The notes under the pieces: generated by a model | What the model was told of the DNA's origin: nothing | Database searches by the model: none | The model's input: the letters and a program-made list of their open reading frames with translations, nothing else | Source of the DNA: Halogeometricum borinquense DSM 11551 | GTDB taxonomy: Archaea; Halobacteriota; Halobacteria; Halobacteriales; Haloferacaceae | Length of the DNA: 32,000 bases | Direction of reading: 5' to 3' | NCBI RefSeq assembly: GCF_000172995.2 | Contig: NC_014729.1 | Coordinates: 690,001-722,000, forward strand | Shown: positions 1 to 32,000 of the stretch, one piece after another | Layout of the letters: each line of letters opens with the position of its first letter | Position numbering within the stretch: position 1 is the first letter of the stretch | Translations under genes and position numbers: made by a program

Positions 1-1212
1 ATACCTTCCTACTCCTTCATGTCTTCTACCCATATTTTCTCTTGGTGCTTCAGCTTGGTAGTGGTCCGGATTCTGGTACTCTTTCACGAATTCCTCTTCC
101 GATATAATTCCTTGTTGATAATACTCAAGAAGATATCTGTATTCTCGCTGTTTTTTGTGGCCCATATGCCATTGTTCTCCTCTACCTCTGTCTTTGTCCC
201 ACGTTAGCACTTCTTCTGTGTTTGGATCTCGAACCTTGTCGTCAATTCCCTCTGATCTTGCTCTGTTCCAGACTTCTTCGACTTGTCCTGGAGCGTACGG
301 TGGTCGATGATCAATACTGTATTTTTTCTGCTTATACTGTTCTGTGTCTTTTTCGGCGAATCGACCGATATTGTCCCGAGGCTGATCTCTCCACCGCTGA
401 ATGTGCACATCGGCTTTGTGCATCCGATAGATGCCGAGTTTCCCGCCGCTCATCACCCGCTGGGCCGTCTCTTCGGCTTCCCGTTCGAGACGCTCGTCAG
501 GATCAATTTCTAATTTCCCTTCTTGCGGGAGCATCGAGACGGCCCCACCTGTTTGCTGTCTCACATGCGCTAACTCGTGAGCGAGCAGGTGTTGACCTTC
601 TGTTGAAGAAGGGTCGTACTCGCCGTGGTTGAACGCGACATGATTTCCCACCGTGAACGCGCGAGCGTTGATATCCTCACAGGCGTTTGCGGCGCGTGAC
701 CCAGTATGGATACGCACGTCGTCCAAACTCTCGCCCATGCGCTCTTCCATCGCTTGTTGAATTGAGCTATCGAGTTGCTGGCCTGGCGAAGAAATCACGT
801 CACGAACCGAATCGGGGACTTGCGCGTTTCCAGATTTCGACGCCTCGTGGTGCGCGCCACGACTGCGCTGGACTGATTTAGCGTTCCGGCGCTCTATGTC
901 TTTGGGCACTTCGGCAGGACGCTGTTTTTGCCGTTCACGGAATGCACGCATGTCGCGCGGTTTGCCCATCGTGTCCACGGTCATGCCCTCGTCGGCCCAC
1001 TGCTGGACTTGGCCCGCGCCGTGTTGTTTGACAAGACGTTGGACTATCACCTCCAATCCATTCCGATACATGTCCATGCCGAAGCGCTGTTCGCAGCCCT
1101 GTGCGGTCAGCCGTCCACTGCGTTGCCGACGCGAGGAGTCCACGCGGTCCCGCTCGCTAGAAGGAGACCATTGGGTTTTCTTTTGCACCTCGTTCGCGGA
1201 GCGAAATCCCAT
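1..1212 (-). CDS. DUF4157-domain polymorphic toxin, paralog A, with a GH-E-like HNH/EndoVII nuclease C-terminal tip (3' end runs off the left window edge)
   Basis: Absent from the ORF track because no stop codon is reached inside the window. Manual reverse-complement translation from the ATG (complement of 1210-1212) gives MGFRSANEVQKK...GQQLDSSIQQAMEERMGESLDDVRIHTGSRAANACEDINARAFTVGNHVAFNHGEYDPSSTEGQHLLAHELAHVRQQTGG, a DUF4157-type signature with HExxH. This is followed by GIYRMHKADVHIQR and then ...LTWDKDRGRGEQWHMGHKKQREY...NPDHYQAEAPRENMGRRHEGVGRY. The frame stays open to base 1. The N-terminal ~270 codons are clearly paralogous to 22757..24664. Confidence 0.8.
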   Translation of the reverse strand, partial: MGFRSANEVQKKTQWSPSSERDRVDSSRRQRSGRLTAQGCEQRFGMDMYRNGLEVIVQRLVKQHGAGQVQQWADEGMTVDTMGKPRDMRAFRERQKQRPAEVPKDIERRNAKSVQRSRGAHHEASKSGNAQVPDSVRDVISSPGQQLDSSIQQAMEERMGESLDDVRIHTGSRAANACEDINARAFTVGNHVAFNHGEYDPSSTEGQHLLAHELAHVRQQTGGAVSMLPQEGKLEIDPDERLEREAEETAQRVMSGGKLGIYRMHKADVHIQRWRDQPRDNIGRFAEKDTEQYKQKKYSIDHRPPYAPGQVEEVWNRARSEGIDDKVRDPNTEEVLTWDKDRGRGEQWHMGHKKQREYRYLLEYYQQGIISEEEFVKEYQNPDHYQAEAPRENMGRRHEGVGRY

Positions 1213-1239
1213 CGTTCGATTTCGCTGACACAACCTTCG

Positions 1240-1248
1240 TATATAATT
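1240..1248 (-). promoter_or_regulatory. Putative archaeal TATA box for a leaderless transcript of toxin paralog A
   Basis: The plus strand reads tatataatt (minus strand aattatata), about 28 nt upstream of the ATG at 1212. The same element, catataatt, sits at the same distance upstream of the paralog at 24664. Confidence 0.45.
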
Positions 1249-1425
1249 GTTTGTTGCTGAGATAACATGGGAAAACACAATTTAGATGGACAACAAAATC
1301 GTCCGCCTCGCGGACGCTCAGGACTACATGCTGTCGGAACAGCGGTCGCGGCAGGTGTCACGCGACATATTCGCACCCAAACCGTACTGGTTGGTCTTAA
1401 GTAGGTTGGACCGTAACCATCGGTC

Positions 1426-2334
1426 ATGCCCGAGGAGACTGATTTGGAGGAGCTTCGTCGCGGGACGGAACTCGTCAAGCGCGGGTTCGCACAGATGCAG
1501 AAAGGCGGCGTCATCATGGACGTTGTCGATGCCGAACAGGCCCGAATCGCAGAGGAAGCGGGCGCAGTTGCGGTGATGGCGCTGGAAGCCGTCCCGGCCG
1601 ACATCCGCAAGCGCGGCGGCGTCTCCCGCATGGCCGACCCCGAGACGGTCAAAGAGATCATCGACGCTGTCTCCATCCCGGTGATGGGGAAGGCTCGAAT
1701 CGGTCACCACACGGAAGCGCAGATTCTCGAATCCATCGGCGTGGACATGATTGACGAGAGTGAGGTCCTCACGATGGCCGACGACCGCTACCACATCGAC
1801 AAGCGCGACTTCACCGCGCCGTTCGTCTGCGGTGCCCGCAATCTCGGCGAGGCACTCCGCCGCATCAACGAAGGCGCGGCGATGATTCGAACGAAGGGTG
1901 AGGCTGGCACGGGCGACGTGAACCAGGCAGTCCACCACCAGCGCAACATCAAGGGCTCCATCCGCAAACTCCAGGGGATGACCCACCAAGAACGCGAAAA
2001 GTGGGCGCGAGAACACGAAGCCCCCGCTGAACTCGTCCACGAGACGGCCGAGATGGGCCGTCTTCCGGTCGTGAACTTCGCCGCTGGCGGCATCGCTACG
2101 CCCGCTGACGCCGCCCTCATGATGCACCACGAGTGCGACGGCATCTTCGTCGGCTCCGGTATCTTCGGCGCCGAGGACCCCGAAGCGATGGGCAAAGCCA
2201 TCGTCGAAGCCGTCAACAACTGGGACAATCCTGACCAACTCGCCGAAATCGCCTCCGGCATCGGCAAGGGGATGAAAGGCCAGTCCAATCAAGACATGCC
2301 CGAAGAGGAGAAACTGCAGGGTCGCGGCGTCTAA
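1426..2334 (+). CDS. pdxS: Pyridoxal 5'-phosphate synthase lyase subunit PdxS
   Basis: 302 aa: [54 protein letters not shown]...[18 protein letters not shown]. This is the textbook PdxS/SNZ family sequence. Confidence 0.97.
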
Positions 2335-2431
2335 GCTTCGAGTACTCTCTTTCGATCTTCGCTTTTCGTCCGCTATCTCTCGCAGAAAAACTGGCAGCAG
2401 CGCTTGCGTGTCTGGTGACTACCGGTCGGAT

Positions 2432-2917
2432 CTACTCGGCTGTGTCAGCGTCTTCATCGCCTAGTTCGTCGTCGCCCATCAGGAGCGTGACGGGTCCCTC
2501 GAACGTGAGCAGAACCTTCTGGGCGACGTCACCGAACAGTGCTTTTCCGGCGGGCGAGCGACGACGGCCGCCGAGGAAGACGTGATCGACGCCCTCGGTT
2601 TCGGCAACGTCAAGAATCGTGTCGGCCTTCCGACCGACGGTACTGACGGCGCGGTAGGACACGTTCAGTTCCGATAGTACGTCGTCGGCGATTTCCATCG
2701 CTTCGCGCTCTGCGGTTCCCTCGGCCTGTTCGAGGGTGTAGATGGCGTCTGACGAGCCGATTTCGGAGACAGCACGACGCTTCTCCTCGAATTCGTCCTC
2801 CGGGATGATCGTCAAGAGAACGAGTTCGGTGTCTGTTCCTGTTGCGTACTCTCCCGCTTCTCGGATGAGACGACGGCCGCGTTTACCGGGCGTGACGACG
2901 ACGAGTGCTTGTTTCAT
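2432..2917 (-). CDS. Universal stress protein (UspA family)
   Basis: 161 aa containing VDHVFLGGRRRSPAGKALFGDVAQKVLL, the USP ATP-binding G-2x-G-9x-G(S/T)-like motif. The tail is acidic, as is typical of haloarchaeal proteins. Confidence 0.88.
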   Translation of the reverse strand: MKQALVVVTPGKRGRRLIREAGEYATGTDTELVLLTIIPEDEFEEKRRAVSEIGSSDAIYTLEQAEGTAEREAMEIADDVLSELNVSYRAVSTVGRKADTILDVAETEGVDHVFLGGRRRSPAGKALFGDVAQKVLLTFEGPVTLLMGDDELGDEDADTAE

Positions 2918-3037
2918 GCTGTTGCTGATACAACAACCGACATGAAATATTTGGTCAAATAAATGTTATCGTATACCATGGTTGGGGAGACAACGCGCAG
3001 TGTGCTCTCGTGAGATAGAGACACACTCCTCGTAGCG

Positions 3038-3913
3038 TTAGAAAACGACTGCGCCGCCGCCGACACGCGTCTGGTACGCTCGCGCCTCTACTCCGGCGTC
3101 GTCGAAGCCGTCTACCATCGCGGCGGCGACTTGGCGACGGTCGTCCGGATAGCAGGCGGCGAGGACCGATGGTCCCGCACCGGAGACAGTGACACCCGTC
3201 GCGCCCGCGTCGAGGGCGGCCGTCCGGACGTTCTCGTAGCCGGTGATGAGTTCCGACCGTGCGGGTGTGACGAGTCGTTCGTCCATTCCGCGGCCGACGA
3301 GTTCGGGATCCGACCGACACATCCCGACGGCGAGCGTCGCCGCGGAGCCGACCGTGTGCACGACATCCTCCATGTCGGCACGCGTCGGGACGACTCGGCG
3401 CGCGTCACGCGTCGAGATGGCGATTTCGGGGAGACAGGCGACCAGAGAGATATCGGTGTCAACGGTGGTGACTTCGTCCTCGCGGGCGACCGTGAACCCG
3501 CCAAGGAGGGCAGGTGCGACGTTGTCCACGTGCGCCTCGCCGGAGACGACCGCCTCACCTTCGGCGGCGGCGGGGACTAACTCCGAACGTGAGTATCCGC
3601 GGTCGTACAGGGCGTTCAACGCGAGTGCGGCACCTGCAGCGCTGGCCGCAGAAGAACCGAGACCAGATGATGGCCTGACGCCTTTGTCGATCTGGATGTG
3701 TGCGGGTGCGTCCAACGCCTCTGCGACGGCCCCAACGACGTTCTTCTCGGGGTCTTCGGGGATGTACTGACTGCCGACGCCCGTAACTTCAATCGTCGTG
3801 CGCGAGGCTTTTTCGACCCGGATCACGTCGGCAGGCCGGTCGAGGGCGACGCCGAAGACGTCGAAGCCGCTCCCGAGGTTCGCACTCGTCGCGGGTGCCC
3901 TAACCGTTCGCAT
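3038..3913 (-). CDS. thrB: Homoserine kinase (GHMP kinase family)
   Basis: MRTVRAPATSANLGSGFDVFGVAL... and PSSGLGSSAASAAGAALA (GHMP motif II). I prefer the internal ATG at 3913 over the track start at 3985, because homology-like sequence begins there. Confidence 0.9.
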   Translation of the reverse strand: MRTVRAPATSANLGSGFDVFGVALDRPADVIRVEKASRTTIEVTGVGSQYIPEDPEKNVVGAVAEALDAPAHIQIDKGVRPSSGLGSSAASAAGAALALNALYDRGYSRSELVPAAAEGEAVVSGEAHVDNVAPALLGGFTVAREDEVTTVDTDISLVACLPEIAISTRDARRVVPTRADMEDVVHTVGSAATLAVGMCRSDPELVGRGMDERLVTPARSELITGYENVRTAALDAGATGVTVSGAGPSVLAACYPDDRRQVAAAMVDGFDDAGVEARAYQTRVGGGAVVF

Positions 3914-4050
3914 GGAGTTTTTCTTTCCCAACTGCAGGTAAAAAGGTAGCGAAGCGGGGAACTTTCGCGTTCGCAGAACGGACACGATCTATCACCTCTT
4001 CCGCTTTGTCGAACAGAAAGGATTTTCCATGGGACGCCATAGCCGGATGC

Positions 4051-5403
4051 ATGATAGGTGTCGTCGGTGGCGGAATCGCAGGACTCGCCGCAGCGTATCG
4101 GCTGCGACAACACGGCTACGACGTGCAGGTGTTCGAAGCCACGGACGACGTGGGCGGCCTCGCGGCCGTCTACGAGACGGACGGCGACGATATCGAGAAG
4201 TTCTATCACCACCTCTCGAAATCCGAGGAGACTATCGTCGAACTCGCACAGGAATTGGGCCTCGGTAACAGATTAGAGTGGAAAATCGGCAAGAACTCCT
4301 ACTACGTAGACGGAACCGCCCACCCACTGGATACGGCGTGGCAGATTGCCGCGTACCCGCACATGAGCCTCTACGACAAGTTCCGCCTCGGAATGCTCAC
4401 GCAGGGTATCGACGTGCGTGGCGGTATCCCCGATTTCGACGCCTACAACGAACTGAGCGAGTACGAACACGTCTCCATCCGCGACTTCGTGGTCGAACAC
4501 ACCACTCGTGGCGTGTACGAGAACTTCGTTGATCCACTGCTTGACGGGAAGTTCGGCCACCGGAAAGACGACATCTCAGCGGCATGGTTCCTCGGTCGCA
4601 TCCGGTTCCGCGGCGAGCGTGACCTCCTGCGCGGCGAGATTCTGGGCTACTTCGACGGTGGCTTCCGACCGCTCTTGGACGCCCTCGTCGATGCCGTCGG
4701 CCGCGAGAACATCACGACCGGCGCGCGAGTGGCCGAGTTGGCGACCGATGGCGAGTCGGTCGATTCGCTCACCGTGGAAACTGCGGATGGAACTACGACG
4801 CACGACGTGGACTCCGTCGTCGTCGCGGCGATGCCGAACGTCCTCGAAGATCTGACCGGGTACGAGTGCGATATCGAGTTCCAAGGGGCCGTCTGTGGCC
4901 TCGTCACGATGTCCGAGTCGTTGCTGGACACCTACTGGCTCAACGTCGCCCACGACGCTCCGTTCGGATCGCTCATCGAACACACGAACTTCATCCCGAA
5001 AGAGCGGTACGGCGGTGACCACCTGCTGTATATCGCCAGCTACGTCCAGAGCCGCGAGGAGGAGTTGTGGCAGATGGACGACGACGAAGTCGAGGAGTTG
5101 TGGCTCGACGAAATCGAGTCGATGTACCCCGACTTCGACCGGTCTACAGTCGAAGAGTTCCGTATCGCGCGGAACCCCCGTGCGGGTCCCATCTACGAAC
5201 GGGGTTATCTCGATTTGGTCGTCCCTTACGACCTCGGAGACGAAGTGTCCGAGGGCGTCTATTATGCGGGGATGGCATCTGCGTCTCAGTACCCCGAACG
5301 CTCGCTGAACGGCGGTATCGTGGCAGGCTACGAGTGCGCCGACCGCATCGCACAGAAGCGGCGACCCGACCCGGACCGCGAATCGGTTCCCGCTGACGAC
5401 TGA
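4051..5403 (+). CDS. NAD(P)/FAD-dependent oxidoreductase (amine oxidase / phytoene-desaturase-like fold)
   Basis: The N-terminus carries the dinucleotide-binding motif MIGVVGGGIAGLAAAYRLRQHGYDVQVFEATDDVGGLA. The ATG at 4051 is preferred over the TTG at 4006 used by the track. Confidence 0.85.
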   Translation: MIGVVGGGIAGLAAAYRLRQHGYDVQVFEATDDVGGLAAVYETDGDDIEKFYHHLSKSEETIVELAQELGLGNRLEWKIGKNSYYVDGTAHPLDTAWQIAAYPHMSLYDKFRLGMLTQGIDVRGGIPDFDAYNELSEYEHVSIRDFVVEHTTRGVYENFVDPLLDGKFGHRKDDISAAWFLGRIRFRGERDLLRGEILGYFDGGFRPLLDALVDAVGRENITTGARVAELATDGESVDSLTVETADGTTTHDVDSVVVAAMPNVLEDLTGYECDIEFQGAVCGLVTMSESLLDTYWLNVAHDAPFGSLIEHTNFIPKERYGGDHLLYIASYVQSREEELWQMDDDEVEELWLDEIESMYPDFDRSTVEEFRIARNPRAGPIYERGYLDLVVPYDLGDEVSEGVYYAGMASASQYPERSLNGGIVAGYECADRIAQKRRPDPDRESVPADD

Positions 5404-5461
5404 ATCTATAATTTTATTTTTGACATATACCTTCGAAGCGAAACCCCTTTCACCGATACTG

Positions 5462-5475
5462 ACTGACTAGTCAGT
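5462..5475. promoter_or_regulatory. Perfect 14-bp palindrome, candidate TetR operator
   Basis: ACTGACTAGTCAGT is a perfect inverted repeat ending 3 nt before the GTG start of the TetR gene (5478). An AT-rich tract (attttatttttgacatatac, 5411-5430) lies upstream and may be the promoter. Confidence 0.5.
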
Positions 5476-5477
5476 TA

Positions 5478-6119
5478 GTGAACGAGCAGATGGAATCGTC
5501 GGTCCCCCCCGACGTACACGAGACGGTTATGGAAGCGACGTACCGGGCGCTTTGTGCCAACGGGTTCGCCAGTCTGACGATGCAGGACATCGCGGACGAG
5601 GCGGAGAAAAGTACCTCCCTCCTGCACTACCACTACGACACGAAACGCGACCTGTTGGTCGCCTTTCTTCGATATCTCCTCGAACGATTCGAAGAGAAGT
5701 TCGAGGATACGGAAGACGAAGATCCCGAAGAACGGCTTCGCCTTCTTGTTTCTCGGATGCTTCCGGCGGACGAAACCACCGATGAAAATCGGGTTGACGA
5801 ATCGGATTACGACCGCTTCGGACTCGCTATCCTCGAAGTCCGGATGCAGGCCCCGTACGAGGAGGACTACCGCGAGCAGTTGCGTACGAACATGGAGGTA
5901 ATCCGGTCGGGGCTGGCGAATGTCATCGAAGACGGTATCGAGACGGGTGCGTTCCGCGATGTCGATCCAGACAGGACGGCGCGACTCATCGTAGACGCCC
6001 TCGACGGCGCGCGGAGCGAACGCGTGACGTTGGACGACAATGACGCCCCTACGGAGGTTGCCGCCGCGCTTGACGAGTTCGTCCTTTCGTCGTTAGTGAC
6101 TGGAGGTGACGACGCGTGA
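5478..6119 (+). CDS. TetR/AcrR family transcriptional regulator
   Basis: The N-terminal HTH reads FASLTMQDIADEAEKSTSLLHYHYDTKRDLLVAFL. The stop overlaps the start of the downstream MATE gene (GTGA at 6116). Confidence 0.9.
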   Translation: MNEQMESSVPPDVHETVMEATYRALCANGFASLTMQDIADEAEKSTSLLHYHYDTKRDLLVAFLRYLLERFEEKFEDTEDEDPEERLRLLVSRMLPADETTDENRVDESDYDRFGLAILEVRMQAPYEEDYREQLRTNMEVIRSGLANVIEDGIETGAFRDVDPDRTARLIVDALDGARSERVTLDDNDAPTEVAAALDEFVLSSLVTGGDDA

Positions 6120-7594
6120 GTGCGCGCGATGTGAATCTCACCGATGGTGACCTGCTGAAACCGCTGTTAGTACTGTCGCTCCCTATCATTCTCTCGCAGA
6201 TGATGCAGGTCTGCTACAACCTCGCGGACACGTTTTGGGTCGGCCGCGTCGGCGAGAACGCCGTCTCGGCGCTCTCGTTTTCGTGGCCGATCGTCTTCCT
6301 TATGATCTCTATCGGTGGCGGGTTCACCGTCGCCGGAACCGTACTGGTCGCACAGAACAAAGGTGCGGGTAACGACGACAGAGTGAACCACGTCGCGGGG
6401 CAGACTATCGCATTTGTGATCCTCCTCTCGGCGATTTTCTCCGCTCTCGGCTACATCTTCGCGCCGTCGCTTCTGAACCTCATCGGAACGACGCCGGGCA
6501 CCGAAGTACACGCGCTTTCGGTATCGTACACCCGAACCATCTTCCTCGGCGTCTACTTCATGTTCGGCTTCTTCATCTTCCAGGCGCTTCTGCGCGGATG
6601 GGGAGATACTCGAACGCCGATGTACCTGATGGCGTTCGGTGTCGTCCTCAACGTCATCATCGACCCGTTCCTCATCCTCGGCTTCCAGAACAACCCCATC
6701 TTCGGGATGCTCGGGTTCGACGGCTTACAGGCGACGCTGTTCAGTCTGACCGGATTCACCGGGATGGGCGTGCAGGGTGCCGCGGTGGCGACCGTGTTCT
6801 CCCGCGGCGTCGGCGCACTCGTCGGATTTTACTTGCTGTTCTCCGGGCGCGTCGGTATCCACCTCTCGAAGGACGACCTCATCTTGAAGGCCGACACGGT
6901 ACGGAGCATCGTCCGTATCGGCGCGCCGACAAGCATCGAGCAGTCCACGCGCGCACTCGGTGTAACTGCCCTCACCGCGCTCGCTGCATACGCGGGGACG
7001 ACGGTAGCCGGTATCGATACCTCCGCGGCCGTCGCCGCCTTCGGTATCGGAAACCGTCTGAACTCGCTCGTGTTCCTGCCCGCTATCGGACTGCAACAGG
7101 GTGTCGAAACGGTCGTCGGACAGAATCTCGGCGCGGACAAACCCGAGCGCTCGAAGCAGACGGTGTTCCTCGGCGTCGGTCTCATTTCGGCCGCACTCGC
7201 CGTCGTCAGCGTTGTCAGCTACCAGTTCGCAGAACCCATCGTCGCGGTGTTTATCCCCGGAGAACCAAACGTCATCGCTATCGGCGTGAACTTTCTCCGA
7301 ATCAACGCGCTCGGGTTCGTCTTCCTCGGCATCTTCCGTGTCGTCTCCGGTGGGTTCCGTGGGAGCGGTTCGACGCGGACGGCGATGGCGTTCTCGCTGC
7401 TCGCGCTTTGGGTCCTTCGTATTCCGCCCGCCTACGCCCTCGTTGAGTGGACTGGCCTCGGTCTGGACGGCATCTGGTACGCGATGGCGTTCTCGAACGT
7501 CGCCGCCGCCATCGTCGCCGGACTCTGGTTCCTCCGCGGCACGTGGACGGACAACGTCGTCGATGTGTCACGACCCGTCCCGGCCGACGACTGA
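6116..7594 (+). CDS. MATE family efflux transporter
   Basis: 492 aa, polytopic, with LLKPLLVLSLPIILSQMMQVCYNLADTFWVGRVGENAVSALSFSWP typical of NorM/DinF-type MATE proteins. It appears translationally coupled to the TetR gene. Confidence 0.93.
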   Translation: MSARDVNLTDGDLLKPLLVLSLPIILSQMMQVCYNLADTFWVGRVGENAVSALSFSWPIVFLMISIGGGFTVAGTVLVAQNKGAGNDDRVNHVAGQTIAFVILLSAIFSALGYIFAPSLLNLIGTTPGTEVHALSVSYTRTIFLGVYFMFGFFIFQALLRGWGDTRTPMYLMAFGVVLNVIIDPFLILGFQNNPIFGMLGFDGLQATLFSLTGFTGMGVQGAAVATVFSRGVGALVGFYLLFSGRVGIHLSKDDLILKADTVRSIVRIGAPTSIEQSTRALGVTALTALAAYAGTTVAGIDTSAAVAAFGIGNRLNSLVFLPAIGLQQGVETVVGQNLGADKPERSKQTVFLGVGLISAALAVVSVVSYQFAEPIVAVFIPGEPNVIAIGVNFLRINALGFVFLGIFRVVSGGFRGSGSTRTAMAFSLLALWVLRIPPAYALVEWTGLGLDGIWYAMAFSNVAAAIVAGLWFLRGTWTDNVVDVSRPVPADD

Positions 7595-7653
7595 CGCGGT
7601 TCTTCTGTCGTCGTTCCCTTCGAAAACGTCCCGCTACGTACTACGTGTGTACA

Positions 7654-7866
7654 TTAATCCGAATTTTCCCTGCGCTCAACGAGTACCGCAGAAACTGCAA
7701 CGAATAGTGCAAGTAGGCTTCCAGCACCGATGATCGCGAGAGAGGCGTCTACCAATCCCGCTGTCACGATGTAATCGGACGACAACGCAACTGCGGTGAT
7801 TCCGGAGAGAGCGATGAAAAGCAGTTGGCGAACTGCCGACGAACCCTCCCTCGAAAATGTATTCAT
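7654..7866 (-). CDS. Small hypothetical membrane protein
   Basis: Reading from the ATG at 7866 gives MNTFSREGSSAVRQLLFIALSGITAVALSSDYIVTAGLVDASLAIIGAGSLLALFVAVSAVLV, which has two hydrophobic helices. No family recognised. Confidence 0.45.
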   Translation of the reverse strand: MNTFSREGSSAVRQLLFIALSGITAVALSSDYIVTAGLVDASLAIIGAGSLLALFVAVSAVLVERRENSD

Positions 7867-7963
7867 AGCGTCTCGTCGGGAGACGAGGCACATACGTTTT
7901 GGGTACCTCAGCGCGGAACCACTCGGTTTCTGAGGGCTTCGACAGAAAACTTGGCTTCCTCGA

Positions 7964-8563
7964 TTATGCTTCGCTTTCGTCCACGTCGGTATCGTTCACG
8001 CCAGGTGCGGCGCTCACATCCACGTCTTCGGGTTCTTCCTGACCGCCGACGTGGAGTTCACCGGACTCGTCTTCGACGTACACGTCGTCTGCGAACCCGC
8101 CCACGGCGTGGGGGTGTTCAGGGTCGTCGAGTTTTTCGGGCGTCGATGGTGCTTCCGGGATGTCTTGGGTTCGGAAGTCTCCGAGGGGATTTGCGATGTC
8201 GATGTCGTACCGCTGGAAGAACTCCTCGTAGCGCTCGTAGTGGGCTTCGAGTTCGTCGGCGGGGAACTCCATCATCTCTGTCCACCCGTGGTTGTAGAAG
8301 TCGAAATTCGCCTGAATGTGGGTGATCTCGCGGGCTTTGGCCTCGGAGAACCCGGATTCGAGTGCTGCCACGTACGTGTCGAACGTGCAGTCGAAGAACG
8401 CCTCCATGTGGGGTTCGCGCTCCTCGCGGTGGTCGGGATCAGCTTTCTCACCGAACACGCGGACGTGCAGGCCGACTAGTTTATCCGTGGCGATATCCCC
8501 GACGACCGGCATCGTCAGCGCCTTTTTGGCGGCAAAGTGCCGGATGTTCTGTCGGATTTTCAT
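7964..8563 (-). CDS. Conserved haloarchaeal protein of unknown function with an acidic C-terminus
   Basis: 199 aa: MKIRQNIRHFAAKKALTMPVVGD...EITHIQANFDFYNHGWTEMMEFPADELEAHYERYEEFF. It looks like a conserved haloarchaeal DUF-type family. The exact family needs an HMM search. Confidence 0.75.
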   Translation of the reverse strand: MKIRQNIRHFAAKKALTMPVVGDIATDKLVGLHVRVFGEKADPDHREEREPHMEAFFDCTFDTYVAALESGFSEAKAREITHIQANFDFYNHGWTEMMEFPADELEAHYERYEEFFQRYDIDIANPLGDFRTQDIPEAPSTPEKLDDPEHPHAVGGFADDVYVEDESGELHVGGQEEPEDVDVSAAPGVNDTDVDESEA

Positions 8564-8683
8564 TTCACGTTCGCTTAGGACTGGAGTCTCTTGAAGGGAA
8601 CGCGTCGCGGAAGTCGTTTCCCACTTCTGACCCCCGCCGCGACAGTCGTGGATTTTTGTTATCAGGATGTTATATTGTCACAC

Positions 8684-9580
8684 ATGAGCGAAACAGACGC
8701 CGCCGAAGACCGCCTCCTCACAGACTGTGTGGACTGTCTCGATCCTGCGGAGGCGTTCGCCGTCGTCGGCAACGAGACGCGACTTGCGATCCTCGAAGCG
8801 CTCTGGCGGTCGGCGGACCGACCTGTGGCGTTCTCCGACCTCCGCCGCCGCGTGGGGATGCGCGACAGCGCACAGTTCAACTACCACCTCGGCAAGTTGA
8901 CCGGGCAGTTCGTCGCAAAGACCGACGAAGGCTACGAATTCAGACACGCAGGGGAGAAAGTCGTTCGCGCGGTCCTTTCGGGCAGTTTCAACGAGAATCC
9001 GACGGTCGAACCGTTCGAGGTGCCGGGCGAGTGTGCTGACTGCGGTGGAACGCTCACTGCCTCGTATGTGGACGAACATCTCTCGGTCGGCTGTCGAGAG
9101 TGCGGCCGCCTCCACGCCCACGCGCCGTTCCCGCCAGGCGGCCTGACCGACCGGTCGGACGAAGAAGTCGCACACGCGTTCGACCAGCGGGTTCGCCACT
9201 TGCACTGCCTTGCCGCTGATGGTGTCTGCCCGGAGTGTGGCGGCCGCATGGCGACGACACTGTCACAGGACGCAGGGCCGCTCGATGTGGCGGCCTGTTC
9301 GGTGCATCGCTGTGAGCAGTGCGACCACCGTATCCGGTCACCGGTCGGCTTGAGCCTCCTTGATCAGTCTGACGTCGTCGGATTCCACACGTCGCATACT
9401 GTCGATTTGAGGAGTCGTCCACACTGGACGTTCGAATGGTGCGTCGGCGACCGGACCACAGTTCTGGATGACGACCCGTGGCGGGTCCGCGTTGCTATCC
9501 CGCTGAACGAGGAGGAACTGCGCGTGACACTCGACAGCGAACTCGCTGTCGTCGCCGTCGAGCGACGCCGCCTCGACTGA
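8684..9580 (+). CDS. Winged-helix (ArsR-like) transcriptional regulator with a cysteine-rich (Zn-ribbon-like) C-terminal domain
   Basis: From the ATG at 8684: FAVVGNETRLAILEALW...FSDLRRRVGMRDSAQFNYHLGKLTGQFV, followed by the cysteine pairs CADCGG..CRECG and CPECGG..CEQCD. Confidence 0.85.
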   Translation: MSETDAAEDRLLTDCVDCLDPAEAFAVVGNETRLAILEALWRSADRPVAFSDLRRRVGMRDSAQFNYHLGKLTGQFVAKTDEGYEFRHAGEKVVRAVLSGSFNENPTVEPFEVPGECADCGGTLTASYVDEHLSVGCRECGRLHAHAPFPPGGLTDRSDEEVAHAFDQRVRHLHCLAADGVCPECGGRMATTLSQDAGPLDVAACSVHRCEQCDHRIRSPVGLSLLDQSDVVGFHTSHTVDLRSRPHWTFEWCVGDRTTVLDDDPWRVRVAIPLNEEELRVTLDSELAVVAVERRRLD

Positions 9581-9933
9581 GTTCGTGAACACTCAGTTCA
9601 GCCACCGAACCGACAAAATACAATTCAGAGTCCACTCTTTGTGTCGACACCTGCGCTCGCACTTGTGAGACGACACTGACGAAACGACTCTACACTCCTG
9701 CTCGAACTGATTCTGCCCCGACCTTCGGTGACCCGGTACGCCGCGGAACGCCCTCGCCGATTGTGACAATGACGGAGATGGGCCTGACGCTCGTCGGCAT
9801 CTCGGCGGCGTTCGTCGTTCCGGGTGTCGTACTCCGTCGGATTGGAGTCGGAGTGTATGTGACCGGATCACACCCGAACGATGGATGATGTGGATAGCAA
9901 TTCACATTAACCCCGGAGTCAAAGCTTCCGCGT

Positions 9934-11181
9934 ATGACCCAGTCGTACGTCATCATCGGCGACGGTATCGCGGGGAGTTCCGCCGCTGAAACCCTCCGCG
10001 AGGAGGAACCCGACGCCGACATCACCGTCGTCACAGACGAGGGGGAGGCACTGTACAATCGTATTCTCATCAAAGAGTTCGCCAAGGGGAAACTCCCGGA
10101 AGCGCCAATTTCCATTCACGAACCTGAGTGGTACGACGAGCGTGACATCGAACTCAAGCTTAACACCCTCGTCACCGACGTTGACCCCGACGGGCATACC
10201 ATCGAGACGCACGAGGGCGAGACGCTCTCGTGGGACAAACTGCTCGTCTCCGTCGGCGGAACGCCGACGCAACTGCCCGTCGATAACTCCGACGCCGAGG
10301 GCATCCACCACTTCTGGACGTTCCAGGACGCCCGTAAGATTCGCTCCCACATGGAAGAGGCCGACAGTTCCGTCGTCGTCGGTGCCGGCCTTCTCGGCAT
10401 CGACCTCGCGGCAATTACGGCCGCACAGGGTGTCGAAGGCAAATATCTCATGCGCGGCAACTGCTGGTGGCGCTACGCGCTCTCCGAGGAGGGTGGCGAA
10501 ATCATTCACAACGCGCTCCGTGAACGTAACGTCGAACCCGTCTTCGAGTCCGGTGTTGACCACTTCGAGGTCGATGACGACGGCCGAGTCACGACGGCGG
10601 TAGACCCCAACGGCGACGAGTACGACGCCGACTTCGTCGGCATCGCCATCGGGCTTGACTTTAACACGGAGATTCTGCAGGGAACCGACATCGAGTGCGA
10701 TAACGGTATTATCGTAGACGAATACATGCGGACGAACCACGAGGACGTGTTCGCGGCAGGCGACATCACGCAGTTCCACGACGTGATCCTCGGCGAGCGC
10801 GCCCAGAACGGTGCATGGGGCTCCGCGAAAGAGCAAGGCACCATCGCCGCGAAGAACATGGTCGATTACGGGACAGAGGAGTTCCGGTGGGTCTCTTCGT
10901 ACTCGATCACGCACTTTGACTTCCCGTTCCTCTCGTTCGGCCATCCGACGCTCGGCGACGACGAGGCCGAGGCGAAGTACTCCGACACCGAATGGCGTCG
11001 GCTGGCGTTCAAAGACGGAAAAATCGTCGGCGGCGTCCTCATCGGCGACCTCGCACCGCAGTCGAAGTACAAGAAGCTCATGCGCGAGGAACGCGTCGTT
11101 GCCGACCAGAAGGACGTACTGATGCAAGAGCAGTTCGAGATCGAAGATCTCGACCTCGAAGAAGAAGCCCCCGTCGAGTAA
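9934..11181 (+). CDS. FAD-dependent pyridine nucleotide-disulfide oxidoreductase
   Basis: 415 aa with SYVIIGDGIAGSSAAETL (FAD site), SVVVGAGLLGIDLA (NAD site) and VFAAGDIT. Confidence 0.9.
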   Translation: MTQSYVIIGDGIAGSSAAETLREEEPDADITVVTDEGEALYNRILIKEFAKGKLPEAPISIHEPEWYDERDIELKLNTLVTDVDPDGHTIETHEGETLSWDKLLVSVGGTPTQLPVDNSDAEGIHHFWTFQDARKIRSHMEEADSSVVVGAGLLGIDLAAITAAQGVEGKYLMRGNCWWRYALSEEGGEIIHNALRERNVEPVFESGVDHFEVDDDGRVTTAVDPNGDEYDADFVGIAIGLDFNTEILQGTDIECDNGIIVDEYMRTNHEDVFAAGDITQFHDVILGERAQNGAWGSAKEQGTIAAKNMVDYGTEEFRWVSSYSITHFDFPFLSFGHPTLGDDEAEAKYSDTEWRRLAFKDGKIVGGVLIGDLAPQSKYKKLMREERVVADQKDVLMQEQFEIEDLDLEEEAPVE

Positions 11182-11196
11182 TCGACGCCGAATTTC

Positions 11197-11268
11197 TCTT
11201 CACTACCGTTTCTTTCTTCACTGCCACTTTCCTCTTCACTACCCCTTTTCTCTTCGCTACTTCTCCCC
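11197..11268. repeat. Four tandem 18-bp imperfect repeats on an almost pure pyrimidine strand
   Basis: The four units begin at 11197, 11215, 11233 and 11251: TCTTCACTACCGTTTCTT, TCTTCACTGCCACTTTCC, TCTTCACTACCCCTTTTC and TCTTCGCTACTTCTCCCC. They lie in the convergent intergenic gap between 11181 and 11324. Confidence 0.75.
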
Positions 11269-11323
11269 GATTTGTATCCACTCATCGCGGAAACACCGGC
11301 GTTTCACCGCCGAGTTCGCATGT

Positions 11324-12427
11324 CTACGACGGTGTCGGCCGTGTACCCAGCGTCAACTCGACGGGTTGCGTAATTCCGTTTCTGTAAATCGTGAGTGGAA
11401 TCGTCTCTCCCGGACTGGTTTCCAGAGAGAGGTGTGCCAAGAGTTCGTTTCGGTCGCGGACGGGGACGCCATCGACTTCGAGGATAATATCGCTTCCAAC
11501 AGGGATTGACACACCGCGTCTTTCGACCGTCTCATCGCTTGCCCGTAGAATACCCTCCGCGGGACCGTCGTCGATAACCGTGACGACGATGACGCCGTTC
11601 GGCTCTGTCAGGTCATTCGCTTCGGCAACGAGTGGGCCGACAGGGGCGTAATCGACTCCCAAAAACGGGTGGTGATACTGTCCATTCTCGATGAGCGATG
11701 GGATGACGCGCCGGGAAAGGGCCGCAGAGATAGCAAACCCGATGTTTTCGGCACCACCTGCGCTGATGACGCCGACGACCGACCCTTCAGTGTTCACAAG
11801 GGGGCCTCCGCTGTTCCCCGGATTCACCGCTGCGTCAGTCTGTACGGCGTTCGGAATCGACACGCCGGTGATCGGGTTGAAAGCGGTGCGATTGACCCCG
11901 CTAATGATGCCTTTCGACATCGATCCCTTGAGACCGAACGGACTGCCGATAGCGCTGACCTCGGTGCCGATTTGCGGGGGTCGAAGACTGAACTGAAGCG
12001 GACGAACGCTCTCGGGGACGTGATCAACGTCAAGAATGGCGAGATCCGCGAACATGTCAGTACCGACGATTTCTGCACTCGTCCACTCACCGGTGGTGTA
12101 CTGGATATCGACCCGTTCGGCCCCGCTGACGACGTGTTCGTTCGTGACGACGGACGTGTCGTTGATCACGAAGGCAGAACCTTGCCCCCGTCTCTCTTGT
12201 CCGGTGACCGGATTTTCTACACCGAATGCACGCACGAGCGCGACGGCGTCAATCGCCGAATCGTACTTCGAGTCGTCAGAACTACGCCGGGGAGCCACCG
12301 CAGAAGTACTTGTCTCGGTGGCCGACCCGGTCGTTTTCCCTTGCGGGGCAGAACCAGTGTAGGTGCCAAACACTCCGGCACCCGCGGCGATGAGGAAGTC
12401 TCGGCGACTCAGTGGAAGATCACCCAT
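11324..12427 (-). CDS. Secreted trypsin-like serine protease (S1C, HtrA/DegP-like) with a C-terminal PDZ domain and a Tat-type signal
   Basis: The twin-arginine-type N-terminus reads LSRRDFLIAAGAG. The catalytic region includes VVTNEHVV ... DLAIL ... TDAAVNPGNSGGPLV. The PDZ-like C-terminus reads GDIILEVDGVPVRDRNEL. Confidence 0.9.
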   Translation of the reverse strand: MGDLPLSRRDFLIAAGAGVFGTYTGSAPQGKTTGSATETSTSAVAPRRSSDDSKYDSAIDAVALVRAFGVENPVTGQERRGQGSAFVINDTSVVTNEHVVSGAERVDIQYTTGEWTSAEIVGTDMFADLAILDVDHVPESVRPLQFSLRPPQIGTEVSAIGSPFGLKGSMSKGIISGVNRTAFNPITGVSIPNAVQTDAAVNPGNSGGPLVNTEGSVVGVISAGGAENIGFAISAALSRRVIPSLIENGQYHHPFLGVDYAPVGPLVAEANDLTEPNGVIVVTVIDDGPAEGILRASDETVERRGVSIPVGSDIILEVDGVPVRDRNELLAHLSLETSPGETIPLTIYRNGITQPVELTLGTRPTPS

Positions 12428-12584
12428 GGAAATGTATGGGTGCTGTTGAATGTTAGTTTGTCACCAACCAGCATGAAACTTAATGAGGTTAGAGTAACCG
12501 TGCGGATCGCAGATTCTGTTGGAAAGTCGGAAATCGGCCAGTGGCTCCCTAACTTTTATCGTCAATCATGTTGATTGGTATCTT

Positions 12585-12833
12585 ATGTCACGAACCGTCC
12601 GAGGATCAACACACGACGATTTGACGGACAGCGTTACTGTCGTCAGGACCTGCGTTGAGGAGATCGAACCGAGTACGACGGTTCGACATTACGATCAGCT
12701 TACCGACCGGAGTCAGGCGGCCGTCGCGGCAGCCGTTGATGGCCACCAGCCGATTCGTGCGCCTGACCTCTCGACCGGAGACGTTGTTCGCTACACCGGA
12801 TACTACGAGGTCAGATCGGTAACTCACGACTGA
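12585..12833 (+). CDS. Small hypothetical protein
   Basis: 82 aa from the ATG at 12585 (MSRTVRGSTHDDLTDS...RYTGYYEVRSVTHD), with host-like composition. No family recognised. Confidence 0.45.
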   Translation: MSRTVRGSTHDDLTDSVTVVRTCVEEIEPSTTVRHYDQLTDRSQAAVAAAVDGHQPIRAPDLSTGDVVRYTGYYEVRSVTHD

Positions 12834-12999
12834 AGTCATGAGTTTGTCTGTCGGCTCCTCTTCTGTTCCGAGTGAAGCCGCCGAAGCGTTTTCAAGTGGA
12901 TCGTACTCGCGTTGTACTCTTTTGCACCTCGTCCATCAGAGTCCTGTACTCGTGTGAGGAACCGAAGCGGTTTTGCGTCCCACGCGAGGACGTTCTCGC

Positions 13000-13416
13000 A
13001 TGGACGGAGGCGGCTCGACCGATATGACGCTGGCGTTCGAGTTAGAGGCGTTGAAAGCGCTTGCTGACCCGAACGTCGTGTTCAACGACGCACGGCAGTG
13101 GACGGAGTACGTCGGTGTGGTGAGCGACAAGCCCACGTACGTCGTCACCAACTTTACCCGCAAACACCGCGTCCGTCAGGATTTCTTCTCCGGACCACGC
13201 GGCGTTGAGGAGAGTCTCAACAATGTCAAACGGCAGTTCGACACCGACAGACACGTGTTCATCGGGACGACGGACGAACACCGCGAACTCGCCGAACGAA
13301 CCGAGTGGGAGTTCCTTCCCCTCGACCAAGCCGCAGAGGCCGCAGACTGGGACCTTGCGGGCGAAACCGAAGACGAGGACCCCTTCGAGACCAGTAGCCG
13401 CGACGACTGGCCCTGA
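13000..13416 (+). CDS. Conserved hypothetical protein (acidic, haloarchaeal-type)
   Basis: The ORF 12973..13416 has a TTG start in the track. ATG candidates are at 13000 and 13024. Sequence LAFELEALKALADPNVVFNDARQWTEYVGVVSDKPTYVVTNFTRKHRVRQDFF. No family assigned. Confidence 0.6.
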   Translation: MDGGGSTDMTLAFELEALKALADPNVVFNDARQWTEYVGVVSDKPTYVVTNFTRKHRVRQDFFSGPRGVEESLNNVKRQFDTDRHVFIGTTDEHRELAERTEWEFLPLDQAAEAADWDLAGETEDEDPFETSSRDDWP

Positions 13417-13521
13417 GACGACCCGTCATCGGGCCGCAGGCGGGACGACGCGGCTAAATTTACGACCAACAGAGTTCCCCGAACGAAAGCATTAATCGAA
13501 CCGAATCCTACCTTTCGTACG

Positions 13522-14454
13522 ATGAGTCACCAGTTGCCTGACGTTCAGGCAAGCCGACCCGACGTGACTGTCGGACTGAGCCAAGTGGGCGTGACGGGTG
13601 TGGATAAACTCGTCAAAATCGCCCGTGACGGTAAGCGACCGCTGATTCTGATGGCCGAGTTCGAGGTGTTCGTGGACCTGCCGAGCGGACGCAAAGGCAT
13701 CGACATGAGCCGTAACATGCAGGTCATCGACGAAATTCTCGAAGACGCCGTCGCCGAACCGACGTACCGCGTCGAAGACATGTGTGGTGACACCGCGGAG
13801 CGTCTCCTCGCCAAACACGATTACACCTCGAAAGCCGAGGTGCGGATGACCGCCGAACTTGTCCTCCGCGAGGATACTCCCGCCTCGGAACTCCAAACCC
13901 AGAGCACTGCGAACATCATTGCAAGCGCAGTCGCAACCGAGGACGGCACCCGAGAGGAAATCGGTGCCGAGGTGGTCGGGATGACGGTCTGTCCCTGTTC
14001 GCAGGGGATGTCCGCCTCCCGCGCCCGCGACGTGTTACGCGACTTGGATGTCGAAGACGAGACAATCGAGGAATTCCTCGAACAGGTCCCGCAACCGGGG
14101 CACTCCCAACGTGGCCACGCGACGCTGACCGTCGAGACAGAAGGATCGCCCGATGTGGACCTCATCGACATCGTCGATATCGCCCGCGACTCGATGTCTG
14201 CCCGCATTTACAACCTCGCAAAGCGACCCGATGAAGACCACATGACCTATCACGCCCACGCCAACGCGAAGTTCGTCGAGGACTGCGTTCGCTCGATGGC
14301 AGATCAGGTTCTCACCGAGTTCGATCACCTCGCGGACGACGCTGTGGTTCACATGAAACAGTCGAACGACGAATCGATCCACCAGCACAACGCGCATGCC
14401 GAACGTGTCGCGTCGCTGGGCGAACTCAGAGACGAACTCGAAGAACGAGACTAA
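13522..14454 (+). CDS. mptA: GTP cyclohydrolase MptA (archaeal GTP cyclohydrolase IV, FolE2/MptA family)
   Basis: 310 aa: [33 protein letters not shown]...[13 protein letters not shown]...VCPCSQGMS...HSQRGHATL, characteristic of FolE2/MptA. Confidence 0.9.
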
Positions 14455-14457
14455 TCG

Positions 14458-15219
14458 TTACGCTTCCGAGGCGGTGCCGGTGGTGAGGACCGCCTTCATG
14501 ATTCTGTCTTCTTCGTCTTCGCTGATTGCCTCGGAGTTGAGACAGGCGCGTACGATTTTGCACACGAGATCCGGATCACTGAACGGTGACGCCGTGTCCT
14601 GAGCCGGTTCGTTCAGTTGTTGTTCTAACGCCGCTACCTGTTCTGAAAGGTCAGTGAGTTGCTCCGAGAGGTTCTTCACAGATACAGAACCAGAGGAATC
14701 GTCGTCCGCTGATGTGTCGCTATCGTCGAGCATTACTTCGGTGAACGCTTGCCGGTGTTTCCAGTCGAATCCCTCGATGGAGTTGAGTCGATTGTTGATC
14801 GTTGACTGCGTGACGCCGAATCGGTCCGCGAGCTCGCTCTGGGTGGCATCAGGTGAGTCTTGAATCGCCCGGAGTACCTCCCGTTGTTTCTCGGTCAGCT
14901 CGACCGGGTCCTGTGCCACCTTTCGGACGTGGTGCGTGTCTGTCTTACTCATGCTCCCGTTCGTCTTCGGCTTTGACATCTCTGATTCGTCCGTACTCAG
15001 TCCAGTTTCCGCCTCGTCGGGTACTCCCGCAGTTGATGCGGGGTCCCCATACTCGTCTAAGACGCGTTCGACAAGCGTTACCGATGCGCCGTTGACGACA
15101 CTCGAAAGCTCCTCCACTGTCGCGTCAGGGCGGGATTCAGCGACGTCCAGAATCTTCTTGTGTATCACTGCTCGGGGCAGTTTCGATCCGCTGTTCGTCA
15201 CCCCCGTATGAGAACTCAT
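14458..15219 (-). CDS. HTH-domain DNA-binding protein (two putative HTH modules)
   Basis: IHKKILDVAESRPDATVEELSSVVNGASVTLVERVL and LTEKQREVLRAIQDSPDATQSELADRFGVTQSTINNRLNSI. Confidence 0.8.
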   Translation of the reverse strand: MSSHTGVTNSGSKLPRAVIHKKILDVAESRPDATVEELSSVVNGASVTLVERVLDEYGDPASTAGVPDEAETGLSTDESEMSKPKTNGSMSKTDTHHVRKVAQDPVELTEKQREVLRAIQDSPDATQSELADRFGVTQSTINNRLNSIEGFDWKHRQAFTEVMLDDSDTSADDDSSGSVSVKNLSEQLTDLSEQVAALEQQLNEPAQDTASPFSDPDLVCKIVRACLNSEAISEDEEDRIMKAVLTTGTASEA

Positions 15220-15507
15220 GTCTTATTCGTGTGTATTTTGTCATGTCTTGCTTGTGTATTATATTTGCCTCATTTTCCCGAACAATGATATGCTAAAGCT
15301 AGGTCGATCAGACGACGAACACAAATATATAATGGTTGATTCTTTTTGGAGCTATGATGCCCAAACCACACGAATGAGCGATTCTATAGACTATATATCA
15401 GAACAATTATCATCTGTGTTGAACAGACTGCTCCTGGTGAAGATATGTCAGAATGTATTCTTCTCTTCAATTACTATCAGAACTCACACTGTTTTGGGCC
15501 CCGCGTC

Positions 15508-16329
15508 TCAGTCGTCGCTGAAACTCGACAGCGTGAGCGGTTCCGCCTCATCCCAGCGTGGGTCGAACATCTCGCGGATGTCGGTGGCGAACTCGGCGTC
15601 CTTGAGGTCTATCATCGCAAACGCCTCGCCGGGGTCGAGCGGGTTCGGCACTTCGATACACACTTCGACATCGTCGATGAGGTTGAACGTCCCCGACAGT
15701 TGTTCTGTCGTTCGGACCTCGAACTGCGGGTGATTCTCCAAGCGCGTGACGTAGCGCTTGCCGACCGTTTTCGGCAGCGACGCGACGAGGTCGGGAGACA
15801 TCAACACCGACACGTTGACGCCGCGGTCCAGTGCGGCTTCCAGTTCTTCGGTGATGAGTTCACCGACGCGTCCGATGTCGAACTGCGGTGAGAGCGTCCC
15901 GGCGACGATGACGAGCGAACTGTCGGCCGCCGAGAGCCGTTCGAGTAACAGGTCTACGGACTCTTCCATCCCAACAGCGGCGGTCCAGAACTGCCCCTGA
16001 ACGGGTTCTGCTGTCTCCAGTTCGTCGGTGAGGTCGTCAACGACGGCCTGGTACTGTTCGGCTTTCTCCTCTAACTCCCGGTGTTTCGTCTCTAAAAGTC
16101 GGTCCAACGCGGTGTCGGGTTCGACCGCGACGTACTTCTTCGGACGACTCGCCGCTTGACTCCGCACGAGACTGTGCTGTTCGAGACTGTTCAGCACGTC
16201 GTAGATGCGTCCCATCGGCACGTCGCTGGCACGGGACAGTTCTTTCGCCGTTGTCGCGCCCGTCCGTAACAACGAGCGATATGCTCGCGCCTCATACTCA
16301 GATAATCCGAGGTCCCGCAGACTAGCCAT
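15508..16329 (-). CDS. TrmB family transcriptional regulator
   Basis: MASLRDLGLSEYEARAYRSLLRTGATTAKELSRASDVPMGRIYDVLNSLEQHSLV is the canonical TrmB N-terminal wHTH. Confidence 0.92.
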   Translation of the reverse strand: MASLRDLGLSEYEARAYRSLLRTGATTAKELSRASDVPMGRIYDVLNSLEQHSLVRSQAASRPKKYVAVEPDTALDRLLETKHRELEEKAEQYQAVVDDLTDELETAEPVQGQFWTAAVGMEESVDLLLERLSAADSSLVIVAGTLSPQFDIGRVGELITEELEAALDRGVNVSVLMSPDLVASLPKTVGKRYVTRLENHPQFEVRTTEQLSGTFNLIDDVEVCIEVPNPLDPGEAFAMIDLKDAEFATDIREMFDPRWDEAEPLTLSSFSDD

Positions 16330-16416
16330 AGTAGTACCACAGGTCCCACGGTTAAAAACAAAACGGGAGTTTACACATTCTGCTGGTTCACGAGTGACAC
16401 CCTATCGAGGGGCGTC

Positions 16417-18057
16417 TCACACGCCGTCTGTGATATCTGAGACGGCGGTCATCAACTGCTCAGGTGTGGTGACCGTCCGTTCGCGGTCACCGAGGCTGAC
16501 GACTGCTTCGGAAGCCGAAACACCGTCGGCGTCGGGGACGACGACTTTCTCGTGGTCAGCGACGCGCAGGGCCGCACGGTGAAGGTCCGATCCTGCTGTC
16601 GCGCCGACAGCGACGACAAGCGTCGGACGCGTTACTCGTGCTGCGACTGATCCGTATCCGGCGACTTGGACGCCGATTCGGTCCCACGCACCCGCGAACG
16701 CGCCGATTGCTTCCTGTGCTGCGTCTTCGTATGGTTCCTCGCCCGTCGCCGCCGCGAGGTCACAGAGTGCGTTCGCCATCTCGACGTTCGCATCCAGCGG
16801 TCGAAGCGGCCGGTCGAGCAGTCCGGAACCCGACGCCAAGCCGTCTCTGAACGCACCGCCGTCCGCTTTGAGTTCGTCGATAGCCACGTCCGCAACGGCC
16901 TGTGCCCGGTCGAGGTACCAGTCGTCACCGAGGACCTGTCGTGCCCGGACGAACGCACTGACTGTCCGCGCGTGGTCTTCGAGGAGGTGTGTCTCGCCTG
17001 TTGTCTCGCCCGCGTCGAAATGCGTCACGTCCCCGTCATCGATGAGTCGCGTGTCGAGGAAGTCGAGCGTTCGAACCGCGTAGTCGCGGGCGGTGCCGTC
17101 GTCGGTGTACGCGGTGAGCGTCAAGAGGGCGTCGGCGGCGAGTGCGTTCGCACCCGCGTAGGCCGTCAGGTCTCGACGCGGTCCGGCGCTCTCCGCGCGC
17201 TCTTCGGCGGTCTGTCCGTAGTAGTTCTCGTCGCCGGGACCGACACTGCCGCCGAACGCCGCCCCGTTCCAGAGGCGGTCGGCGAGGAAGTCGCGGGTCT
17301 CCATCGCTGGGTTGAGGAGGTCATCGTCGCCCGTATAGAGGTAGCCGTTGGCGAACGCGCGCACGAGGGCGGCGTTCGAGTCGAGCAGTTTCTCGTGGTG
17401 TGGGTCCGACCAGTCGCGCCCGTCGGCGTAGCGGAAGAACCCGCCTTCCACGTCGTCAAATAGGGTTTCGGCTATCGTCCGGAGCGTCTCCACCGCCTGC
17501 CGCCGGGATCGTTTCAGGGCGAACTCTATCGTTCGCGGCATCGGGAACTTCGTCCCGTCACCCCATCCGGCGAAGCGGTCGTCGTATTTCTCGTCGAGTT
17601 GTCCGGCGAGGTGTTCTTCGATGTGCGACTCGACGGGACCTTCGGGCGTCGGGTCGTCTGCGAGCGCGCGCGGCACACGGCCGGACGAGTCGCCCTTCTC
17701 GGACCACGTCTCGCGCACTCGGTCGAGCACCTGCCGCATCCCGTCGGGACCGAGATACATCGCTCCCGTGATGAGTTCGCCCGACGGCGTACAGAATACT
17801 GTCGAGGGGAACCCGCCCATGTTGTAGCGTTCGCGGACGCGCGGATGACGGTCTACGTCCACTCGGACGGGGACGAAGTCGTCGTTCACGTTCGCGGCGA
17901 TGCGCGGTTCGCCGTACGTCTCGACATCCATCTCGTGACACCCGTCGCACCATGTCGCCGTAAGCGACAGCAACACGGGTTTCTCGTCCGCTCGGGCCTC
18001 CTCGAACGCCTCCGGTCCCCACTTGTGCCACTCGACGCGCGTCTCGTCGTCCGTCAT
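16417..18057 (-). CDS. Thioredoxin-domain protein (DUF255 / YyaL-like, with a C-terminal six-hairpin glycosidase-like domain)
   Basis: 546 aa with VEWHKWGPEAFEEARADEKPVLLSLTATWCDGCHEMDVETY... Confidence 0.9.
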   Translation of the reverse strand: MTDDETRVEWHKWGPEAFEEARADEKPVLLSLTATWCDGCHEMDVETYGEPRIAANVNDDFVPVRVDVDRHPRVRERYNMGGFPSTVFCTPSGELITGAMYLGPDGMRQVLDRVRETWSEKGDSSGRVPRALADDPTPEGPVESHIEEHLAGQLDEKYDDRFAGWGDGTKFPMPRTIEFALKRSRRQAVETLRTIAETLFDDVEGGFFRYADGRDWSDPHHEKLLDSNAALVRAFANGYLYTGDDDLLNPAMETRDFLADRLWNGAAFGGSVGPGDENYYGQTAEERAESAGPRRDLTAYAGANALAADALLTLTAYTDDGTARDYAVRTLDFLDTRLIDDGDVTHFDAGETTGETHLLEDHARTVSAFVRARQVLGDDWYLDRAQAVADVAIDELKADGGAFRDGLASGSGLLDRPLRPLDANVEMANALCDLAAATGEEPYEDAAQEAIGAFAGAWDRIGVQVAGYGSVAARVTRPTLVVAVGATAGSDLHRAALRVADHEKVVVPDADGVSASEAVVSLGDRERTVTTPEQLMTAVSDITDGV

Positions 18058-18151
18058 GCCTCACGCTGGGTCGTCGCGGGGGGTAAGCCCTTCGAGGTGG
18101 TTTGACTCCCGCGGCACAAGGGCTATCAACGACGACCGAAAAGACACGGGC

Positions 18152-18634
18152 ATGCAGACGCGCTGGGTCATCGCGGCACTCCTCTCGATACCCCTCTTGG
18201 ATACGCTTCTATTGGTCCCGTTGGCCAGTACTATCGGGTTCGCCCCGACGGTCCTGTTGGTCGTACTGACCGGACTCGTTGGGATGCTCCTCGTTCGCGC
18301 CGAAGGCCGCCACACGCTCTCGAAACTCCAACAGAAGGTCGCCACCGGCGGGATTCCGACCGACGAACTGTTAGACGGCGGCTTGCTCATCGCTGCCGGA
18401 GCATTCCTCCTCACGCCGGGCGTCGTGACGGACCTCCTCGGGTTCCTCCTCGCTATCCCGGTGACGCGGTATCCCATCCGCAAAGTGGTGAAACGCTTCG
18501 TCGTCCGACCGTATCTGGAAAAGCAGACCGACGGCTTCGTCTCGGGTAACGTCTGGGTCGGCGGCTTCCCCGACGAGGATGTCGTCAACCTCGACCCCGA
18601 AAACTACGGCCGAGCTGACGACGACAACACCTGA
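18152..18634 (+). CDS. FxsA family membrane protein
   Basis: From the ATG at 18152: MQTRWVIAALLSIPLLDTLLLVPLASTIGF...LLIAAGAFLLTPGVVTDLLGFLLAIPVTRYPIRK, the FxsA signature. Confidence 0.85.
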   Translation: MQTRWVIAALLSIPLLDTLLLVPLASTIGFAPTVLLVVLTGLVGMLLVRAEGRHTLSKLQQKVATGGIPTDELLDGGLLIAAGAFLLTPGVVTDLLGFLLAIPVTRYPIRKVVKRFVVRPYLEKQTDGFVSGNVWVGGFPDEDVVNLDPENYGRADDDNT

Positions 18635-18838
18635 CGCGCGCGGTCTGAATTTCGCTATTTTCGTTATGACCTCATCCCTGTCTCGAACTCGGACGCTGCC
18701 GTGTGGGTATCACTGTAGCGTGTCTCCGGTCCAATCGCCCGCCGTGCGGCGTTCGTGACGCTCACTAACACCCGACGCCCCCGCCTCGAAAAGAAACTCT
18801 TAAACTAATCCTCGAACAACCACTGAATGCGCTCACCT

Positions 18839-18912
18839 GGGCCAATAGCTCAGTCAGGTTGAGCGCTCGGCTGATAACCGGGAGGCCCGCGGTTCAAATC
18901 CGCGTTGGCCCA
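18839..18912 (+). tRNA. tRNA-Ile (anticodon GAU)
   Basis: Cloverleaf folded by hand, 74 nt. Acceptor stem GGGCCAA/TTGGCCC, D stem GCTC/GAGC, anticodon stem CTCGG/CCGGG, anticodon loop CTGATAA (anticodon GAT), variable loop AGGCC, T stem CGCGG/CCGCG with loop TTCAAAT, discriminator A. No CCA is encoded. Confidence 0.92.
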
Positions 18913-19086
18913 TGCCCAGGACGGCCGGTCTTTGACCGGCCCCGTCTGGGGGGCTCAACTCCCCAGCCACCTAATTTCCGTACTTCACACTTCTGAGCCG
19001 CAGCTATTTCATCTTAAGTTCATTCACGGTTTGAACGGTGGTCGCCGCCGTCTGTCGATTCGAATAGCCGACGGAGGTGACCCCGC

Positions 19087-19326
19087 GTGACGTTCGCCCA
19101 GCGGAACCTCTCCGTAGGCGGGTTCTCGACGGAGAAAGACTGCGAATTCCGCTGTCCGCACTGTCGCGCTCGCTGTACTGAATCTCCTGTCAACGAAACG
19201 GAATTCGGACATCGGGACGGTTGCCCTCGGCGTCCAACACATCTGCCAACTGGCGGGGGCGGTGCGACCTATGAAGACATCCGCGGCGACGAACTCGCCA
19301 CAGATGGAAGAGGTTCCCGCGCATGA
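19087..19326 (+). CDS. Small Zn-ribbon-like protein
   Basis: 79 aa with CEFRCPHCRARC...HRDGCPRRPTH. The stop overlaps the next start (ATGA at 19323). Confidence 0.5.
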   Translation: MTFAQRNLSVGGFSTEKDCEFRCPHCRARCTESPVNETEFGHRDGCPRRPTHLPTGGGGATYEDIRGDELATDGRGSRA

Positions 19327-19991
19327 GCCTCGCGCCGTCCAAGCGCGGGGGCAACGCCGCTGAATCTACCGTTCACCAACTTGTTGACGGCCTCCGGTAC
19401 GTTCCGGACTCGGAAGCCGAACATTACGACGCCGAAGTTGTCGAACTCCTTTTACCGAGTGCCGACCTTCCGTTCGTCGGCATCTGTCTCCTCGAGGTCG
19501 GCGTCGCTGTCGAAATCAAGAGCGCCATGGCCGTCTACGGCCAAGCCCAGCGCCGCGGCCGCTTCCTCATCCGCCAATCGAAGCATATCGCGCAGGGAGT
19601 CGTCGAACATATCGACTCTGCGCGGTCTGTCGTCGAGAACACGCTCGAGGAAGCTGCTGACGATCTCGTGCGTGCGGAGACGTTCGGTGACGATGATCCG
19701 TGGAGTCGGTGGCTCGATCACTACGTCGAAGACGTTGAAGAGGGGGCGGGAAGCGGGAACCGCGACGTTCTGGAGTTCGGGTGGAAGCCGAGTGATCGAC
19801 ACGACGCGAAGCGACTCATCCGCGCGGGCGCGATGAAGTGGGCGGAAGTCGCGGGTGAGGATATGCCGCGATTTGCGAGGGAGTTTGAGGTTGAAATGAC
19901 GCTCGCGGATAACTCACGGTTCAACCTCGACTGGAGAGCCTTGAAGAAACTCCTGCCACGGAACTACTCGCTGACGCCGTCGCACGGCTGA
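19323..19991 (+). CDS. Hypothetical protein with an Hjc-like / PD-(D/E)xK nuclease-fold N-terminal signature
   Basis: SKRGGNAAESTVHQLVDGL...HYDAEVVELL...VGVAVEIKSAM...RRGRFLIRQSKH fits an E...D...E-x-K pattern as in archaeal Holliday-junction-resolvase-like nucleases. This assignment is an inference. Confidence 0.6.
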   Translation: MSLAPSKRGGNAAESTVHQLVDGLRYVPDSEAEHYDAEVVELLLPSADLPFVGICLLEVGVAVEIKSAMAVYGQAQRRGRFLIRQSKHIAQGVVEHIDSARSVVENTLEEAADDLVRAETFGDDDPWSRWLDHYVEDVEEGAGSGNRDVLEFGWKPSDRHDAKRLIRAGAMKWAEVAGEDMPRFAREFEVEMTLADNSRFNLDWRALKKLLPRNYSLTPSHG

Positions 19992-20474
19992 GGCGGGGCC
20001 TCGTGAGTGGCAACACTATTCGTCGCCTGTTTTTGCGGTAATCGTTTCTGCTTTTCTGCCGGTTCTGGTACTTGGCTGGAGGTTCTTGATCGGCATCGTC
20101 ATCGAGGCCGACGAGCGACTGCCTTCGAAACTGGCGGGGGTACCCCACTTGTCCGTTAGGGGTGTCGGTAAAGACCGACACGGACAGATTACCTCAGCCT
20201 TCGCTTCGCTCAGGCTTCAGATGAAACAGACGAAGCATGGTCGCCGCGCCTACTCGGCGCGGCTTGGCGCGTATTAGATGTAGTGTGAGCCGCCGTTTCC
20301 TTCTACTTGTCAATTATAGCTTATCTATGTAGAGAGAAGATACTCCTCACTGTTGAGGTAATCACTTGGGTGAAGGAGCGACAATTGATTGGTCCAAGTT
20401 CAGAGTACACGGGAAGTCTCCCAGGACATTTTCGTTCTCGTTTAACTCAGGAGAATCTAGTCTATCATATCCAT

Positions 20475-20507
<33 letters not shown>

Positions 20508-20798
20508 GATGACAAATATTGTCGGGAGGTATGCCAACGAGATTGTTGTCGTTTTTTGGATCTTATGACTTTTTAGCTAAGACCTTGCCCGGAATTGCAT
20601 TCGTTGTAGGAATATTTCCATTATGTTGAATTAATCCCCGACGTATCTGCTGAGCCGCCAAGAGTTTCATTGCTTTGGAGGCCACATAACCAAGGGTCTT
20701 CCACCGGATCTTCGAGGGGGTGAGTTTCCCGCTGGCAGTGTTCGCCTTCAGTCACAGCACGGTGACAAAGAAGACCGAACTGGCGTCAAAATACGATG

Positions 20799-21227
20799 TT
20801 AGAAGCTGATGCCGTACCCGTTCTTTTTTGCGAACTCAATGAGGTTAATGCACATCTCAATCGTTCGATCTACGATCTCCATTCGATCGTCGTCAAGTTG
20901 ATCCTCGAGGTTCTTGCGGGCAACTTCAAGTGACGTGACGAACGTATCGAGTCCTTCTATATCTCGGACTACTCCGTCCTCGTCACGATACTTGAATAAT
21001 ATCTCTGCTATTGATGGCTCTCCCGTATCTACTACCTGTGTTGTTGGATTTTTATAGATCATAAACACATCATCCTGCCGTAAGTTCTCTTTAAAGTGCT
21101 TATATTCGGAGATTTCATCGAGGGAGTCGTCGTATTTTGAGTTTTCAACATGGTAACGGTAGAACTGTTTACCAGTTGCAAGCGTCTCCTTCTCGTCAGG
21201 GACAACTAGTGAGAATGTACTACTCAT
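20799..21227 (-). CDS. Putative immunity protein for the orphan toxin tip
   Basis: 142 aa, low GC, starting 4 nt downstream of the orphan toxin cassette. No signal peptide and no recognised family. The role is inferred from position only. Confidence 0.6.
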   Translation of the reverse strand: MSSTFSLVVPDEKETLATGKQFYRYHVENSKYDDSLDEISEYKHFKENLRQDDVFMIYKNPTTQVVDTGEPSIAEILFKYRDEDGVVRDIEGLDTFVTSLEVARKNLEDQLDDDRMEIVDRTIEMCINLIEFAKKNGYGISF

Positions 21228-21231
21228 ATTC

Positions 21232-21984
21232 TCACCACGGGCTCACGCTTTTGGCTACTCTATACATCAGCTCAAGCACCTCATTGGTCCACCTGTACGT
21301 TTCAACTTGATCAGAGTCTATGTCTTCGTGTTCACCAGTGTTGTCCATTCCCCTCGGGACAATAGCACATGCCTCAGTGTTCGCGAAGTCGTCTCCTGAC
21401 AGATCCAATACGGACTTGTTCAATCGATCCGGATTTTCAATCTTAGGAACACCATTTTCGTCTTGAGGTATTCCTGAGTTCTGTATATCGGCGATCTTAT
21501 TTTCCGCTTGTTTGATCGCCTCTCTTGCATGATCGTCATTACTTGAGCCAGTTTTTTCTTCGACGGCTTTCACAACTTCCCCCTTCTCCTTGTCCATGAT
21601 TAGCTTGTCAATTTCTGGGTTTTCTTCAGTGTATACATGAAATCCCTTAGCCATATTATCGTGAGCCGGAACTACTACAAGTTCATCTCTCTCGTCAAAG
21701 TCCTTAACAAAGCTTTCAACAAGATTTTTCTCCGGATGTGACGAGAGAACTTCCCCAACGTCACCTTGGTCCCCACCGAGATCTTTGGGTGAGTCACCGA
21801 TTCTCCAGAGGTCCTCGAAGAACTCATCGTATTTGTCATCGTCTACGGTCTGTTCTAACTCAGCGAGTAACTCGTCACTCAATCCCATCTCTTTGAGCGC
21901 CACCAGTGGTGACGCCACAGTATCCCGATCAGGGAGGTTGTTCCAGCGGGGCATCCGCTGAACGTGCACGTCTGAGTGCTCCAT
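21232..21984 (-). CDS. Orphan (displaced) polymorphic-toxin C-terminal cassette
   Basis: The 250-aa ORF begins MEHSDVHVQRMPRW..., exactly the junction motif found inside the 635-aa toxin (...HRMEHSDVHVQRVPQ...). 35 nt are identical (21956-21990 versus 23829-23863). It has no DUF4157 module of its own, and the remainder is unique and low GC. Confidence 0.75.
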   Translation of the reverse strand: MEHSDVHVQRMPRWNNLPDRDTVASPLVALKEMGLSDELLAELEQTVDDDKYDEFFEDLWRIGDSPKDLGGDQGDVGEVLSSHPEKNLVESFVKDFDERDELVVVPAHDNMAKGFHVYTEENPEIDKLIMDKEKGEVVKAVEEKTGSSNDDHAREAIKQAENKIADIQNSGIPQDENGVPKIENPDRLNKSVLDLSGDDFANTEACAIVPRGMDNTGEHEDIDSDQVETYRWTNEVLELMYRVAKSVSPW

Positions 21985-21990
21985 GCGATG
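21956..21990. repeat. 35-nt exact repeat, copy 1 (junction of the orphan toxin cassette)
   Basis: cgctgaacgtgcacgtctgagtgctccatgcgatg is identical to 23829-23863. The flanking bases differ on both sides. Confidence 0.9.
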
Positions 21991-21998
21991 GAGTGAGA

Positions 21999-22766
21999 CT
22001 ATTCGCGTGAATGAATAGCGAGATCAGTGAGATGGTCCTCTTCTTCAAGTGTTGACTCCGATAGAGAGTCTGCAAAGAACTGAATTCTGTCTGGTTCCAG
22101 CTCTTCTTTGAATTGATTGAGACATGTAACAAGCCGCCCTCTATTTATTGCACCAATTGTAGTATCCTTGAACCAGATATCTGTGTCTGTATAGACGCTT
22201 ACTAAAATACTTGTCATTGGACTCGAATCATCGTAGCCATCTATGTCATGGCTAACCTCAAATCGCAGAGGATCAATTGAAGAGCTGCCAAGGATGTCGT
22301 CTTCATTACGTCTATTAACGACCTTATAGTATTGATCGTTCTCAGAACAAAGATATCGGTTTTCACCACTAATATAGAATTTTGTCAATCCCGACCCGAA
22401 CTTAACGTTGGAAACGATCCGTTGATAGCCATCTTCCGTCGTGGATTCGCTAAACTGCTCAAATATCTCTGATACGTCTAATCCATCTTGATCTTCATAC
22501 TCATAGCTTTCTGCGATAAGATCAGTGGACTCGAAGTCATATATCTGATCCAGTGATACCTCATTTGGGTATGTGAATTCTCCAACTTCTATGCTAGTCG
22601 GTCGATAAAAACAGCCAAATGCATCAGATATGAGTGAAATTACAGTAGTAACATTCTGGTGTGATTCTTGAACTGATTCTCCGACATCATCAATTCGAAA
22701 TGTCCATGATGCATCTAAGTGAGGATTTGAGACGATGAAATCAGTATTAGGGATCATTACTGCCAT
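21999..22766 (-). CDS. Putative immunity protein for the DUF4157 / PD-(D/E)xK-like toxin
   Basis: 255 aa, acidic, low GC. Its ATG lies inside the last codons of the toxin gene (minus strand ATGGCAGTAA, a 10-nt overlap). No family recognised; the role is inferred from position. Confidence 0.65.
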   Translation of the reverse strand: MAVMIPNTDFIVSNPHLDASWTFRIDDVGESVQESHQNVTTVISLISDAFGCFYRPTSIEVGEFTYPNEVSLDQIYDFESTDLIAESYEYEDQDGLDVSEIFEQFSESTTEDGYQRIVSNVKFGSGLTKFYISGENRYLCSENDQYYKVVNRRNEDDILGSSSIDPLRFEVSHDIDGYDDSSPMTSILVSVYTDTDIWFKDTTIGAINRGRLVTCLNQFKEELEPDRIQFFADSLSESTLEEEDHLTDLAIHSRE

Positions 22767-24664
22767 TGCACCTCATTTTTGTTTATTTTACCTGTGATAA
22801 CCTTGTTTCCGACCACAATACGGACAGCATCAATGGGTACTGATCCAAATTGGATTTTCTTCATTATGTACGATTCAATGTACCGTTTTGCGTCCTCTAG
22901 CGGCTTACCTCTCAATTCTCCTTTTTCATCAATAGGGCTTTTGAAATTTAACTCAACTATCCTTTCGTGATGATCAACATTAAACTCATTAGATACGTCT
23001 TCAATTTTCTTACTAACAGAATCAGATTCAAACTTGTCTATAGTCTTACCTATCTCACCACTAATGAAATCTTTATCGACGTATCCTTTCTTTGGACTCT
23101 TTTGTTCTGCCCAGATGGCTTTATTCCCCTCCACAGCCAAGATGTCAATTCGATCTTCCCTGTCCGGTTCCATCTCAACATATTCTGACTGTCTTACGTA
23201 TGCAGCGAGTCGTTCTGTCTCAAATGCCACACCATCAAATACACTGTTCGGATCGTTATTTGACAACGATCCAATTGAATCGTCACCATCAACGACTGTT
23301 GTTGCGTCCCGCTGGGCGACATCCATCGTTTCTTCGAGTCGGGCCAGGTACTCCAGAATTCGTTCTGACCCATGTCCCTCAGCGATCTCTGTCAATAAGT
23401 TTCGTCGCCACTTTCCAAGTGTTGCAGCATGGTACTCGGAGAAGTCCTCGACAGTAGTGCCCATTACTGCACTGAACAGGTCTGTTCCACGTCTCTCCGC
23501 AATTTCGAGGGCGGATGAATCACCGGTAGCGATCACCTGGTCCACAGCCGAAGCGTTTCCTTCAGTACGGTACCCCAACAAGTCATTCAGTTGTTCTTGC
23601 TGGTCGGATGAGAGCGATCCCGAGTCATCGATAGCTAGATCCTCAGCAAAGTCGAAGCCTCGGGGGGTATCCGTACCATTGGCATTCAGCAGTGCCGCCA
23701 AAAGTTCCGGGCGAAGGCTCTCTGAGCCCTCACTGTAAGACTCTAGTAACGCTCTAATTTTCTCCTCTTGCTCTTCGTCAATGTCGAACTTAGAGAGTGC
23801 AAGCCCCAATCGGGCCGATTGAGGAACACGCTGAACGTGCACGTCTGAGTGCTCCATGCGATGCACGCCGATTTTCCCACCTTGCATCACGCGCTGGGCG
23901 GTTTCTTCGGCTTCCCGCTCTAAGCGCGGGTCAGGATCAATCTCTAACTCGCCTTCTTGGGGAAGCATCGACACCGCGCCACCAGTTTGTTGGCGCACGT
24001 GCGCTAACTCGTGGGCGAGAATATGCTGGCCTTCAGCACTTGATGGATCGTATTCGCCGTGGTTGAACGCGATGTGATTCCCGACGGTAAACGCGCGGGC
24101 GTTGATATCCTCGCAAGCTTTCGCGGCCGATGGACCCGTATGGATGCGTACATCGCCCAGATTGTCGCCCATCCGATCTTCCATCGCACGCTGGATGCTC
24201 GTGTCGAGTTGCTGGCCCGGCGAGGAAATCACGTCTCGTACGGAGTCAGGCACGTTCGTGTCGCCAGCTTTCGACGCCTCGTGGTGCGCGCCGCGACTAC
24301 GCTGGACAGATTTAGCGTTCCGGCGTTCGATGTCCTTTGGGACTTCTGCGGGACGCTGTTTTTGCCGTTCACGGAACGCGCGCATGTCGCGTGGTTTGCC
24401 CATCGTATCGACGGTCATTCCCTCGTCGGCCCATTCTCGGACTTGACCTGCGCCGTGTTTCTTGGCCAGTCGCTGAATCTTCGTATCCAGCCCGTCCATG
24501 TATATTTCGACGCCGAATCGTGATTCACACTCTTGGGGTGTTAGCGAACCACCGCCACTCCGGCCTCGATCACGACCTGAGCCTCCCGTCAGCTCTTGGA
24601 TCGAGGGGACAGACGAGGACCGATCACCCTCACGGGTTCGTTCCTCTGTAGATCGAAATCCCAT
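22757..24664 (-). CDS. DUF4157-domain polymorphic toxin, paralog B, with a PD-(D/E)xK-like C-terminal tip
   Basis: 635 aa. The DUF4157-type signature is GQQLDTSIQRAMEDRMGDNLGDVRIHTGPSAAKACEDINARAFTVGNHIAFNHGEYDPSSAEGQHILAHELAHVRQQTGG. The junction reads GVHRMEHSDVHVQR. The C-terminal region FETERLAAYV...DRIDILAVEGNKAIWAEQKSPKK fits E...D...E-x-K. GC drops visibly 3' of the junction. Confidence 0.9.
   Translation of the reverse strand: MGFRSTEERTREGDRSSSVPSIQELTGGSGRDRGRSGGGSLTPQECESRFGVEIYMDGLDTKIQRLAKKHGAGQVREWADEGMTVDTMGKPRDMRAFRERQKQRPAEVPKDIERRNAKSVQRSRGAHHEASKAGDTNVPDSVRDVISSPGQQLDTSIQRAMEDRMGDNLGDVRIHTGPSAAKACEDINARAFTVGNHIAFNHGEYDPSSAEGQHILAHELAHVRQQTGGAVSMLPQEGELEIDPDPRLEREAEETAQRVMQGGKIGVHRMEHSDVHVQRVPQSARLGLALSKFDIDEEQEEKIRALLESYSEGSESLRPELLAALLNANGTDTPRGFDFAEDLAIDDSGSLSSDQQEQLNDLLGYRTEGNASAVDQVIATGDSSALEIAERRGTDLFSAVMGTTVEDFSEYHAATLGKWRRNLLTEIAEGHGSERILEYLARLEETMDVAQRDATTVVDGDDSIGSLSNNDPNSVFDGVAFETERLAAYVRQSEYVEMEPDREDRIDILAVEGNKAIWAEQKSPKKGYVDKDFISGEIGKTIDKFESDSVSKKIEDVSNEFNVDHHERIVELNFKSPIDEKGELRGKPLEDAKRYIESYIMKKIQFGSVPIDAVRIVVGNKVITGKINKNEVQWQ
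23829..23863. repeat. 35-nt exact repeat, copy 2 (junction inside the full-length toxin gene)
   Basis: Identical to 21956-21990. On the minus strand it encodes HRMEHSDVHVQR. Confidence 0.9.
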
Positions 24665-24689
24665 CTTTCTACCTGATTGACAGCAACCC

Positions 24690-24698
24690 CATATAATT
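24690..24698 (-). promoter_or_regulatory. Putative TATA box for a leaderless transcript of toxin paralog B
   Basis: catataatt lies about 27 nt upstream of the ATG at 24664. It matches in sequence and spacing the element upstream of paralog A (1240-1248). Confidence 0.45.
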
Positions 24699-24754
24699 CC
24701 TCTCCGTTCGAGACCGAACGTTTCTGTACGGACGAGGACAGTGCGTGAGCGCCG

Positions 24755-25138
24755 TTAGAACAGCGCAGAGAGAACGGCGAGGTCGTCGGCCGACGGCCAC
24801 GTGTAGAGCGCCCACGCGCCGAACACGTAGGCCATGAGCGGGACTTCGAGGCCGAATGCCCACGGGACCACGAACGGCGTGAGGAGTGCCCCGACCATCG
24901 TCGGCGCGAGGTTCGCAACGACGACGACGACCACGGGCGTCCCAGCGGGATAGTTGAGTTCGAGACGCGGTGGAACGAGTCGATCGACGAGATCCAACGG
25001 GCGGGTTGCCTCGATCCACGGCCACGCCACCGCAGCATGCGTGAGTTCGTGCGCGAGTACTGCGGGGAACATAACGAGCGCCCCGAGGAGATCGACGAGG
25101 CCGACATTCTCTGAATCCGTATCAGAGGTCGTCGTCAT
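24755..25138 (-). CDS. Small integral membrane protein with an HExxH motif (zincin-like, DUF3267-like)
   Basis: From the ATG at 25138: MTTTSDTDSENVGLVDLLGALVMFPAVLAHELTHAAVAWPW..., followed by hydrophobic helices. The ATG overlaps the stop of the upstream gene (ATGA at 25135-25138). It lies directly upstream of the toxin gene on the same strand. Confidence 0.65.
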   Translation of the reverse strand: MTTTSDTDSENVGLVDLLGALVMFPAVLAHELTHAAVAWPWIEATRPLDLVDRLVPPRLELNYPAGTPVVVVVVANLAPTMVGALLTPFVVPWAFGLEVPLMAYVFGAWALYTWPSADDLAVLSALF

Positions 25139-25811
25139 CGCGGACGAGCACCTCCGCCGTTCCATAAGCTAAACAGTGCAAGCGCCGCGCCGAACAGGAT
25201 CGACATGAACGCTCCAATCTTGGCCGCAGGCGGGAGGAACGGCATGAGGAACCCGCCGATCAGGATCGAAATCACTGCGGGGAGATCAGCGCGACCCTCA
25301 GTGAGGATGTAGAGAATCGTGCCGATCCCGATCCCGAGCATGGCTGGCGCAACCGGCCCAAGGAGATCCATGAACGGCTTGACGAACCCCGCCCACGCGT
25401 CGCCCTCTTTCCACGGATCGTCGTAGGGGCTGTCGTACTGTGCGACCGTACTCGAGAGAACCCACGCGACCTCCAGGAGAACCGAGGACGTCACCGCGGA
25501 CGCACCCCCGAACGCCCGGTGAACATGTAGATCACAAATAGACCCATTGACCACGTGAGTGGCGACGCGATCATAACCGCACCCCACGACGGAAGGCCCG
25601 CATTGACGAGCATATCCGCTAAGGCGTATATCAATACGAACGACGAAACGACCTCGTCAGTACCGGAGATCGTCGCAACTGACGCGAGCGACGACCCGCC
25701 GAAGTCGAAAGTCTTTGACGCCGCGTTGACGCATCTTACCGAGTCCGAGGAGAATCTGCAGGACGTTCGTGTCAAGTACTCGCCCCAGATGGTGAAGGAC
25801 TGCTGTAACAC
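25135..25811 (-). pseudogene. Multi-pass membrane protein gene, apparently split by a 1-nt frameshift at a G5/C5 run
   Basis: ORFs 25491..25811 and 25135..25587 overlap by 97 nt on the same strand and are offset by one frame. The downstream ORF has only a GTG start far upstream of its hydrophobic core. Adding one G at the run ccccc (25506-25510) would join ...IYMFTGRSG to GASAVTSSVLLEV... The alternative is two separate genes. Confidence 0.45.
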
Positions 25812-25991
25812 GCAGGTTCTGGGACTTCGGTATCGGACGTCTGTTGAGAGTCGGTGGCGGAGATAAACCTTCAGTCTCGCACGAGGTAGTTTTATTCACC
25901 AACTCAACTATTAGATACTACTTTCTAGATTGGTTTTGGGAGTTTAGTCGGATTGTTTACTCTACTTGTGACAAATTTAGCTATTCCCTGA

Positions 25992-26822
25992 TTAGTTCCG
26001 TAGTTCCTTTTCACTGGCCAATCCATCCATGAACCTACGTCCTAAGTCAGATACCTCATACTGTTTGTACATATCCCGATCCAGCAGGCCCTTATTCAAC
26101 AACAATTCGCATCTTTTTTCTGTTAATTCTATGCTCTTTCCTACTTTTTTTGAAATTTGGTCAACCCTCTGTGCCTGATCTTCTTGTTGAACTGCTTCAA
26201 TAATTCTATAATCAATAACCTCCATCCATGGTATTTTCGTATGGGACCGAAGTGGACTGAGTCTATATAATCTGAGAAAATAGTGGGCGGTATGACGTTT
26301 CCCCTCAGTAGCTAAATATTTAAAATCTGGAAGTATTGTTGAGATATACGGGATAGATTGGTAAACTAGTGTGAGTACCAGAATCAATATTATGGAAGAA
26401 ATCAAATACGATTTACCTCCTCCGTAATATCCAGTTATCACTCCGGAGGCTAATCCTATGAACAATAGCAGTGTAGTAAGTGTAGAGAAGAATAGACTAG
26501 CATCTGTGAGCCGAGAGAAAGAGGATATCTCTCTGGCGTTGTAATCGGACCAGCCCGAATCTGCTCCTTTCGGCTTCTTGTGTGTCTGAGATACTAGAAC
26601 TAGAGTGACCGAGAATATCCACAGCAATCCACCAATAATTGTTGCATAAGAATTGACTGCATTAGAGACCGAGACTGACTTAATGTTCGAATTTGAAACG
26701 ACTGCAAGGGCAGTAAGAAAGGCAGAAATCTGGATTACGTTATATTTTTGAATACTGTCTAATCGGTCCATCAAATGCTCATACCGAGGGTCAACGGAGG
26801 TTTGATCCTCGTCACTTCCCAT
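25992..26822 (-). CDS. Membrane-anchored winged-helix protein (N-terminal multi-TM region plus C-terminal wHTH)
   Basis: 276 aa, low GC. There are about four hydrophobic helices (e.g. IIGGLLWIFSVTLVLV, SSIILILVLTLVY). The C-terminus reads VIDYRIIEAVQQEDQAQRVDQISKKVGKSIELTEKRCELLLNKGLLDR, which is MarR/wHTH-like. Confidence 0.7.
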   Translation of the reverse strand: MGSDEDQTSVDPRYEHLMDRLDSIQKYNVIQISAFLTALAVVSNSNIKSVSVSNAVNSYATIIGGLLWIFSVTLVLVSQTHKKPKGADSGWSDYNAREISSFSRLTDASLFFSTLTTLLLFIGLASGVITGYYGGGKSYLISSIILILVLTLVYQSIPYISTILPDFKYLATEGKRHTAHYFLRLYRLSPLRSHTKIPWMEVIDYRIIEAVQQEDQAQRVDQISKKVGKSIELTEKRCELLLNKGLLDRDMYKQYEVSDLGRRFMDGLASEKELRN

Positions 26823-26947
26823 AGAAAATAAATTCTGTAGTATTTTATATATGCTGTGATCATTTCTCCTATGAAACGGAAACTAAAATATCACCTCCGC
26901 AGAAACCTCCAGAATTAAGTCATTCTCAGTACAGTTTTTGATTGGGA

Positions 26948-27745
26948 ATGGCGACTCCAACGACTATTCCGATCAGCGTACTTTCTATCCTCTTGCTCCT
27001 AGCTCCGGGATTGGTAGGTCTTCAAATATTTTTCAAATATGCTCAGAGGAGACCTTCCCCATCACGTACTAAGTGGGTTGCTTGGAGCGCTCTCACCAGT
27101 TTAATTTCGCTTGTATTGCTCTATTTATTCTCGGGATTTTATTTACTGAACCTAAGAAGGATTGCCAGTAGTCTGAGTGGATTTCTTGGTATAATTTCTA
27201 TCAATGGTATTGAACTATCTGCCACAAGTGCTTTATTCTTGTACCTATCCCATATATTTGTTATATTCGTTGGATCATCTCTTCTTGGGTTGTTTGATCG
27301 AAATATTCTAAACAAAGACGAAATTCTTGATCCACGTGAGCCATGGGAATACGCATTTGATGAAATTCCGGTAGATGGTGAAGAATTAGATATCTATCTT
27401 CAAGATGGTGTTCAACTACGAGGAGAGTTCAATGAGAGAGCGTGGGATAGCTCCAAACGCGAATTATTCCTTGAAAATCCGTATAAAGTTGAATCAGATG
27501 GCAAGGGTGGACAATCTCTATCGGATTTGGGTAGAAGCATTTTAATTCAATCTAAGGCAGTTTCGCATATTGTGTTTGCTACTGAAGATCCCGACCAGAA
27601 ACGAATAGAATCTATTGAGGTCACTTCTGAAACAGCAGGAGAAATAGAAAACCTGATTAACGAAGTATTGACCCCTGACGTTACTGGCTATGAAGATCAA
27701 GAAAAGAGAGACAACAAGCAGGATGACGAAGAGGATGCGGATTAA
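26948..27745 (+). CDS. Hypothetical membrane protein with a soluble acidic C-terminal domain
   Basis: Low GC. ATG at 26948 (the track uses TTG at 26942). The N-terminal helices read ISVLSILLLLAPGLVGLQIFF, ALTSLISLVLLYLFSGFYLL and ALFLYLSHIFVIFVGSSLLGLF. The tail reads QEKRDNKQDDEEDAD. Confidence 0.7.
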   Translation: MATPTTIPISVLSILLLLAPGLVGLQIFFKYAQRRPSPSRTKWVAWSALTSLISLVLLYLFSGFYLLNLRRIASSLSGFLGIISINGIELSATSALFLYLSHIFVIFVGSSLLGLFDRNILNKDEILDPREPWEYAFDEIPVDGEELDIYLQDGVQLRGEFNERAWDSSKRELFLENPYKVESDGKGGQSLSDLGRSILIQSKAVSHIVFATEDPDQKRIESIEVTSETAGEIENLINEVLTPDVTGYEDQEKRDNKQDDEEDAD

Positions 27746-27746
27746 T

Positions 27747-28202
27747 TCAAATTTTGTCCACTATATCTAATTCACTTTTTTCGGTATAGTCTGGATATTT
27801 CTGATATACATACCGTAATAATCTATCCAAAGGGGTATCTTGATATCTCTTTTTTATACTCTCTGCAGCTTTGAGCACGTGGTCAACATCTCTGTTCTCA
27901 TCGTTTATGAGGGACTTGACCACTCTTCTCCCCTCATCAGTTAGTGAATAGATGTATTTCTCATTACCCGATACAGTAGTTTCAGTACGTCTTTCTATGA
28001 TTCCCTTATTCTCTAATGTCTTGATTGAACCAGCTAATGACGGTGAAAATGGTCCGTATTTGTCAGACTTAAATTCGTGTAGCTCAGAGATGTCTTTTTC
28101 TTTTTGAGTTAAAAATGCCAGCTTTTGAAAACGAGTAGCTCCCTCTATCTCCGCGTTATTATTTACATACATCAATGCCAGAGGGAGTAAGACATCAGCC
28201 AT
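27747..28202 (-). CDS. YwgA-like / Panacea(DUF4065)-like protein with a wHTH
   Basis: From the ATG at 28202: MADVLLPLALMYV...GATRFQKLAFLTQKEKDISELHEFKSDKYGPFSPSLAGSIKTLENKGIIERRTE...GNEKYIYSLTDEGRRVV. The K-x-Q-K-hydrophobic ... Y-G-P-(F/Y)-S pattern followed by a PadR-like wing matches my recollection of Bacillus YwgA-type proteins. Confidence 0.7.
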   Translation of the reverse strand: MADVLLPLALMYVNNNAEIEGATRFQKLAFLTQKEKDISELHEFKSDKYGPFSPSLAGSIKTLENKGIIERRTETTVSGNEKYIYSLTDEGRRVVKSLINDENRDVDHVLKAAESIKKRYQDTPLDRLLRYVYQKYPDYTEKSELDIVDKI

Positions 28203-28428
28203 TGTTTCTGATCTCTTGCTTCTTCTTATATAATATACTCCAACCCAGAGTCCTAAGAGTGTTGCTGTATCTCGATTCTTCGGATACACCTTCTGTCTGA
28301 GAAGCTCAGAACCACTTCCACCGAACCTTCACTCCGAATCCACGAATCGGATTTACTACAACCCAGACCTTCAGTCACCAGTACAATGCGTTCGAGCTAC
28401 CGGCACGCCAGGTCAGGGGGAGCCTGAA

Positions 28429-28629
28429 GTGGCGGAAGACGACGATACCGTACAGATAGATCGTTCGAACTTCCTCGAAAGAACGCGCCACACGTGCCCG
28501 AACGGGCATTCCGACTGGGATCCAACGAACTCACACGTCTGGTGTCGGACCTGCCAACGAATCAACGAGGGCGGGTGCGGTGAGATCGACCCGGACAAAC
28601 ACAAAAACGATTCACTGAATCCCGACCGC
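28429..28629 (+). CDS. Possible small Zn-finger protein (extent uncertain)
   Basis: MAEDDDTVQIDRSNFLERTRHTCPNGHSDWDPTNSHVWCRTCQRINEGGCGE shows a CxxxH...CxxC pattern. The open frame continues to 28893, antisense to the 3' end of the PRTase-HAD gene, so only the intergenic part is listed. Confidence 0.3.
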
Positions 28630-29625
28630 TCACCGCCCCCATCGACTGTACGACAACCGGCTCAGCGTGTAGTAGCCCTCGCTGAGGATGTACTTACTCG
28701 CTTTCAGCGAGAACGAAATCGGGTTGTCGCTGAGACGAGAGAGGTATTCACCGCTCTTGTCGTACACGCGGTCGAGATGACCCGGATTAAGCATCTGGTT
28801 TGCGCCGTAGCAGTGGACGGGCTTTTTCGAGCGCTCGCAAATCTCCGTGGCTTGCCGCATCGAGCTTTCGATGAACAGATCCGCGCCAGTTGAGCAGTAC
28901 ACATCCGCCTTGTACTCGGCGTGGTTGCCGTCCCGCTGCCGGATCTCTTTCGACGGGAGATCCATCATGACCAAGTTGTCGTACTCGATGCCGTGCCTGT
29001 CGAGCCATGCTTCGGTCTCGTCGCGGTACTTTTCCAGCCGGCACGTCACCAGCCAGCCGATGGTTTGGGTGGGGACGACCCGCGGTTCGACCGTCGTGAG
29101 AAACTCCCGGTAGCGCCGTCCGTCGTCGTTTTCCTCGCGCGTTGGGTCGCGGCAGAGGACGCCGTCGATATCGACGCAGAAGTTCTTGAGCATCGGGTGG
29201 TGCATCATGTTCCACTCGAACACGCGCGGTTTGCTGACGACATCTACCCAGTGGTCAACGTGCTTGTGCCCCTGCGAGGAGATGTACATCGCGCCGTACT
29301 CGATATCGAACGGGAAATCGTGTTCTGCGAGTTGGCGTTTCGTCTCCTGCATCTGACGCCCGGTATCGACGGAATCATCGACGACCAACACCGTCTCTAC
29401 GTCCTCGAACGAATCGACTCCGTCGTATCGACGCCCCGTCTGTAGGAGGCGTCCCTCACATAACCCCTCGATGTCGGTCATCGGCACATCGAGGTTCAAA
29501 CAAAGCAGATTCGCGGCGAGGAGTCCGCTTCTCGGGATGCCGGCGACCAGGTCGATACGGGTGGGGAGTTCCCGAGCCAGTTGGCGGGCACTACTGTTCA
29601 GCTGAGATATACTTCTGTGGTTCAC
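28630..29625 (-). CDS. Phosphoribosyltransferase (type I PRTase) fused to a HAD-superfamily phosphatase/nucleotidase-like domain
   Basis: 331 aa with a GTG start. The N-terminal part contains DLVAGIPRSGLLAANLL...ETVLVVDDSVDTGRQMQ, a PRPP-binding loop. The C-terminal part contains FCVDIDGVLCRD (HAD motif I, DxDxV), LVTCR, YKADVY and FIESS. Confidence 0.85.
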   Translation of the reverse strand: MNHRSISQLNSSARQLARELPTRIDLVAGIPRSGLLAANLLCLNLDVPMTDIEGLCEGRLLQTGRRYDGVDSFEDVETVLVVDDSVDTGRQMQETKRQLAEHDFPFDIEYGAMYISSQGHKHVDHWVDVVSKPRVFEWNMMHHPMLKNFCVDIDGVLCRDPTREENDDGRRYREFLTTVEPRVVPTQTIGWLVTCRLEKYRDETEAWLDRHGIEYDNLVMMDLPSKEIRQRDGNHAEYKADVYCSTGADLFIESSMRQATEICERSKKPVHCYGANQMLNPGHLDRVYDKSGEYLSRLSDNPISFSLKASKYILSEGYYTLSRLSYSRWGR

Positions 29626-29859
29626 TATAGCTTGTTCACATTTTGTGAGCGTATTACTCTAGCTACGATAACGCAGTTTAAGAGGCTCAATATCCTGTTT
29701 AGGGGGAACAAAATGTACTGTTCCACAGTGAAAGTGCTGAAACAGTCCCCGATTTTAATGTTGTCAGAAATACATAATTGTCTCTTGTTCACACACATCA
29801 ATTTTACTCGATTCCGTATCACAGTACTATTATATCCGCTAGCGTCGTACGATGCTTCG

Positions 29860-29988
29860 ATGCCCGAAATAAGCGTCTCAGATACCCTGTACCGCCAACT
29901 CGTCTCCGTCTCAGAGGGCGATGATTTGGACGAGACGATGTGGAAGATGGTGGCCCACTACGGTCGCGGCAACCAACCGGGTGACTGA
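29860..29988 (+). CDS. Possible small protein (42 aa)
   Basis: MPEISVSDTLYRQLVSVSEGDDLDETMWKMVAHYGRGNQPGD. Host-like GC resumes exactly at this ATG, after an AT-rich spacer. No family recognised. Confidence 0.3.
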   Translation: MPEISVSDTLYRQLVSVSEGDDLDETMWKMVAHYGRGNQPGD

Positions 29989-30111
29989 ATCCGCTGTAGG
30001 CGTTTCCGCACGACGATTTCTGCGACTCTCTTTTGGCACGTGGCCGTCGTTTCCAGCGGTGCCTCCGGCACGACGCGGAAATTATTTTTCTCGCGCAGTG
30101 ACAGTTAGAGC

Positions 30112-31047
30112 GTGGCTTCCTCCATCCCCTTCACCGACCGCATCGCAGACGGATGGCGACGCTCCGCCGACGCCCTCTGGTTGGTATTCGTCCCCGTCGT
30201 TACCGCCCTGTTCTCCGTAGACAAGATACTCCGTATTACCTTGATAAACCGGTTTCACGTCGGATTCAAGTTCCTCAACCTTCCTTCTCCGATAGAGTCC
30301 GTCTGGCGTTTCGTCAACGTCCCCCAATCCGGTGTTCACATCGATTCAGGACCTGCGATTCCCATTCTCGCTGTCTTGGTTCTCGTGACGATGTTTCTCC
30401 TCGGCGGCTACCTCGGCAGTATCCGCCGGTTGCTCGACGCCGACGAGGACCAGTTTGACTTCACTCACGACGCCTTCGCCTACCTCGGCCCGATGGCCGT
30501 CTGGGCCGCTGTGCCGTCGTTAGTGACCGTTAGCGTCGCAATGCTTGCGGGCGGGTTCGGTACCGTTGAGGGGAATACGCTCCTCCCATTGGTGTTTGTC
30601 ATCATCGCCGGCGCGCTCGTCTTCGGCTATCTGTTTTACGCCGCGCCGTTCCTCGTCGTGCTCCGCGAGACCGGCCTCGTCGACGCACTTCGCGGCAGTT
30701 ACCACCTTGCCGTCTCCGGCGGTCCGTACGCCTCGTACGCGCTGGGATACGTCTTTTTCTCGTTCGTCGTCTCCGGAGCTCTGTCGCTTATCGTCGTCAA
30801 TCTCGGTATTGTCGGTCTCCTCGTCGGCATCCCGCTTGGCGGCCGTCTCGGTCTCGCTACGACGACGGCGACGATGCGGTTCGTCGCCGACGTGGACGAT
30901 CAGTCACCGACGCTCTGTGAGTGGGACGATGGCGGTGATGATCCGTTCCAACAGAACGCCGGCGAGCAGGCATCGAACGCCTATGGGAAAGCATCGAACG
31001 CTGACGACCGATTAGGGGACGAGTTCGACCGCGACGGAACGCGCTGA
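30112..31047 (+). CDS. Hypothetical polytopic membrane protein
   Basis: 311 aa with a GTG start. It has several hydrophobic helices (AIPILAVLVLVTMFLLGGYLG, LLPLVFVIIAGALVFGYLFYAAPFLVV, FFSFVVSGALSLIVVNLGIVGLLVGIPLGG) and an acidic tail. Confidence 0.72.
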   Translation: MASSIPFTDRIADGWRRSADALWLVFVPVVTALFSVDKILRITLINRFHVGFKFLNLPSPIESVWRFVNVPQSGVHIDSGPAIPILAVLVLVTMFLLGGYLGSIRRLLDADEDQFDFTHDAFAYLGPMAVWAAVPSLVTVSVAMLAGGFGTVEGNTLLPLVFVIIAGALVFGYLFYAAPFLVVLRETGLVDALRGSYHLAVSGGPYASYALGYVFFSFVVSGALSLIVVNLGIVGLLVGIPLGGRLGLATTTATMRFVADVDDQSPTLCEWDDGGDDPFQQNAGEQASNAYGKASNADDRLGDEFDRDGTR

Positions 31048-31091
31048 AGTCACATTCGCCGTCTCACGGGTCGATAGGGGATGAGCGACGC

Positions 31092-32000
31092 TCAGATCTC
31101 GCCCAGTTGCTCTTTTTTCCGCATCAAGTAGAGGAAGTACGGCCCGCCGACGAGTCCACTGATGATCCCGACCGGGAGTTGCACCGGACTTAGCGCGAGT
31201 CGAGCGCCAACATCCGCGCCGACCAAGAGTGCGGGCCCGACGAAAAGACAACCGATCAGCAGGCGCTTGGAGTTGCTTCCGACGATGTTTCGAACCATGT
31301 GCGGAACGATGAGTCCGACGAAGCCGATGAGTCCCGCGACCGCGATGGCGGCGGCCGTCGAGAGGATGGCGATGGCGGCGACGAAGAACCGAACTCGCTC
31401 GACGGGCATGCCGAGCGACTTCGCCGTTTCCTCGCCTAACAGCAGCACGTCCAACTGCCGCGTGACTAACAGCGCGAGGAGAACTGCAAGAACGGTGAAC
31501 GGAAGCGCGATACGAATCTGCTCCCAGTCGGTCCCGAGAAGCGACCCCGAAAGCCACATTTGGGCGGACATGGCGACGCCGAGGTTGTCGATGAAGAAAA
31601 ACAGCGCGCGCTGGAGTGACCCGAACACGGTCCCGACGATGACGCCCGCGAGGACGAGACGGACCGGATTCGTTCCGTCTTTCCACGCGATAATGTAGAC
31701 GAGCAAGAACGCGCCTGCGCCACCGAGTGCCGCGAGAATCGGCAGAAACGGGAGTAGACCGGTGAACGTCGTCAGAGCGAGCAGCACGACCAATCCCGCA
31801 CCGTCGCTCACGCCCAAGATGTACGGGCTGGCGAGTTCGTTCTGCGTGACGACCTGAAAGATTGCGCCGGAAACCGCGAGATTTGCCCCGACGAGGATAC
31901 CGACGAGAATTCGCGGGAGGCGGATGTTCCAGACGATGAGTTGCTGGCGCGACAGCCACGCCGGAATGTCGTCACCGAAAAGAAACGCCCGCCAGACGGC
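31092..32000 (-). CDS. ABC transporter permease, FecCD/BtuC family (iron-siderophore/cobalamin type); 5' end beyond the right window edge
   Basis: The C-terminus reads ...LPVGIISGLVGGPYFLYLMRKKEQLGEI. Reading upstream of the track Met continues in frame as ...RLPRILVGILVGANLAVSGAIFQVVTQNELASPYILGVSDGAGL, typical of FecCD. The frame is open to base 32000. Confidence 0.9.
   Translation of the reverse strand, partial: AVWRAFLFGDDIPAWLSRQQLIVWNIRLPRILVGILVGANLAVSGAIFQVVTQNELASPYILGVSDGAGLVVLLALTTFTGLLPFLPILAALGGAGAFLLVYIIAWKDGTNPVRLVLAGVIVGTVFGSLQRALFFFIDNLGVAMSAQMWLSGSLLGTDWEQIRIALPFTVLAVLLALLVTRQLDVLLLGEETAKSLGMPVERVRFFVAAIAILSTAAAIAVAGLIGFVGLIVPHMVRNIVGSNSKRLLIGCLFVGPALLVGADVGARLALSPVQLPVGIISGLVGGPYFLYLMRKKEQLGEI

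Follow-up and report, generated by a model that had tools for sequence, protein, structure and literature searches.

The left end of the stretch of Halogeometricum borinquense DSM 11551 DNA analysed here (NC_014729.1, positions 690,001 to 722,000, 32,000 nucleotides; hereafter the window) carries a minus-strand open frame that a preliminary description interpreted as a second DUF4157 toxin besides Hbor_07690 (toxin 2), with a nuclease tip of a different kind. This raises the question whether the frame, here termed toxin 1, belongs to an intact toxin gene and whether its product could be used by the contractile injection system (CIS, "archaeal T6SS") of this strain, the gene cluster of which is located outside the window on plasmid pHBOR03 (PMC11566945). 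Taking the following lines of evidence together, toxin 1 is probably a polymorphic effector of this injection system.

The reverse translation of positions 1-1248 contains no stop codon between the start codon (1210-1212, encoding an N-terminus beginning with MGFRS) and base 1, and 404 codons of the gene lie within the window. The missing part was read from contig L003 (GCA_000337855.1, AOHT01000032.1), which is 100% identical to the window, with window base 1 corresponding to L003 position 8576; the frame extends leftwards by 14 further codons to a stop codon, giving a protein of 418 amino acids. No stop codon or frameshift had been misread in the preliminary description, and the tip peptide quoted there was read correctly. 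Its statement that the gene had been missed by the ORF track is accurate for the list of open reading frames, from which toxin 1 is absent because the frame exceeds the window end and end-truncated frames are dropped by the listing program, but the gene is already annotated in GenBank, RefSeq and UniProt (ADQ66343.1, WP_006055088.1 and E4NNI9, found by exact-sequence look-up and assigned to H. borinquense DSM 11551). Judged by accession order, its locus tag may be Hbor_07450 or Hbor_07460. The TATA-box-like element AATTATAT in front of the gene is a putative promoter (Table 1); an alignment of five upstream regions shows this element, and a TGTCA downstream of it, in front of toxin 2 and of relatives from other genomes as well.

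Table 1. Features of the toxin 1 and toxin 2 loci (window coordinates unless stated otherwise).
Feature	Position	Strand	Basis or remark
TATA-box-like element AATTATAT	1241..1248	-	29-36 nt upstream of the ATG
Toxin 1 coding sequence, codons 1-404 of 418	1..1212	-	open frame and full gene in L003
Toxin 1, last 14 codons and stop	L003 8531-8575, left of the window		identical contig
Leader, residues 1-36	1105..1212	-	MGFRS start, then variable, basic
Helical domain, residues 37-133	814..1104	-	conserved, within the constant module
DUF4157 / eCIS_core / PVC-metallopeptidase (PF13699), residues 146-223	544..777	-	profile match
HELAH (H212-E-L-A-H216), zinc-peptidase HExxH motif of DUF4157	565..579	-	motif and family alignment
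Junction motif DVHIQR, residues 268-273	394..411	-	last conserved segment of the module
Variable tip, residues 274-404 (of 274-418)	1..393	-	linker, then GH-E domain; GC 0.44
GH-E HNH/EndoVII nuclease domain (PF14410), residues 324-399	16..243	-	profile match
Toxin 2 (Hbor_07690), 635 aa in RefSeq	22757..24664	-	same constant module, unrelated 356-aa tip
Orphan tip cassette ORF, starting MEHSDVHVQR (junction motif)	21232..21984	-	third kind of tip

Toxin 1 is composed of a constant module (residues 1-273) comprising a leader, a helical domain and a DUF4157 domain with an HExxH motif and ending in DVHIQR, followed by a flexible linker and a swappable GH-E tip. According to the conservation profile the MGFRS start of the leader is family-wide. 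The leader has a pI of 11.6 and is predicted to be disordered (pLDDT about 40 over residues 1-31). N-terminal signals have been described in the literature for eCIS cargo, and the leader of toxin 1 is a candidate loading signal. The adjacent domain is also basic (pI 10.1) and is predicted to form helices over residues 37-126 (pLDDT 77-97); no Pfam model covers residues 37-133, but the domain is conserved across 110 relatives, and residues 76-120 show 100% identity to toxin 2. The assignment of the following region to DUF4157 was confirmed by profile search (PF13699, E 1.1e-31, 109.2 bits against a cut-off of 22, model positions 1-78 of 79). Six residues are near-invariant among 78 relatives, namely H212, E213 and H216 of the HELAH motif and the glutamates E243, E245 and E247, which sit 27-31 residues C-terminal of it. 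According to the literature, DUF4157 may act in loading, as a chaperone or as a self-cleaving peptidase. A sequence search of the PDB with the constant module returned nothing useful, and NCBIfam holds no model for toxin 1 or toxin 2.

The GH-E tip proposed in the preliminary description was likewise recovered by profile search, with a match over the whole model (PF14410, E 4.5e-26, 91.7 bits against a cut-off of 25, model positions 1-68 of 68; 96.2 bits for the tip alone). Based on a comparison with 150 homologous tips, toxin 1 has kept the hallmark residues "GH, E, N, E" of the family (G351-H352, E388, N393 and E399) as well as W348, M350, Y358 and Y385, the first two of which form part of the stretch W348-H-M-G351-H352. 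Two residues conserved in more than 90% of the tips, G325 and P387, are replaced in toxin 1 by D and A, respectively, and position 396, a histidine in 64% of the tips, is an arginine; the consensus of the haloarchaeal subfamily, N-x-S-G-x-H-E-G, places a histidine at position 398. The tip is a predicted nuclease of the HNH/EndoVII (beta-beta-alpha-metal) class, the activity of which would be metal-dependent. Modelled alone, the tip adopts a confident fold (pLDDT 90.8, pTM 0.82). A Foldseek search of the PDB with this model gave nothing below E 3, the best nuclease matches, the HNH effector Cap5 (TM 0.37) and endonuclease I (TM 0.34), being non-significant (E above 4), and the search with the full-length model gave no significant match either (best match the minimal metallopeptidase abylysin, E 1.9). 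Confirmation at the fold level therefore failed both for the HNH fold of the tip and for the zincin fold of the constant module. Since a PDB sequence search with the tip also found no relative, the HNH fold is assigned by the Pfam profile alone.

The homologous tips were gathered by an exhaustive HMMER search; a word-indexed search with the 145-aa tip had returned only two proteins and missed the cluster of the query itself. In all these proteins, which range from 115 to 2868 amino acids, the tip is C-terminal. Among the 62 long proteins with a GH-E tip that were scanned, 16 carry DUF4157 and eight carry RHS repeats, others possessing PT-HINT or PAAR-like domains.

The relation of toxin 1 to toxin 2 shows where the constant module ends. 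The proteins are identical at 197 of 239 positions (82%) in an ungapped BLASTP alignment of residues 35-273 with residues 41-279 (E 6e-148), and BLASTN gave 79.4% identity over 647 ungapped nucleotides (window 1041-395 against 24475-23829); an independent repeat search paired 395-694 with 23829-24128. The preliminary estimate of about four-fifths identity was therefore right, but the collinearity, which had been assumed from the first codon, is restricted to codons ~35-273, the first ~34 codons being unalignable except for MGFRS and the two genes being offset by six codons. As had been described, the identity ends at DVHIQR, exactly after codon 273, which encodes its arginine (window 394-396). 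The further claim of two DUF4157 modules armed with different nuclease tips holds in so far as the genome of DSM 11551 contains several DUF4157 modules with different tips, the number of paralogs resting on named matches. However, the tip of toxin 2 (residues 280-635 of Hbor_07690) has no Pfam match, and of the two paralogs only toxin 1 is thus supported as having a nuclease tip.

The DVHIQR motif is present in many relatives and occurs in three copies within the window. In the alignment of 110 relatives conservation is lost after VH[VI]QR, the GC content of toxin 1 is 0.58 in the N-terminal module against 0.44 in the tip, and in the predicted model the junction sits in a linker of low confidence (pLDDT 41-53 over residues 261-290). 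A constant N-terminal part with unrelated C-terminal tips is seen both among paralogs and among strains, and in both cases the divergence begins at DVHIQR, the likely recombination point. The 20 tips collected from other genomes fall into 11 clusters. Behind toxin 2 there is an orphan tip/immunity cassette (20799-21984) that shares 35 nt of 100% identity with the toxin 2 junction and the tip of which is 68-72% identical to the tips of the proteins P0016 and P0036 (Hbor_28990). No such cassette was detected at the toxin 1 locus, where the ankyrin gene described below is separated from the DUF1405 gene by only 262 nt, and no junction motif other than that of toxin 1 was found in L003. Orphan cassettes are common in polymorphic toxin systems and not obligatory.

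The preliminary description had predicted an immunity gene just to the left of the window. At this position L003 contains a gene encoding an acidic ankyrin-repeat protein of 164 amino acids, which overlaps the toxin 1 stop codon by 8 nt, and an identical arrangement is found in a second strain (L004). Each of the four distinct GH-E loci examined (L003, L007, L008 and L009) has an ankyrin gene directly behind the toxin gene. Between these loci the tips are 41-57% and the ankyrin proteins 33-48% identical, whereas the constant modules are far less diverged (76-81% identity within Halogeometricum and Haloferax). Based on this arrangement, the ankyrin protein presumably protects against the toxin 1 tip.

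Further support for an exchange of tips comes from the pdxS/DUF1405 site of the H. borinquense strains L001 and L002 (CP048739, JAXCMF01), in which a colicin-D tip is followed by a colicin immunity gene and no ankyrin gene is present. The replaced segment begins exactly at the DVHIQR junction, and the immunity gene co-varies with the tip: ankyrin follows GH-E, and Colicin_immun follows colicin-D. These observations allow two linked proposals, which we put forward jointly and tentatively, considering the pair conceivable but doubtful: the pdxS-proximal site would represent an allele by which the archaeal injection system discriminates between strains, and DVH[VI]QR, in the flexible linker just C-terminal of the HExxH domain, would have two roles, marking the point of recombination and the position at which the DUF4157 peptidase frees the tip after delivery. 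If the strain-discriminating reading were true, the injection system would mediate killing within the species, beyond the killing of other genera.

Regarding delivery, the locus itself offers no CIS gene within the window. CIS structural genes between toxins 1 and 2 were considered and rejected, this interval of ~21 kb being occupied by housekeeping genes (pdxS, usp, GHMP kinase, MATE transporter, folE2 and others); a family of ~300-aa proteins found downstream in other genomes is also absent from the window. The linkage to a CIS was judged on the plasmid pHl5678-1 of Haloferax larsenii, a member of a sister genus, rather than on the H. borinquense plasmids. On pHl5678-1, a module 84% identical to the constant module of toxin 1 lies inside a CIS cluster, surrounded by genes for VgrG, PAAR, gp25, baseplate, sheath, tube, DUF4255 and AAA proteins. 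In DSM 11551, Hbor_07690 has been reported to be secreted in a CIS-dependent manner (Zachs et al. 2024, PMC11566945), and for four pairs of toxin and immunity gene, with DUF4157 present in three of the toxins, toxicity in H. volcanii and its relief by the gene downstream have been demonstrated (PMC11566945). By analogy with these paralogs toxin 1 may be delivered by the CIS as well. The constant module would bring toxin 1 to the injection machine, contraction of the sheath upon contact would drive it into a neighbouring haloarchaeon, and the GH-E tip would cleave the DNA of the recipient. Within producing cells and their kin, the nuclease would be bound and blocked by the ankyrin protein. Recombination at the conserved junction would swap cassettes of tip and immunity gene, leaving different strain alleles at one chromosomal site.

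Toxin 1 is, however, not among the five DUF4157 proteins of the CIS-dependent secretome and is mentioned neither in the paper nor in its supplements (PMC11566945). It might thus represent an intact but silent or decaying allele, a stored pair that is normally not expressed or not loaded and is retained chiefly for the immunity that its ankyrin gene gives against the same toxin of other strains. In L001 and L002 the orthologous toxin gene is frameshifted and no longer encodes residues 140-232 with the HExxH motif, although the neighbouring immunity gene is intact, which indicates that the locus can decay, and R396G, the sole difference between the two strains carrying the toxin 1 allele, lies within the C-terminal GH-E motif. 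Nevertheless, a silent allele seems unlikely, considering that the toxin 1 ORF is complete and lacks none of the residues that define GH-E and HExxH, that the upstream TATA-like element of the family and the coupled immunity gene are retained, and that two plasmid-borne and demonstrably toxic toxins are likewise missing from the secretome, for which the authors invoke condition-specific production. It is highly improbable that the pair works without an injection system, as an intracellular toxin-antitoxin (addiction) module stabilising a chromosomal islet or by another export route: the distance to toxin 2, the lack of a nearby CIS gene and the tight overlap of toxin and antidote, also typical of toxin-antitoxin pairs, would suit such a role, but DUF4157 shows a high specificity for CIS loci (odds ratio 2614), the same type of constant module occurs within the H. 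larsenii cluster, DSM 11551 itself uses its CIS to secrete a paralog the module of which is 82% identical, and the order of toxin before immunity gene together with the polymorphism of the C-terminal tip are traits of polymorphic toxins.

Toxin 1 has close counterparts among published systems. Tox-GH-E, the PVC-metallopeptidase and Imm-ank were tabulated together, including the entry "archaea: euryarchaeota", and H. borinquense was named as a species with multiple toxins of this kind that differ in their tips (Zhang, de Souza, Anantharaman, Iyer, Aravind 2012, PMC3482391). Toxin 1 shows no difference in kind from these PVC-type toxins, sharing the N-terminal DUF4157, the C-terminal GH-E domain and the downstream Imm-ank; its gene is not named in the text of that paper (PMC3482391). 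The present analysis adds three details, namely the DVH[VI]QR junction motif, the replacement of one allele by another between strains, and the orphan cassette. The DUF4157 effectors of the archaeal T6SS (Hbor_02990, Hbor_38740, Hbor_38900, Hbor_07690 and others; PMC11566945) come from the same strain and share the constant module and a downstream partner. For the cluster-borne toxins InterPro gave the authors "no obvious toxin candidates" (PMC11566945), and toxin 1 differs from the effectors of Zachs et al. 2024 in that its tip is clearly assignable as an enzyme. Architecture, organism and delivery route have thus all been described before, and the public databases annotate the gene correctly. 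Since toxin 1 is intact, annotated and of a known family, its identification is correct but ordinary and carries little weight as a discovery. Its value lies in providing a well-defined test case among the H. borinquense effectors examined here, its tip being clearly assignable to an enzyme family and its immunity partner readily identified; through the other alleles that sister strains carry at this site, intraspecific competition by the injection system and the roles of the DUF4157 module and the junction motif would become directly testable.

The layout with an N-terminal DUF4157 is also known from bacterial eCIS toxins (Geller et al. 2021, PMC8213781; Danov et al. 2024, PMC11297309) and corresponds to that of the 16 of 62 scanned GH-E proteins mentioned above. 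The bacterial eCIS are released particles, and their immunity genes are often missing (PMC8213781, PMC11297309). In contrast, the machine of H. borinquense is membrane-anchored and contact-dependent, and immunity genes are the rule.

Toxin 1 furthermore resembles the CdiA-CT/CdiI and Rhs-CT/RhsI systems in that a short conserved motif borders the constant part and the tip, that strain-specific pairs of tip and immunity gene occupy one locus and that motif-bearing orphan cassettes are found downstream. Those systems, which mediate contact-dependent inhibition in bacteria, are characterised by VENN or PxxxxDPxGL demarcation motifs and by orphan cassettes. The motif of toxin 1 is a different one and its host is an archaeon, and its predicted route relies on DUF4157 and a phage-tail-like machine instead of a two-partner secretion filament or an Rhs cage.

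The minus-strand gene of toxin 1 at the left edge of the window is open from the ATG at 1210-1212 to base 1 according to the reverse-strand translation of positions 1-1248 (404 codons, no stop), as stated in the preliminary description. Its absence from the mechanical ORF list is explained by the fact that frames running past the end of the window go unlisted. Contigs containing the toxin 1 region were located through the product of the neighbouring pdxS gene. The first 12 kb of the window are 100% identical to contig L003 (AOHT01000032.1 of GCA_000337855.1; position 8576 corresponds to window base 1), in which toxin 1 extends over 14 further codons to a stop, resulting in a protein of 418 aa with the N-terminus MGFRSANEV. 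The exact sequence is deposited for Halogeometricum borinquense DSM 11551 as ADQ66343.1 / ELY27667.1 / WP_006055088.1 / UniProt E4NNI9 and named “DUF4157 domain-containing protein” in RefSeq. By exact-sequence look-up the paralogous toxin 2 (22757-24664) is Hbor_07690 (ADQ66366.1; 635 aa in RefSeq), and the primer for this gene in Zachs et al. 2024 (PMC11566945) fits the ATG at 24664.

Toxin 1 combines a DUF4157 domain with a C-terminal GH-E domain of the HNH/EndoVII superfamily (see table below), which supports the GH-E/HNH-like character previously proposed for its tip. In an exhaustive HMMER search 590 representative proteins of 115 to 2868 aa matched the in-window part of the tip (E <= 1e-3), the match forming their extreme C-terminus. 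GH-E was present in all 62 long tip homologues scanned, of which 16 also contain DUF4157 and eight RHS repeats, others having DUF6531, PT-HINT or PAAR-like domains. Such a distribution is characteristic of a polymorphic-toxin tip shared by different carriers. With the exception of G325 and P387, which are replaced by D and A, respectively, toxin 1 retains all residues that are at least 90% conserved in 150 homologous tips (among them R303, P304, W315, D329, P330, W338, R344, W348, M350, G351, H352, Y358, F375, Y385, E388, N393); E399, conserved in 87%, is likewise kept.

Features of toxin 1, of its locus and of the toxin 2 locus (positions refer to the window unless indicated otherwise)
Feature	Position	Strand	Remark
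PF13699 (DUF4157, now eCIS_core)	toxin 1 residues 146-223		Pfam, E 1.1e-31
PF14410 (GH-E, HNH/EndoVII superfamily)	toxin 1 residues 324-399		Pfam, E 4.5e-26, model positions 1-68 of 68
Disordered leader	toxin 1 residues 1-31		AlphaFold model
Helical domain	toxin 1 residues 37-126		AlphaFold model, confident
Alpha/beta DUF4157 domain	toxin 1 residues 134-254		AlphaFold model, confident
Linker spanning the junction	toxin 1 residues 261-290		low confidence, pLDDT 41-53
Tip	toxin 1 residues 301-410		very confident, pLDDT 93-98
Junction motif, copy 1	395-411		toxin 1
Junction motif, copy 2	23829-23845		toxin 2
Junction motif, copy 3	21956-21972		orphan tip ORF
Further junction-motif match	16783-16799	+	1 mismatch; outside all toxin genes
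Partner ORF of orphan tip, 142 aa	20799-21227	-	follows orphan tip
Orphan tip ORF, 250 aa, ADQ66365.1	21232-21984	-	begins MEHSDVHVQR-MPRWNNLPDR...
ORF of 255 aa, WP_144018700.1	21999-22766	-	overlaps toxin 2 stop by 10 nt
Colicin-D tip + colicin-D immunity allele	~8530-9787 of L001, L002		site of window 1-1212

Residues 35-273 of toxin 1 and 41-279 of toxin 2 align without gaps (BLASTP; 197 of 239 residues identical, 82%), and a BLASTN alignment of 647 ungapped nucleotides (1041-395 against 24475-23829) showed 79.4% identity; an independent repeat search recovered the same pair. The nucleotide identity of about four-fifths estimated beforehand therefore holds, but the collinearity does not begin at codon 1, since nothing but MGFRS aligns within the first ~34 codons. 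According to a codon-by-codon comparison the likeness stops after R273 of the motif DVHIQR (394-396), the codons beyond being unrelated. The tip of toxin 1 is indeed AT-rich, with a GC content of 0.44 versus 0.58 in the part common with toxin 2 (window mean 0.56). PF13699 is the sole Pfam domain of toxin 2, whose tip of 356 aa has no match in Pfam. The view that both paralogs carry nuclease tips is thus not supported for toxin 2; in all other respects the preliminary interpretation is supported.

The immunity gene predicted just left of the window corresponds to a small ORF directly 3' of toxin 1 in L003, the ATG of which overlaps the toxin stop by 8 nt (ATGGCTGA). It encodes a very acidic protein (164 aa, pI 4.4) matching ankyrin-repeat models (Ank_2, E 2.9e-23). 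A DUF4157+GH-E toxin immediately followed by an ankyrin protein of 156-170 aa was detected in three further genomes, namely in Haloferax sp. S1W (L007), in Halobaculum sp. (L008) and at a second H. borinquense locus (L009). Across these loci the tips share 41-57% and the ankyrin proteins 33-48% identity, and the constant modules of the Halogeometricum and Haloferax loci are 76-81% identical. L007 continues downstream with further genes of the immunity type, encoding SUKH, another ankyrin protein and Colicin_immun. Furthermore, several paralogs have an upstream pattern in common (1241-1248 and 24695-24702 on the minus strand of the window, and the upstream regions in L007 and L009), consisting of AATTATAT ~30-35 nt 5' of the ATG, then TGTCA and then ATGGGATTTCG. 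This sequence pattern suggests a common promoter for the toxin family, which is possibly co-regulated.

Locus 1 differs between strains. The flanking DNA of the H. borinquense strains L001 (CP048739) and L002 (JAXCMF01) shares 97% identity with the window. In these strains 717 bp take the place of segment 7836-8969 of L003 (1134 bp), which comprises the tip, the ankyrin gene and the 3' spacer, and the right edge of the replaced segment (L003 8970, window 395) coincides with the DVHIQR junction. The 717-bp segment codes for ...DVHIQR, a Colicin_D domain (E 8e-21) and a Colicin_immun protein (E 2.6e-13). In both strains a 277-nt deletion has broken the toxin gene, removing residues 140-232 with the HExxH motif and shifting the frame, yet the Colicin_immun gene is intact. 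A fourth strain (L004) has the GH-E/ankyrin allele with an identical ankyrin gene, the sole coding difference from L003 being R396G within the C-terminal N-x-x-x-x-H-E motif of the predicted nuclease domain. L001 and L002 also contain a 908-bp insertion with Y1 (IS200-like) transposase fragments between pdxS and usp (11010-11918; ~window 2435), which is not in the window.

Among 110 aligned relatives, residues ~65-273 are highly conserved, and conservation collapses past VH[VI]QR. Many proteins and loci have DVHVQR or DVHIQR ahead of unrelated tips, and 20 tips of other genomes fell into 11 BLAST clusters. At the DNA level the junction motif occurs in three copies in the window, and one further match has a single mismatch; ~0.1 matches are expected by chance. 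The third copy opens an orphan tip ORF. A stretch of 35 nt in this ORF agrees with the toxin 2 junction at every position (100% identity), and beyond the junction the ORF resembles the tips of the H. borinquense toxins P0016 and P0036 (Hbor_28990) with 68-72% identity. The 142-aa ORF that follows shares 44% identity with the gene immediately 3' of a DUF4157 toxin of Haloferax elongans (L016). The 255-aa ORF adjoining toxin 2 has no Pfam match and, unlike its neighbours, no GenBank ADQ accession in addition to that of RefSeq. Zachs et al. 2024 (PMC11566945) name no downstream partner for Hbor_07690, which makes this ORF the evident immunity candidate. The order at locus 2 is therefore toxin 2, its 255-aa partner, orphan tip and partner of the latter, an arrangement in which recombination at the junction allows tips to be swapped. 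At locus 1 an orphan cassette was not found. The tips of P0015 (H. borinquense) and P0051 (Haloarcula sp.) open with DVHVQR-TPAEVSVENN; the tetrapeptide VENN contained therein is the border of CdiA tips, although its occurrence here may be due to chance.

Two further features were observed in the window. An AT-rich islet adjoining toxin 2 (25992-28289, GC 0.38-0.42) harbours genes matching a CARF-associated HTH (weakly), DUF6338 and a PadR/HxlR-like winged helix, and may represent foreign or defence-related DNA. A 30-nt unit resembling TTTCTCTTCACTACCGTT is repeated three times, overlapping at 18-nt spacing (11193-11258), in the spacer between the genes of a pyridine-nucleotide oxidoreductase and a trypsin/PDZ protease.

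The AlphaFold model of full-length toxin 1 has a mean pLDDT of 80, and that of the tip alone a pLDDT of 90.8 and a pTM of 0.82. Foldseek searches against the PDB gave nothing significant for either model; the best match of the full model, the minimal metallopeptidase abylysin (E 1.9), and the HNH effector Cap5 and endonuclease I among the matches of the tip (E > 4) are suggestive without confirming the predicted folds. A PDB sequence search with toxin 1 found no relative.

The 21 kb between both toxins contain ordinary haloarchaeal genes and no component of a contractile injection system (CIS). The Haloferax larsenii plasmid pHl5678-1 carries, within a CIS gene cluster, a constant module that shares 84% identity with that of toxin 1 and is flanked by VgrG/PAAR/gp25/baseplate genes and by sheath/tube/DUF4255/AAA genes; a second DUF4157 gene forms the end of the cluster. 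H. borinquense itself assembles membrane-bound contractile sheaths encoded on pHBOR03 (Hbor_38640-38890) and its killing of H. volcanii upon contact depends on the CIS (Zachs et al. 2024, PMC11566945). Five DUF4157 proteins (Hbor_01880, 02990, 07690, 38720, 38900) were enriched in the secretome of the wild type compared with that of a sheath mutant, and Hbor_02990, 38740, 38760 and 38900 were toxic in H. volcanii, each being rescued by its downstream gene (PMC11566945). Toxin 1 is mentioned neither in that study nor in its supplements. In 24 of 34 haloarchaeal DUF4157 loci (L010-L045) the gene directly 3' of the toxin, beginning ~40 nt or less from the toxin stop, belongs to one family, which is absent from the window. 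Its products, mostly ~300-345 aa with two shorter members, have no Pfam match and conserved stretches including ARRFARWHVY and CQIRD.Y.GMG..PP. The tips upstream nevertheless belong to several BLAST clusters; the family may comprise either immunity proteins for a single, highly divergent family of tips or accessory proteins that act independently of the tip.

Most likely, toxin 1 would be delivered by the plasmid-encoded injection system in a contact-dependent manner, its GH-E tip presumably acting as a DNase and the ankyrin protein providing self-protection, and tips would be exchanged at the DVH[VI]QR junction. Release of the tip by self-cleavage of toxin 1 would correspond to the metallopeptidase-based mechanism proposed by Zhang et al. 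2012 (PMC3482391). A possible role of DUF4157 as a loading module or chaperone has also been discussed (Danov et al. 2024, PMC11297309), and the cargo Cgo1 is cited there as toxic without need for the DUF4157 metalloprotease motif (Xu et al. 2022, cited in PMC11297309). The architecture as such has been described: DUF4157, identical with the PVC-metallopeptidase, is a CIS-specific core domain located N-terminally in toxins (Geller et al. 2021, PMC8213781), and Tox-GH-E, whose phyletic range includes euryarchaeota and whose delivery is PVC-type, is associated with the PVC-metallopeptidase and the immunity families Imm-SuFu and Imm-ank (Zhang et al. 2012, PMC3482391). Toxin 1 is a correctly annotated member of this published family in the strain in which the system was characterised, and is therefore ordinary rather than novel.

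Follow-up and report, generated by a model that had tools for sequence, protein, structure and literature searches.

The Hbor_07690 locus of Halogeometricum borinquense: a probable polymorphic effector operon with an orphan tip and candidate immunity genes

Gene order and composition of the locus

The window analysed here is the whole 32,000-nt stretch of the H. borinquense DSM 11551 chromosome, within which four tightly packed genes are encoded on the minus strand. The features of this block, numbered by position in the window, are as follows.

24691..24698, minus strand: TATA-box-like element AATTATAT, centred ~30 nt upstream of the toxin ATG
22757..24664, minus strand: toxin gene Hbor_07690, a 635-aa ORF with a PF13699 match, named by exact-sequence look-up
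23828..24664, minus strand: conserved N-terminal module (aa 1-279), comprising a charged N-terminal stretch, the DUF4157 domain and a helical EREAEETAQRVM segment
23829..23863, minus strand: junction copy A, a 35-nt exact repeat encoding HRMEHSDVHVQR (aa 268-279)
22760..23827, minus strand: tip 1 (CT1, aa 280-635), predicted to form a helical linker to ~aa 490 and a C-terminal alpha/beta domain
21999..22766, minus strand: candidate immunity gene 1 (I1), 255 aa, WP_144018700.1
21956..21990, minus strand: junction copy B, the 35-nt exact repeat at the orphan 5' end, from 6 nt upstream of the ATG
21232..21984, minus strand: orphan tip (CT2), 250 aa, ADQ66365.1, lacking an N-terminal module
20799..21227, minus strand: candidate immunity gene 2 (I2), 142 aa, ADQ66364.1, 4 nt past the orphan tip

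Exact matches to Hbor_07690, ADQ66365 and ADQ66364 were found on the DSM 11551 chromosome by sequence look-up. The toxin corresponds to RefSeq WP_244880403.1 and to GenBank ADQ66366.1, which was started at Met56 and is 580 aa long. The ORF coordinates agree with the packing described in the original prediction: the toxin and I1 overlap by 10 nt (ATGGCAGTAA), the I1 ATG overlapping the Hbor_07690 stop codon, and gaps of 14 nt and 4 nt follow I1 and the orphan tip, respectively. Judged from its sequence and position, AATTATAT is a putative archaeal promoter, from which an operon transcript with a short leader or none would start; it falls within the stretch shared with strain L001, which starts at 24705. 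The four-gene block is found again at 97% nucleotide identity in a different genomic context, and its contexts adjoin MCM, resolvase and tape-measure-like genes. Contractile injection system (CIS) genes are absent from the 32,000-nt window, and in Haloferax a contractile sheath gene is located 4.5 kb from a paralogue.

A Pfam and NCBIfam scan of all four proteins returned no match for I1, the orphan tip or I2, and none of the four contains a hydrophobic stretch, hence no signal peptide or membrane helix. The earlier description of small, acidic ORFs with no signal peptide or recognised family thus stands, except that acidity is uninformative: housekeeping neighbours have a similar pI (4.5-5.5), as expected for a haloarchaeon. 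A compositional shift had also been placed at the junction. The GC content of the toxin is indeed 0.59 over aa 1-283, but it is still 0.52 over aa 284-470 and falls to 0.40 only over aa 471-635, the low GC running on into I1.

Conserved module, junction and exchangeable tips

The HMM search confirmed the DUF4157-type HExxH module, matching PF13699 (eCIS_core, formerly DUF4157) at aa 152-229 (nt 23978-24211) with E=2e-31; the HExxH motif itself is HELAH, aa 218-222. The N-terminal stretch of Hbor_07690 is charged and lacks a hydrophobic segment. The toxin has 571 homologues, the majority of which span only the N-terminal ~44% of the query, and some of which carry known toxin tips (GH-E nuclease, toxin deaminase, colicin D). 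These ~280 N-terminal residues are common to many paralogues, with 75-97% identity over aa 1-279 in many from Halogeometricum and Haloferax and ~50-70% in Natrinema and Haloarchaeobius. Directly past ...DVHVQR the paralogue tips diverge into unrelated sequence.

The orphan ORF begins at the Met of HRMEHSDVHVQR, as had been noticed, and at the DNA level this motif and its copy in the toxin proved to be an exact direct repeat; 100 shuffles yielded not a single match. Homology between toxin and orphan is limited to these 35 nt, the two copies of which flank tip 1 and I1. If the 1873 nt separating copy A from copy B are removed, the N-terminal module is joined in frame to CT2 in a 519-aa toxin. 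This predicted product has the same design as P0003, a homologue with a 143-aa partner.

Elsewhere, in other strains and in Haloferax, CT2 is the tip of full-length toxins, which bears out its original reading as an orphan tip. Proteins that combine it with the complete N-terminal module are P0003 (66% identity), P0024, which is Hbor_28990 (71%), the Haloferax elongans protein P0020 (41%) and P0100 (35%). Directly downstream of every CT2-type tip lies an I2 homologue (59% identical at L037/L038, 44% at L011), and the CT2/I2 pairing is kept in two genera. The 250-aa CT2 ORF is intact in DSM 11551 and strain L001 (99.6% identity). In strain CP048739 it is frameshifted, with the VEEK motif marking the exact point of truncation (aa 145), and in strain L002 all but its last 25 codons has been deleted; I2 is intact in both strains, the L002 homologue being 64% identical.

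Outside H. borinquense tip 1 has no relatives, and I1 has no homologue beyond its copies in three strains. Relative to the syntenic locus of strain L002, the toxin is 95-100% identical to aa 440, 78% identical over aa 441-520 and 31-43% identical over aa 521-635, and I1 is 43% identical. The last ~115 toxin residues and I1 therefore diverge together between strains. In all three strains I1 is an intact ORF behind the tip (99% and 43% amino acid identity). Some of the locus may be in decay, given that a frameshift affects the main toxin of one strain (L001) and the orphan of another.

Across the family, 25 related tip/downstream pairs fell into 12 tip clusters, and homologous tips were accompanied by homologous downstream genes in 21 of 21 locus pairs. 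This comparison of haloarchaeal genomes upholds the polymorphic-toxin architecture that had been proposed, with a conserved module, variable tips past a fixed junction and co-varying downstream genes.

The locus as a probable CIS effector operon

That such systems had not been characterised experimentally in archaea, as the original prediction held, is outdated. H. borinquense was named by Zhang et al. (2012, PMC3482391) as a carrier of PVC-type polymorphic toxins whose C-termini vary, and its contact-dependent killing by a membrane-anchored contractile injection system has since been described (Zachs et al. 2024, PMC11566945). Hbor_07690 is among five DUF4157 proteins with CIS-dependent secretion in that study, appearing in the secretome only with an intact CIS sheath. 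The searchable text and supplement of that paper do not mention the orphan tip, the second immunity gene or the 35-nt junction repeat.

What is the function of this operon? It is probably one of many paralogous polymorphic effector operons of the haloarchaeal membrane-anchored CIS ("archaeal T6SS"), with a displaced spare tip/immunity pair downstream; as such, it neatly illustrates a system already described and is not a new one. The ~280-residue N-terminal module (charged leader plus DUF4157/HExxH) would commit the toxin to the injection apparatus, in keeping with the published CIS-dependent secretion, and the whole of the sequence past ...DVHVQR (aa 279) would be a tip that can be exchanged. 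Tip 1 would consist of a helical linker bearing the C-terminal alpha/beta domain of ~150 residues. I1 and I2 are likely candidates for immunity proteins. Co-variation with the tip suggests that I1, which would be translationally coupled to the toxin, is the cognate partner.

Why does the operon carry a second tip with no delivery module? The 250-aa orphan and the 142-aa gene may be an older tip/immunity pair that was pushed downstream by recombination of a tip-1/I1 segment into the junction, an event that would have left the 35-nt direct repeat on either side. I2 might persist on its own to protect against neighbours and paralogues (such as Hbor_28990) with CT2-type tips. Recombination over the repeat could bring tip 2 back into frame as part of a toxin, but the cassette switching originally proposed was not observed. 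Frameshift and deletion of the orphan in other strains fit a displaced relic at least as well as switching. The chance is only a little below even that the orphan is a fossil of the tip-1/I1 insertion with no useful product and no switching, only I2 being under selection: its ATG is merely the conserved Met of the junction motif, its homology to the toxin ends with the repeat, and I2 outlasts it in CP048739 and L002. Set against this, the ORF is intact in two strains, the repeat is exact and in frame such that its deletion would give a complete P0003-like toxin, and the orphan, 14 nt past I1 in the same operon, could be translated.

Is Hbor_07690 an anti-archaeal toxin at all? Expression in Haloferax volcanii had been suggested as a test of toxicity, and the full-length protein has already been expressed there alone; it gave transformants and hence was not toxic, whereas four sister proteins were (PMC11566945). 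Zhang et al. (2012, PMC3482391) pointed out that numerous PVC-type toxins have no immunity genes and could be directed at distant organisms. Together with the frameshifted copy in L001 and the lack of a recognisable family for tip 1 and I1, these points would suit a secreted CIS cargo that acts on a bacterial or eukaryotic target, or is inactive or decaying, with I1 as a chaperone, adaptor or unrelated gene. We regard this as unlikely. The toxin stop overlaps the I1 start, I1 is intact even at 43% identity, and the distal tip and I1 co-diverge behind 440 residues that are at least 95% identical, which is typical of toxin/immunity co-evolution and not of a chaperone. Moreover, tip and downstream gene co-occur throughout the family, and a single negative in a heterologous host leaves room for processing or a host-specific target.

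It is highly improbable that the gene pairs belong to a mobile element and act inside the cell in toxin-antitoxin or abortive infection, unrelated to secretion: a block of two-gene modules, AT-rich relative to the host, with overlapping or adjacent ORFs in varied contexts would suit such modules, but the toxin bears the eCIS-specific DUF4157 module and requires an intact CIS sheath for secretion (PMC11566945), the Pfam and NCBIfam scan assigned neither the tip nor any of the three small genes to a toxin-antitoxin or other family, and the gene order places a large toxin with a polymorphic C-terminus first.

Related systems and candidate nuclease motifs

The closest systems to the Hbor_07690 operon are in the same organism. 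Zachs et al. (PMC11566945) validated four other toxin/immunity pairs, and those of Hbor_02990, Hbor_38900, Hbor_38740 and Hbor_38760 likewise have a DUF4157 module and a partner gene immediately downstream. Unlike these, Hbor_07690 is not toxic in Haloferax volcanii and is not among the authors' six pairs; the original GenBank annotation also lacks its overlapping 255-aa partner. As an eCIS core domain, DUF4157 occurs on the N-terminal side of toxins (Geller et al. 2021, PMC8213781), and the arrangement of N-terminal HExxH DUF4157 (PVC-metallopeptidase, PF13699), linker and variable C-terminal toxin is that of PVC/eCIS polymorphic toxins generally (PMC3482391, PMC8213781). In contrast to the many bacterial PVC-type toxins without adjacent immunity genes, each tip here has a co-varying downstream gene. 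Furthermore, orphan-tip arrays are common in the Hbor_07690 family, and the haloarchaeal delivery machine is not released but anchored in the membrane, acting on contact.

The CdiA-CT/CdiI and Rhs-CT/RhsI systems, to which the original prediction likened the locus, are an analogy only. They share the logic of a conserved delivery part, a short junction, a variable tip and a cognate immunity gene, and their displaced orphan pairs likewise keep junction homology only. There is no homology, and the locus has no FHA or RHS/YD repeats, VENN or PxxxxDPxGL motif; its junction reads ...R-M-x-x-x-D-V-H-V-Q-R and its delivery machine is an archaeal contractile injection system.

PD-(D/E)xK nucleases are common tips in polymorphic toxin systems (Zhang et al. 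2012, PMC3482391). A conserved motif resembling those of the Tox-REase families is present in each of the two tips, E…D…ExK in tip 1 and D…ExK…Q in tip 2, on a predicted beta-beta-beta-alpha core with a preceding helix in tip 1. This suggests, with weak structural support, that both are PD-(D/E)xK nucleases, although neither has a significant sequence or structural match to those families, Pfam and PDB sequence searches gave no supporting match, and the tips have no profile similarity to each other. For tip 1, secondary-structure prediction gives a C-terminal alpha/beta domain of ~145-165 residues, coinciding with the 40%-GC stretch (aa 471-635, nt 22760-23254). Its candidate residues are E482, D507, E520 and K522, in a motif conserved in P0002, and a PD-(D/E)xK nuclease is tentatively the most likely assignment; the model has a pLDDT of 44.6, and its Foldseek matches were meaningless. 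For CT2, the AF2 model (pLDDT 63.9) has a beta-beta-beta-alpha-beta core, and P123, E124, D126, K127, E142, E143, K144 and Q159 are invariant across CT2 homologues. Its best Foldseek matches (E=0.048 in PDB, 0.008 in BFVD) have TM-scores of at most 0.3 and are not significant; those that are named lean towards PD-(D/E)xK nucleases.

The DUF4157 module and the four-gene operon

The reading of Hbor_07690 and its neighbours as a polymorphic-toxin operon is supported by a shared N-terminal module, tips that vary after a fixed junction, downstream genes that co-vary with the tips, and an orphan cassette. The four minus-strand ORFs of the operon were found exactly where the original prediction had placed them, and a second DUF4157 toxin gene is cut by the left edge of the window.

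Toxin, partner and orphan genes (window coordinates, strand, description)
22757-24664, minus strand: toxin (Hbor_07690), 635 aa; tip 1 is residues 280-635
21999-22766, minus strand: I1, 255 aa
21232-21984, minus strand: orphan tip (tip 2), 250 aa
20799-21227, minus strand: I2, 142 aa
1-1212, minus strand: second DUF4157 toxin gene, start at about 1212, truncated by the left window edge

The toxin and 255-aa genes overlap, reading ATGGCAGTAA, while 14 nt separate the 255-aa gene from the orphan and 4 nt the orphan from the 142-aa gene. The overlapping stop and start codons of the first pair may give coupled translation, and the operon is probably driven by the TATA-like AATTATAT (24691-24698), about 30 nt upstream of the toxin ATG. 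All four proteins were placed on the 2,820,544-bp Halogeometricum borinquense DSM 11551 chromosome by exact-sequence look-up. The toxin is WP_244880403.1, GenBank ADQ66366.1 (Hbor_07690); the orphan is ADQ66365.1 and the 142-aa protein ADQ66364.1. The 255-aa protein has a RefSeq accession only (WP_144018700.1), so its gene was not called in the original GenBank annotation. The start of Hbor_07690 also differs between sources (window 24500-24664): GenBank begins at Met56, giving 580 aa, versus 635 aa in RefSeq and in the primers of Zachs et al., which span the whole ORF (ATGGGATTTCGATCTACAGA ... TTACTGCCATTGCACCTCAT; PMC11566945).

The Pfam profile PF13699, formerly DUF4157 and now named eCIS_core, matches residues 152-229 of the 635-aa protein (E=2e-31) with a score of 108.4 bits against a gathering score of 22; the alignment takes in profile positions 1-78 of 79. 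The HExxH motif reads HELAH at residues 218-222, bearing out the DUF4157-type HExxH module predicted in this gene and placing the protein in the DUF4157/eCIS_core family. Neither Pfam nor NCBIfam returned a match for the 255-, 250- and 142-aa proteins.

A protein search with the 635-aa query gave 571 matches; among the matches listed, most span just the N-terminal ~35-50% (typically 44%). Over this stretch, matches from Halogeometricum and Haloferax are 75-97% identical to the query and those from other genera (Natrinema, Haloarchaeobius, Halohasta) ~50-70%. Total lengths run from 366 to >1000 aa. A few homologues end in known toxin domains: GH-E nuclease (PF14410), toxin deaminase (PF14424) and colicin D (PF11429). 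The module was found at 34 further genomic loci and in the second paralogue of the window, and is thus common to many paralogues, as in polymorphic toxins sensu Zhang et al. 2012. The second paralogue is ~75% identical to Hbor_07690 in the N-terminal module and 99.75% identical to the homologous protein P0032; its junction reads YRMHKADVHIQR and its tip resembles a GH-E nuclease of HNH type (WHMGHKK...YQAE).

Tips are exchangeable at a fixed junction

Where does the conserved module end? The motif HRMEHSDVHVQR occupies residues 268-279 of the toxin, and after its closing ...DVHVQR the paralogues carry mutually unrelated sequence; unrelated tips beginning at a conserved junction are one mark of a polymorphic toxin system. 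The third ORF opens at the Met of the same motif, confirming the start at the junction read in the original prediction. GC content is 0.59 over residues 1-283, 0.52 over residues 284-470 and 0.40 over residues 471-635, and the low GC runs on into the 255-aa gene. A GC break at the junction itself, as had been proposed, is therefore rejected, since the fall comes ~190 residues farther on. The acidity of the small ORFs, also noted there, is uninformative because housekeeping neighbours are equally acidic.

Does the gene behind each tip change with it? From the window and 37 fetched loci, 25 tip/downstream-gene pairs were collected, and their tips fall into 12 clusters. Wherever two loci have homologous tips, homology extends to the genes behind them (21/21 locus pairs). 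The expected pattern of a conserved module with co-varying tip and downstream gene is found on genome comparison: the gene directly downstream co-varies with its tip, a result that speaks to co-variation and not to protection. Tips are exchangeable at a fixed junction, each tip type with its own downstream gene.

The junction is also retained by the orphan cassette. An exact 35-nt direct repeat lies at 23829-23863 and 21956-21990, the orphan copy beginning 6 nt upstream of the orphan ATG; none of 100 shuffled windows contained any match. From the junction Met onward the orphan aligns with full-length toxins, and it is therefore a downstream orphan cassette that keeps junction homology. Arrays of similar orphans are present in Haloferax and Natrinema loci. 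Removing in silico the 1873 nt between the repeat copies leaves a 519-aa toxin in frame, with the 142-aa gene immediately behind it, which is the design of the H. borinquense homologue P0003 (517 aa) with its 143-aa partner. In the simplest history, a segment carrying tip 1 and its immunity gene would have recombined into an ancestral tip-2 gene, pushing the old pair downstream.

The orphan tip is fused to a complete N-terminal module in four other proteins, one of them encoded in the same genome.

Proteins joining the orphan tip to a complete N-terminal module (protein, origin, identity between its tip and the orphan)
P0003, H. borinquense, 66%
P0024 (Hbor_28990), same genome as the window, 71%
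P0020, Haloferax elongans, 41%
P0100, metagenome, 35%

In the readable loci a homologue of the 142-aa protein directly follows the tip, with 59% identity at L037 and L038 and 44% at L011. At L037 and L038 (1-11992), P0003 and its partner end a co-directional gene train in which one product, of 945 aa, resembles tape-measure proteins (PHROG E=7e-9); this neighbour suggests a provirus or tail-like element as the carrier of P0003.

The layout recalls bacterial CdiA-CT and Rhs-CT toxins, which differ in having FHA or RHS/YD repeats and a VENN or PxxxxDPxGL junction; Hbor_07690 is without these and has HRMEHSDVHVQR instead. Membership in CdiA or Rhs was rejected, as PF13699 is the only Pfam match in the 635-aa protein and no such repeats or motifs were found.

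Distal diversification and candidate catalytic residues

Comparison of strains shows where the tips change. In GCA_004150395.1 (locus L002), whose flank is syntenic (window 28625-32000, 98.8% nucleotide identity), the toxin is 95-100% identical through residue 440, 78% over residues 441-520 and 31-43% over residues 521-635. The 255-aa and 142-aa genes are both intact there (43% and 64% identity), and a deletion has left only the last 25 codons of the orphan. GCA_040679015.1 (locus L001) has the whole block (window 20781-24705) at 97.1% nucleotide identity in another context, adjoining MCM and resolvase genes, and the main toxin there carries a 3' frameshift. In CP048739 the orphan is truncated at residue 145, exactly at the VEEK motif; the toxin is intact, as are the two small genes. 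The small genes are kept in every strain compared, with toxin parts decaying in single strains, and the pairings of tip 1 with the 255-aa gene and of tip 2 with the 142-aa gene are conserved across strains and genera. We infer that the 255-aa and 142-aa products are cytoplasmic immunity proteins.

The hypervariable part of Hbor_07690 is just its last ~115-190 residues. Among H. borinquense copies of tip 2, the first ~100 residues are 88-100% identical and the last 150 only 44-72%; this divergence makes the distal domain the variable part, as in tip 1.

What might the tips do? No relatives of tip 1 outside H. borinquense were found in a word-indexed search of 5.8 billion proteins or a full HMMER scan of 1.84 billion representatives. 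With only H. borinquense copies returned, tip 1 has no assignment by homology; the 255-aa protein likewise found its own cluster only. The single-sequence AF2 model of tip 1 is poor (pLDDT 44.6), with an extended helical stretch leading into an alpha/beta domain, and its Foldseek matches were discarded as meaningless. The alpha/beta domain carries the motif AFE(482)TERL..RID(507)ILAVEG..WAE(520)QK(522)S, which is conserved in a divergent strain (P0002). For tip 2, an AF2 model from five sequences (pLDDT 63.9, pTM 0.58) has a beta-beta-beta-alpha-beta core, and residues P123, E124, D126, K127, E142, E143, K144 and Q159 are invariant. Its named Foldseek matches are often PD-(D/E)xK enzymes (BstEII, MGME1, CinB, a restriction-endonuclease-like protein, cap-snatching endonucleases, phage PD-(D/E)xK and DUF2726).

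Candidate catalytic residues are thus E482, D507, E520 and K522 in tip 1 and the invariant D126, E142 and K144 in tip 2, and the predicted order of strands and helices fits a beta-beta-beta-alpha core in models of low to moderate confidence. Nothing usable came from Pfam, NCBIfam and PDB sequence searches with whole proteins and isolated tip domains. The Foldseek search with tip 2 likewise gave no significant match to a known PD-(D/E)xK member (best E 0.048 for BstEII in the PDB and 0.008 in BFVD, TM-scores <=0.3), and profile-profile comparison of the two tips detected no relationship. That the tips are PD-(D/E)xK nucleases is our best guess, held at somewhat below an even chance.

Secretion, significance and flanking genes

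The system, its family in H. borinquense and the secretion of Hbor_07690 are already in the literature. That the family is polymorphic had been predicted earlier (Zhang et al. 2012). DUF4157 was described as a core eCIS domain located N-terminal to toxin domains (Geller et al. 2021; PMC8213781). Killing of Haloferax volcanii by H. borinquense is contact-dependent and relies on a membrane-anchored contractile injection system (CIS), and comparison of wild-type and cis2 sheath-mutant secretomes showed that Hbor_07690 is exported only with a functional contractile sheath (Zachs et al. 2024; PMC11566945). The view that such archaeal systems are uncharacterised is accordingly outdated. In the same study, Hbor_02990, Hbor_38900 and Hbor_38740 as well as Hbor_38760 showed toxicity in H. 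volcanii that their downstream genes neutralised, and attachment to the spike was proposed (PMC11566945). The N-terminal ~280 residues of Hbor_07690 are common to validated toxins of this machine, and the module would commit the protein to injection. Expression, suggested as a check of toxicity, has a published answer that is negative for the full-length protein: this construct was not toxic in H. volcanii, and Hbor_07690 stands outside the six proposed toxin/immunity pairs (PMC11566945).

A more ambitious reading would join all these points. Archaeal CIS effectors would share their displacement-and-orphan mode of diversification with bacterial Rhs and CdiA toxins, with the 35-nt repeat as a working recombination site that swaps tips in frame, turning the 635-aa tip-1 toxin into the 519-aa tip-2 toxin. 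Each tip would found an undescribed family of PD-(D/E)xK nuclease toxins, paired with an immunity family that is likewise undescribed, and the non-toxicity in H. volcanii would reflect a need for the DUF4157 module to process the toxin, or else a target that only close relatives possess. Taken together, we consider this combination unlikely.

What is new lies at the level of the locus: an unannotated, tightly coupled and co-evolving partner gene (255 aa), left unpaired with the toxin in the 2024 study; a displaced tip/immunity module bearing an exact repeat of the junction; strain diversification confined to the distal tip; and candidate catalytic residues open to mutation. Such detail could sharpen follow-up on Hbor_07690. 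Arrays of orphan cassettes often accompany haloarchaeal CIS effectors, which matters for understanding strain-level kin discrimination in hypersaline communities.

No CIS genes were found within the window. On plasmid pHFX2 of Haloferax sp. S1W (L013, 15366-17090; likewise L028), a contractile sheath gene (PF04984, E=9e-23; PF17482, E=3e-21) sits 4.5 kb downstream from a DUF4157 paralogue. Megablast of the region against a plasmid collection gave a sole match, a 186-nt DUF4157 stretch on a Haloferax larsenii plasmid.

Upstream of the operon, 3.9 kb (window 24705-28625) are missing from the syntenic L002 locus. Two small, GC-rich membrane ORFs (24755-25165, with a HELTH motif, and 25135-25587) lie in it, together with an AT-rich block (~25700-28300, 38-42% GC) that encodes a 276-aa membrane protein with a winged-helix domain at its C-terminus, a DUF6338 protein (26942-27745) and also a PadR-like protein (27747-28289). 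On the other side, a (TA)n run (~20470-20527) lies within the AT-rich spacer that follows the 142-aa gene, and a tRNA-Ile(GAT) gene (18838-18913, plus strand) 1.9 kb beyond the operon end. Together with the GC drop these look like an island boundary, at which no att-like repeat was found. A 222-aa ORF (19323-19991, plus strand) has no Pfam match; its DNA matches PDDEXK_16-annotated fragments in L002, and window 19578-20266 aligns with the 3' end of the 578-aa DUF7845 gene beside the toxin cassette of L001. In L038, too, a 578-aa DUF7845 gene adjoins the cassette. This region may be the remnant of an element carrying such cassettes.

Among loci L003-L036 (e.g. L003 11509-12459, L013 11590-12567) we observed a 300-350-aa family starting MKAVITGEND.LVGVNLRDNN..EH, for which Pfam gave no match. 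In Haloferax, Natrinema and Haloarchaeobius it comes after tips of 9 different clusters, often alternating in arrays with orphan tips that keep varied lengths of the N-terminal module, and may be a large undescribed immunity superfamily.

Follow-up and report, generated by a model that had tools for sequence, protein, structure and literature searches.

Why does the genome of Halogeometricum borinquense DSM 11551 carry the same 35 nucleotides twice within one toxin array, once inside a full-length gene and once at the head of an orphan cassette? We addressed this question in a stretch of 32,000 nucleotides (contig NC_014729.1, positions 690,001 to 722,000), referred to here as the window. A first-pass annotation of this DNA had proposed that the repeat is a recombination site for the swapping of toxin tips. 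Our results support the view that it is the joint between a constant front and a swappable tip, and that its second copy heads a spare orphan tip-plus-immunity cassette. The array consists, in this order, of the full-length effector Hbor_07690, a putative immunity gene, the orphan tip and a further putative immunity gene:

24665 to 24705, minus strand: leader of about 40 nt, GGAGAGGAATTATATGGGGTTGCTGTCAATCAGGTAGAAAG, kept across three strains while the sequence farther upstream differs
22757 to 24664, minus strand: Hbor_07690, polymorphic toxin and injection-system effector of 635 amino acids (aa), identified from Pfam PF13699, published primers and an AF2 model
23829 to 23863, minus strand: copy 1 of the repeat, encoding HRMEHSDVHVQR, aa 268 to 279, the final conserved element of the Hbor_07690 constant region
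21999 to 22766, minus strand: 255-aa gene with a putative immunity role toward the Hbor_07690 tip, assigned by position only, with a 10-nt overlap with the toxin stop
21956 to 21990, minus strand: copy 2 of the repeat, sole remnant of the constant region heading the orphan tip and including the orphan ATG (21982 to 21984)
21232 to 21984, minus strand: orphan toxin tip, 250 aa, ADQ66365.1, beginning at a Met inside the motif and without constant region
20799 to 21227, minus strand: 142-aa gene beginning 4 nt past the orphan stop, with a putative immunity role in the orphan cassette and allelic to a 140-aa gene downstream of Hbor_28990

Exactly two occurrences of the 35-mer (CGCTGAACGTGCACGTCTGAGTGCTCCATGCGATG) were found in the window, at 21956-21990 and 23829-23863, as had been claimed, and no further site was present in the window at up to three mismatches. 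The minus (coding) strand of the repeat is CATCGCATGGAGCACTCAGACGTGCACGTTCAGCG, and identity breaks off abruptly at either end of both copies. The lower copy begins 8 nt past the stop codon of ORF 21999-22766 and reaches 6 nt 5' of the ATG of ORF 21232-21984. Both copies are in codon phase 0. A simulated recombinant between them lost 1873 bp and gave an open frame of 519 aa, which bears out the predicted in-frame fusion after a deletion of about 1.87 kb.

No match to the 35-mer was expected by chance (100 shuffles). Moreover, both copies were found in an independent DSM 11551 assembly (L035) and in a second strain (L038), and an assembly artefact is thus excluded. The chance that the repeat reflects a fortuitous match or a misassembly is therefore negligible. 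The two 35-mers of strain JAXCMF share a synonymous TCA>TCC substitution, a concerted change that concerns one site only. The DNA just upstream of the motif is about 94% identical between H. borinquense paralogues, so that 35 identical bases are statistically unremarkable for recently related paralogues; perfect identity over this length fits their ordinary similarity. It is the sharp boundary on both sides, rather than the identity, that is the remarkable feature of the repeat.

The gene that contains copy 1 could be assigned to a known family. The constant region of Hbor_07690 (23829 to 24664; about 280 residues) is composed of a helical module at about aa 40 to 105, a DUF4157/eCIS_core zincin at aa 152 to 229 and a helix at aa 246 to 260. 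Comparison with PF13699 gave an E value of 2e-31 and 108 bits (cut-off, 22), and HELAHVRQ at aa 218 to 225 fits the HExxHxxQ...E signature. The zincin fold, as described in the accessible text of Zhang et al. 2012, is built from three strands and three helices, the second and third of which carry HExxHxxQ...E. In the AF2 model, strands were predicted at 173-175, 191-194 and 197-200 and helices at 178-186, 210-227 and 246-260, with pLDDT above 90. Pfam score, signature and fold thus all place Hbor_07690 in the DUF4157/eCIS_core family; a fold search of the PDB with the N-terminal model yielded no significant match. Both termini of the ORF agree exactly with the published primers used to clone Hbor_07690, and Zachs et al. 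2024 reported this protein as one of five DUF4157 proteins with sheath-dependent secretion, dependent on a type VI-like system. In the same study, Hbor_07690 expressed in H. volcanii was not toxic, and several paralogues were toxic and were neutralised by the downstream gene. No injection-system genes were found within the window; those of H. borinquense lie in a plasmid region.

The tip of Hbor_07690 (22757 to 23828; 356 aa) has no match to a known domain, and the homologues of it that we found were restricted to H. borinquense. Full-length proteins with a tip related to the orphan tip include Hbor_28990 (72% identity between the tips) and P0153 (39%). Pfam and NCBIfam searches with both tips and both small ORFs gave no significant match, a PDB sequence search with the orphan returned noise only, and AF2 modelled the orphan with a pLDDT of 39, too low to be of use. 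The small ORFs overlap or abut both tips on the same strand, and from allele to allele they change along with the toxin cores; for the 255-aa ORF, this co-variation was seen between strains. In strain RZHH, the orphan toxin is largely deleted and the 142-aa immunity gene is retained. GC content is 38 to 49% over the tips and immunity genes, compared to about 60% elsewhere. The toxin and immunity roles at this locus are putative and are proposed from family context, in which the small ORFs would confer immunity. The leader upstream of Hbor_07690 contains a TATA-like TTATAT and may serve as operon promoter and leader; it has no counterpart at the orphan.

We then asked what the repeat corresponds to in the wider family, for which 1031 homologues were retrieved at E <= 1e-10. 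An alignment of 40 homologues showed no variation at Q278 and R279 and at least 90% conservation of H276, with no conserved column beyond the QR. The first-pass annotation had suggested looking for the motif at the tip boundary of other family proteins, and indeed the pattern [DE][VI]H[VIL]QR was recovered from 87 of 120 homologues; the seven non-matching sequences in the alignment have near variants, and the consensus junction peptide is R-M-x-x-[ST]-[DE]-V-H-[VI]-Q-R. Behind it, the homologues carry tips that include deaminase, colicin D and GH-E domains. At least 16 unrelated tip clusters occur on near-identical constant regions, with at least six unrelated tips on such regions within H. 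borinquense itself. A conserved N-terminal region followed by unrelated variable C-terminal toxin domains is what characterizes polymorphic toxins. The window contains a second example of such a junction:

1 to 1212, minus strand: paralogue A, ADQ66343.1, 418 aa, running off the window, sharing the constant region with Hbor_07690 and bearing as its tip a GH-E HNH nuclease toxin domain
395 to 429, minus strand: diverged junction motif YRMHKADVHIQR of paralogue A, 71% identical in nucleotides to the 35-mer

Paralogue A matched both PF13699 (E 1.1e-31) and PF14410 (E 4.5e-26). The tract of homology between it and Hbor_07690 (395-694 versus 23829-24128; 78% identical) stops exactly at the junction motif, and the earlier observation that similarity is lost right after QR was thus correct. 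Paralogue A also shows identity to P0130. In the AF2 model of Hbor_07690, the motif follows the third zincin helix, has pLDDT below 50 and shows no secondary structure, compared to values above 90 for the domain; the bacterial DUF4157 alignments among the matches listed end before it. As judged from the model, the motif would be a linker, and on the basis of the model and of these alignments we rejected the possibility that it forms a structural part of the DUF4157 fold.

The motif could be conserved as DNA or as peptide. In 33 junction DNAs, its synonymous positions vary freely, which argues for a conserved peptide that ends a homology tract and not for a dedicated DNA site. A site-specific recombination site of the integron attC or shufflon type, used by a dedicated recombinase, would agree with the sharp identity boundaries, with a 10-bp palindrome (ACGTGCACGT) within the repeat and with a resolvase gene located about 2 kb upstream of the array in JAXCMF. 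However, the DNA is not conserved beyond codons, most family members lack the palindrome, and repeat length is not fixed, varying elsewhere between 35 and more than 300 nt (76 to 97% identity). Furthermore, no recombinase domain was detected in the scanned ORFs of the window (the four array genes, paralogue A and nine others), and the JAXCMF resolvase lies on an unrelated MCM-bearing element, which DSM 11551 does not have. A site-specific DNA site was therefore rejected, and we consider such a mechanism very improbable.

Orphans similar to that in the window were observed in other haloarchaea. Nine 5'-truncated orphans lie downstream of full-length genes in eight other loci of Haloferax, Natrinema and Haloarchaeobius (named loci: L001, L003 with two, L006, L009, L010, L012 and L019), and they retain 17 to 185 aa of constant region. 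At the two loci checked, L001 and L003, the orphan is part of a same-strand array, with another ORF within a few nucleotides downstream. Direct repeats between main gene and orphan, found at five loci, are 122 to at least 300 nt long and 76 to 97% identical, and all of them end at the QR codons. Orphan modules thus share a region of homology with the full-length gene, in the form of the 35-nt repeat in the window and of these longer repeats at other loci. Tip families that are full-length in one genome recur as orphans in a different one: orphan and full-length tips are 97% identical for L001/L004, 97% for L003/L004 and 89% for L003/L006, and the orphan tip of the window matches full-length L009, Hbor_28990 and P0153. 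In the two complete full-length proteins found with the tip family of this orphan, it directly follows H-[VL]-Q-R. The comparison therefore argues against both findings that the first-pass annotation had named as refuting its reading: tips are unrelated after an invariant QR and are shared between full-length and orphan positions, which is evidence of exchange at the motif, and the motif is modelled as an unstructured linker, with orphan cassettes present at other loci.

These orphans also bear on the view that the repeat reflects constraint on the protein only and that the orphan is an independently translated small toxin, starting at the motif Met and co-transcribed with its neighbors, with no recombination involved. 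The free synonymous variation of the motif across the family and its nature as a conserved yet unstructured linker fit this explanation, as does the in-frame ATG of the orphan ORF within the motif, 14 nt after the preceding gene on the same strand. Moreover, Hbor_38760, which has no predicted DUF4157, is toxic and is neutralised by its downstream partner (Zachs et al. 2024); this protein may be an orphan of the same kind. However, the other orphans keep arbitrary fragments of constant region that would be useless to a stand-alone toxin, with repeats ending at QR, and the same tip families occupy full-length and orphan positions. In addition, both copies of the 35-mer changed together in another strain, and a toxin without trafficking region has no obvious export route. 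We thus regard an explanation by protein-level constraint alone as unlikely.

A different question is which gene serves as the partner of the orphan cassette, since comparison with the distant paralogue Hbor_28990 revealed two flanks of high identity:

21840 to 21990, minus strand: 5' flank of the orphan cassette, covering the motif and the first 39 tip codons and matching Hbor_28990 at 151/151 nt
20729 to 20872, minus strand: 3' flank of the same cassette, matching the Hbor_28990 locus at 143/144 nt and also common to strain RZHH

Past the 5' flank, about 45 further nucleotides are near-identical (near-identity thus extending to about 200 nt), and identity then drops to about 70% over the core. 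The 3' flank includes the last 73 nt or so of the immunity gene and at least 72 nt beyond its stop; the comparison ends there with the Hbor_28990 contig (1449 nt). Accordingly, the first 70 aa of the two proteins are 100% identical and the rest is much more diverged (72% overall). Hbor_28990 (P0015) resembles the predicted fusion but was rejected as the recombinant, since it sits at a paralogous locus and its tip shares 72% identity with the orphan tip. The pattern raises the possibility that Hbor_28990, and not the adjacent gene, is the main partner of the orphan cassette, whose tip and immunity gene would both be alleles of those at Hbor_28990, that double crossover or gene conversion in the flanks swaps the toxin-immunity core and that the 35-mer shared with Hbor_07690 is the stump of an earlier displacement. 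The same arrangement of flanks and core is seen for the Hbor_07690 tip between strains, and this route deletes nothing and costs no immunity gene. On the other hand, no conversion event was observed, and the two loci appear from their locus-tag numbering to be far apart, so that single crossovers would rearrange the chromosome. We consider this explanation a serious one, toward which we lean slightly less than even chance would dictate, and it is compatible with recombination at the 35-mer.

Taken together, the locus is likely to represent a haloarchaeal contractile-injection (type VI-like) polymorphic toxin array in which an older tip was displaced and in which the two copies are able to recombine. 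In the proposed sequence of events, the gene would have acquired a new tip-plus-immunity cassette by recombination, the route being a crossover within the constant region or, alternatively, Campbell-type insertion of a motif-bearing cassette, and the older tip would thereby have been displaced downstream; copy 2 would then be the only piece of constant region left on the displaced tip. Re-attachment of the orphan tip to the constant region, by homologous recombination or gene conversion between the copies, would be possible since these are identical direct repeats that agree in codon phase. The motif itself would act as a joint solely by virtue of lying where the shared sequence runs out, and its conservation as a peptide probably reflects a processing, release or hand-over site for the adjacent peptidase.

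Recombination at the 35-mer, together with its frequency and direction, is what this model predicts. Neither the 1873-bp deletion nor the fusion was found in the three H. borinquense strains examined, and 35 bp offers homologous recombination very little sequence to act on. Moreover, the deletion should be selected against, since the immunity gene would be lost while sibling cells still make the toxin. The original proposal of a recombination site for tip swapping thus holds insofar as the repeat is the end of a homology tract at a swap joint; it does not hold for a specific DNA site, and no recombinant was seen in the three strains. A broader version of the model would have RMxxS[DE]VH[VI]QR act both as the cis-cleavage or release site of the DUF4157 zincin and as the gene swap joint, with cassettes carrying their own flanks and being exchanged by double crossover among about 10 paralogous loci and orphan slots, as a genome-wide network and possibly with excised 1.9-kb circles. 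We put this version forward tentatively and consider it rather doubtful.

The QR joint offers a nucleotide-precise rule for locating effector tips and orphan toxins in haloarchaeal genomes. Fusing after QR would be a route to engineered chimeric cargo and also a way to test how archaeal weapons diversify. In addition, the motif is a candidate cleavage or hand-over site for DUF4157, the function of which is described as still unknown in the accessible parts of the eCIS papers. If the junction peptide were indeed a cleavage site, one short element would mark both where the protein is cut and where the gene is swapped.

The first-pass annotation had likened the motif to VENN of CdiA and PxxxxDPxGL of Rhs. 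The likeness stands for the way in which the systems work, with a junction and orphans; the Hbor locus is not a member of either, having no such motifs or repeats. CdiA-CT/CdiI toxins with VENN likewise have a constant N-terminal region, a short conserved peptide, a variable tip and an immunity gene, and, according to a review, downstream orphan pairs of CDI systems keep an upstream coding piece able to recombine with the full-length gene. Unlike CDI proteins, which have hemagglutinin repeats, VENN and type V secretion, Hbor_07690 combines a DUF4157 module of about 280 aa with contractile injection in an archaeon. Pfam identified on the effectors only eCIS_core, plus GH-E in paralogue A, and they do not classify as CdiA or Rhs. 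Rhs systems also have downstream orphan tips and phage-tail-like delivery, and in vivo recombination of an Rhs orphan with the full-length gene has been reported for Salmonella (Koskiniemi et al. 2014, as cited in the review). In contrast, recombination at the Hbor locus is only predicted, and RHS repeats are absent there. The Rhs junction motif is part of an aspartyl autoprotease, whereas in the Hbor protein a separate putative zincin protease lies upstream and the motif is an unstructured linker. MafB-CT toxins of the Neisseria maf islands resemble the locus in having several alternative C-terminal cassettes in an array downstream of the full-length toxin, every one with its own immunity gene, and differ from it by their DUF1020/MafB N-terminal domain, Sec-dependent export and bacterial host.

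The closest relatives are the PVC-metallopeptidase (DUF4157/eCIS_core) toxins of Zhang et al. 2012 and the eCIS-associated toxins of Geller et al. 2021, which belong to the same family as Hbor_07690. In the accessible parts of these two papers, DUF4157 is a marker of injection-system toxins and many PVC-type toxins have no adjacent immunity gene; a junction motif, orphan cassettes and repeat boundaries, mapped here at the nucleotide level, are not described there for the DUF4157 family. Zachs et al. 2024, who studied the same protein and the same organism, in which contact-dependent killing by archaea was first demonstrated in 2024, did not discuss modular exchange, a junction motif or orphan tips. 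As far as we found, the arrangement, well known in bacteria, is apparently undescribed for the archaeal DUF4157 family, and an earlier description is possible. The Hbor locus thus extends the established concept of polymorphic toxins and orphan cassettes rather than changing the biology.

The 35-nt repeat that the first-pass annotation had proposed as a recombination site for tip swapping lies in an array composed as follows, with a further copy of the constant region elsewhere in the window:

1-1212, minus strand: paralogue A, with the same constant region as Hbor_07690
20799-21227, minus strand: putative immunity gene of the orphan cassette
21232-21984, minus strand: 5'-truncated tip ORF of the orphan cassette
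21999-22766, minus strand: putative immunity gene of Hbor_07690
22757-24664, minus strand: Hbor_07690, DUF4157/eCIS_core toxin

On the coding (minus) strand the repeat reads CATCGCATGGAGCACTCAGACGTGCACGTTCAGCG and encodes HRMEHSDVHVQR. As the annotation had stated, exact copies are found at 21956-21990 and 23829-23863, and identity ends sharply on either side of both. These two are the only copies in the window, with no further match at up to 3 mismatches and none expected in shuffled sequence; both are also present in an independent assembly of DSM 11551. The lower copy starts 8 nt past the stop of ORF 21999-22766 and includes the ATG of ORF 21232-21984. The annotation had also counted both copies in the same codon phase and predicted a deletion of about 1.87 kb, and this was borne out: simulated joining of the copies, which share their phase, gave an open frame of 519 aa with the loss of 1873 bp. 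Paralogue A carries the diverged version it had described (395-429, 71% identical), and the tract shared by paralogue A and Hbor_07690 (78% identical) terminates exactly there.

Published cloning primers for Hbor_07690 match both ends of ORF 22757-24664 exactly, and the orphan protein and paralogue A correspond to ADQ66365.1 and ADQ66343.1, respectively, of H. borinquense DSM 11551. Pfam assigned eCIS_core/DUF4157 to both full-length window proteins; in paralogue A, the tip matched a GH-E HNH nuclease toxin domain. Five DUF4157 proteins, Hbor_07690 included, are secreted in a sheath-dependent manner via the type VI-like contractile injection system of H. borinquense; several paralogues are toxic in Haloferax volcanii, an effect that the downstream gene neutralises, and Hbor_07690 itself is non-toxic there (Zachs et al. 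2024). In their account of these toxins, Zhang et al. (2012) named the DUF4157 domain PVC-metallopeptidase, listed H. borinquense with several such toxins whose C-termini vary, inferred that these arose by recombination and proposed toxin release by the peptidase. The GC content of the tip and immunity region is 38-49%, versus ~60% in the surrounding DNA. Outside the window, Hbor_38760 (Hbor_38740-38770) follows a DUF4157 toxin-immunity pair in a layout matching the orphan cassette; it is toxic, lacks a predicted DUF4157 domain and has its own protective partner (Zachs et al. 2024). Upstream of Hbor_07690, ~3.9 kb (24.7-28.6 kb of the window, including 38-42% GC at 26.0-28.4 kb) separate it from a phosphoribosyltransferase gene, with ORFs matching CARF-associated HTH, DUF6338 and PadR/HxlR; this segment is missing at the orthologous position in strain RZHH and is thus probably a separate insertion. 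Downstream of the array, a (TA)n microsatellite of ~30 nt (~20480-20512) varies in length among strains (alignment A7).

The annotation had suggested looking for the motif at the N-terminus/tip boundary of other haloarchaeal DUF4157 proteins. A search with the constant region returned 1031 proteins at E <= 1e-10, haloarchaeal almost throughout, and the pattern [DE][VI]H[VIL]QR was matched by 87 of the best 120 of these homologues. In an alignment of 40 members, seven of which did not match this pattern, Q278 and R279 were invariant and H276 was at least 90% conserved, with no conserved column beyond Q278-R279. In H. borinquense, at least 6 unrelated tips are found on constant regions sharing 97-98% identity and ending in GGKIGVHRMEHSDVHVQR. 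In ~15 of 33 junctions (alignment A11, drawn from the window and loci L001-L034) and in 19 of 87 homologues, far over background, QR is followed directly by methionine (CAGCGG ATG; window 21951-21953), which gives the joint two in-frame ATGs, one inside the motif and one after QR; these may serve as internal starts of translation or be left over from cassette ORFs that once stood alone. Many otherwise unrelated tips (P0018, P0028, P0037, P0054, P0067, P0074, P0024 and others) end in a similar tail, such as GDSQGDELGK, GDSTGDAQSRR or LEGKAQSRGDR (alignment A3, columns ~838-850). This tail, which both window tips lack, may mark a second conserved element at the distal end of tips.

The motif might be conserved as a structural part of the DUF4157 fold whatever follows it, or as a DNA site. 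In an AlphaFold model made with 46 sequences, pLDDT exceeded 90 in the helical module (~aa 40-105) and in the DUF4157 domain through helix 210-227, and was ~68-78 in helix 246-260, which includes the conserved Glu-rich LEREAEE segment. Motif residues 266-278 had pLDDT below 50 and no secondary structure, and the alignments to bacterial DUF4157 proteins, among the matches listed, stop short of the motif, which together rule out a part in the zincin fold. Across 33 aligned junction DNAs, synonymous positions were free to vary (Val GTG/GTC/GTA/GTT; Asp/Glu GAC/GAT/GAG; Arg CGG/CGC/CGA/CGT), indicating that the motif is kept as a peptide; the 10-bp palindrome of the window 35-mer was likewise not conserved. 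No recombinase domain was found in the scanned window ORFs (the four array genes, paralogue A and nine others). Conserved yet without structure in the model, the peptide resembles a short linear motif, and its position directly after the predicted releasing peptidase makes a putative cleavage or hand-over site the most economical reading.

We then compared 34 related loci from Haloferax, Natrinema, Haloarchaeobius and uncultured Halobacteria. Eight of them contain orphans elsewhere, nine 5'-truncated copies in all, on the same strand and 1.4-5 kb downstream of the full-length gene, with 17 to 185 residues of the constant region remaining. At the two loci checked, orphans lie in tight same-strand arrays with the next ORF within a few bases; locus L003, for instance, reads full-length gene, putative immunity gene, orphan, putative immunity gene, further ORFs, orphan, putative immunity gene. 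In five of the eight orphan loci, the main gene and an orphan were found to share a direct repeat (122 to at least 300 nt, 76-97% identity), terminating in every case at the QR codons; that of the window is the shortest among the loci compared, yet perfect. The same tip families occur full-length in one genome and as orphans in another: the orphans of L001 and L003 each share 97% identity with the full-length tip of L004, those of L003 and L010 share 89% with that of L006, and that of L012 shares 49% with those of L021 and L023. An exhaustive profile search found only five clusters of the window orphan tip family, and its two complete proteins are full-length DUF4157 proteins with the tip directly after HVQR or HLQR. 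Judged by these sequence comparisons, tip families move between full-length and orphan positions.

The distant paralogue Hbor_28990 was compared through a 1449-nt contig holding its 3' part and a 140-aa downstream gene. The orphan cassette is identical to it over 151 nt, counted from the motif's first base (21840-21990), and near-identical to ~200 nt, drops to ~70% identity in the toxin core and over most of the immunity gene, and matches again at 143 of 144 nt (20729-20872) from the immunity-gene end to at least 72 nt past its stop, where the contig ends. The Hbor_07690 tip, compared between strains, is almost identical over its first ~190 residues and has diverged over its last ~165, as has the immunity gene. 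By both patterns, cassettes carry a variable toxin-immunity core between conserved flanks; the tips are bipartite, with a conserved leading part followed by a variable toxin core plus immunity gene. Such flanks would allow double crossover or gene conversion without immunity-gene loss. Hbor_28990 is more likely than the neighbouring gene to be the orphan's partner, and conversion with it the likelier exchange route.

The predicted fusion was present in none of the three H. borinquense strains examined. Strain JAXCMF has the same four-gene array in another upstream and downstream context, adjoining an MCM helicase and a resolvase (L038); its main gene is split into 586-aa and 57-aa ORFs by a 1-nt indel. 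Relative to DSM 11551, both of its 35-mers (L038 6802-6836 and 8676-8710) carry the same synonymous substitution, TCA>TCC. By a rough estimate, the chance that homologous sites acquired this change twice independently is ~1%, so that gene conversion or recombination, whether between the copies or between paralogues, accounts more simply for this single site. At the orthologous locus, strain RZHH has an allelic Hbor_07690 tip (73% aa identity) and an allelic immunity gene; the motif and most of the orphan toxin are lost and the orphan immunity gene is intact (L039 7600-9200). Toxin loss with immunity kept is the usual path of orphan decay. The retained gene resembles the Hbor_28990 immunity allele; as far as the deletion point, conservation covers the terminal ~45 nt of the first immunity gene and the 8-nt spacer. 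The RZHH homologue of Hbor_28990 (L036 100-340) appears without aa 19-224, the whole DUF4157 domain, its start being fused in frame to QQTGGAVSML; with N runs near the gap, this may be a collapsed-repeat artefact.

The anatomy of the locus suggests that a new tip-immunity cassette entered the gene by constant-region recombination and displaced the earlier tip, to which just the final 35 nt of the constant region stayed attached. By the computed frame, recombining the two direct copies would re-form a fusion to the orphan tip. With just 35 bp of shared tract, and with the immunity gene lost while sibling cells go on producing the toxin, this deletion is expected to be rare and usually selected against. 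As part of the operon, the orphan may also be translated from the motif's ATG; selection probably acts on its immunity gene, to judge by the retention of that gene in RZHH.

The interpretation of the first-pass annotation is essentially right; our analysis mainly adds comparative proof, ties the locus to an effector whose secretion has been shown by experiment, and describes the flank structure of the cassettes. The literature searched contained no account of this junction motif in the haloarchaeal family, nor of orphan cassettes there; an earlier description is possible. The locus is a member of the DUF4157/PVC-metallopeptidase polymorphic toxins. The annotation had assigned the motif the role of VENN in CdiA or PxxxxDPxGL in Rhs, which holds insofar as the motif, being where shared sequence ends, serves as the swap point, like VENN in CdiA. 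By Pfam, however, the locus belongs to none of the CdiA/VENN, Rhs and MafB families, although it works like their orphan systems.

Follow-up and report, generated by a model that had tools for sequence, protein, structure and literature searches.

Toxin-immunity cassette as probable provirus cargo in Halogeometricum borinquense: viral membrane-protein genes beside the DUF4157 toxin Hbor_07690

The polymorphic toxin Hbor_07690 of Halogeometricum borinquense DSM 11551 lies, together with the small membrane-protein genes upstream of it, in a 6.1-kb provirus fragment (~19578-25676) that adjoins a tRNA-Ile gene in the 32,000-nucleotide stretch of chromosome analyzed here, hereafter called the window (Table 1). 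We consider it very probable that positions 19578-25676 are an internal fragment of a provirus in which genes C', B and A are viral and have no functional link to the toxin, that the toxin cassette is cargo and that the toxin is exported by the system of plasmid pHBOR03. The new element is modest: H. borinquense toxin-immunity cassettes ride inside a provirus as cargo.

Table 1. Features of the window around the toxin and the provirus fragment (positions within the window; aa, amino acids)
Feature	Position	Strand	Remarks
Second toxin paralog, DUF4157 and GH-E HNH nuclease domain	1..1212	-	Extends past window edge
tRNA-Ile (GAT)	18838..18913	+	Adjoins fragment
3' remnant of viral DUF7845 gene, last 137 codons	19578..19991	+	Left end of provirus fragment
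142-aa ORF, ADQ66364.1	20799..21227	-	Adjoins orphan module
Orphan toxin C-terminal module, ADQ66365.1	21232..21984	-	Begins MEHSDVHVQR, as toxin residues 269-278
255-aa ORF	21999..22766	-	Overlaps toxin stop by 10 nt
DUF4157 (PF13699, eCIS_core) polymorphic toxin Hbor_07690, 635 aa	22757..24664	-	Pfam E 2e-31
35-nt exact repeat	23829..23863	-	Second copy at 21956-21990
TTATAT box	24691..24696	-	27 nt upstream of toxin ATG; common to other paralog
Gene A, 127-aa membrane protein, ADQ66367.1	24755..25138	-	ORF; ATG overlaps TGA of gene B as ATGA
Gene B, 119 aa, ADQ66368.1	25135..25494	-	GTG start; three hydrophobic segments; most plausible boundaries
Gene C remnant C', codons 66-126 and stop	25491..25676	-	tblastn covers residues 66-126 only, 100%
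Upstream extension of C' ORF	25677..25811	-	No homology to any provirus locus; most likely non-coding

A sequence-only reading of this DNA had seen no delivery machinery in the window, and Pfam scans of the main ORFs agree with it: no CIS-type gene for sheath, tube, baseplate or AAA+ protein was found. These scans returned housekeeping genes only, with matches to Usp, GHMP kinase, amine oxidase, TetR, MatE, trypsin/PDZ protease, folE2, DUF255, FxsA and others, while PdxS was named from the source annotation. The same reading described both toxins as devoid of a signal peptide, and this description stands. Both paralogs start with MGFRS, and the highest 19-residue Kyte-Doolittle mean in the 635-aa protein is 1.04, so that it contains no membrane-type segment. 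The PF13699 match of the second paralog reaches E 1.1e-31.

The 635-aa toxin corresponds to WP_244880403.1, and its residues 56-635 are identical to ADQ66366.1, the 580-aa call of Hbor_07690. Compared with a sheath mutant, the wild type has five DUF4157 proteins enriched in its secretome, Hbor_07690 among them, and the CIS/T6SS cluster Hbor_38640-38890 is located on plasmid pHBOR03 (Zachs et al. 2024, PMC11566945). Export of Hbor_07690 through this T6SS-like contractile system was therefore known already from that study, and the present analysis confirms the sequence identity. The proposal that the toxin is loaded onto machinery encoded elsewhere thus has experimental backing, and the accompanying remark that the export route was an open question no longer applies to H. 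borinquense, since sheath-dependent secretion of this very protein has been published. The protein was non-toxic when expressed in Haloferax volcanii, and the main text of the study is silent on the provirus context of Hbor_07690 and on the 255-aa gene downstream (PMC11566945).

On the grounds of homology and gene order, genes C', B and A represent the 3' end of the virion/morphogenesis operon of a spindle-shaped provirus related to LSV-48N, a virus of the proposed Almyrocitroviridae. This co-directional operon of ~10 kb encodes small proteins, a protein of ~900-1060 aa, two membrane proteins of ~97 aa, an Ig-like protein of ~930-1030 aa and then C, B and A. It shares both homology and synteny with the LSV-48N structural module, the Ig-like protein matching CDS0012 with an E value of 2e-111, and DUF7845 is likewise encoded in the circular LSV-48N genome (CDS0026; Pfam E 4.5e-93). 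The ~1060-aa protein also matches tape-measure PHROGs (E 3e-11); the tailed provirus that such a match would imply was dropped on the homology to lemon-shaped LSV-48N and a partial match to His1.

The order Ig-like protein, C, B and A, with A last, was found in nine non-redundant contexts. Both the C-B-A order and the sequences are conserved across several haloarchaeal genera, and the arrangement is therefore not due to chance. Six of these contexts, with A as the terminal gene of the operon, are free of toxin: Halolamina salifodinae, Halarchaeum salinum, Halogeometricum limi, Haloferax virus LSV-48N and two Logan contigs derived from sequencing runs. The co-occurrence of A-type membrane genes with DUF4157, which the sequence-only reading had put forward for checking, is restricted to the other three contexts, all from H. 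borinquense. An HMM of the toxin N-terminus detected DUF4157 in H. borinquense loci only, and a scan of IMG/VR with the toxin N-terminus found nothing. Other strains of H. borinquense have the complete operon leading into C-B-A, with a DUF4157 toxin after it. An intact second copy is also present in DSM 11551: ADQ68441 (C), ADQ68440 (B) and ADQ68439 (A), with Hbor_29060 as the large protein and Hbor_28990 as the adjacent DUF4157 gene. The relatives were viewed over 10 kb upstream of A.

In the window, homology to the provirus is confined to the fragment, and DNA alignments to five related loci all end at 25676, within C at codon 66. A complete virus genome with integrase, replication genes and attachment sites was looked for at this locus with a negative outcome. 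The tRNA-Ile (GAT) gene may once have served for integration; the window has no repeat of it of at least 11 nt, as expected of an attachment site. Decay of a second provirus could have left the fragment, or it could be a piece transferred from the intact one. With C cut at codon 66 and the promoter region of the operon gone, genes B and A are probably relics at this locus.

Intact gene C encodes a 126-aa virion-associated membrane protein. In the window it is 5'-truncated: the third ORF runs from a GTG at 25811 down to 25491, of which the final 61 codons (25494..25676) alone represent a genuine gene remnant. A full-length homologue of C matches LSV-48N CDS0011 (E 1e-19), and the LSV-48N homologue of C (122 aa) ranks second by iBAQ among the viral proteins of the supernatant that contains the particles; homologues of A and B are missing among the LSV-48N proteins detected there. 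The GTG of gene B overlaps the stop codon of the third ORF as GTGA. Gene B, which is the multi-pass membrane gene recognized earlier, is 100% identical to its copy in the intact operon (ADQ68440.1) and has a weak pairwise match to LSV-48N CDS0010 (E 2e-4). Genes A, B and C have no Pfam or PHROG match. The locus tags would be Hbor_07700 for gene A, judging from consecutive accession numbers, Hbor_07710 for gene B and Hbor_07680 for the orphan toxin module.

Gene A is the 127-aa AHELTHA membrane protein of the sequence-only reading, whose overlap with the preceding gene is confirmed; its sequence is identical to P0055/ADQ66367.1, with a single residue different in the intact copy. The AHELTHA stretch occupies residues 29-35 and the HELTH motif codons 30-34 (25037-25051), inside a predicted helix spanning residues 14-41; the AlphaFold2 model (pLDDT 86.8) has four helices. 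Among 147 cluster representatives of its relatives, E31 and H34 never vary, and H30, P115 and D119 are each kept in at least 90%; P115 and D119 are candidates for the distal Pro and Asp of a later helix that provide the third zinc ligand in the DUF3267/S2P clan. The window protein itself matches no Pfam family even at an E value of 10, so that the earlier label 'DUF3267-like' applies to it through its relatives: 48 of the 147 match PF11667 at E <=0.01 (best 5.7e-8), and seven match M50 or M50B.

Structure comparison by Foldseek gave no significant match for the gene A model in either PDB or BFVD, the top entries being S2P or M50 proteins each time. In PDB this is mjS2P (3b4r), below significance at E 0.27 and with a TM-score of 0.43, short of the >0.5 mark of fold similarity to the solved S2P; among viral models in BFVD it is an M50 peptidase (E 0.27, below significance). 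A profile search also placed 3b4r at the top (E 0.046), again below significance and covering the HExxH helix only. We assign gene A from its sequence as a putative divergent member of the DUF3267/site-2-protease clan, linked to PF11667 only transitively, via its relatives. The protein retains 59-70% identity among haloarchaeal genera and matches LSV-48N CDS0008 (E 5e-4), where the HExxH motif is kept. Exact look-up did not find gene A in the contig index, an IMG/VR scan with the gene A alignment found nothing, and a scan of the genome collection with the same alignment yielded two loci only, its search patterns being narrow.

The toxin and gene A are separated by a 90-nt gap holding a conserved TATA-like box, the TTATAT of Table 1, whose position and conservation suggest the toxin's own promoter. 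Downstream of the toxin, the 255-aa ORF is its putative cognate immunity gene. Look-up of this ORF returned RefSeq and other-strain accessions and no ADQ number, the flanking ADQ66365 and ADQ66366 being consecutive; this likely immunity gene (21999-22766) thus has no GenBank protein number in the record that supplies the locus tags of the secretion study. Further downstream lies the orphan C-terminal module, a homologous C-terminal domain of which is fused to a toxin N-terminus at locus L005, and the adjoining 142-aa ORF would be its immunity gene. The 35-nt repeat marks the junction of swapped toxin C-terminal domains.

It is tempting to regard A and its neighbour as accessories of the toxin, acting as processing protease, exporter or membrane immunity factor: A and B stand directly upstream of the toxin on the same strand, this adjacency occurs twice in DSM 11551 and again in two or more other strains, and A is a predicted protease. 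However, the adjacency is limited to one species, where the loci are copies of one provirus segment, and six contexts in other genera and in LSV-48N keep C-B-A without a DUF4157 gene. The other paralog in the window has pdxS upstream and no membrane genes, a gap with its conserved TATA-like box intervenes between A and the toxin, and the T6SS already explains export. Participation of the membrane proteins in export, processing or self-protection, as once suggested, is not supported: C-B-A is conserved in toxin-free surroundings, which the sequence-only reading itself had named as a refutation. We hold this role to be very unlikely and the least probable of the alternatives considered here. Immunity of the CPBP type, the analogy drawn in that reading, was rejected, as there is no CPBP match in Pfam and the motifs are those of the HExxH/S2P clan. 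CPBP immunity proteins are likewise membrane proteins of several helices that carry a protease-like motif and have a toxin gene nearby, but the A and B genes do not co-occur with a toxin outside one species.

The provirus context raises a different prospect, that the virus delivers the toxin, either on spindle-shaped particles or at egress, as a virus-encoded killer toxin. The cassette is indeed inside a provirus and flanked by conserved viral genes, and a killer phenotype has been reported for a chronic Sulfolobus spindle-shaped virus (DeWerff et al., as cited in PMC12714723). Nevertheless, the lowered secretion of Hbor_07690 in the CIS sheath mutant points to the T6SS, the window locus is without a virion operon, and LSV-48N encodes no DUF4157 protein, so that none could occur in its supernatant; delivery by the virus appears very unlikely. 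Somewhat less remote, and still unlikely, is a host function for which A and B would have been kept, for instance preventing related spindle viruses from superinfecting the cell. The ORFs of A and B are both intact, B being unchanged and A one residue off with respect to the intact copy, yet recent duplication or gene conversion explains this near-identity equally well, and the upstream gene and the operon promoter have been lost.

The preferred reading, a provirus fragment carrying the cassette as cargo, can be extended into a mechanism. Gene A would be a minimal four-helix intramembrane zinc metalloprotease of the DUF3267/site-2-protease clan, relying on HExxH with P115 and D119. In the intact virus it might cleave, inside the membrane, a small membrane-embedded virion protein; one candidate substrate is C, which has an LSV-48N homologue that is plentiful in particle preparations, and another structural protein is a further candidate. 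B may be the partner of A, on the model of TmcE and TmcP. The cassette, comprising Hbor_07690, the 255-aa immunity gene and the displaced orphan C-terminal module with its own immunity gene, is on this reading cargo in the variable region of the provirus between gene A and the viral DUF7845 gene, presumably transcribed from its own TATA-like box, and the toxin leaves the cell through the T6SS-like contractile injection system of pHBOR03. The broader proposal remains tentative, and we rate it as possible rather than probable: one family of spindle-shaped haloarchaeal proviruses would carry and shuffle T6SS effector-immunity cassettes among H. borinquense strains, the cassette outliving the virus in a fragment that is kept, and A together with B and/or C would constitute a membrane protease module of TmcP/TmcE-like type, maturing a virion protein.

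With toxin export already published and the adjoining membrane genes being viral leftovers, the question originally raised by this locus is largely explained. Cassettes located in a spindle-shaped provirus, combined with C-terminal swapping, suggest that viruses help to spread and diversify archaeal contact-dependent weapons; if true, this would amount to an archaeal T6SS arsenal carried by viruses. For the newly proposed Almyrocitroviridae, in which nearly every gene is 'hypothetical', the terminal gene of the virion operon can now receive an annotation, as a divergent DUF3267/site-2-protease-like protein. This gene offers a testable candidate for virion-protein maturation and, if the proposal is true, the A module would be the first maturation protease proposed for the Almyrocitroviridae.

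Several known systems resemble parts of this locus. In LSV-48N (PP151251.1), CDS0008-CDS0012 encode, as in the operon described here, the Ig-like protein, C, a B-like protein and A in last position, and a DUF7845 gene is present too. LSV-48N differs by an identity of 33-38% only, by an additional gene of 74 aa separating the B-like gene from A, and by the absence of a DUF4157 toxin; it is a virus genome, whereas the window holds a truncated fragment. Bacterial polymorphic toxins such as CDI and Rhs possess orphan C-terminal/immunity modules. As in the window, a C-terminal domain that has been displaced is found downstream together with its immunity gene, starting at a short conserved junction that is repeated in the main gene, here as an exact repeat of 35 nt; unlike these systems, the window toxin is archaeal and of the DUF4157 type, and its cassette is inside a provirus. 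The toxin is itself one of the T6SS-dependent DUF4157 effectors of H. borinquense, with a DUF4157 N-terminal region, a variable C-terminus and an immunity-like gene downstream (PMC11566945). For gene A, the closest parallel, and a functional precedent within DUF3267, is TmcP, a four-helix intramembrane metalloprotease of the S2P clan belonging to DUF3267 (PF11667) and accompanied by the two-helix escort TmcE (PMC13252029). Both are small four-helix membrane proteins with HExxH, both adjoin genes for small membrane proteins, and mjS2P (3b4r) is the best PDB match for each; P115 and D119 of gene A are candidates for the distal Pro/Asp of TmcP. In contrast to TmcP, gene A is under the Pfam threshold, is shorter (~127 aa) and has a predicted activity only; TmcP sits in a RiPP (modified-peptide) cluster and gene A in a viral context.

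The sequence-only reading had described membrane genes, one encoding AHELTHA and starting in an ATGA overlap, upstream of a toxin devoid of a Sec or Tat signal and of a hydrophobic N-terminus, in a window free of machinery genes; the ORF, hydropathy and Pfam results bear out all these statements. Stops and starts overlap among the three minus-strand ORFs preceding the 635-aa toxin, namely genes A (ADQ66367.1) and B (ADQ66368.1), both identified by exact look-ups that assign the window to the chromosome of Halogeometricum borinquense DSM 11551, and C', a 5'-truncated remnant of the membrane-protein gene C. The highest 19-residue hydropathy mean of the toxin is 1.04, without any hydrophobic segment. 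The protein corresponds to WP_244880403.1, whose residues 56-635 are identical to ADQ66366.1 (Hbor_07690), a shorter 580-aa call. Sheath, tube and baseplate genes are absent from the window, and Pfam scans of its other main ORFs return housekeeping families only. Upstream of the second toxin paralog lies pdxS, with no membrane genes, and both paralogs share a AATTATAT box that precedes the ATG by 27-33 nt, read as the toxin's own putative promoter. By accession order, the second paralog would lie near Hbor_07460; it is absent from the five proteins reported as secreted.

Features of the toxin locus and counterparts of the operon genes in Haloferax virus LSV-48N
Feature	Position	Strand	Properties	LSV-48N counterpart
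Second toxin paralog	1-1212	-	Runs off window start; DUF4157 and GH-E HNH/EndoVII nuclease domain (E 4.5e-26)	
Orphan C-terminal ORF	21232-21984	-	250 aa; ADQ66365	
255-aa ORF	21999-22766	-	Overlaps toxin stop	
35-nt exact repeat	23829-23863 and 21956-21990		Marks junction (MEHSDVHVQR); older pair begins there	
Toxin Hbor_07690	22757-24664	-	635 aa; PF13699 (DUF4157, renamed eCIS_core), E 2e-31	
Gene A	24755-25138	-	127 aa; AHELTHA; ATG overlaps preceding stop as ATGA	CDS0008 (5e-4, HExxH conserved)
Gene B	25135-25494	-	119 aa; GTG start overlaps next stop as GTGA; three hydrophobic segments	CDS0010 (weak, 2e-4 in pairwise comparison)
Third ORF (C')	Stop at 25491, open to 25811	-	Overlapping stop/start with B	
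C				CDS0011 (E 1e-19)
Ig-like protein				CDS0012 (E 2e-111)
DUF7845 protein, gene nearby				CDS0026 (match)

Plasmid pHBOR03 of Halogeometricum borinquense (Hbor_38640-38890) specifies a T6SS-like contractile injection system that is anchored in the membrane and kills Haloferax volcanii in a contact-dependent manner (Zachs et al. 2024, PMC11566945). In the same study, Hbor_07690 counts among five DUF4157 proteins more abundant in the secretome of the wild type than in that of a sheath mutant, and it showed no toxicity in H. volcanii. Because of these results, the delivery machinery of Hbor_07690 is already known and resides on another replicon. Loading of the toxin onto machinery encoded elsewhere, one of two routes envisaged from the sequence, is therefore correct and already published, as is the secretome experiment then proposed (PMC11566945). 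The other route, in which the membrane genes take part in export, processing or self-protection, does not survive comparison with related loci outside H. borinquense, where C, B and A are kept in the absence of the toxin. Close homologues of gene A form a small family, and it is their genomic surroundings that decide the matter. In two further strains of H. borinquense, C, B and A (126, 119 and 127 aa) close an operon of some 10 kb whose overlapping genes all run in one direction; its products are, in order, 158, 115, 186, 334, 942-1062, 98, 97 and 927-1029 aa (the last Ig-like), then C, B and A; a DUF4157 toxin follows in both. The same operon is found, ending in C-B-A and without any DUF4157 gene, in Halolamina salifodinae, Halarchaeum salinum, Halogeometricum limi and two Logan contigs (assemblies from public sequencing runs).

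Homology and synteny relate this operon to the structural module of LSV-48N, a spindle-shaped virus of the proposed family Almyrocitroviridae. Supernatant proteomics in the LSV-48N paper ranked a 122-aa protein second-highest by iBAQ among viral proteins; nine consecutive protein sizes in these data map onto the GenBank genes, and the 122-aa protein corresponds to C. The A and B homologues were not detected in that supernatant. The operon protein of about 1060 aa (2713-5901 in strain locus L005) has matches to several tape-measure PHROGs of phages (best E 3e-11) despite the lemon shape of the related virus; these matches may stem from coiled-coil composition or from a real tail-related protein.

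DNA alignments of the window to related loci all end at 25676, codon 66 of C. Over residues 66-126 of full-length C, C' is 100% identical to it; before that point, the ORF has unrelated sequence. On the other side, only the last 137 residues of a 222-aa ORF (19323-19991) match the viral DUF7845 protein (99% identity). The window therefore carries a 6.1-kb internal provirus piece, at about 19578-25676, adjoining a tRNA-Ile of which no repeat occurs within the window. An intact operon copy exists elsewhere on the DSM 11551 chromosome (C, ADQ68441; B, ADQ68440; A, ADQ68439), with the large protein ADQ68445 (Hbor_29060) and, next to A, another DUF4157 protein, ADQ68438 (Hbor_28990). Between the two copies, A differs at one residue and B is identical.

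A 1016-bp Logan contig (SRR9434877) is 99.7% identical to 24661-25676, and its two ends coincide exactly with the C truncation point and the toxin start codon, consistent with this stretch being the repeat common to the two genomic loci. Where provirus homology ends, a low-GC island begins (25677-28400; GC about 0.39-0.40 versus about 0.6 in the flanks), with genes for a membrane protein whose C-terminus bears an HTH (weak match, CARF-associated HTH), for a DUF6338 protein and for a PadR/HxlR-like protein (weak SocA/Panacea match); it may be a mobile or defence island in its own right. The AT-rich spacer that separates the orphan immunity gene from the DUF7845 remnant contains a run of TA dinucleotide repeats (20478-20508).

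In L005, the toxin cassette is flanked by gene A on one side and the DUF7845 gene on the other. Since both flanking genes belong to the circular LSV-48N genome, the cassette is most probably cargo within a variable provirus region; at this position, other genera have unrelated genes. What is new here, modestly, is the embedding of DUF4157 T6SS effector cassettes in a spindle-shaped provirus of H. borinquense. In Halogeometricum limi (L011, 12499-14241), genes for a Cdc6-like protein and an OLD-family (AAA_15/TOPRIM) nuclease follow gene A, a different cargo at the position taken by the toxin in H. borinquense. In strain GCA_004150395.1 (L004), the toxin is pseudogenised at the intact provirus locus, its N-terminal region forming three partial tandem copies annotated 'partial' (10475-12002). 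Downstream lie 157-aa and 318-aa (DUF7958) genes (12992-14427), which cluster at 90% identity with DSM 11551 Hbor_01860 and ADQ65796.1; the latter, from the accession preceding that of Hbor_01860, is presumably Hbor_01850. Both lie near the T6SS-secreted Hbor_01880, so cassettes and their flanks move between loci.

The cassette behaves as a polymorphic toxin locus. L005 has the toxin N-terminal region joined to a C-terminal domain that is homologous to the window's 250-aa orphan ORF, with a homologue of the 142-aa ORF coming next. In the window, first place goes to another C-terminal domain, together with the 255-aa ORF, and the older C-terminal/immunity pair is displaced downstream; the toxin C-terminal domain has been displaced by a newer one (21232-24664). 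The 255-aa ORF is likely the cognate immunity gene, as a candidate. Its look-up returned RefSeq and other-strain accessions only, and the numbering ADQ66364 (142 aa), ADQ66365 (orphan) and ADQ66366 (toxin) leaves none for it; in the main text of the T6SS paper, Hbor_07690 is given no downstream partner (PMC11566945).

An exhaustive profile search (E up to 0.001) collected 449 cluster representatives related to gene A, nearly all of 110-150 aa. Across 147 sampled representatives, E31, H34 and P79 show no variation, and conservation of H30, P25, G83, P115 and D119 is at least 90%; PF11667 (DUF3267) matches 48 (best E 5.7e-8) and Peptidase_M50 or M50B seven. Window protein A itself has no Pfam match. 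Its AlphaFold2 model comprises four helices (pLDDT 86.8), with the Methanocaldococcus site-2 protease 3b4r as best PDB structural match (E 0.27, TM-score 0.43, not significant). A profile search of PDB sequences again placed 3b4r first (E 0.046, not significant), and the best viral structural match is an M50 peptidase, also not significant; these sub-significance matches agree in pointing to S2P/M50. Also modestly new, the gene that closes the Almyrocitroviridae-type virion operon can be annotated as a divergent DUF3267/S2P-like protein. TmcP (DUF3267) is a four-helix S2P-clan intramembrane protease that cleaves the leader off a membrane-embedded precursor and requires a two-helix partner (2026 preprint, PMC13252029). 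For gene A, homology and gene position are observed; by analogy only with TmcP, we infer that A would cleave a small virion membrane protein, possibly C, and that B may act as its partner.

What the first reader, a model, noticed from the sequence alone, without database searches (positions are those of the whole stretch)
28630..29625. Unusual phosphoribosyltransferase-HAD phosphatase fusion in the accessory region
Seen in sequence: one 331-aa ORF combines a type I PRTase core (IPRSGLLAANLL..., acidic PRPP loop VLVVDDSVDTGRQM) with a complete-looking HAD motif set (DIDGVL, a T/S in LVTCR, a K in YKADVY, an acidic/serine motif in FIESS). The HAD part resembles small nucleotidase-like HAD enzymes. 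It sits between AT-rich spacers in the island, on the same strand and 427 nt upstream of the YwgA-like gene start (28202).

Established knowledge: PRTase domains occur as effector modules in some bacterial anti-phage systems, for example certain retron effectors. HAD nucleotidases dephosphorylate (d)NMPs.

Inference: the fusion could make or destroy a nucleotide-like compound, for example by nucleotide-pool manipulation or a two-step phosphoribosylation and dephosphorylation yielding a nucleoside product. It may be a defence or small-molecule biosynthesis enzyme rather than a salvage enzyme.
Basis: partly seen in the sequence, partly recalled or inferred. Interest (0 to 1): 0.6.

Follow-up and report, generated by a model that had tools for sequence, protein, structure and literature searches.

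The report
Predicted two-step ribose-adding glycan enzyme
The gene is real and is a phosphoribosyltransferase–phosphatase fusion, but it most likely belongs to a large, uncharacterised family that adds ribose to cell-surface sugar chains rather than to an antiviral or nucleotide-pool system.

Summary
The 331-aa ORF at 28630-29625 (-) is real. It is Halogeometricum borinquense "phosphoribosyltransferase family protein".

- **Domains:** an intact type I PRTase domain (aa 1-139), a small capless HAD phosphatase domain (aa 140-280) and a basic C-terminal tail.
- **Native gene:** GC3 is 0.78, against 0.33-0.39 for the adjacent low-GC genes. It abuts the island and its neighbours are not conserved in other genera.
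- **Large family:** the two-domain module gives about 1,500 clusters (50% identity) at E<=1e-30 and occurs in at least 597 species genomes of Bacteria and Archaea.
- **Glycan link:** the module is repeatedly fused to glycosyltransferases, methyltransferases and a Wzx flippase. It also sits in polysaccharide or N-glycosylation clusters.
- **Rhizobial member:** Mll5269 (47% identical) lies in the Mesorhizobium exo cluster beside the ExoT flippase and near a GMC oxidoreductase. That EPS ends in beta-D-riburonic acid.

Best reading: the PRTase domain transfers ribose-5-P from PRPP to a glycan, and the HAD domain removes the 5-phosphate. This resembles the known PRP-gPRT ribofuranosyltransferases. 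It is not a member of that family: the domain order is reversed, the DD motif is canonical, and no homology was detected. No biochemistry exists. Defence and nucleotide-pool roles are not supported.

The parts
28630..29625 (-). Complete CDS (331 aa plus stop) of the PRTase-HAD fusion; GTG start
   Evidence: (100% match to the H. borinquense protein)
29209..29625 (-). Type I phosphoribosyltransferase domain (aa 1-139)
   Evidence: PF00156 E=2e-9; PDB profile hits GpT-1/GpT-2 at about 2e-10; Foldseek hits XGPRT at about 5e-6
29524..29541 (-). PPi-binding loop GIPRSG (aa 29-34); R32 and G34 are invariant across the broad family
29350..29391 (-). PRPP-binding loop VLVVDDSVDTGRQM (aa 79-92) with a vicinal acidic pair D83-D84; D84 is invariant
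28786..29208 (-). Capless HAD-type phosphatase domain (aa 140-280)
   Evidence: Pnkp1 E=4e-5; PHROG 415/505/1238; AF2 model pLDDT 87; Foldseek Pnkp1/VSP; sub-threshold HAD_SAK_2 in 13 of 33 members
29158..29172 (-). HAD motif I DIDGV (D152 predicted nucleophile, D154 predicted acid/base)
   Evidence: invariant D152, D154 and G155; codons read directly
29038..29052 (-). HAD motif II LVTCR (T194, R196); aligns with LLSGR of Pnkp1
28909..28911 (-). HAD motif III lysine, K239
   Evidence: invariant
28861..28875 (-). HAD motif IV FIESS (E253 and S254 invariant); an unusual E-S in place of the usual D-D
28633..28785 (-). Basic, predicted helical C-terminal tail (aa 281-331, pI 9.5) on an acidic body; possible membrane-surface anchor (inference)
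   Evidence: net charge from residue 285 on is +2 to +11 in all 27 haloarchaeal sequences of alignment A1 (window protein plus 26 homologues), against -12 to -35 for the body; helices 281-300 and 302-329
29626..29859 (.). AT-rich (39% GC) divergent intergenic region, presumed promoter region
29860..29988 (+). 42-aa divergent ORF, conserved next to the PRTase-HAD gene in H. limi and H. luteum; marks native genus-level synteny

Best explanation
The gene encodes a cytoplasmic, probably membrane-peripheral, bifunctional enzyme of cell-surface glycan biosynthesis.

**Step 1 (inferred).** The N-terminal type I PRTase domain binds PRPP. It transfers ribofuranose-5-phosphate, with inversion, to a hydroxyl group of a growing glycan, probably one that is lipid-linked. 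The product is beta-linked.

**Step 2 (inferred).** The C-terminal HAD domain hydrolyses the 5-phosphate through an aspartyl-phosphate intermediate on D152. This leaves a neutral ribofuranose.

**After that.** The ribose can be extended by another glycosyltransferase, or left as a terminal residue. In lineages with an adjacent GMC oxidoreductase it may be oxidised at C5 to riburonic acid.

**What is shown and what is inferred.**
- Shown here: the domain identities, the conservation of the catalytic motifs, the family's size, its fusions and its genomic contexts.
- Inferred: the donor, the acceptor class and both reactions.
- Unknown: the specific acceptor in H. borinquense, where the gene stands alone.
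For: 1. **Both catalytic motif sets are intact and under strong constraint**.
2. **PRTase plus HAD behaves as one module.** The best 150 of 2,763 hits all align in a single stretch spanning most of profile positions 1-280, and about 1,500 clusters reach E<=1e-30.
3. **Fusions point to glycan assembly.** Of 19 long members scanned, 11 carry glycosyltransferase domains (GT2, GT4, GT8, GT25, GT28, WbsX). One is fused to a Wzx flippase, four carry methyltransferases (one of these also has a GT4), two carry TupA ATP-grasp domains, and two are tandem duplications.
4. **Bacterial neighbourhoods.** A census of 114 flanking ORFs in 32 loci (31 bacterial, one Woesearchaeota) is dominated by GT4, GT2, Wzx, Wzy_C, pyruvyl transferases, methyltransferases and acyltransferases. 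Annotated plasmid clusters agree.
5. **Flippase pairing.** A Wzx-type flippase lies within 400 nt in about 30 of 85 loci, in three separate flippase lineages.
6. **Haloarchaea show the same link.** Flippase, GT2, GT4 or sulfatase neighbours occur in a subset of 24 loci. Hrr. halophilum has an agl-like cluster and Natronomonas has GT2, GT-C and GMC neighbours. The 70%-identical Halomarina orthologue is divergent from a GT4 plus methyltransferase pair.
7. **Mll5269.** It is 47% identical over 287 aa, E=5e-89. It lies in the M. japonicum MAFF303099 exo cluster just after ExoT. The R7A EPS, made by the same cluster, ends in beta-D-riburonic acid. To my knowledge no nucleotide-sugar donor for that sugar has been described. 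The beta linkage fits direct inverting transfer from alpha-PRPP, as reported for known bipartite Ribf-GTs.
8. **GMC oxidoreductase recurs nearby in several phyla**.
9. **Biochemical precedent.** The same two-step logic is demonstrated for Cj1432, Bcs3 and STM0726.
Against: - No member of this family has been assayed or knocked out in the literature I could search.
- In H. borinquense, H. luteum and one Halorubrum group the gene is monocistronic with no glycosylation neighbours.
- I found no report of ribose in haloarchaeal glycans.
- HAD motif IV is an atypical E-S, and the structural match to HADs is weak (TM 0.46).
- One Halorubrum lineage (P0114) has Glu at the nucleophile position.
- Type I PRTases classically use nitrogen nucleophiles, not sugar hydroxyls.
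- The link to riburonic acid is correlative.
- I could not read Kelly et al. 2022, so I cannot rule out that they already noted this family.
Confidence: 0.6

Rival explanations
1. Lipid-linked donor synthase. The PRTase domain transfers ribose-5-P from PRPP to dolichyl or undecaprenyl phosphate, and the HAD domain removes the 5-phosphate. The resulting polyprenyl-P-ribofuranose is flipped and used outside the cell by a GT-C enzyme. This would be a soluble analogue of the DPPR synthase / PPPRS three-component systems.
For: - Tight pairing with, and one direct fusion to, Wzx/MOP flippases.
- The Natronomonas locus has an adjacent GT-C (PMT_2/DUF7846).
- The R. etli locus lies next to a UbiA/GtrA/FAD-oxidase/SDR block.
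- The conserved basic C-terminal tail suggests membrane association.
- There is precedent for the three-component logic.
Against: - Fusions are mostly to cytoplasmic Leloir-type GTs (GT2, GT4, GT8, GT25).
- The R7A riburonic acid is beta-linked. The published rule is that beta-Ribf comes from direct PRPP-dependent transfer, and alpha-Ribf from the lipid-linked route.
- Known polyprenyl-P phosphoribosyltransferases are integral-membrane UbiA enzymes, whereas this protein has no transmembrane segment.
Confidence: 0.15
2. One reading: a small-molecule or nucleotide enzyme. It would make a nucleoside-like product from a base plus PRPP, or manipulate nucleotide pools, possibly as an anti-virus defence effector tied to the neighbouring YwgA-like gene.
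For: - The closest structural relatives of the N-half are purine PRTases.
- The gene abuts a low-GC block whose YwgA/SocA-Panacea-like protein matches the PADLOC candidate PDC-M19A at E=8e-13.
- In several haloarchaea the gene is stand-alone.
Against: - No PADLOC hit for the protein itself and no phage homologue.
- Neighbours are not conserved outside H. borinquense.
- The gene has native composition, unlike the island.
- Family-wide fusions and contexts are polysaccharide genes, not defence or nucleotide genes.
- It scores far below the salvage equivalog cut-offs.
Confidence: 0.07
3. The PRTase domain is a non-catalytic ligand sensor (PRPP or nucleotide binding, as in PyrR/PurR-type proteins). 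It regulates a HAD phosphatase that acts on some other phosphorylated glycan intermediate.
For: - PRTase folds are reused as regulatory domains. PurR and PyrR appear among weak PDB hits.
- The HAD half is the more strongly conserved half.
Against: - The PPi loop (R32, G34) and the PRPP loop (D84, S85, G89) are invariant or nearly so across a family at 35-71% identity to the query. That degree of conservation suggests catalysis.
- The module is found where a ribose-derived sugar needs a donor.
Confidence: 0.08

Closest known systems
Dual-domain PRP-gPRT ribofuranosyltransferases (Klebsiella O4/O7 ORF5/ORF7, Salmonella STM0726, H. influenzae Bcs3 CrpP-CriT, C. jejuni Cj1432 M and C domains)
   Same: - Predicted logic: a PRPP-using transferase plus a HAD phosphatase in one protein.
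- Located in polysaccharide clusters.
- Often fused to further glycosyltransferases, as Cj1432 is to a GT4.
   Different: - Domain order is reversed, PRTase then HAD.
- The transferase is a compact 140-aa canonical type I PRTase with a vicinal DD motif. CriT is a roughly 440-aa divergent core with helical bundles and its acidic pair split over two loops.
- The HAD is Pnkp1-like and capless.
- No detectable homology: hhalign probability 0.4% against Cj1432 residues 357-914, and no Bcs3 or T. composti hits in PDB profile searches.
- This family also occurs in Archaea.
Purine phosphoribosyltransferases of the XGPRT / Sulfolobus GpT-1, GpT-2 type
   Same: Fold, PPi loop, PRPP loop and the C-terminal FxW 'hood' element.
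   Different: - Far below equivalog thresholds.
- Fused to a phosphatase.
- Context is glycan assembly rather than nucleotide salvage, so the acceptor is presumably not a purine.
HAD 3'-phosphatase domain of polynucleotide kinase-phosphatases (Capnocytophaga Pnkp1, PDB 4xrp; T4 Pnkp-like PHROGs)
   Same: Motif I DxDG, motif II (S/T)xR followed by a YRxxTExWL helix, and the small capless HAD core. Both act, or are predicted to act, on a phosphate ester of a ribose.
   Different: No kinase domain and no RNA-repair partners. Motif IV is E-S.
Polyprenyl-phosphate phosphoribosyltransferase systems (M. tuberculosis DPPR synthase Rv3806c plus phosphatase Rv3807c; Citrobacter ORF15 PRP-UbiA fusion)
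   Same: PRPP-derived ribose-5-P transfer followed by 5-dephosphorylation, feeding cell-envelope glycans.
   Different: Those transferases are integral-membrane UbiA-family enzymes. This one is a soluble type I PRTase.

Membership tests
Type I phosphoribosyltransferase superfamily (PF00156) | Profile match above the curated threshold | tested here: met
   37.3 bits against a cut-off of 26.3, E=2e-9, aa 6-139
Type I phosphoribosyltransferase superfamily (PF00156) | PRPP-binding loop with a vicinal acidic pair followed by a small-residue/Gly turn, plus a PPi loop | tested here: met
   VLVVDDSVDTGRQM and GIPRSG; D84, R32 and G34 are invariant across 59 diverse sequences
Type I phosphoribosyltransferase superfamily (PF00156) | PRTase core fold | tested here: met
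   Foldseek hits XGPRT/HGXPRT at E about 5e-6, probability 1.0, target TM about 0.6
HAD phosphatase superfamily | Motif I DxDx(T/V), motif II S/T, motif III K/R | tested here: met
   D152-I-D154-G-V, T194 (plus R196) and K239. D152, D154, R196 and K239 are invariant in the broad alignment. T194 is invariant among haloarchaeal homologues and at least 90% conserved in the C-half alignment
HAD phosphatase superfamily | Motif IV acidic pair (DD, or GDxxxD) coordinating Mg2+ | tested here: inconclusive
   The invariant pair is E253-S254, which has only one acidic residue
HAD phosphatase superfamily | Rossmannoid HAD fold, or a significant profile match to a solved HAD | tested here: inconclusive
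   Profile hit to Pnkp1 at E=4e-5 over motifs I-II only. Foldseek's top hits are HADs, but at E=4e-3 and TM 0.46. No Pfam HAD model reaches threshold
PRP-gPRT ribofuranosyltransferases (Kelly et al. 2022 family) | Architecture: N-terminal PRP (HAD) followed by C-terminal gPRT | tested here: not met
   The order here is PRTase then HAD.
PRP-gPRT ribofuranosyltransferases (Kelly et al. 2022 family) | Sequence or profile homology to characterised members | tested here: not met
   hhalign of A2 against Cj1432 residues 357-914 gives probability 0.4%. No Bcs3 or T. composti chains appear among PDB profile hits at E<=1 to 10
PRP-gPRT ribofuranosyltransferases (Kelly et al. 2022 family) | Divergent gPRT core with its acidic pair on two separate loops and helical-bundle insertions | tested here: not met
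   This is a canonical vicinal D83-D84 in a 140-aa domain.
PRP-gPRT ribofuranosyltransferases (Kelly et al. 2022 family) | PRPP-dependent Ribf-5-P transfer to a glycan and subsequent 5-dephosphorylation | not testable with these tools
   Requires enzymology. Only contextual support exists
Purine/pyrimidine salvage PRTases (XPRT, HGPRT, OPRT equivalogs) | Score above the NCBIfam equivalog cut-off | tested here: not met
   The best hit, XPRT NF006613, scores 31.2 bits against a cut-off of 138
PRTase-containing anti-phage defence systems (e.g. retron effectors) | Match to a defence-system model and conserved linkage to defence partners | tested here: not met
   No PADLOC family matches. Neighbours are not conserved and there is no phage homologue
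Polynucleotide kinase-phosphatase (Pnkp) | P-loop kinase domain joined to the HAD phosphatase | tested here: not met
   No kinase domain is present; the N-terminal half is a PRTase

The most novel reading that the evidence does not exclude
This is the archaeal representative of a second, independently evolved family of PRPP-dependent ribofuranosyltransferases: a canonical type I PRTase fused to a Pnkp-like HAD. The family is present in well over a thousand protein clusters across Bacteria and Archaea. Two consequences would follow:
- Its rhizobial member Mll5269, together with the neighbouring GMC oxidoreductase, installs the terminal beta-D-riburonic acid of the Mesorhizobium loti EPS, the polysaccharide recognised by the plant receptor EPR3.
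- Some haloarchaea decorate surface glycans with ribofuranose or riburonic acid, which I found no report of.
Probability: 0.5. Interest if true: 0.72.

Novelty: new variant of a known kind. Interest (0 to 1): 0.6.

Why it matters
Ribofuranose has no nucleotide-sugar donor. Its incorporation into glycans was only explained in 2022, by the PRP-gPRT enzymes.

If this reading is right, several things follow:
- A second, unrelated-looking architecture doing the same job would show convergent recruitment of PRPP chemistry into glycan assembly.
- It would give a marker gene for predicting ribose or riburonic-acid residues in unknown polysaccharides and archaeal N-glycans, across hundreds of species.
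- It would supply a concrete candidate pathway (Mll5269 plus a GMC oxidoreductase) for the riburonic acid cap of the M. loti EPS, which is a symbiosis signal.
- For annotation, it would correct the widespread labels 'orotate phosphoribosyltransferase' and 'phosphoribosyltransferase family protein'.

Tried and rejected
**Tried, with little or no yield**
- Pfam on the isolated C-half gave nothing useful. Scanning 33 family members gave only sub-threshold HAD models.
- PADLOC on the protein gave no hit.
- tblastn against 50,697 phage records gave no match.
- Foldseek on the full-length model was swamped by PRTase hits, so the C-half was modelled separately.
- Literature searches found nothing for a PRTase-HAD fusion in haloarchaea, for ribofuranose in haloarchaeal glycans, or for mll5269.
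- Kelly et al. 2022 is not held. Its content was taken second-hand from later open-access papers.

**Considered and rejected**
- Alpha-ribazole, cobamide and NAD-type small-molecule routes, and nucleoside-antibiotic-like routes (from memory). No such neighbours appeared in any context.
- A conserved operon with the YwgA-like gene. It is found only in H. borinquense.
- Membership in the PRP-gPRT family.
- Chance ORF. Rejected because full-length homologues at 57-81% identity exist in many genera.
Full report
**Observation**

The window is from Halogeometricum borinquense, with a 100% protein match to P0001, 'phosphoribosyltransferase family protein'. The ORF 28630-29625 on the minus strand encodes 331 aa from a GTG start. 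The start is supported because homologues begin MNYRS where this protein begins MNHRS.

**Domains**

- **N-terminal half.** It passes the Pfam PF00156 threshold (37.3 bits against 26.3, aa 6-139). A 59-sequence family profile hits the Sulfolobus GpT-1/GpT-2 and Pyrococcus purine PRTases at E=2e-10 to 2e-9. The AlphaFold model (pLDDT 78) matches XGPRT/HGXPRT at E about 5e-6.
- **PRTase motifs.** The PPi loop GIPRSG and the PRPP loop VLVVDDSVDTGRQM are present. R32, G34 and D84 are invariant and S85 and G89 nearly so, in sequences 35-71% identical to the query.
- **C-terminal half.** It has no Pfam hit of its own. It matches PHROG 'polynucleotide kinase' and GmhB-like families. As a profile it matches the HAD phosphatase domain of Pnkp1 (4xrp) at E=4e-5, aligning DIDGVL with DLDGTL and LVTsR with LLSGR.
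- **C-half structure.** A separate model of aa 140-290 is confident (pLDDT 87, pTM 0.83). Its best PDB matches are Pnkp1, a class IIIB HAD and LNS2 domains, but only at E about 4e-3 and TM about 0.46.
- **HAD motifs.** Motif IV is an atypical E-S.
- **Tail.** Residues 281-331 form predicted helices. The tail is basic in all 27 haloarchaeal sequences of alignment A1 (the window protein plus 26 homologues), while the body is strongly acidic.

**The family**

A profile search of 1.84 billion representatives found 2,763 hits at E<=1e-3 and 1,496 at E<=1e-30. The best 150 all align in a single stretch spanning most of profile positions 1-280, so the PRTase plus HAD pair is one conserved module. The motif C-x-D-x-D-G-V-L-C-x-D-P is almost universal in these sequences.

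They include Halobacteria, a Woesearchaeota MAG, rhizobia, Paracoccus, Gemmatimonadota, Planctomycetota, Bacteroidota and a Lachnospiraceae MAG. A Hadarchaeum member turned up separately. JGI already labels members 'uncharacterized HAD superfamily protein / PRPP-binding protein'. No publication on them was found.

**Fusions**

Twenty-two of the best 150 members are longer than 450 aa, and 19 of these were scanned against Pfam.
- Eleven carry glycosyltransferase domains: GT4, GT2, GT8, GT25, GT28 and WbsX.
- One is fused directly to a Polysacc_synt_3 (Wzx) flippase.
- Four carry class I or FkbM methyltransferases; one of these also has a GT4.
- Two carry TupA-type ATP-grasp domains.
- Two are tandem duplications of the module.

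**Neighbourhoods**

- **Bacteria.** Among 114 flanking ORFs from 32 non-haloarchaeal loci (31 bacterial, one Woesearchaeota), the commonest families are GT4 (15), GT2 (10), Wzx flippases (7 and 6), methyltransferases, Wzy_C (5), pyruvyl transferases, ABC transporters and acyltransferases.
- **Annotated plasmids.** These show the same picture. In Paracoccus the order is 'LPS biosynthesis protein', PRT, GT, GT2, sugar dehydrogenase, then GT4, GT2, GT and a GNVR protein. In Rhodobacter, two paralogues flank a GT4, beside an acyltransferase and a flippase. R. beringeri and R. etli have the gene beside glycosyltransferases.
- **Flippase pairing.** A Wzx-type flippase lies within 400 nt in about 30 of 85 loci, in alphaproteobacterial, Bacteroidota and haloarchaeal flippase lineages.
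- **Haloarchaea.** Among 91 flanking ORFs of 24 loci, 6 are flippases. There are also GT2 (4), GT4 (4), sulfatases (3) and methyltransferases (2).
  - Hrr. halophilum has GT4, flippase, PRT-HAD, sugar nucleotidyltransferase, PGM/PMM, then GT2.
  - Natronomonas has a GMC oxidoreductase with a small subunit, GT2, PRT-HAD, a GT-C (PMT_2), then an RGP-type mutase.
  - Halomarina halobia (70% identical) has a divergent GT4 plus methyltransferase.

**Link to a solved glycan structure**

Mll5269 (BAB51748.1, UniProt Q98C73) of Mesorhizobium japonicum MAFF303099 is a family member. It is 47% identical to the window protein over 287 aa, E=5e-89.

In MAFF303099, M. erdmanii and other Mesorhizobium strains it lies in the exo cluster. 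The exo gene names below are my assignment from Pfam domains and the published gene order:
- ExoP, ExoN, three GT2 genes and a 390-aa gene on one strand;
- then the ExoT flippase followed by PRT-HAD on the other strand;
- then GT4, a 149-aa protein, a GMC oxidoreductase, UDP-glucose dehydrogenase, ExoK (GH16) and ExoU.

Reviews state that this cluster (mlr5249-mlr5276) is present in both R7A and MAFF303099. They also state that the R7A EPS repeat is Glc5 Gal1 GlcA1 plus a terminal beta-D-riburonic acid. To my knowledge no nucleotide-activated donor for ribose or riburonic acid has been described.

A PRPP-dependent transfer, then 5-dephosphorylation, then C5 oxidation by the GMC oxidoreductase would account for this residue. 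The beta linkage agrees with the published rule that direct PRPP-dependent Ribf transfer gives beta-ribofuranosides, while alpha linkages arise through lipid-linked donors.

GMC oxidoreductase homologues recur near the gene in Sinorhizobium, Hyphomonas, Rhodobacter, a Rhodothermaceae MAG, Natronomonas and Hrr. salipaludis. All of this evidence is correlative.

**Local context in the window**

- The gene has GC 0.589 and GC3 0.777, like the native genes upstream of it (GC3 0.74-0.77).
- The YwgA-like, DUF6338 and TM-HTH genes downstream have GC3 0.33-0.39.
- The upstream side (carB ... acetyltransferase ... Na/Ca exchanger) and a 42-aa divergent ORF are shared with H. luteum, and the 42-aa ORF also with H. 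limi.
- The downstream neighbours differ between genera.

The gene is therefore a native gene at the edge of a variable region. It is not cargo of the island, and it is not functionally tied to the YwgA-like gene.

**Mechanism proposed**

1. The PRTase domain binds Mg-PRPP through the PPi loop (R32) and the PRPP loop (D83/D84, S85, T88, G89).
2. A sugar hydroxyl of a glycan, probably one linked to dolichol or undecaprenol, attacks C1 with inversion. PPi is released and a beta-linked ribofuranose-5-phosphate is left on the glycan. Invariant W138 and near-invariant D124 in the 'hood' are candidates for acceptor stacking and general base. This assignment is inference.
3. The HAD domain removes the 5-phosphate, with D152 as nucleophile, D154 as acid/base, T194, R196 and K239 binding the phosphate, and E253 binding Mg2+.
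4. The basic tail may hold the enzyme at the membrane.

The domain identities, motif conservation, fusions and contexts are shown. The donor, the acceptor and both reactions are inferred.

**Comparison with known systems**

The same two-step logic is biochemically established for the PRP-gPRT ribofuranosyltransferases. The present family is not a member of that group:
- The domain order is reversed.
- The transferase is a compact canonical PRTase with a vicinal DD. CriT has a split acidic pair and helical bundles.
- The HAD is Pnkp1-like.
- hhalign against the characterised Cj1432 HAD plus gPRT region gives probability 0.4%.
- PDB profile searches return no Bcs3 or T. composti chains.

It works like those enzymes but is best filed as a new variant. 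One caveat: I could not read Kelly et al. 2022. Later papers mention 'sequence-based outliers' found with a PRP marker, so prior recognition of this family cannot be fully excluded.

**Rivals**

- A polyprenyl-phosphate acceptor, giving a lipid-linked ribose donor. This remains possible, given the flippase pairing and the GT-C neighbour. It is disfavoured by the fusions to cytoplasmic Leloir GTs and by the beta linkage in R7A.
It lacks any support beyond the purine-PRTase fold and a strain-specific neighbour.
- A regulatory, non-catalytic PRTase domain. This is unlikely given the invariant catalytic loops.

**Weaknesses**

- No member has been tested experimentally.
- H. borinquense gives no contextual hint of the acceptor.
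- I found no report of ribose in haloarchaeal glycans.
- The HAD assignment rests on motifs and weak matches.
- One Halorubrum lineage has Glu at the nucleophile position.

**Verdict**

The most likely function is a PRPP-dependent, two-step ribofuranosyl transferase of surface-glycan biosynthesis. My confidence is about 0.6 for the chemistry and higher, about 0.85, for a role in glycan assembly at family level. It is a new variant of a known kind, of moderate to high interest.

Noticed in passing
window 22757-24664 (-), with 21999-22766, 21232-21984 and 20799-21227 (-): A low-GC block (GC 0.40-0.47) encodes a 635-aa protein with an eCIS core domain (PF13699, E=2e-31). Three co-directional ORFs with no Pfam match lie immediately downstream of it on the minus strand. 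This may be a toxin or effector cassette.
   Followed up: partly
window 18838-18913 (+): tRNA-Ile(GAT) lies just upstream of the low-GC blocks at 20-23.5 kb and 25.5-28.3 kb. The position suggests an integration hot spot. No att repeats were searched for.
   Followed up: no
window 25992-28202: Three low-GC3 (0.33-0.39) foreign genes sit here:
- a YwgA/SocA-Panacea/DarG-C-like wHTH protein (27747-28202, PADLOC PDC-M19A E=8e-13);
- a DUF6338 membrane protein (26942-27745);
- a multi-TM protein with a CARF-associated HTH (25992-26822).
They are possible defence or toxin-antitoxin cargo and are unrelated to the PRTase-HAD gene.
   Followed up: partly
window 28429-28632 (+), ORF continues to 28893: An unannotated ORF in the downstream spacer begins with a zinc-ribbon-like sequence (CPNGH...CRTC). 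It runs antisense into the 3' end of the PRTase-HAD gene. It was found only in H. borinquense contigs, so its reality is unclear.
   Followed up: partly
window 29860-29988 (+): A 42-aa acidic ORF, divergent from the PRTase-HAD gene, is conserved at the same position in H. limi (83% identity) and H. luteum (77%). Its function is unknown.
   Followed up: partly
L097 12193-14227 (M. japonicum); L094 6844-8984 (Natronomonas): A GMC oxidoreductase with a small partner protein recurs near the PRTase-HAD gene in distant lineages. The partner is a 149-aa protein with no Pfam hit in Mesorhizobium, and a Gluconate_2-dh3 subunit in Natronomonas. This is a candidate for C5 oxidation of ribose to riburonic acid.
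   Followed up: partly
L086 756-4814 and 11995-16146 (R. etli plasmid pRetIE4803c): A 439-aa family member lies beside a GT28 protein. About 7 kb upstream is a UbiA / GtrA / FAD-oxidoreductase / SDR block resembling the decaprenyl-P-arabinose pathway. A type VI secretion locus is next door.
   Followed up: no
P0114 (Halorubrum, loci L002/L003), alignment A1 position 152: This Halorubrum lineage has Glu in place of the HAD nucleophile Asp (CVEIDGVLC) and sits in a stand-alone context. Phosphatase activity may be lost or altered there.
   Followed up: no
P0121, P0122; L089 12001-15579 (Rhodobacter): The module occurs as tandem duplications within one polypeptide, and as two paralogous genes flanking a GT4. 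This hints at addition of more than one ribose per repeat.
   Followed up: no
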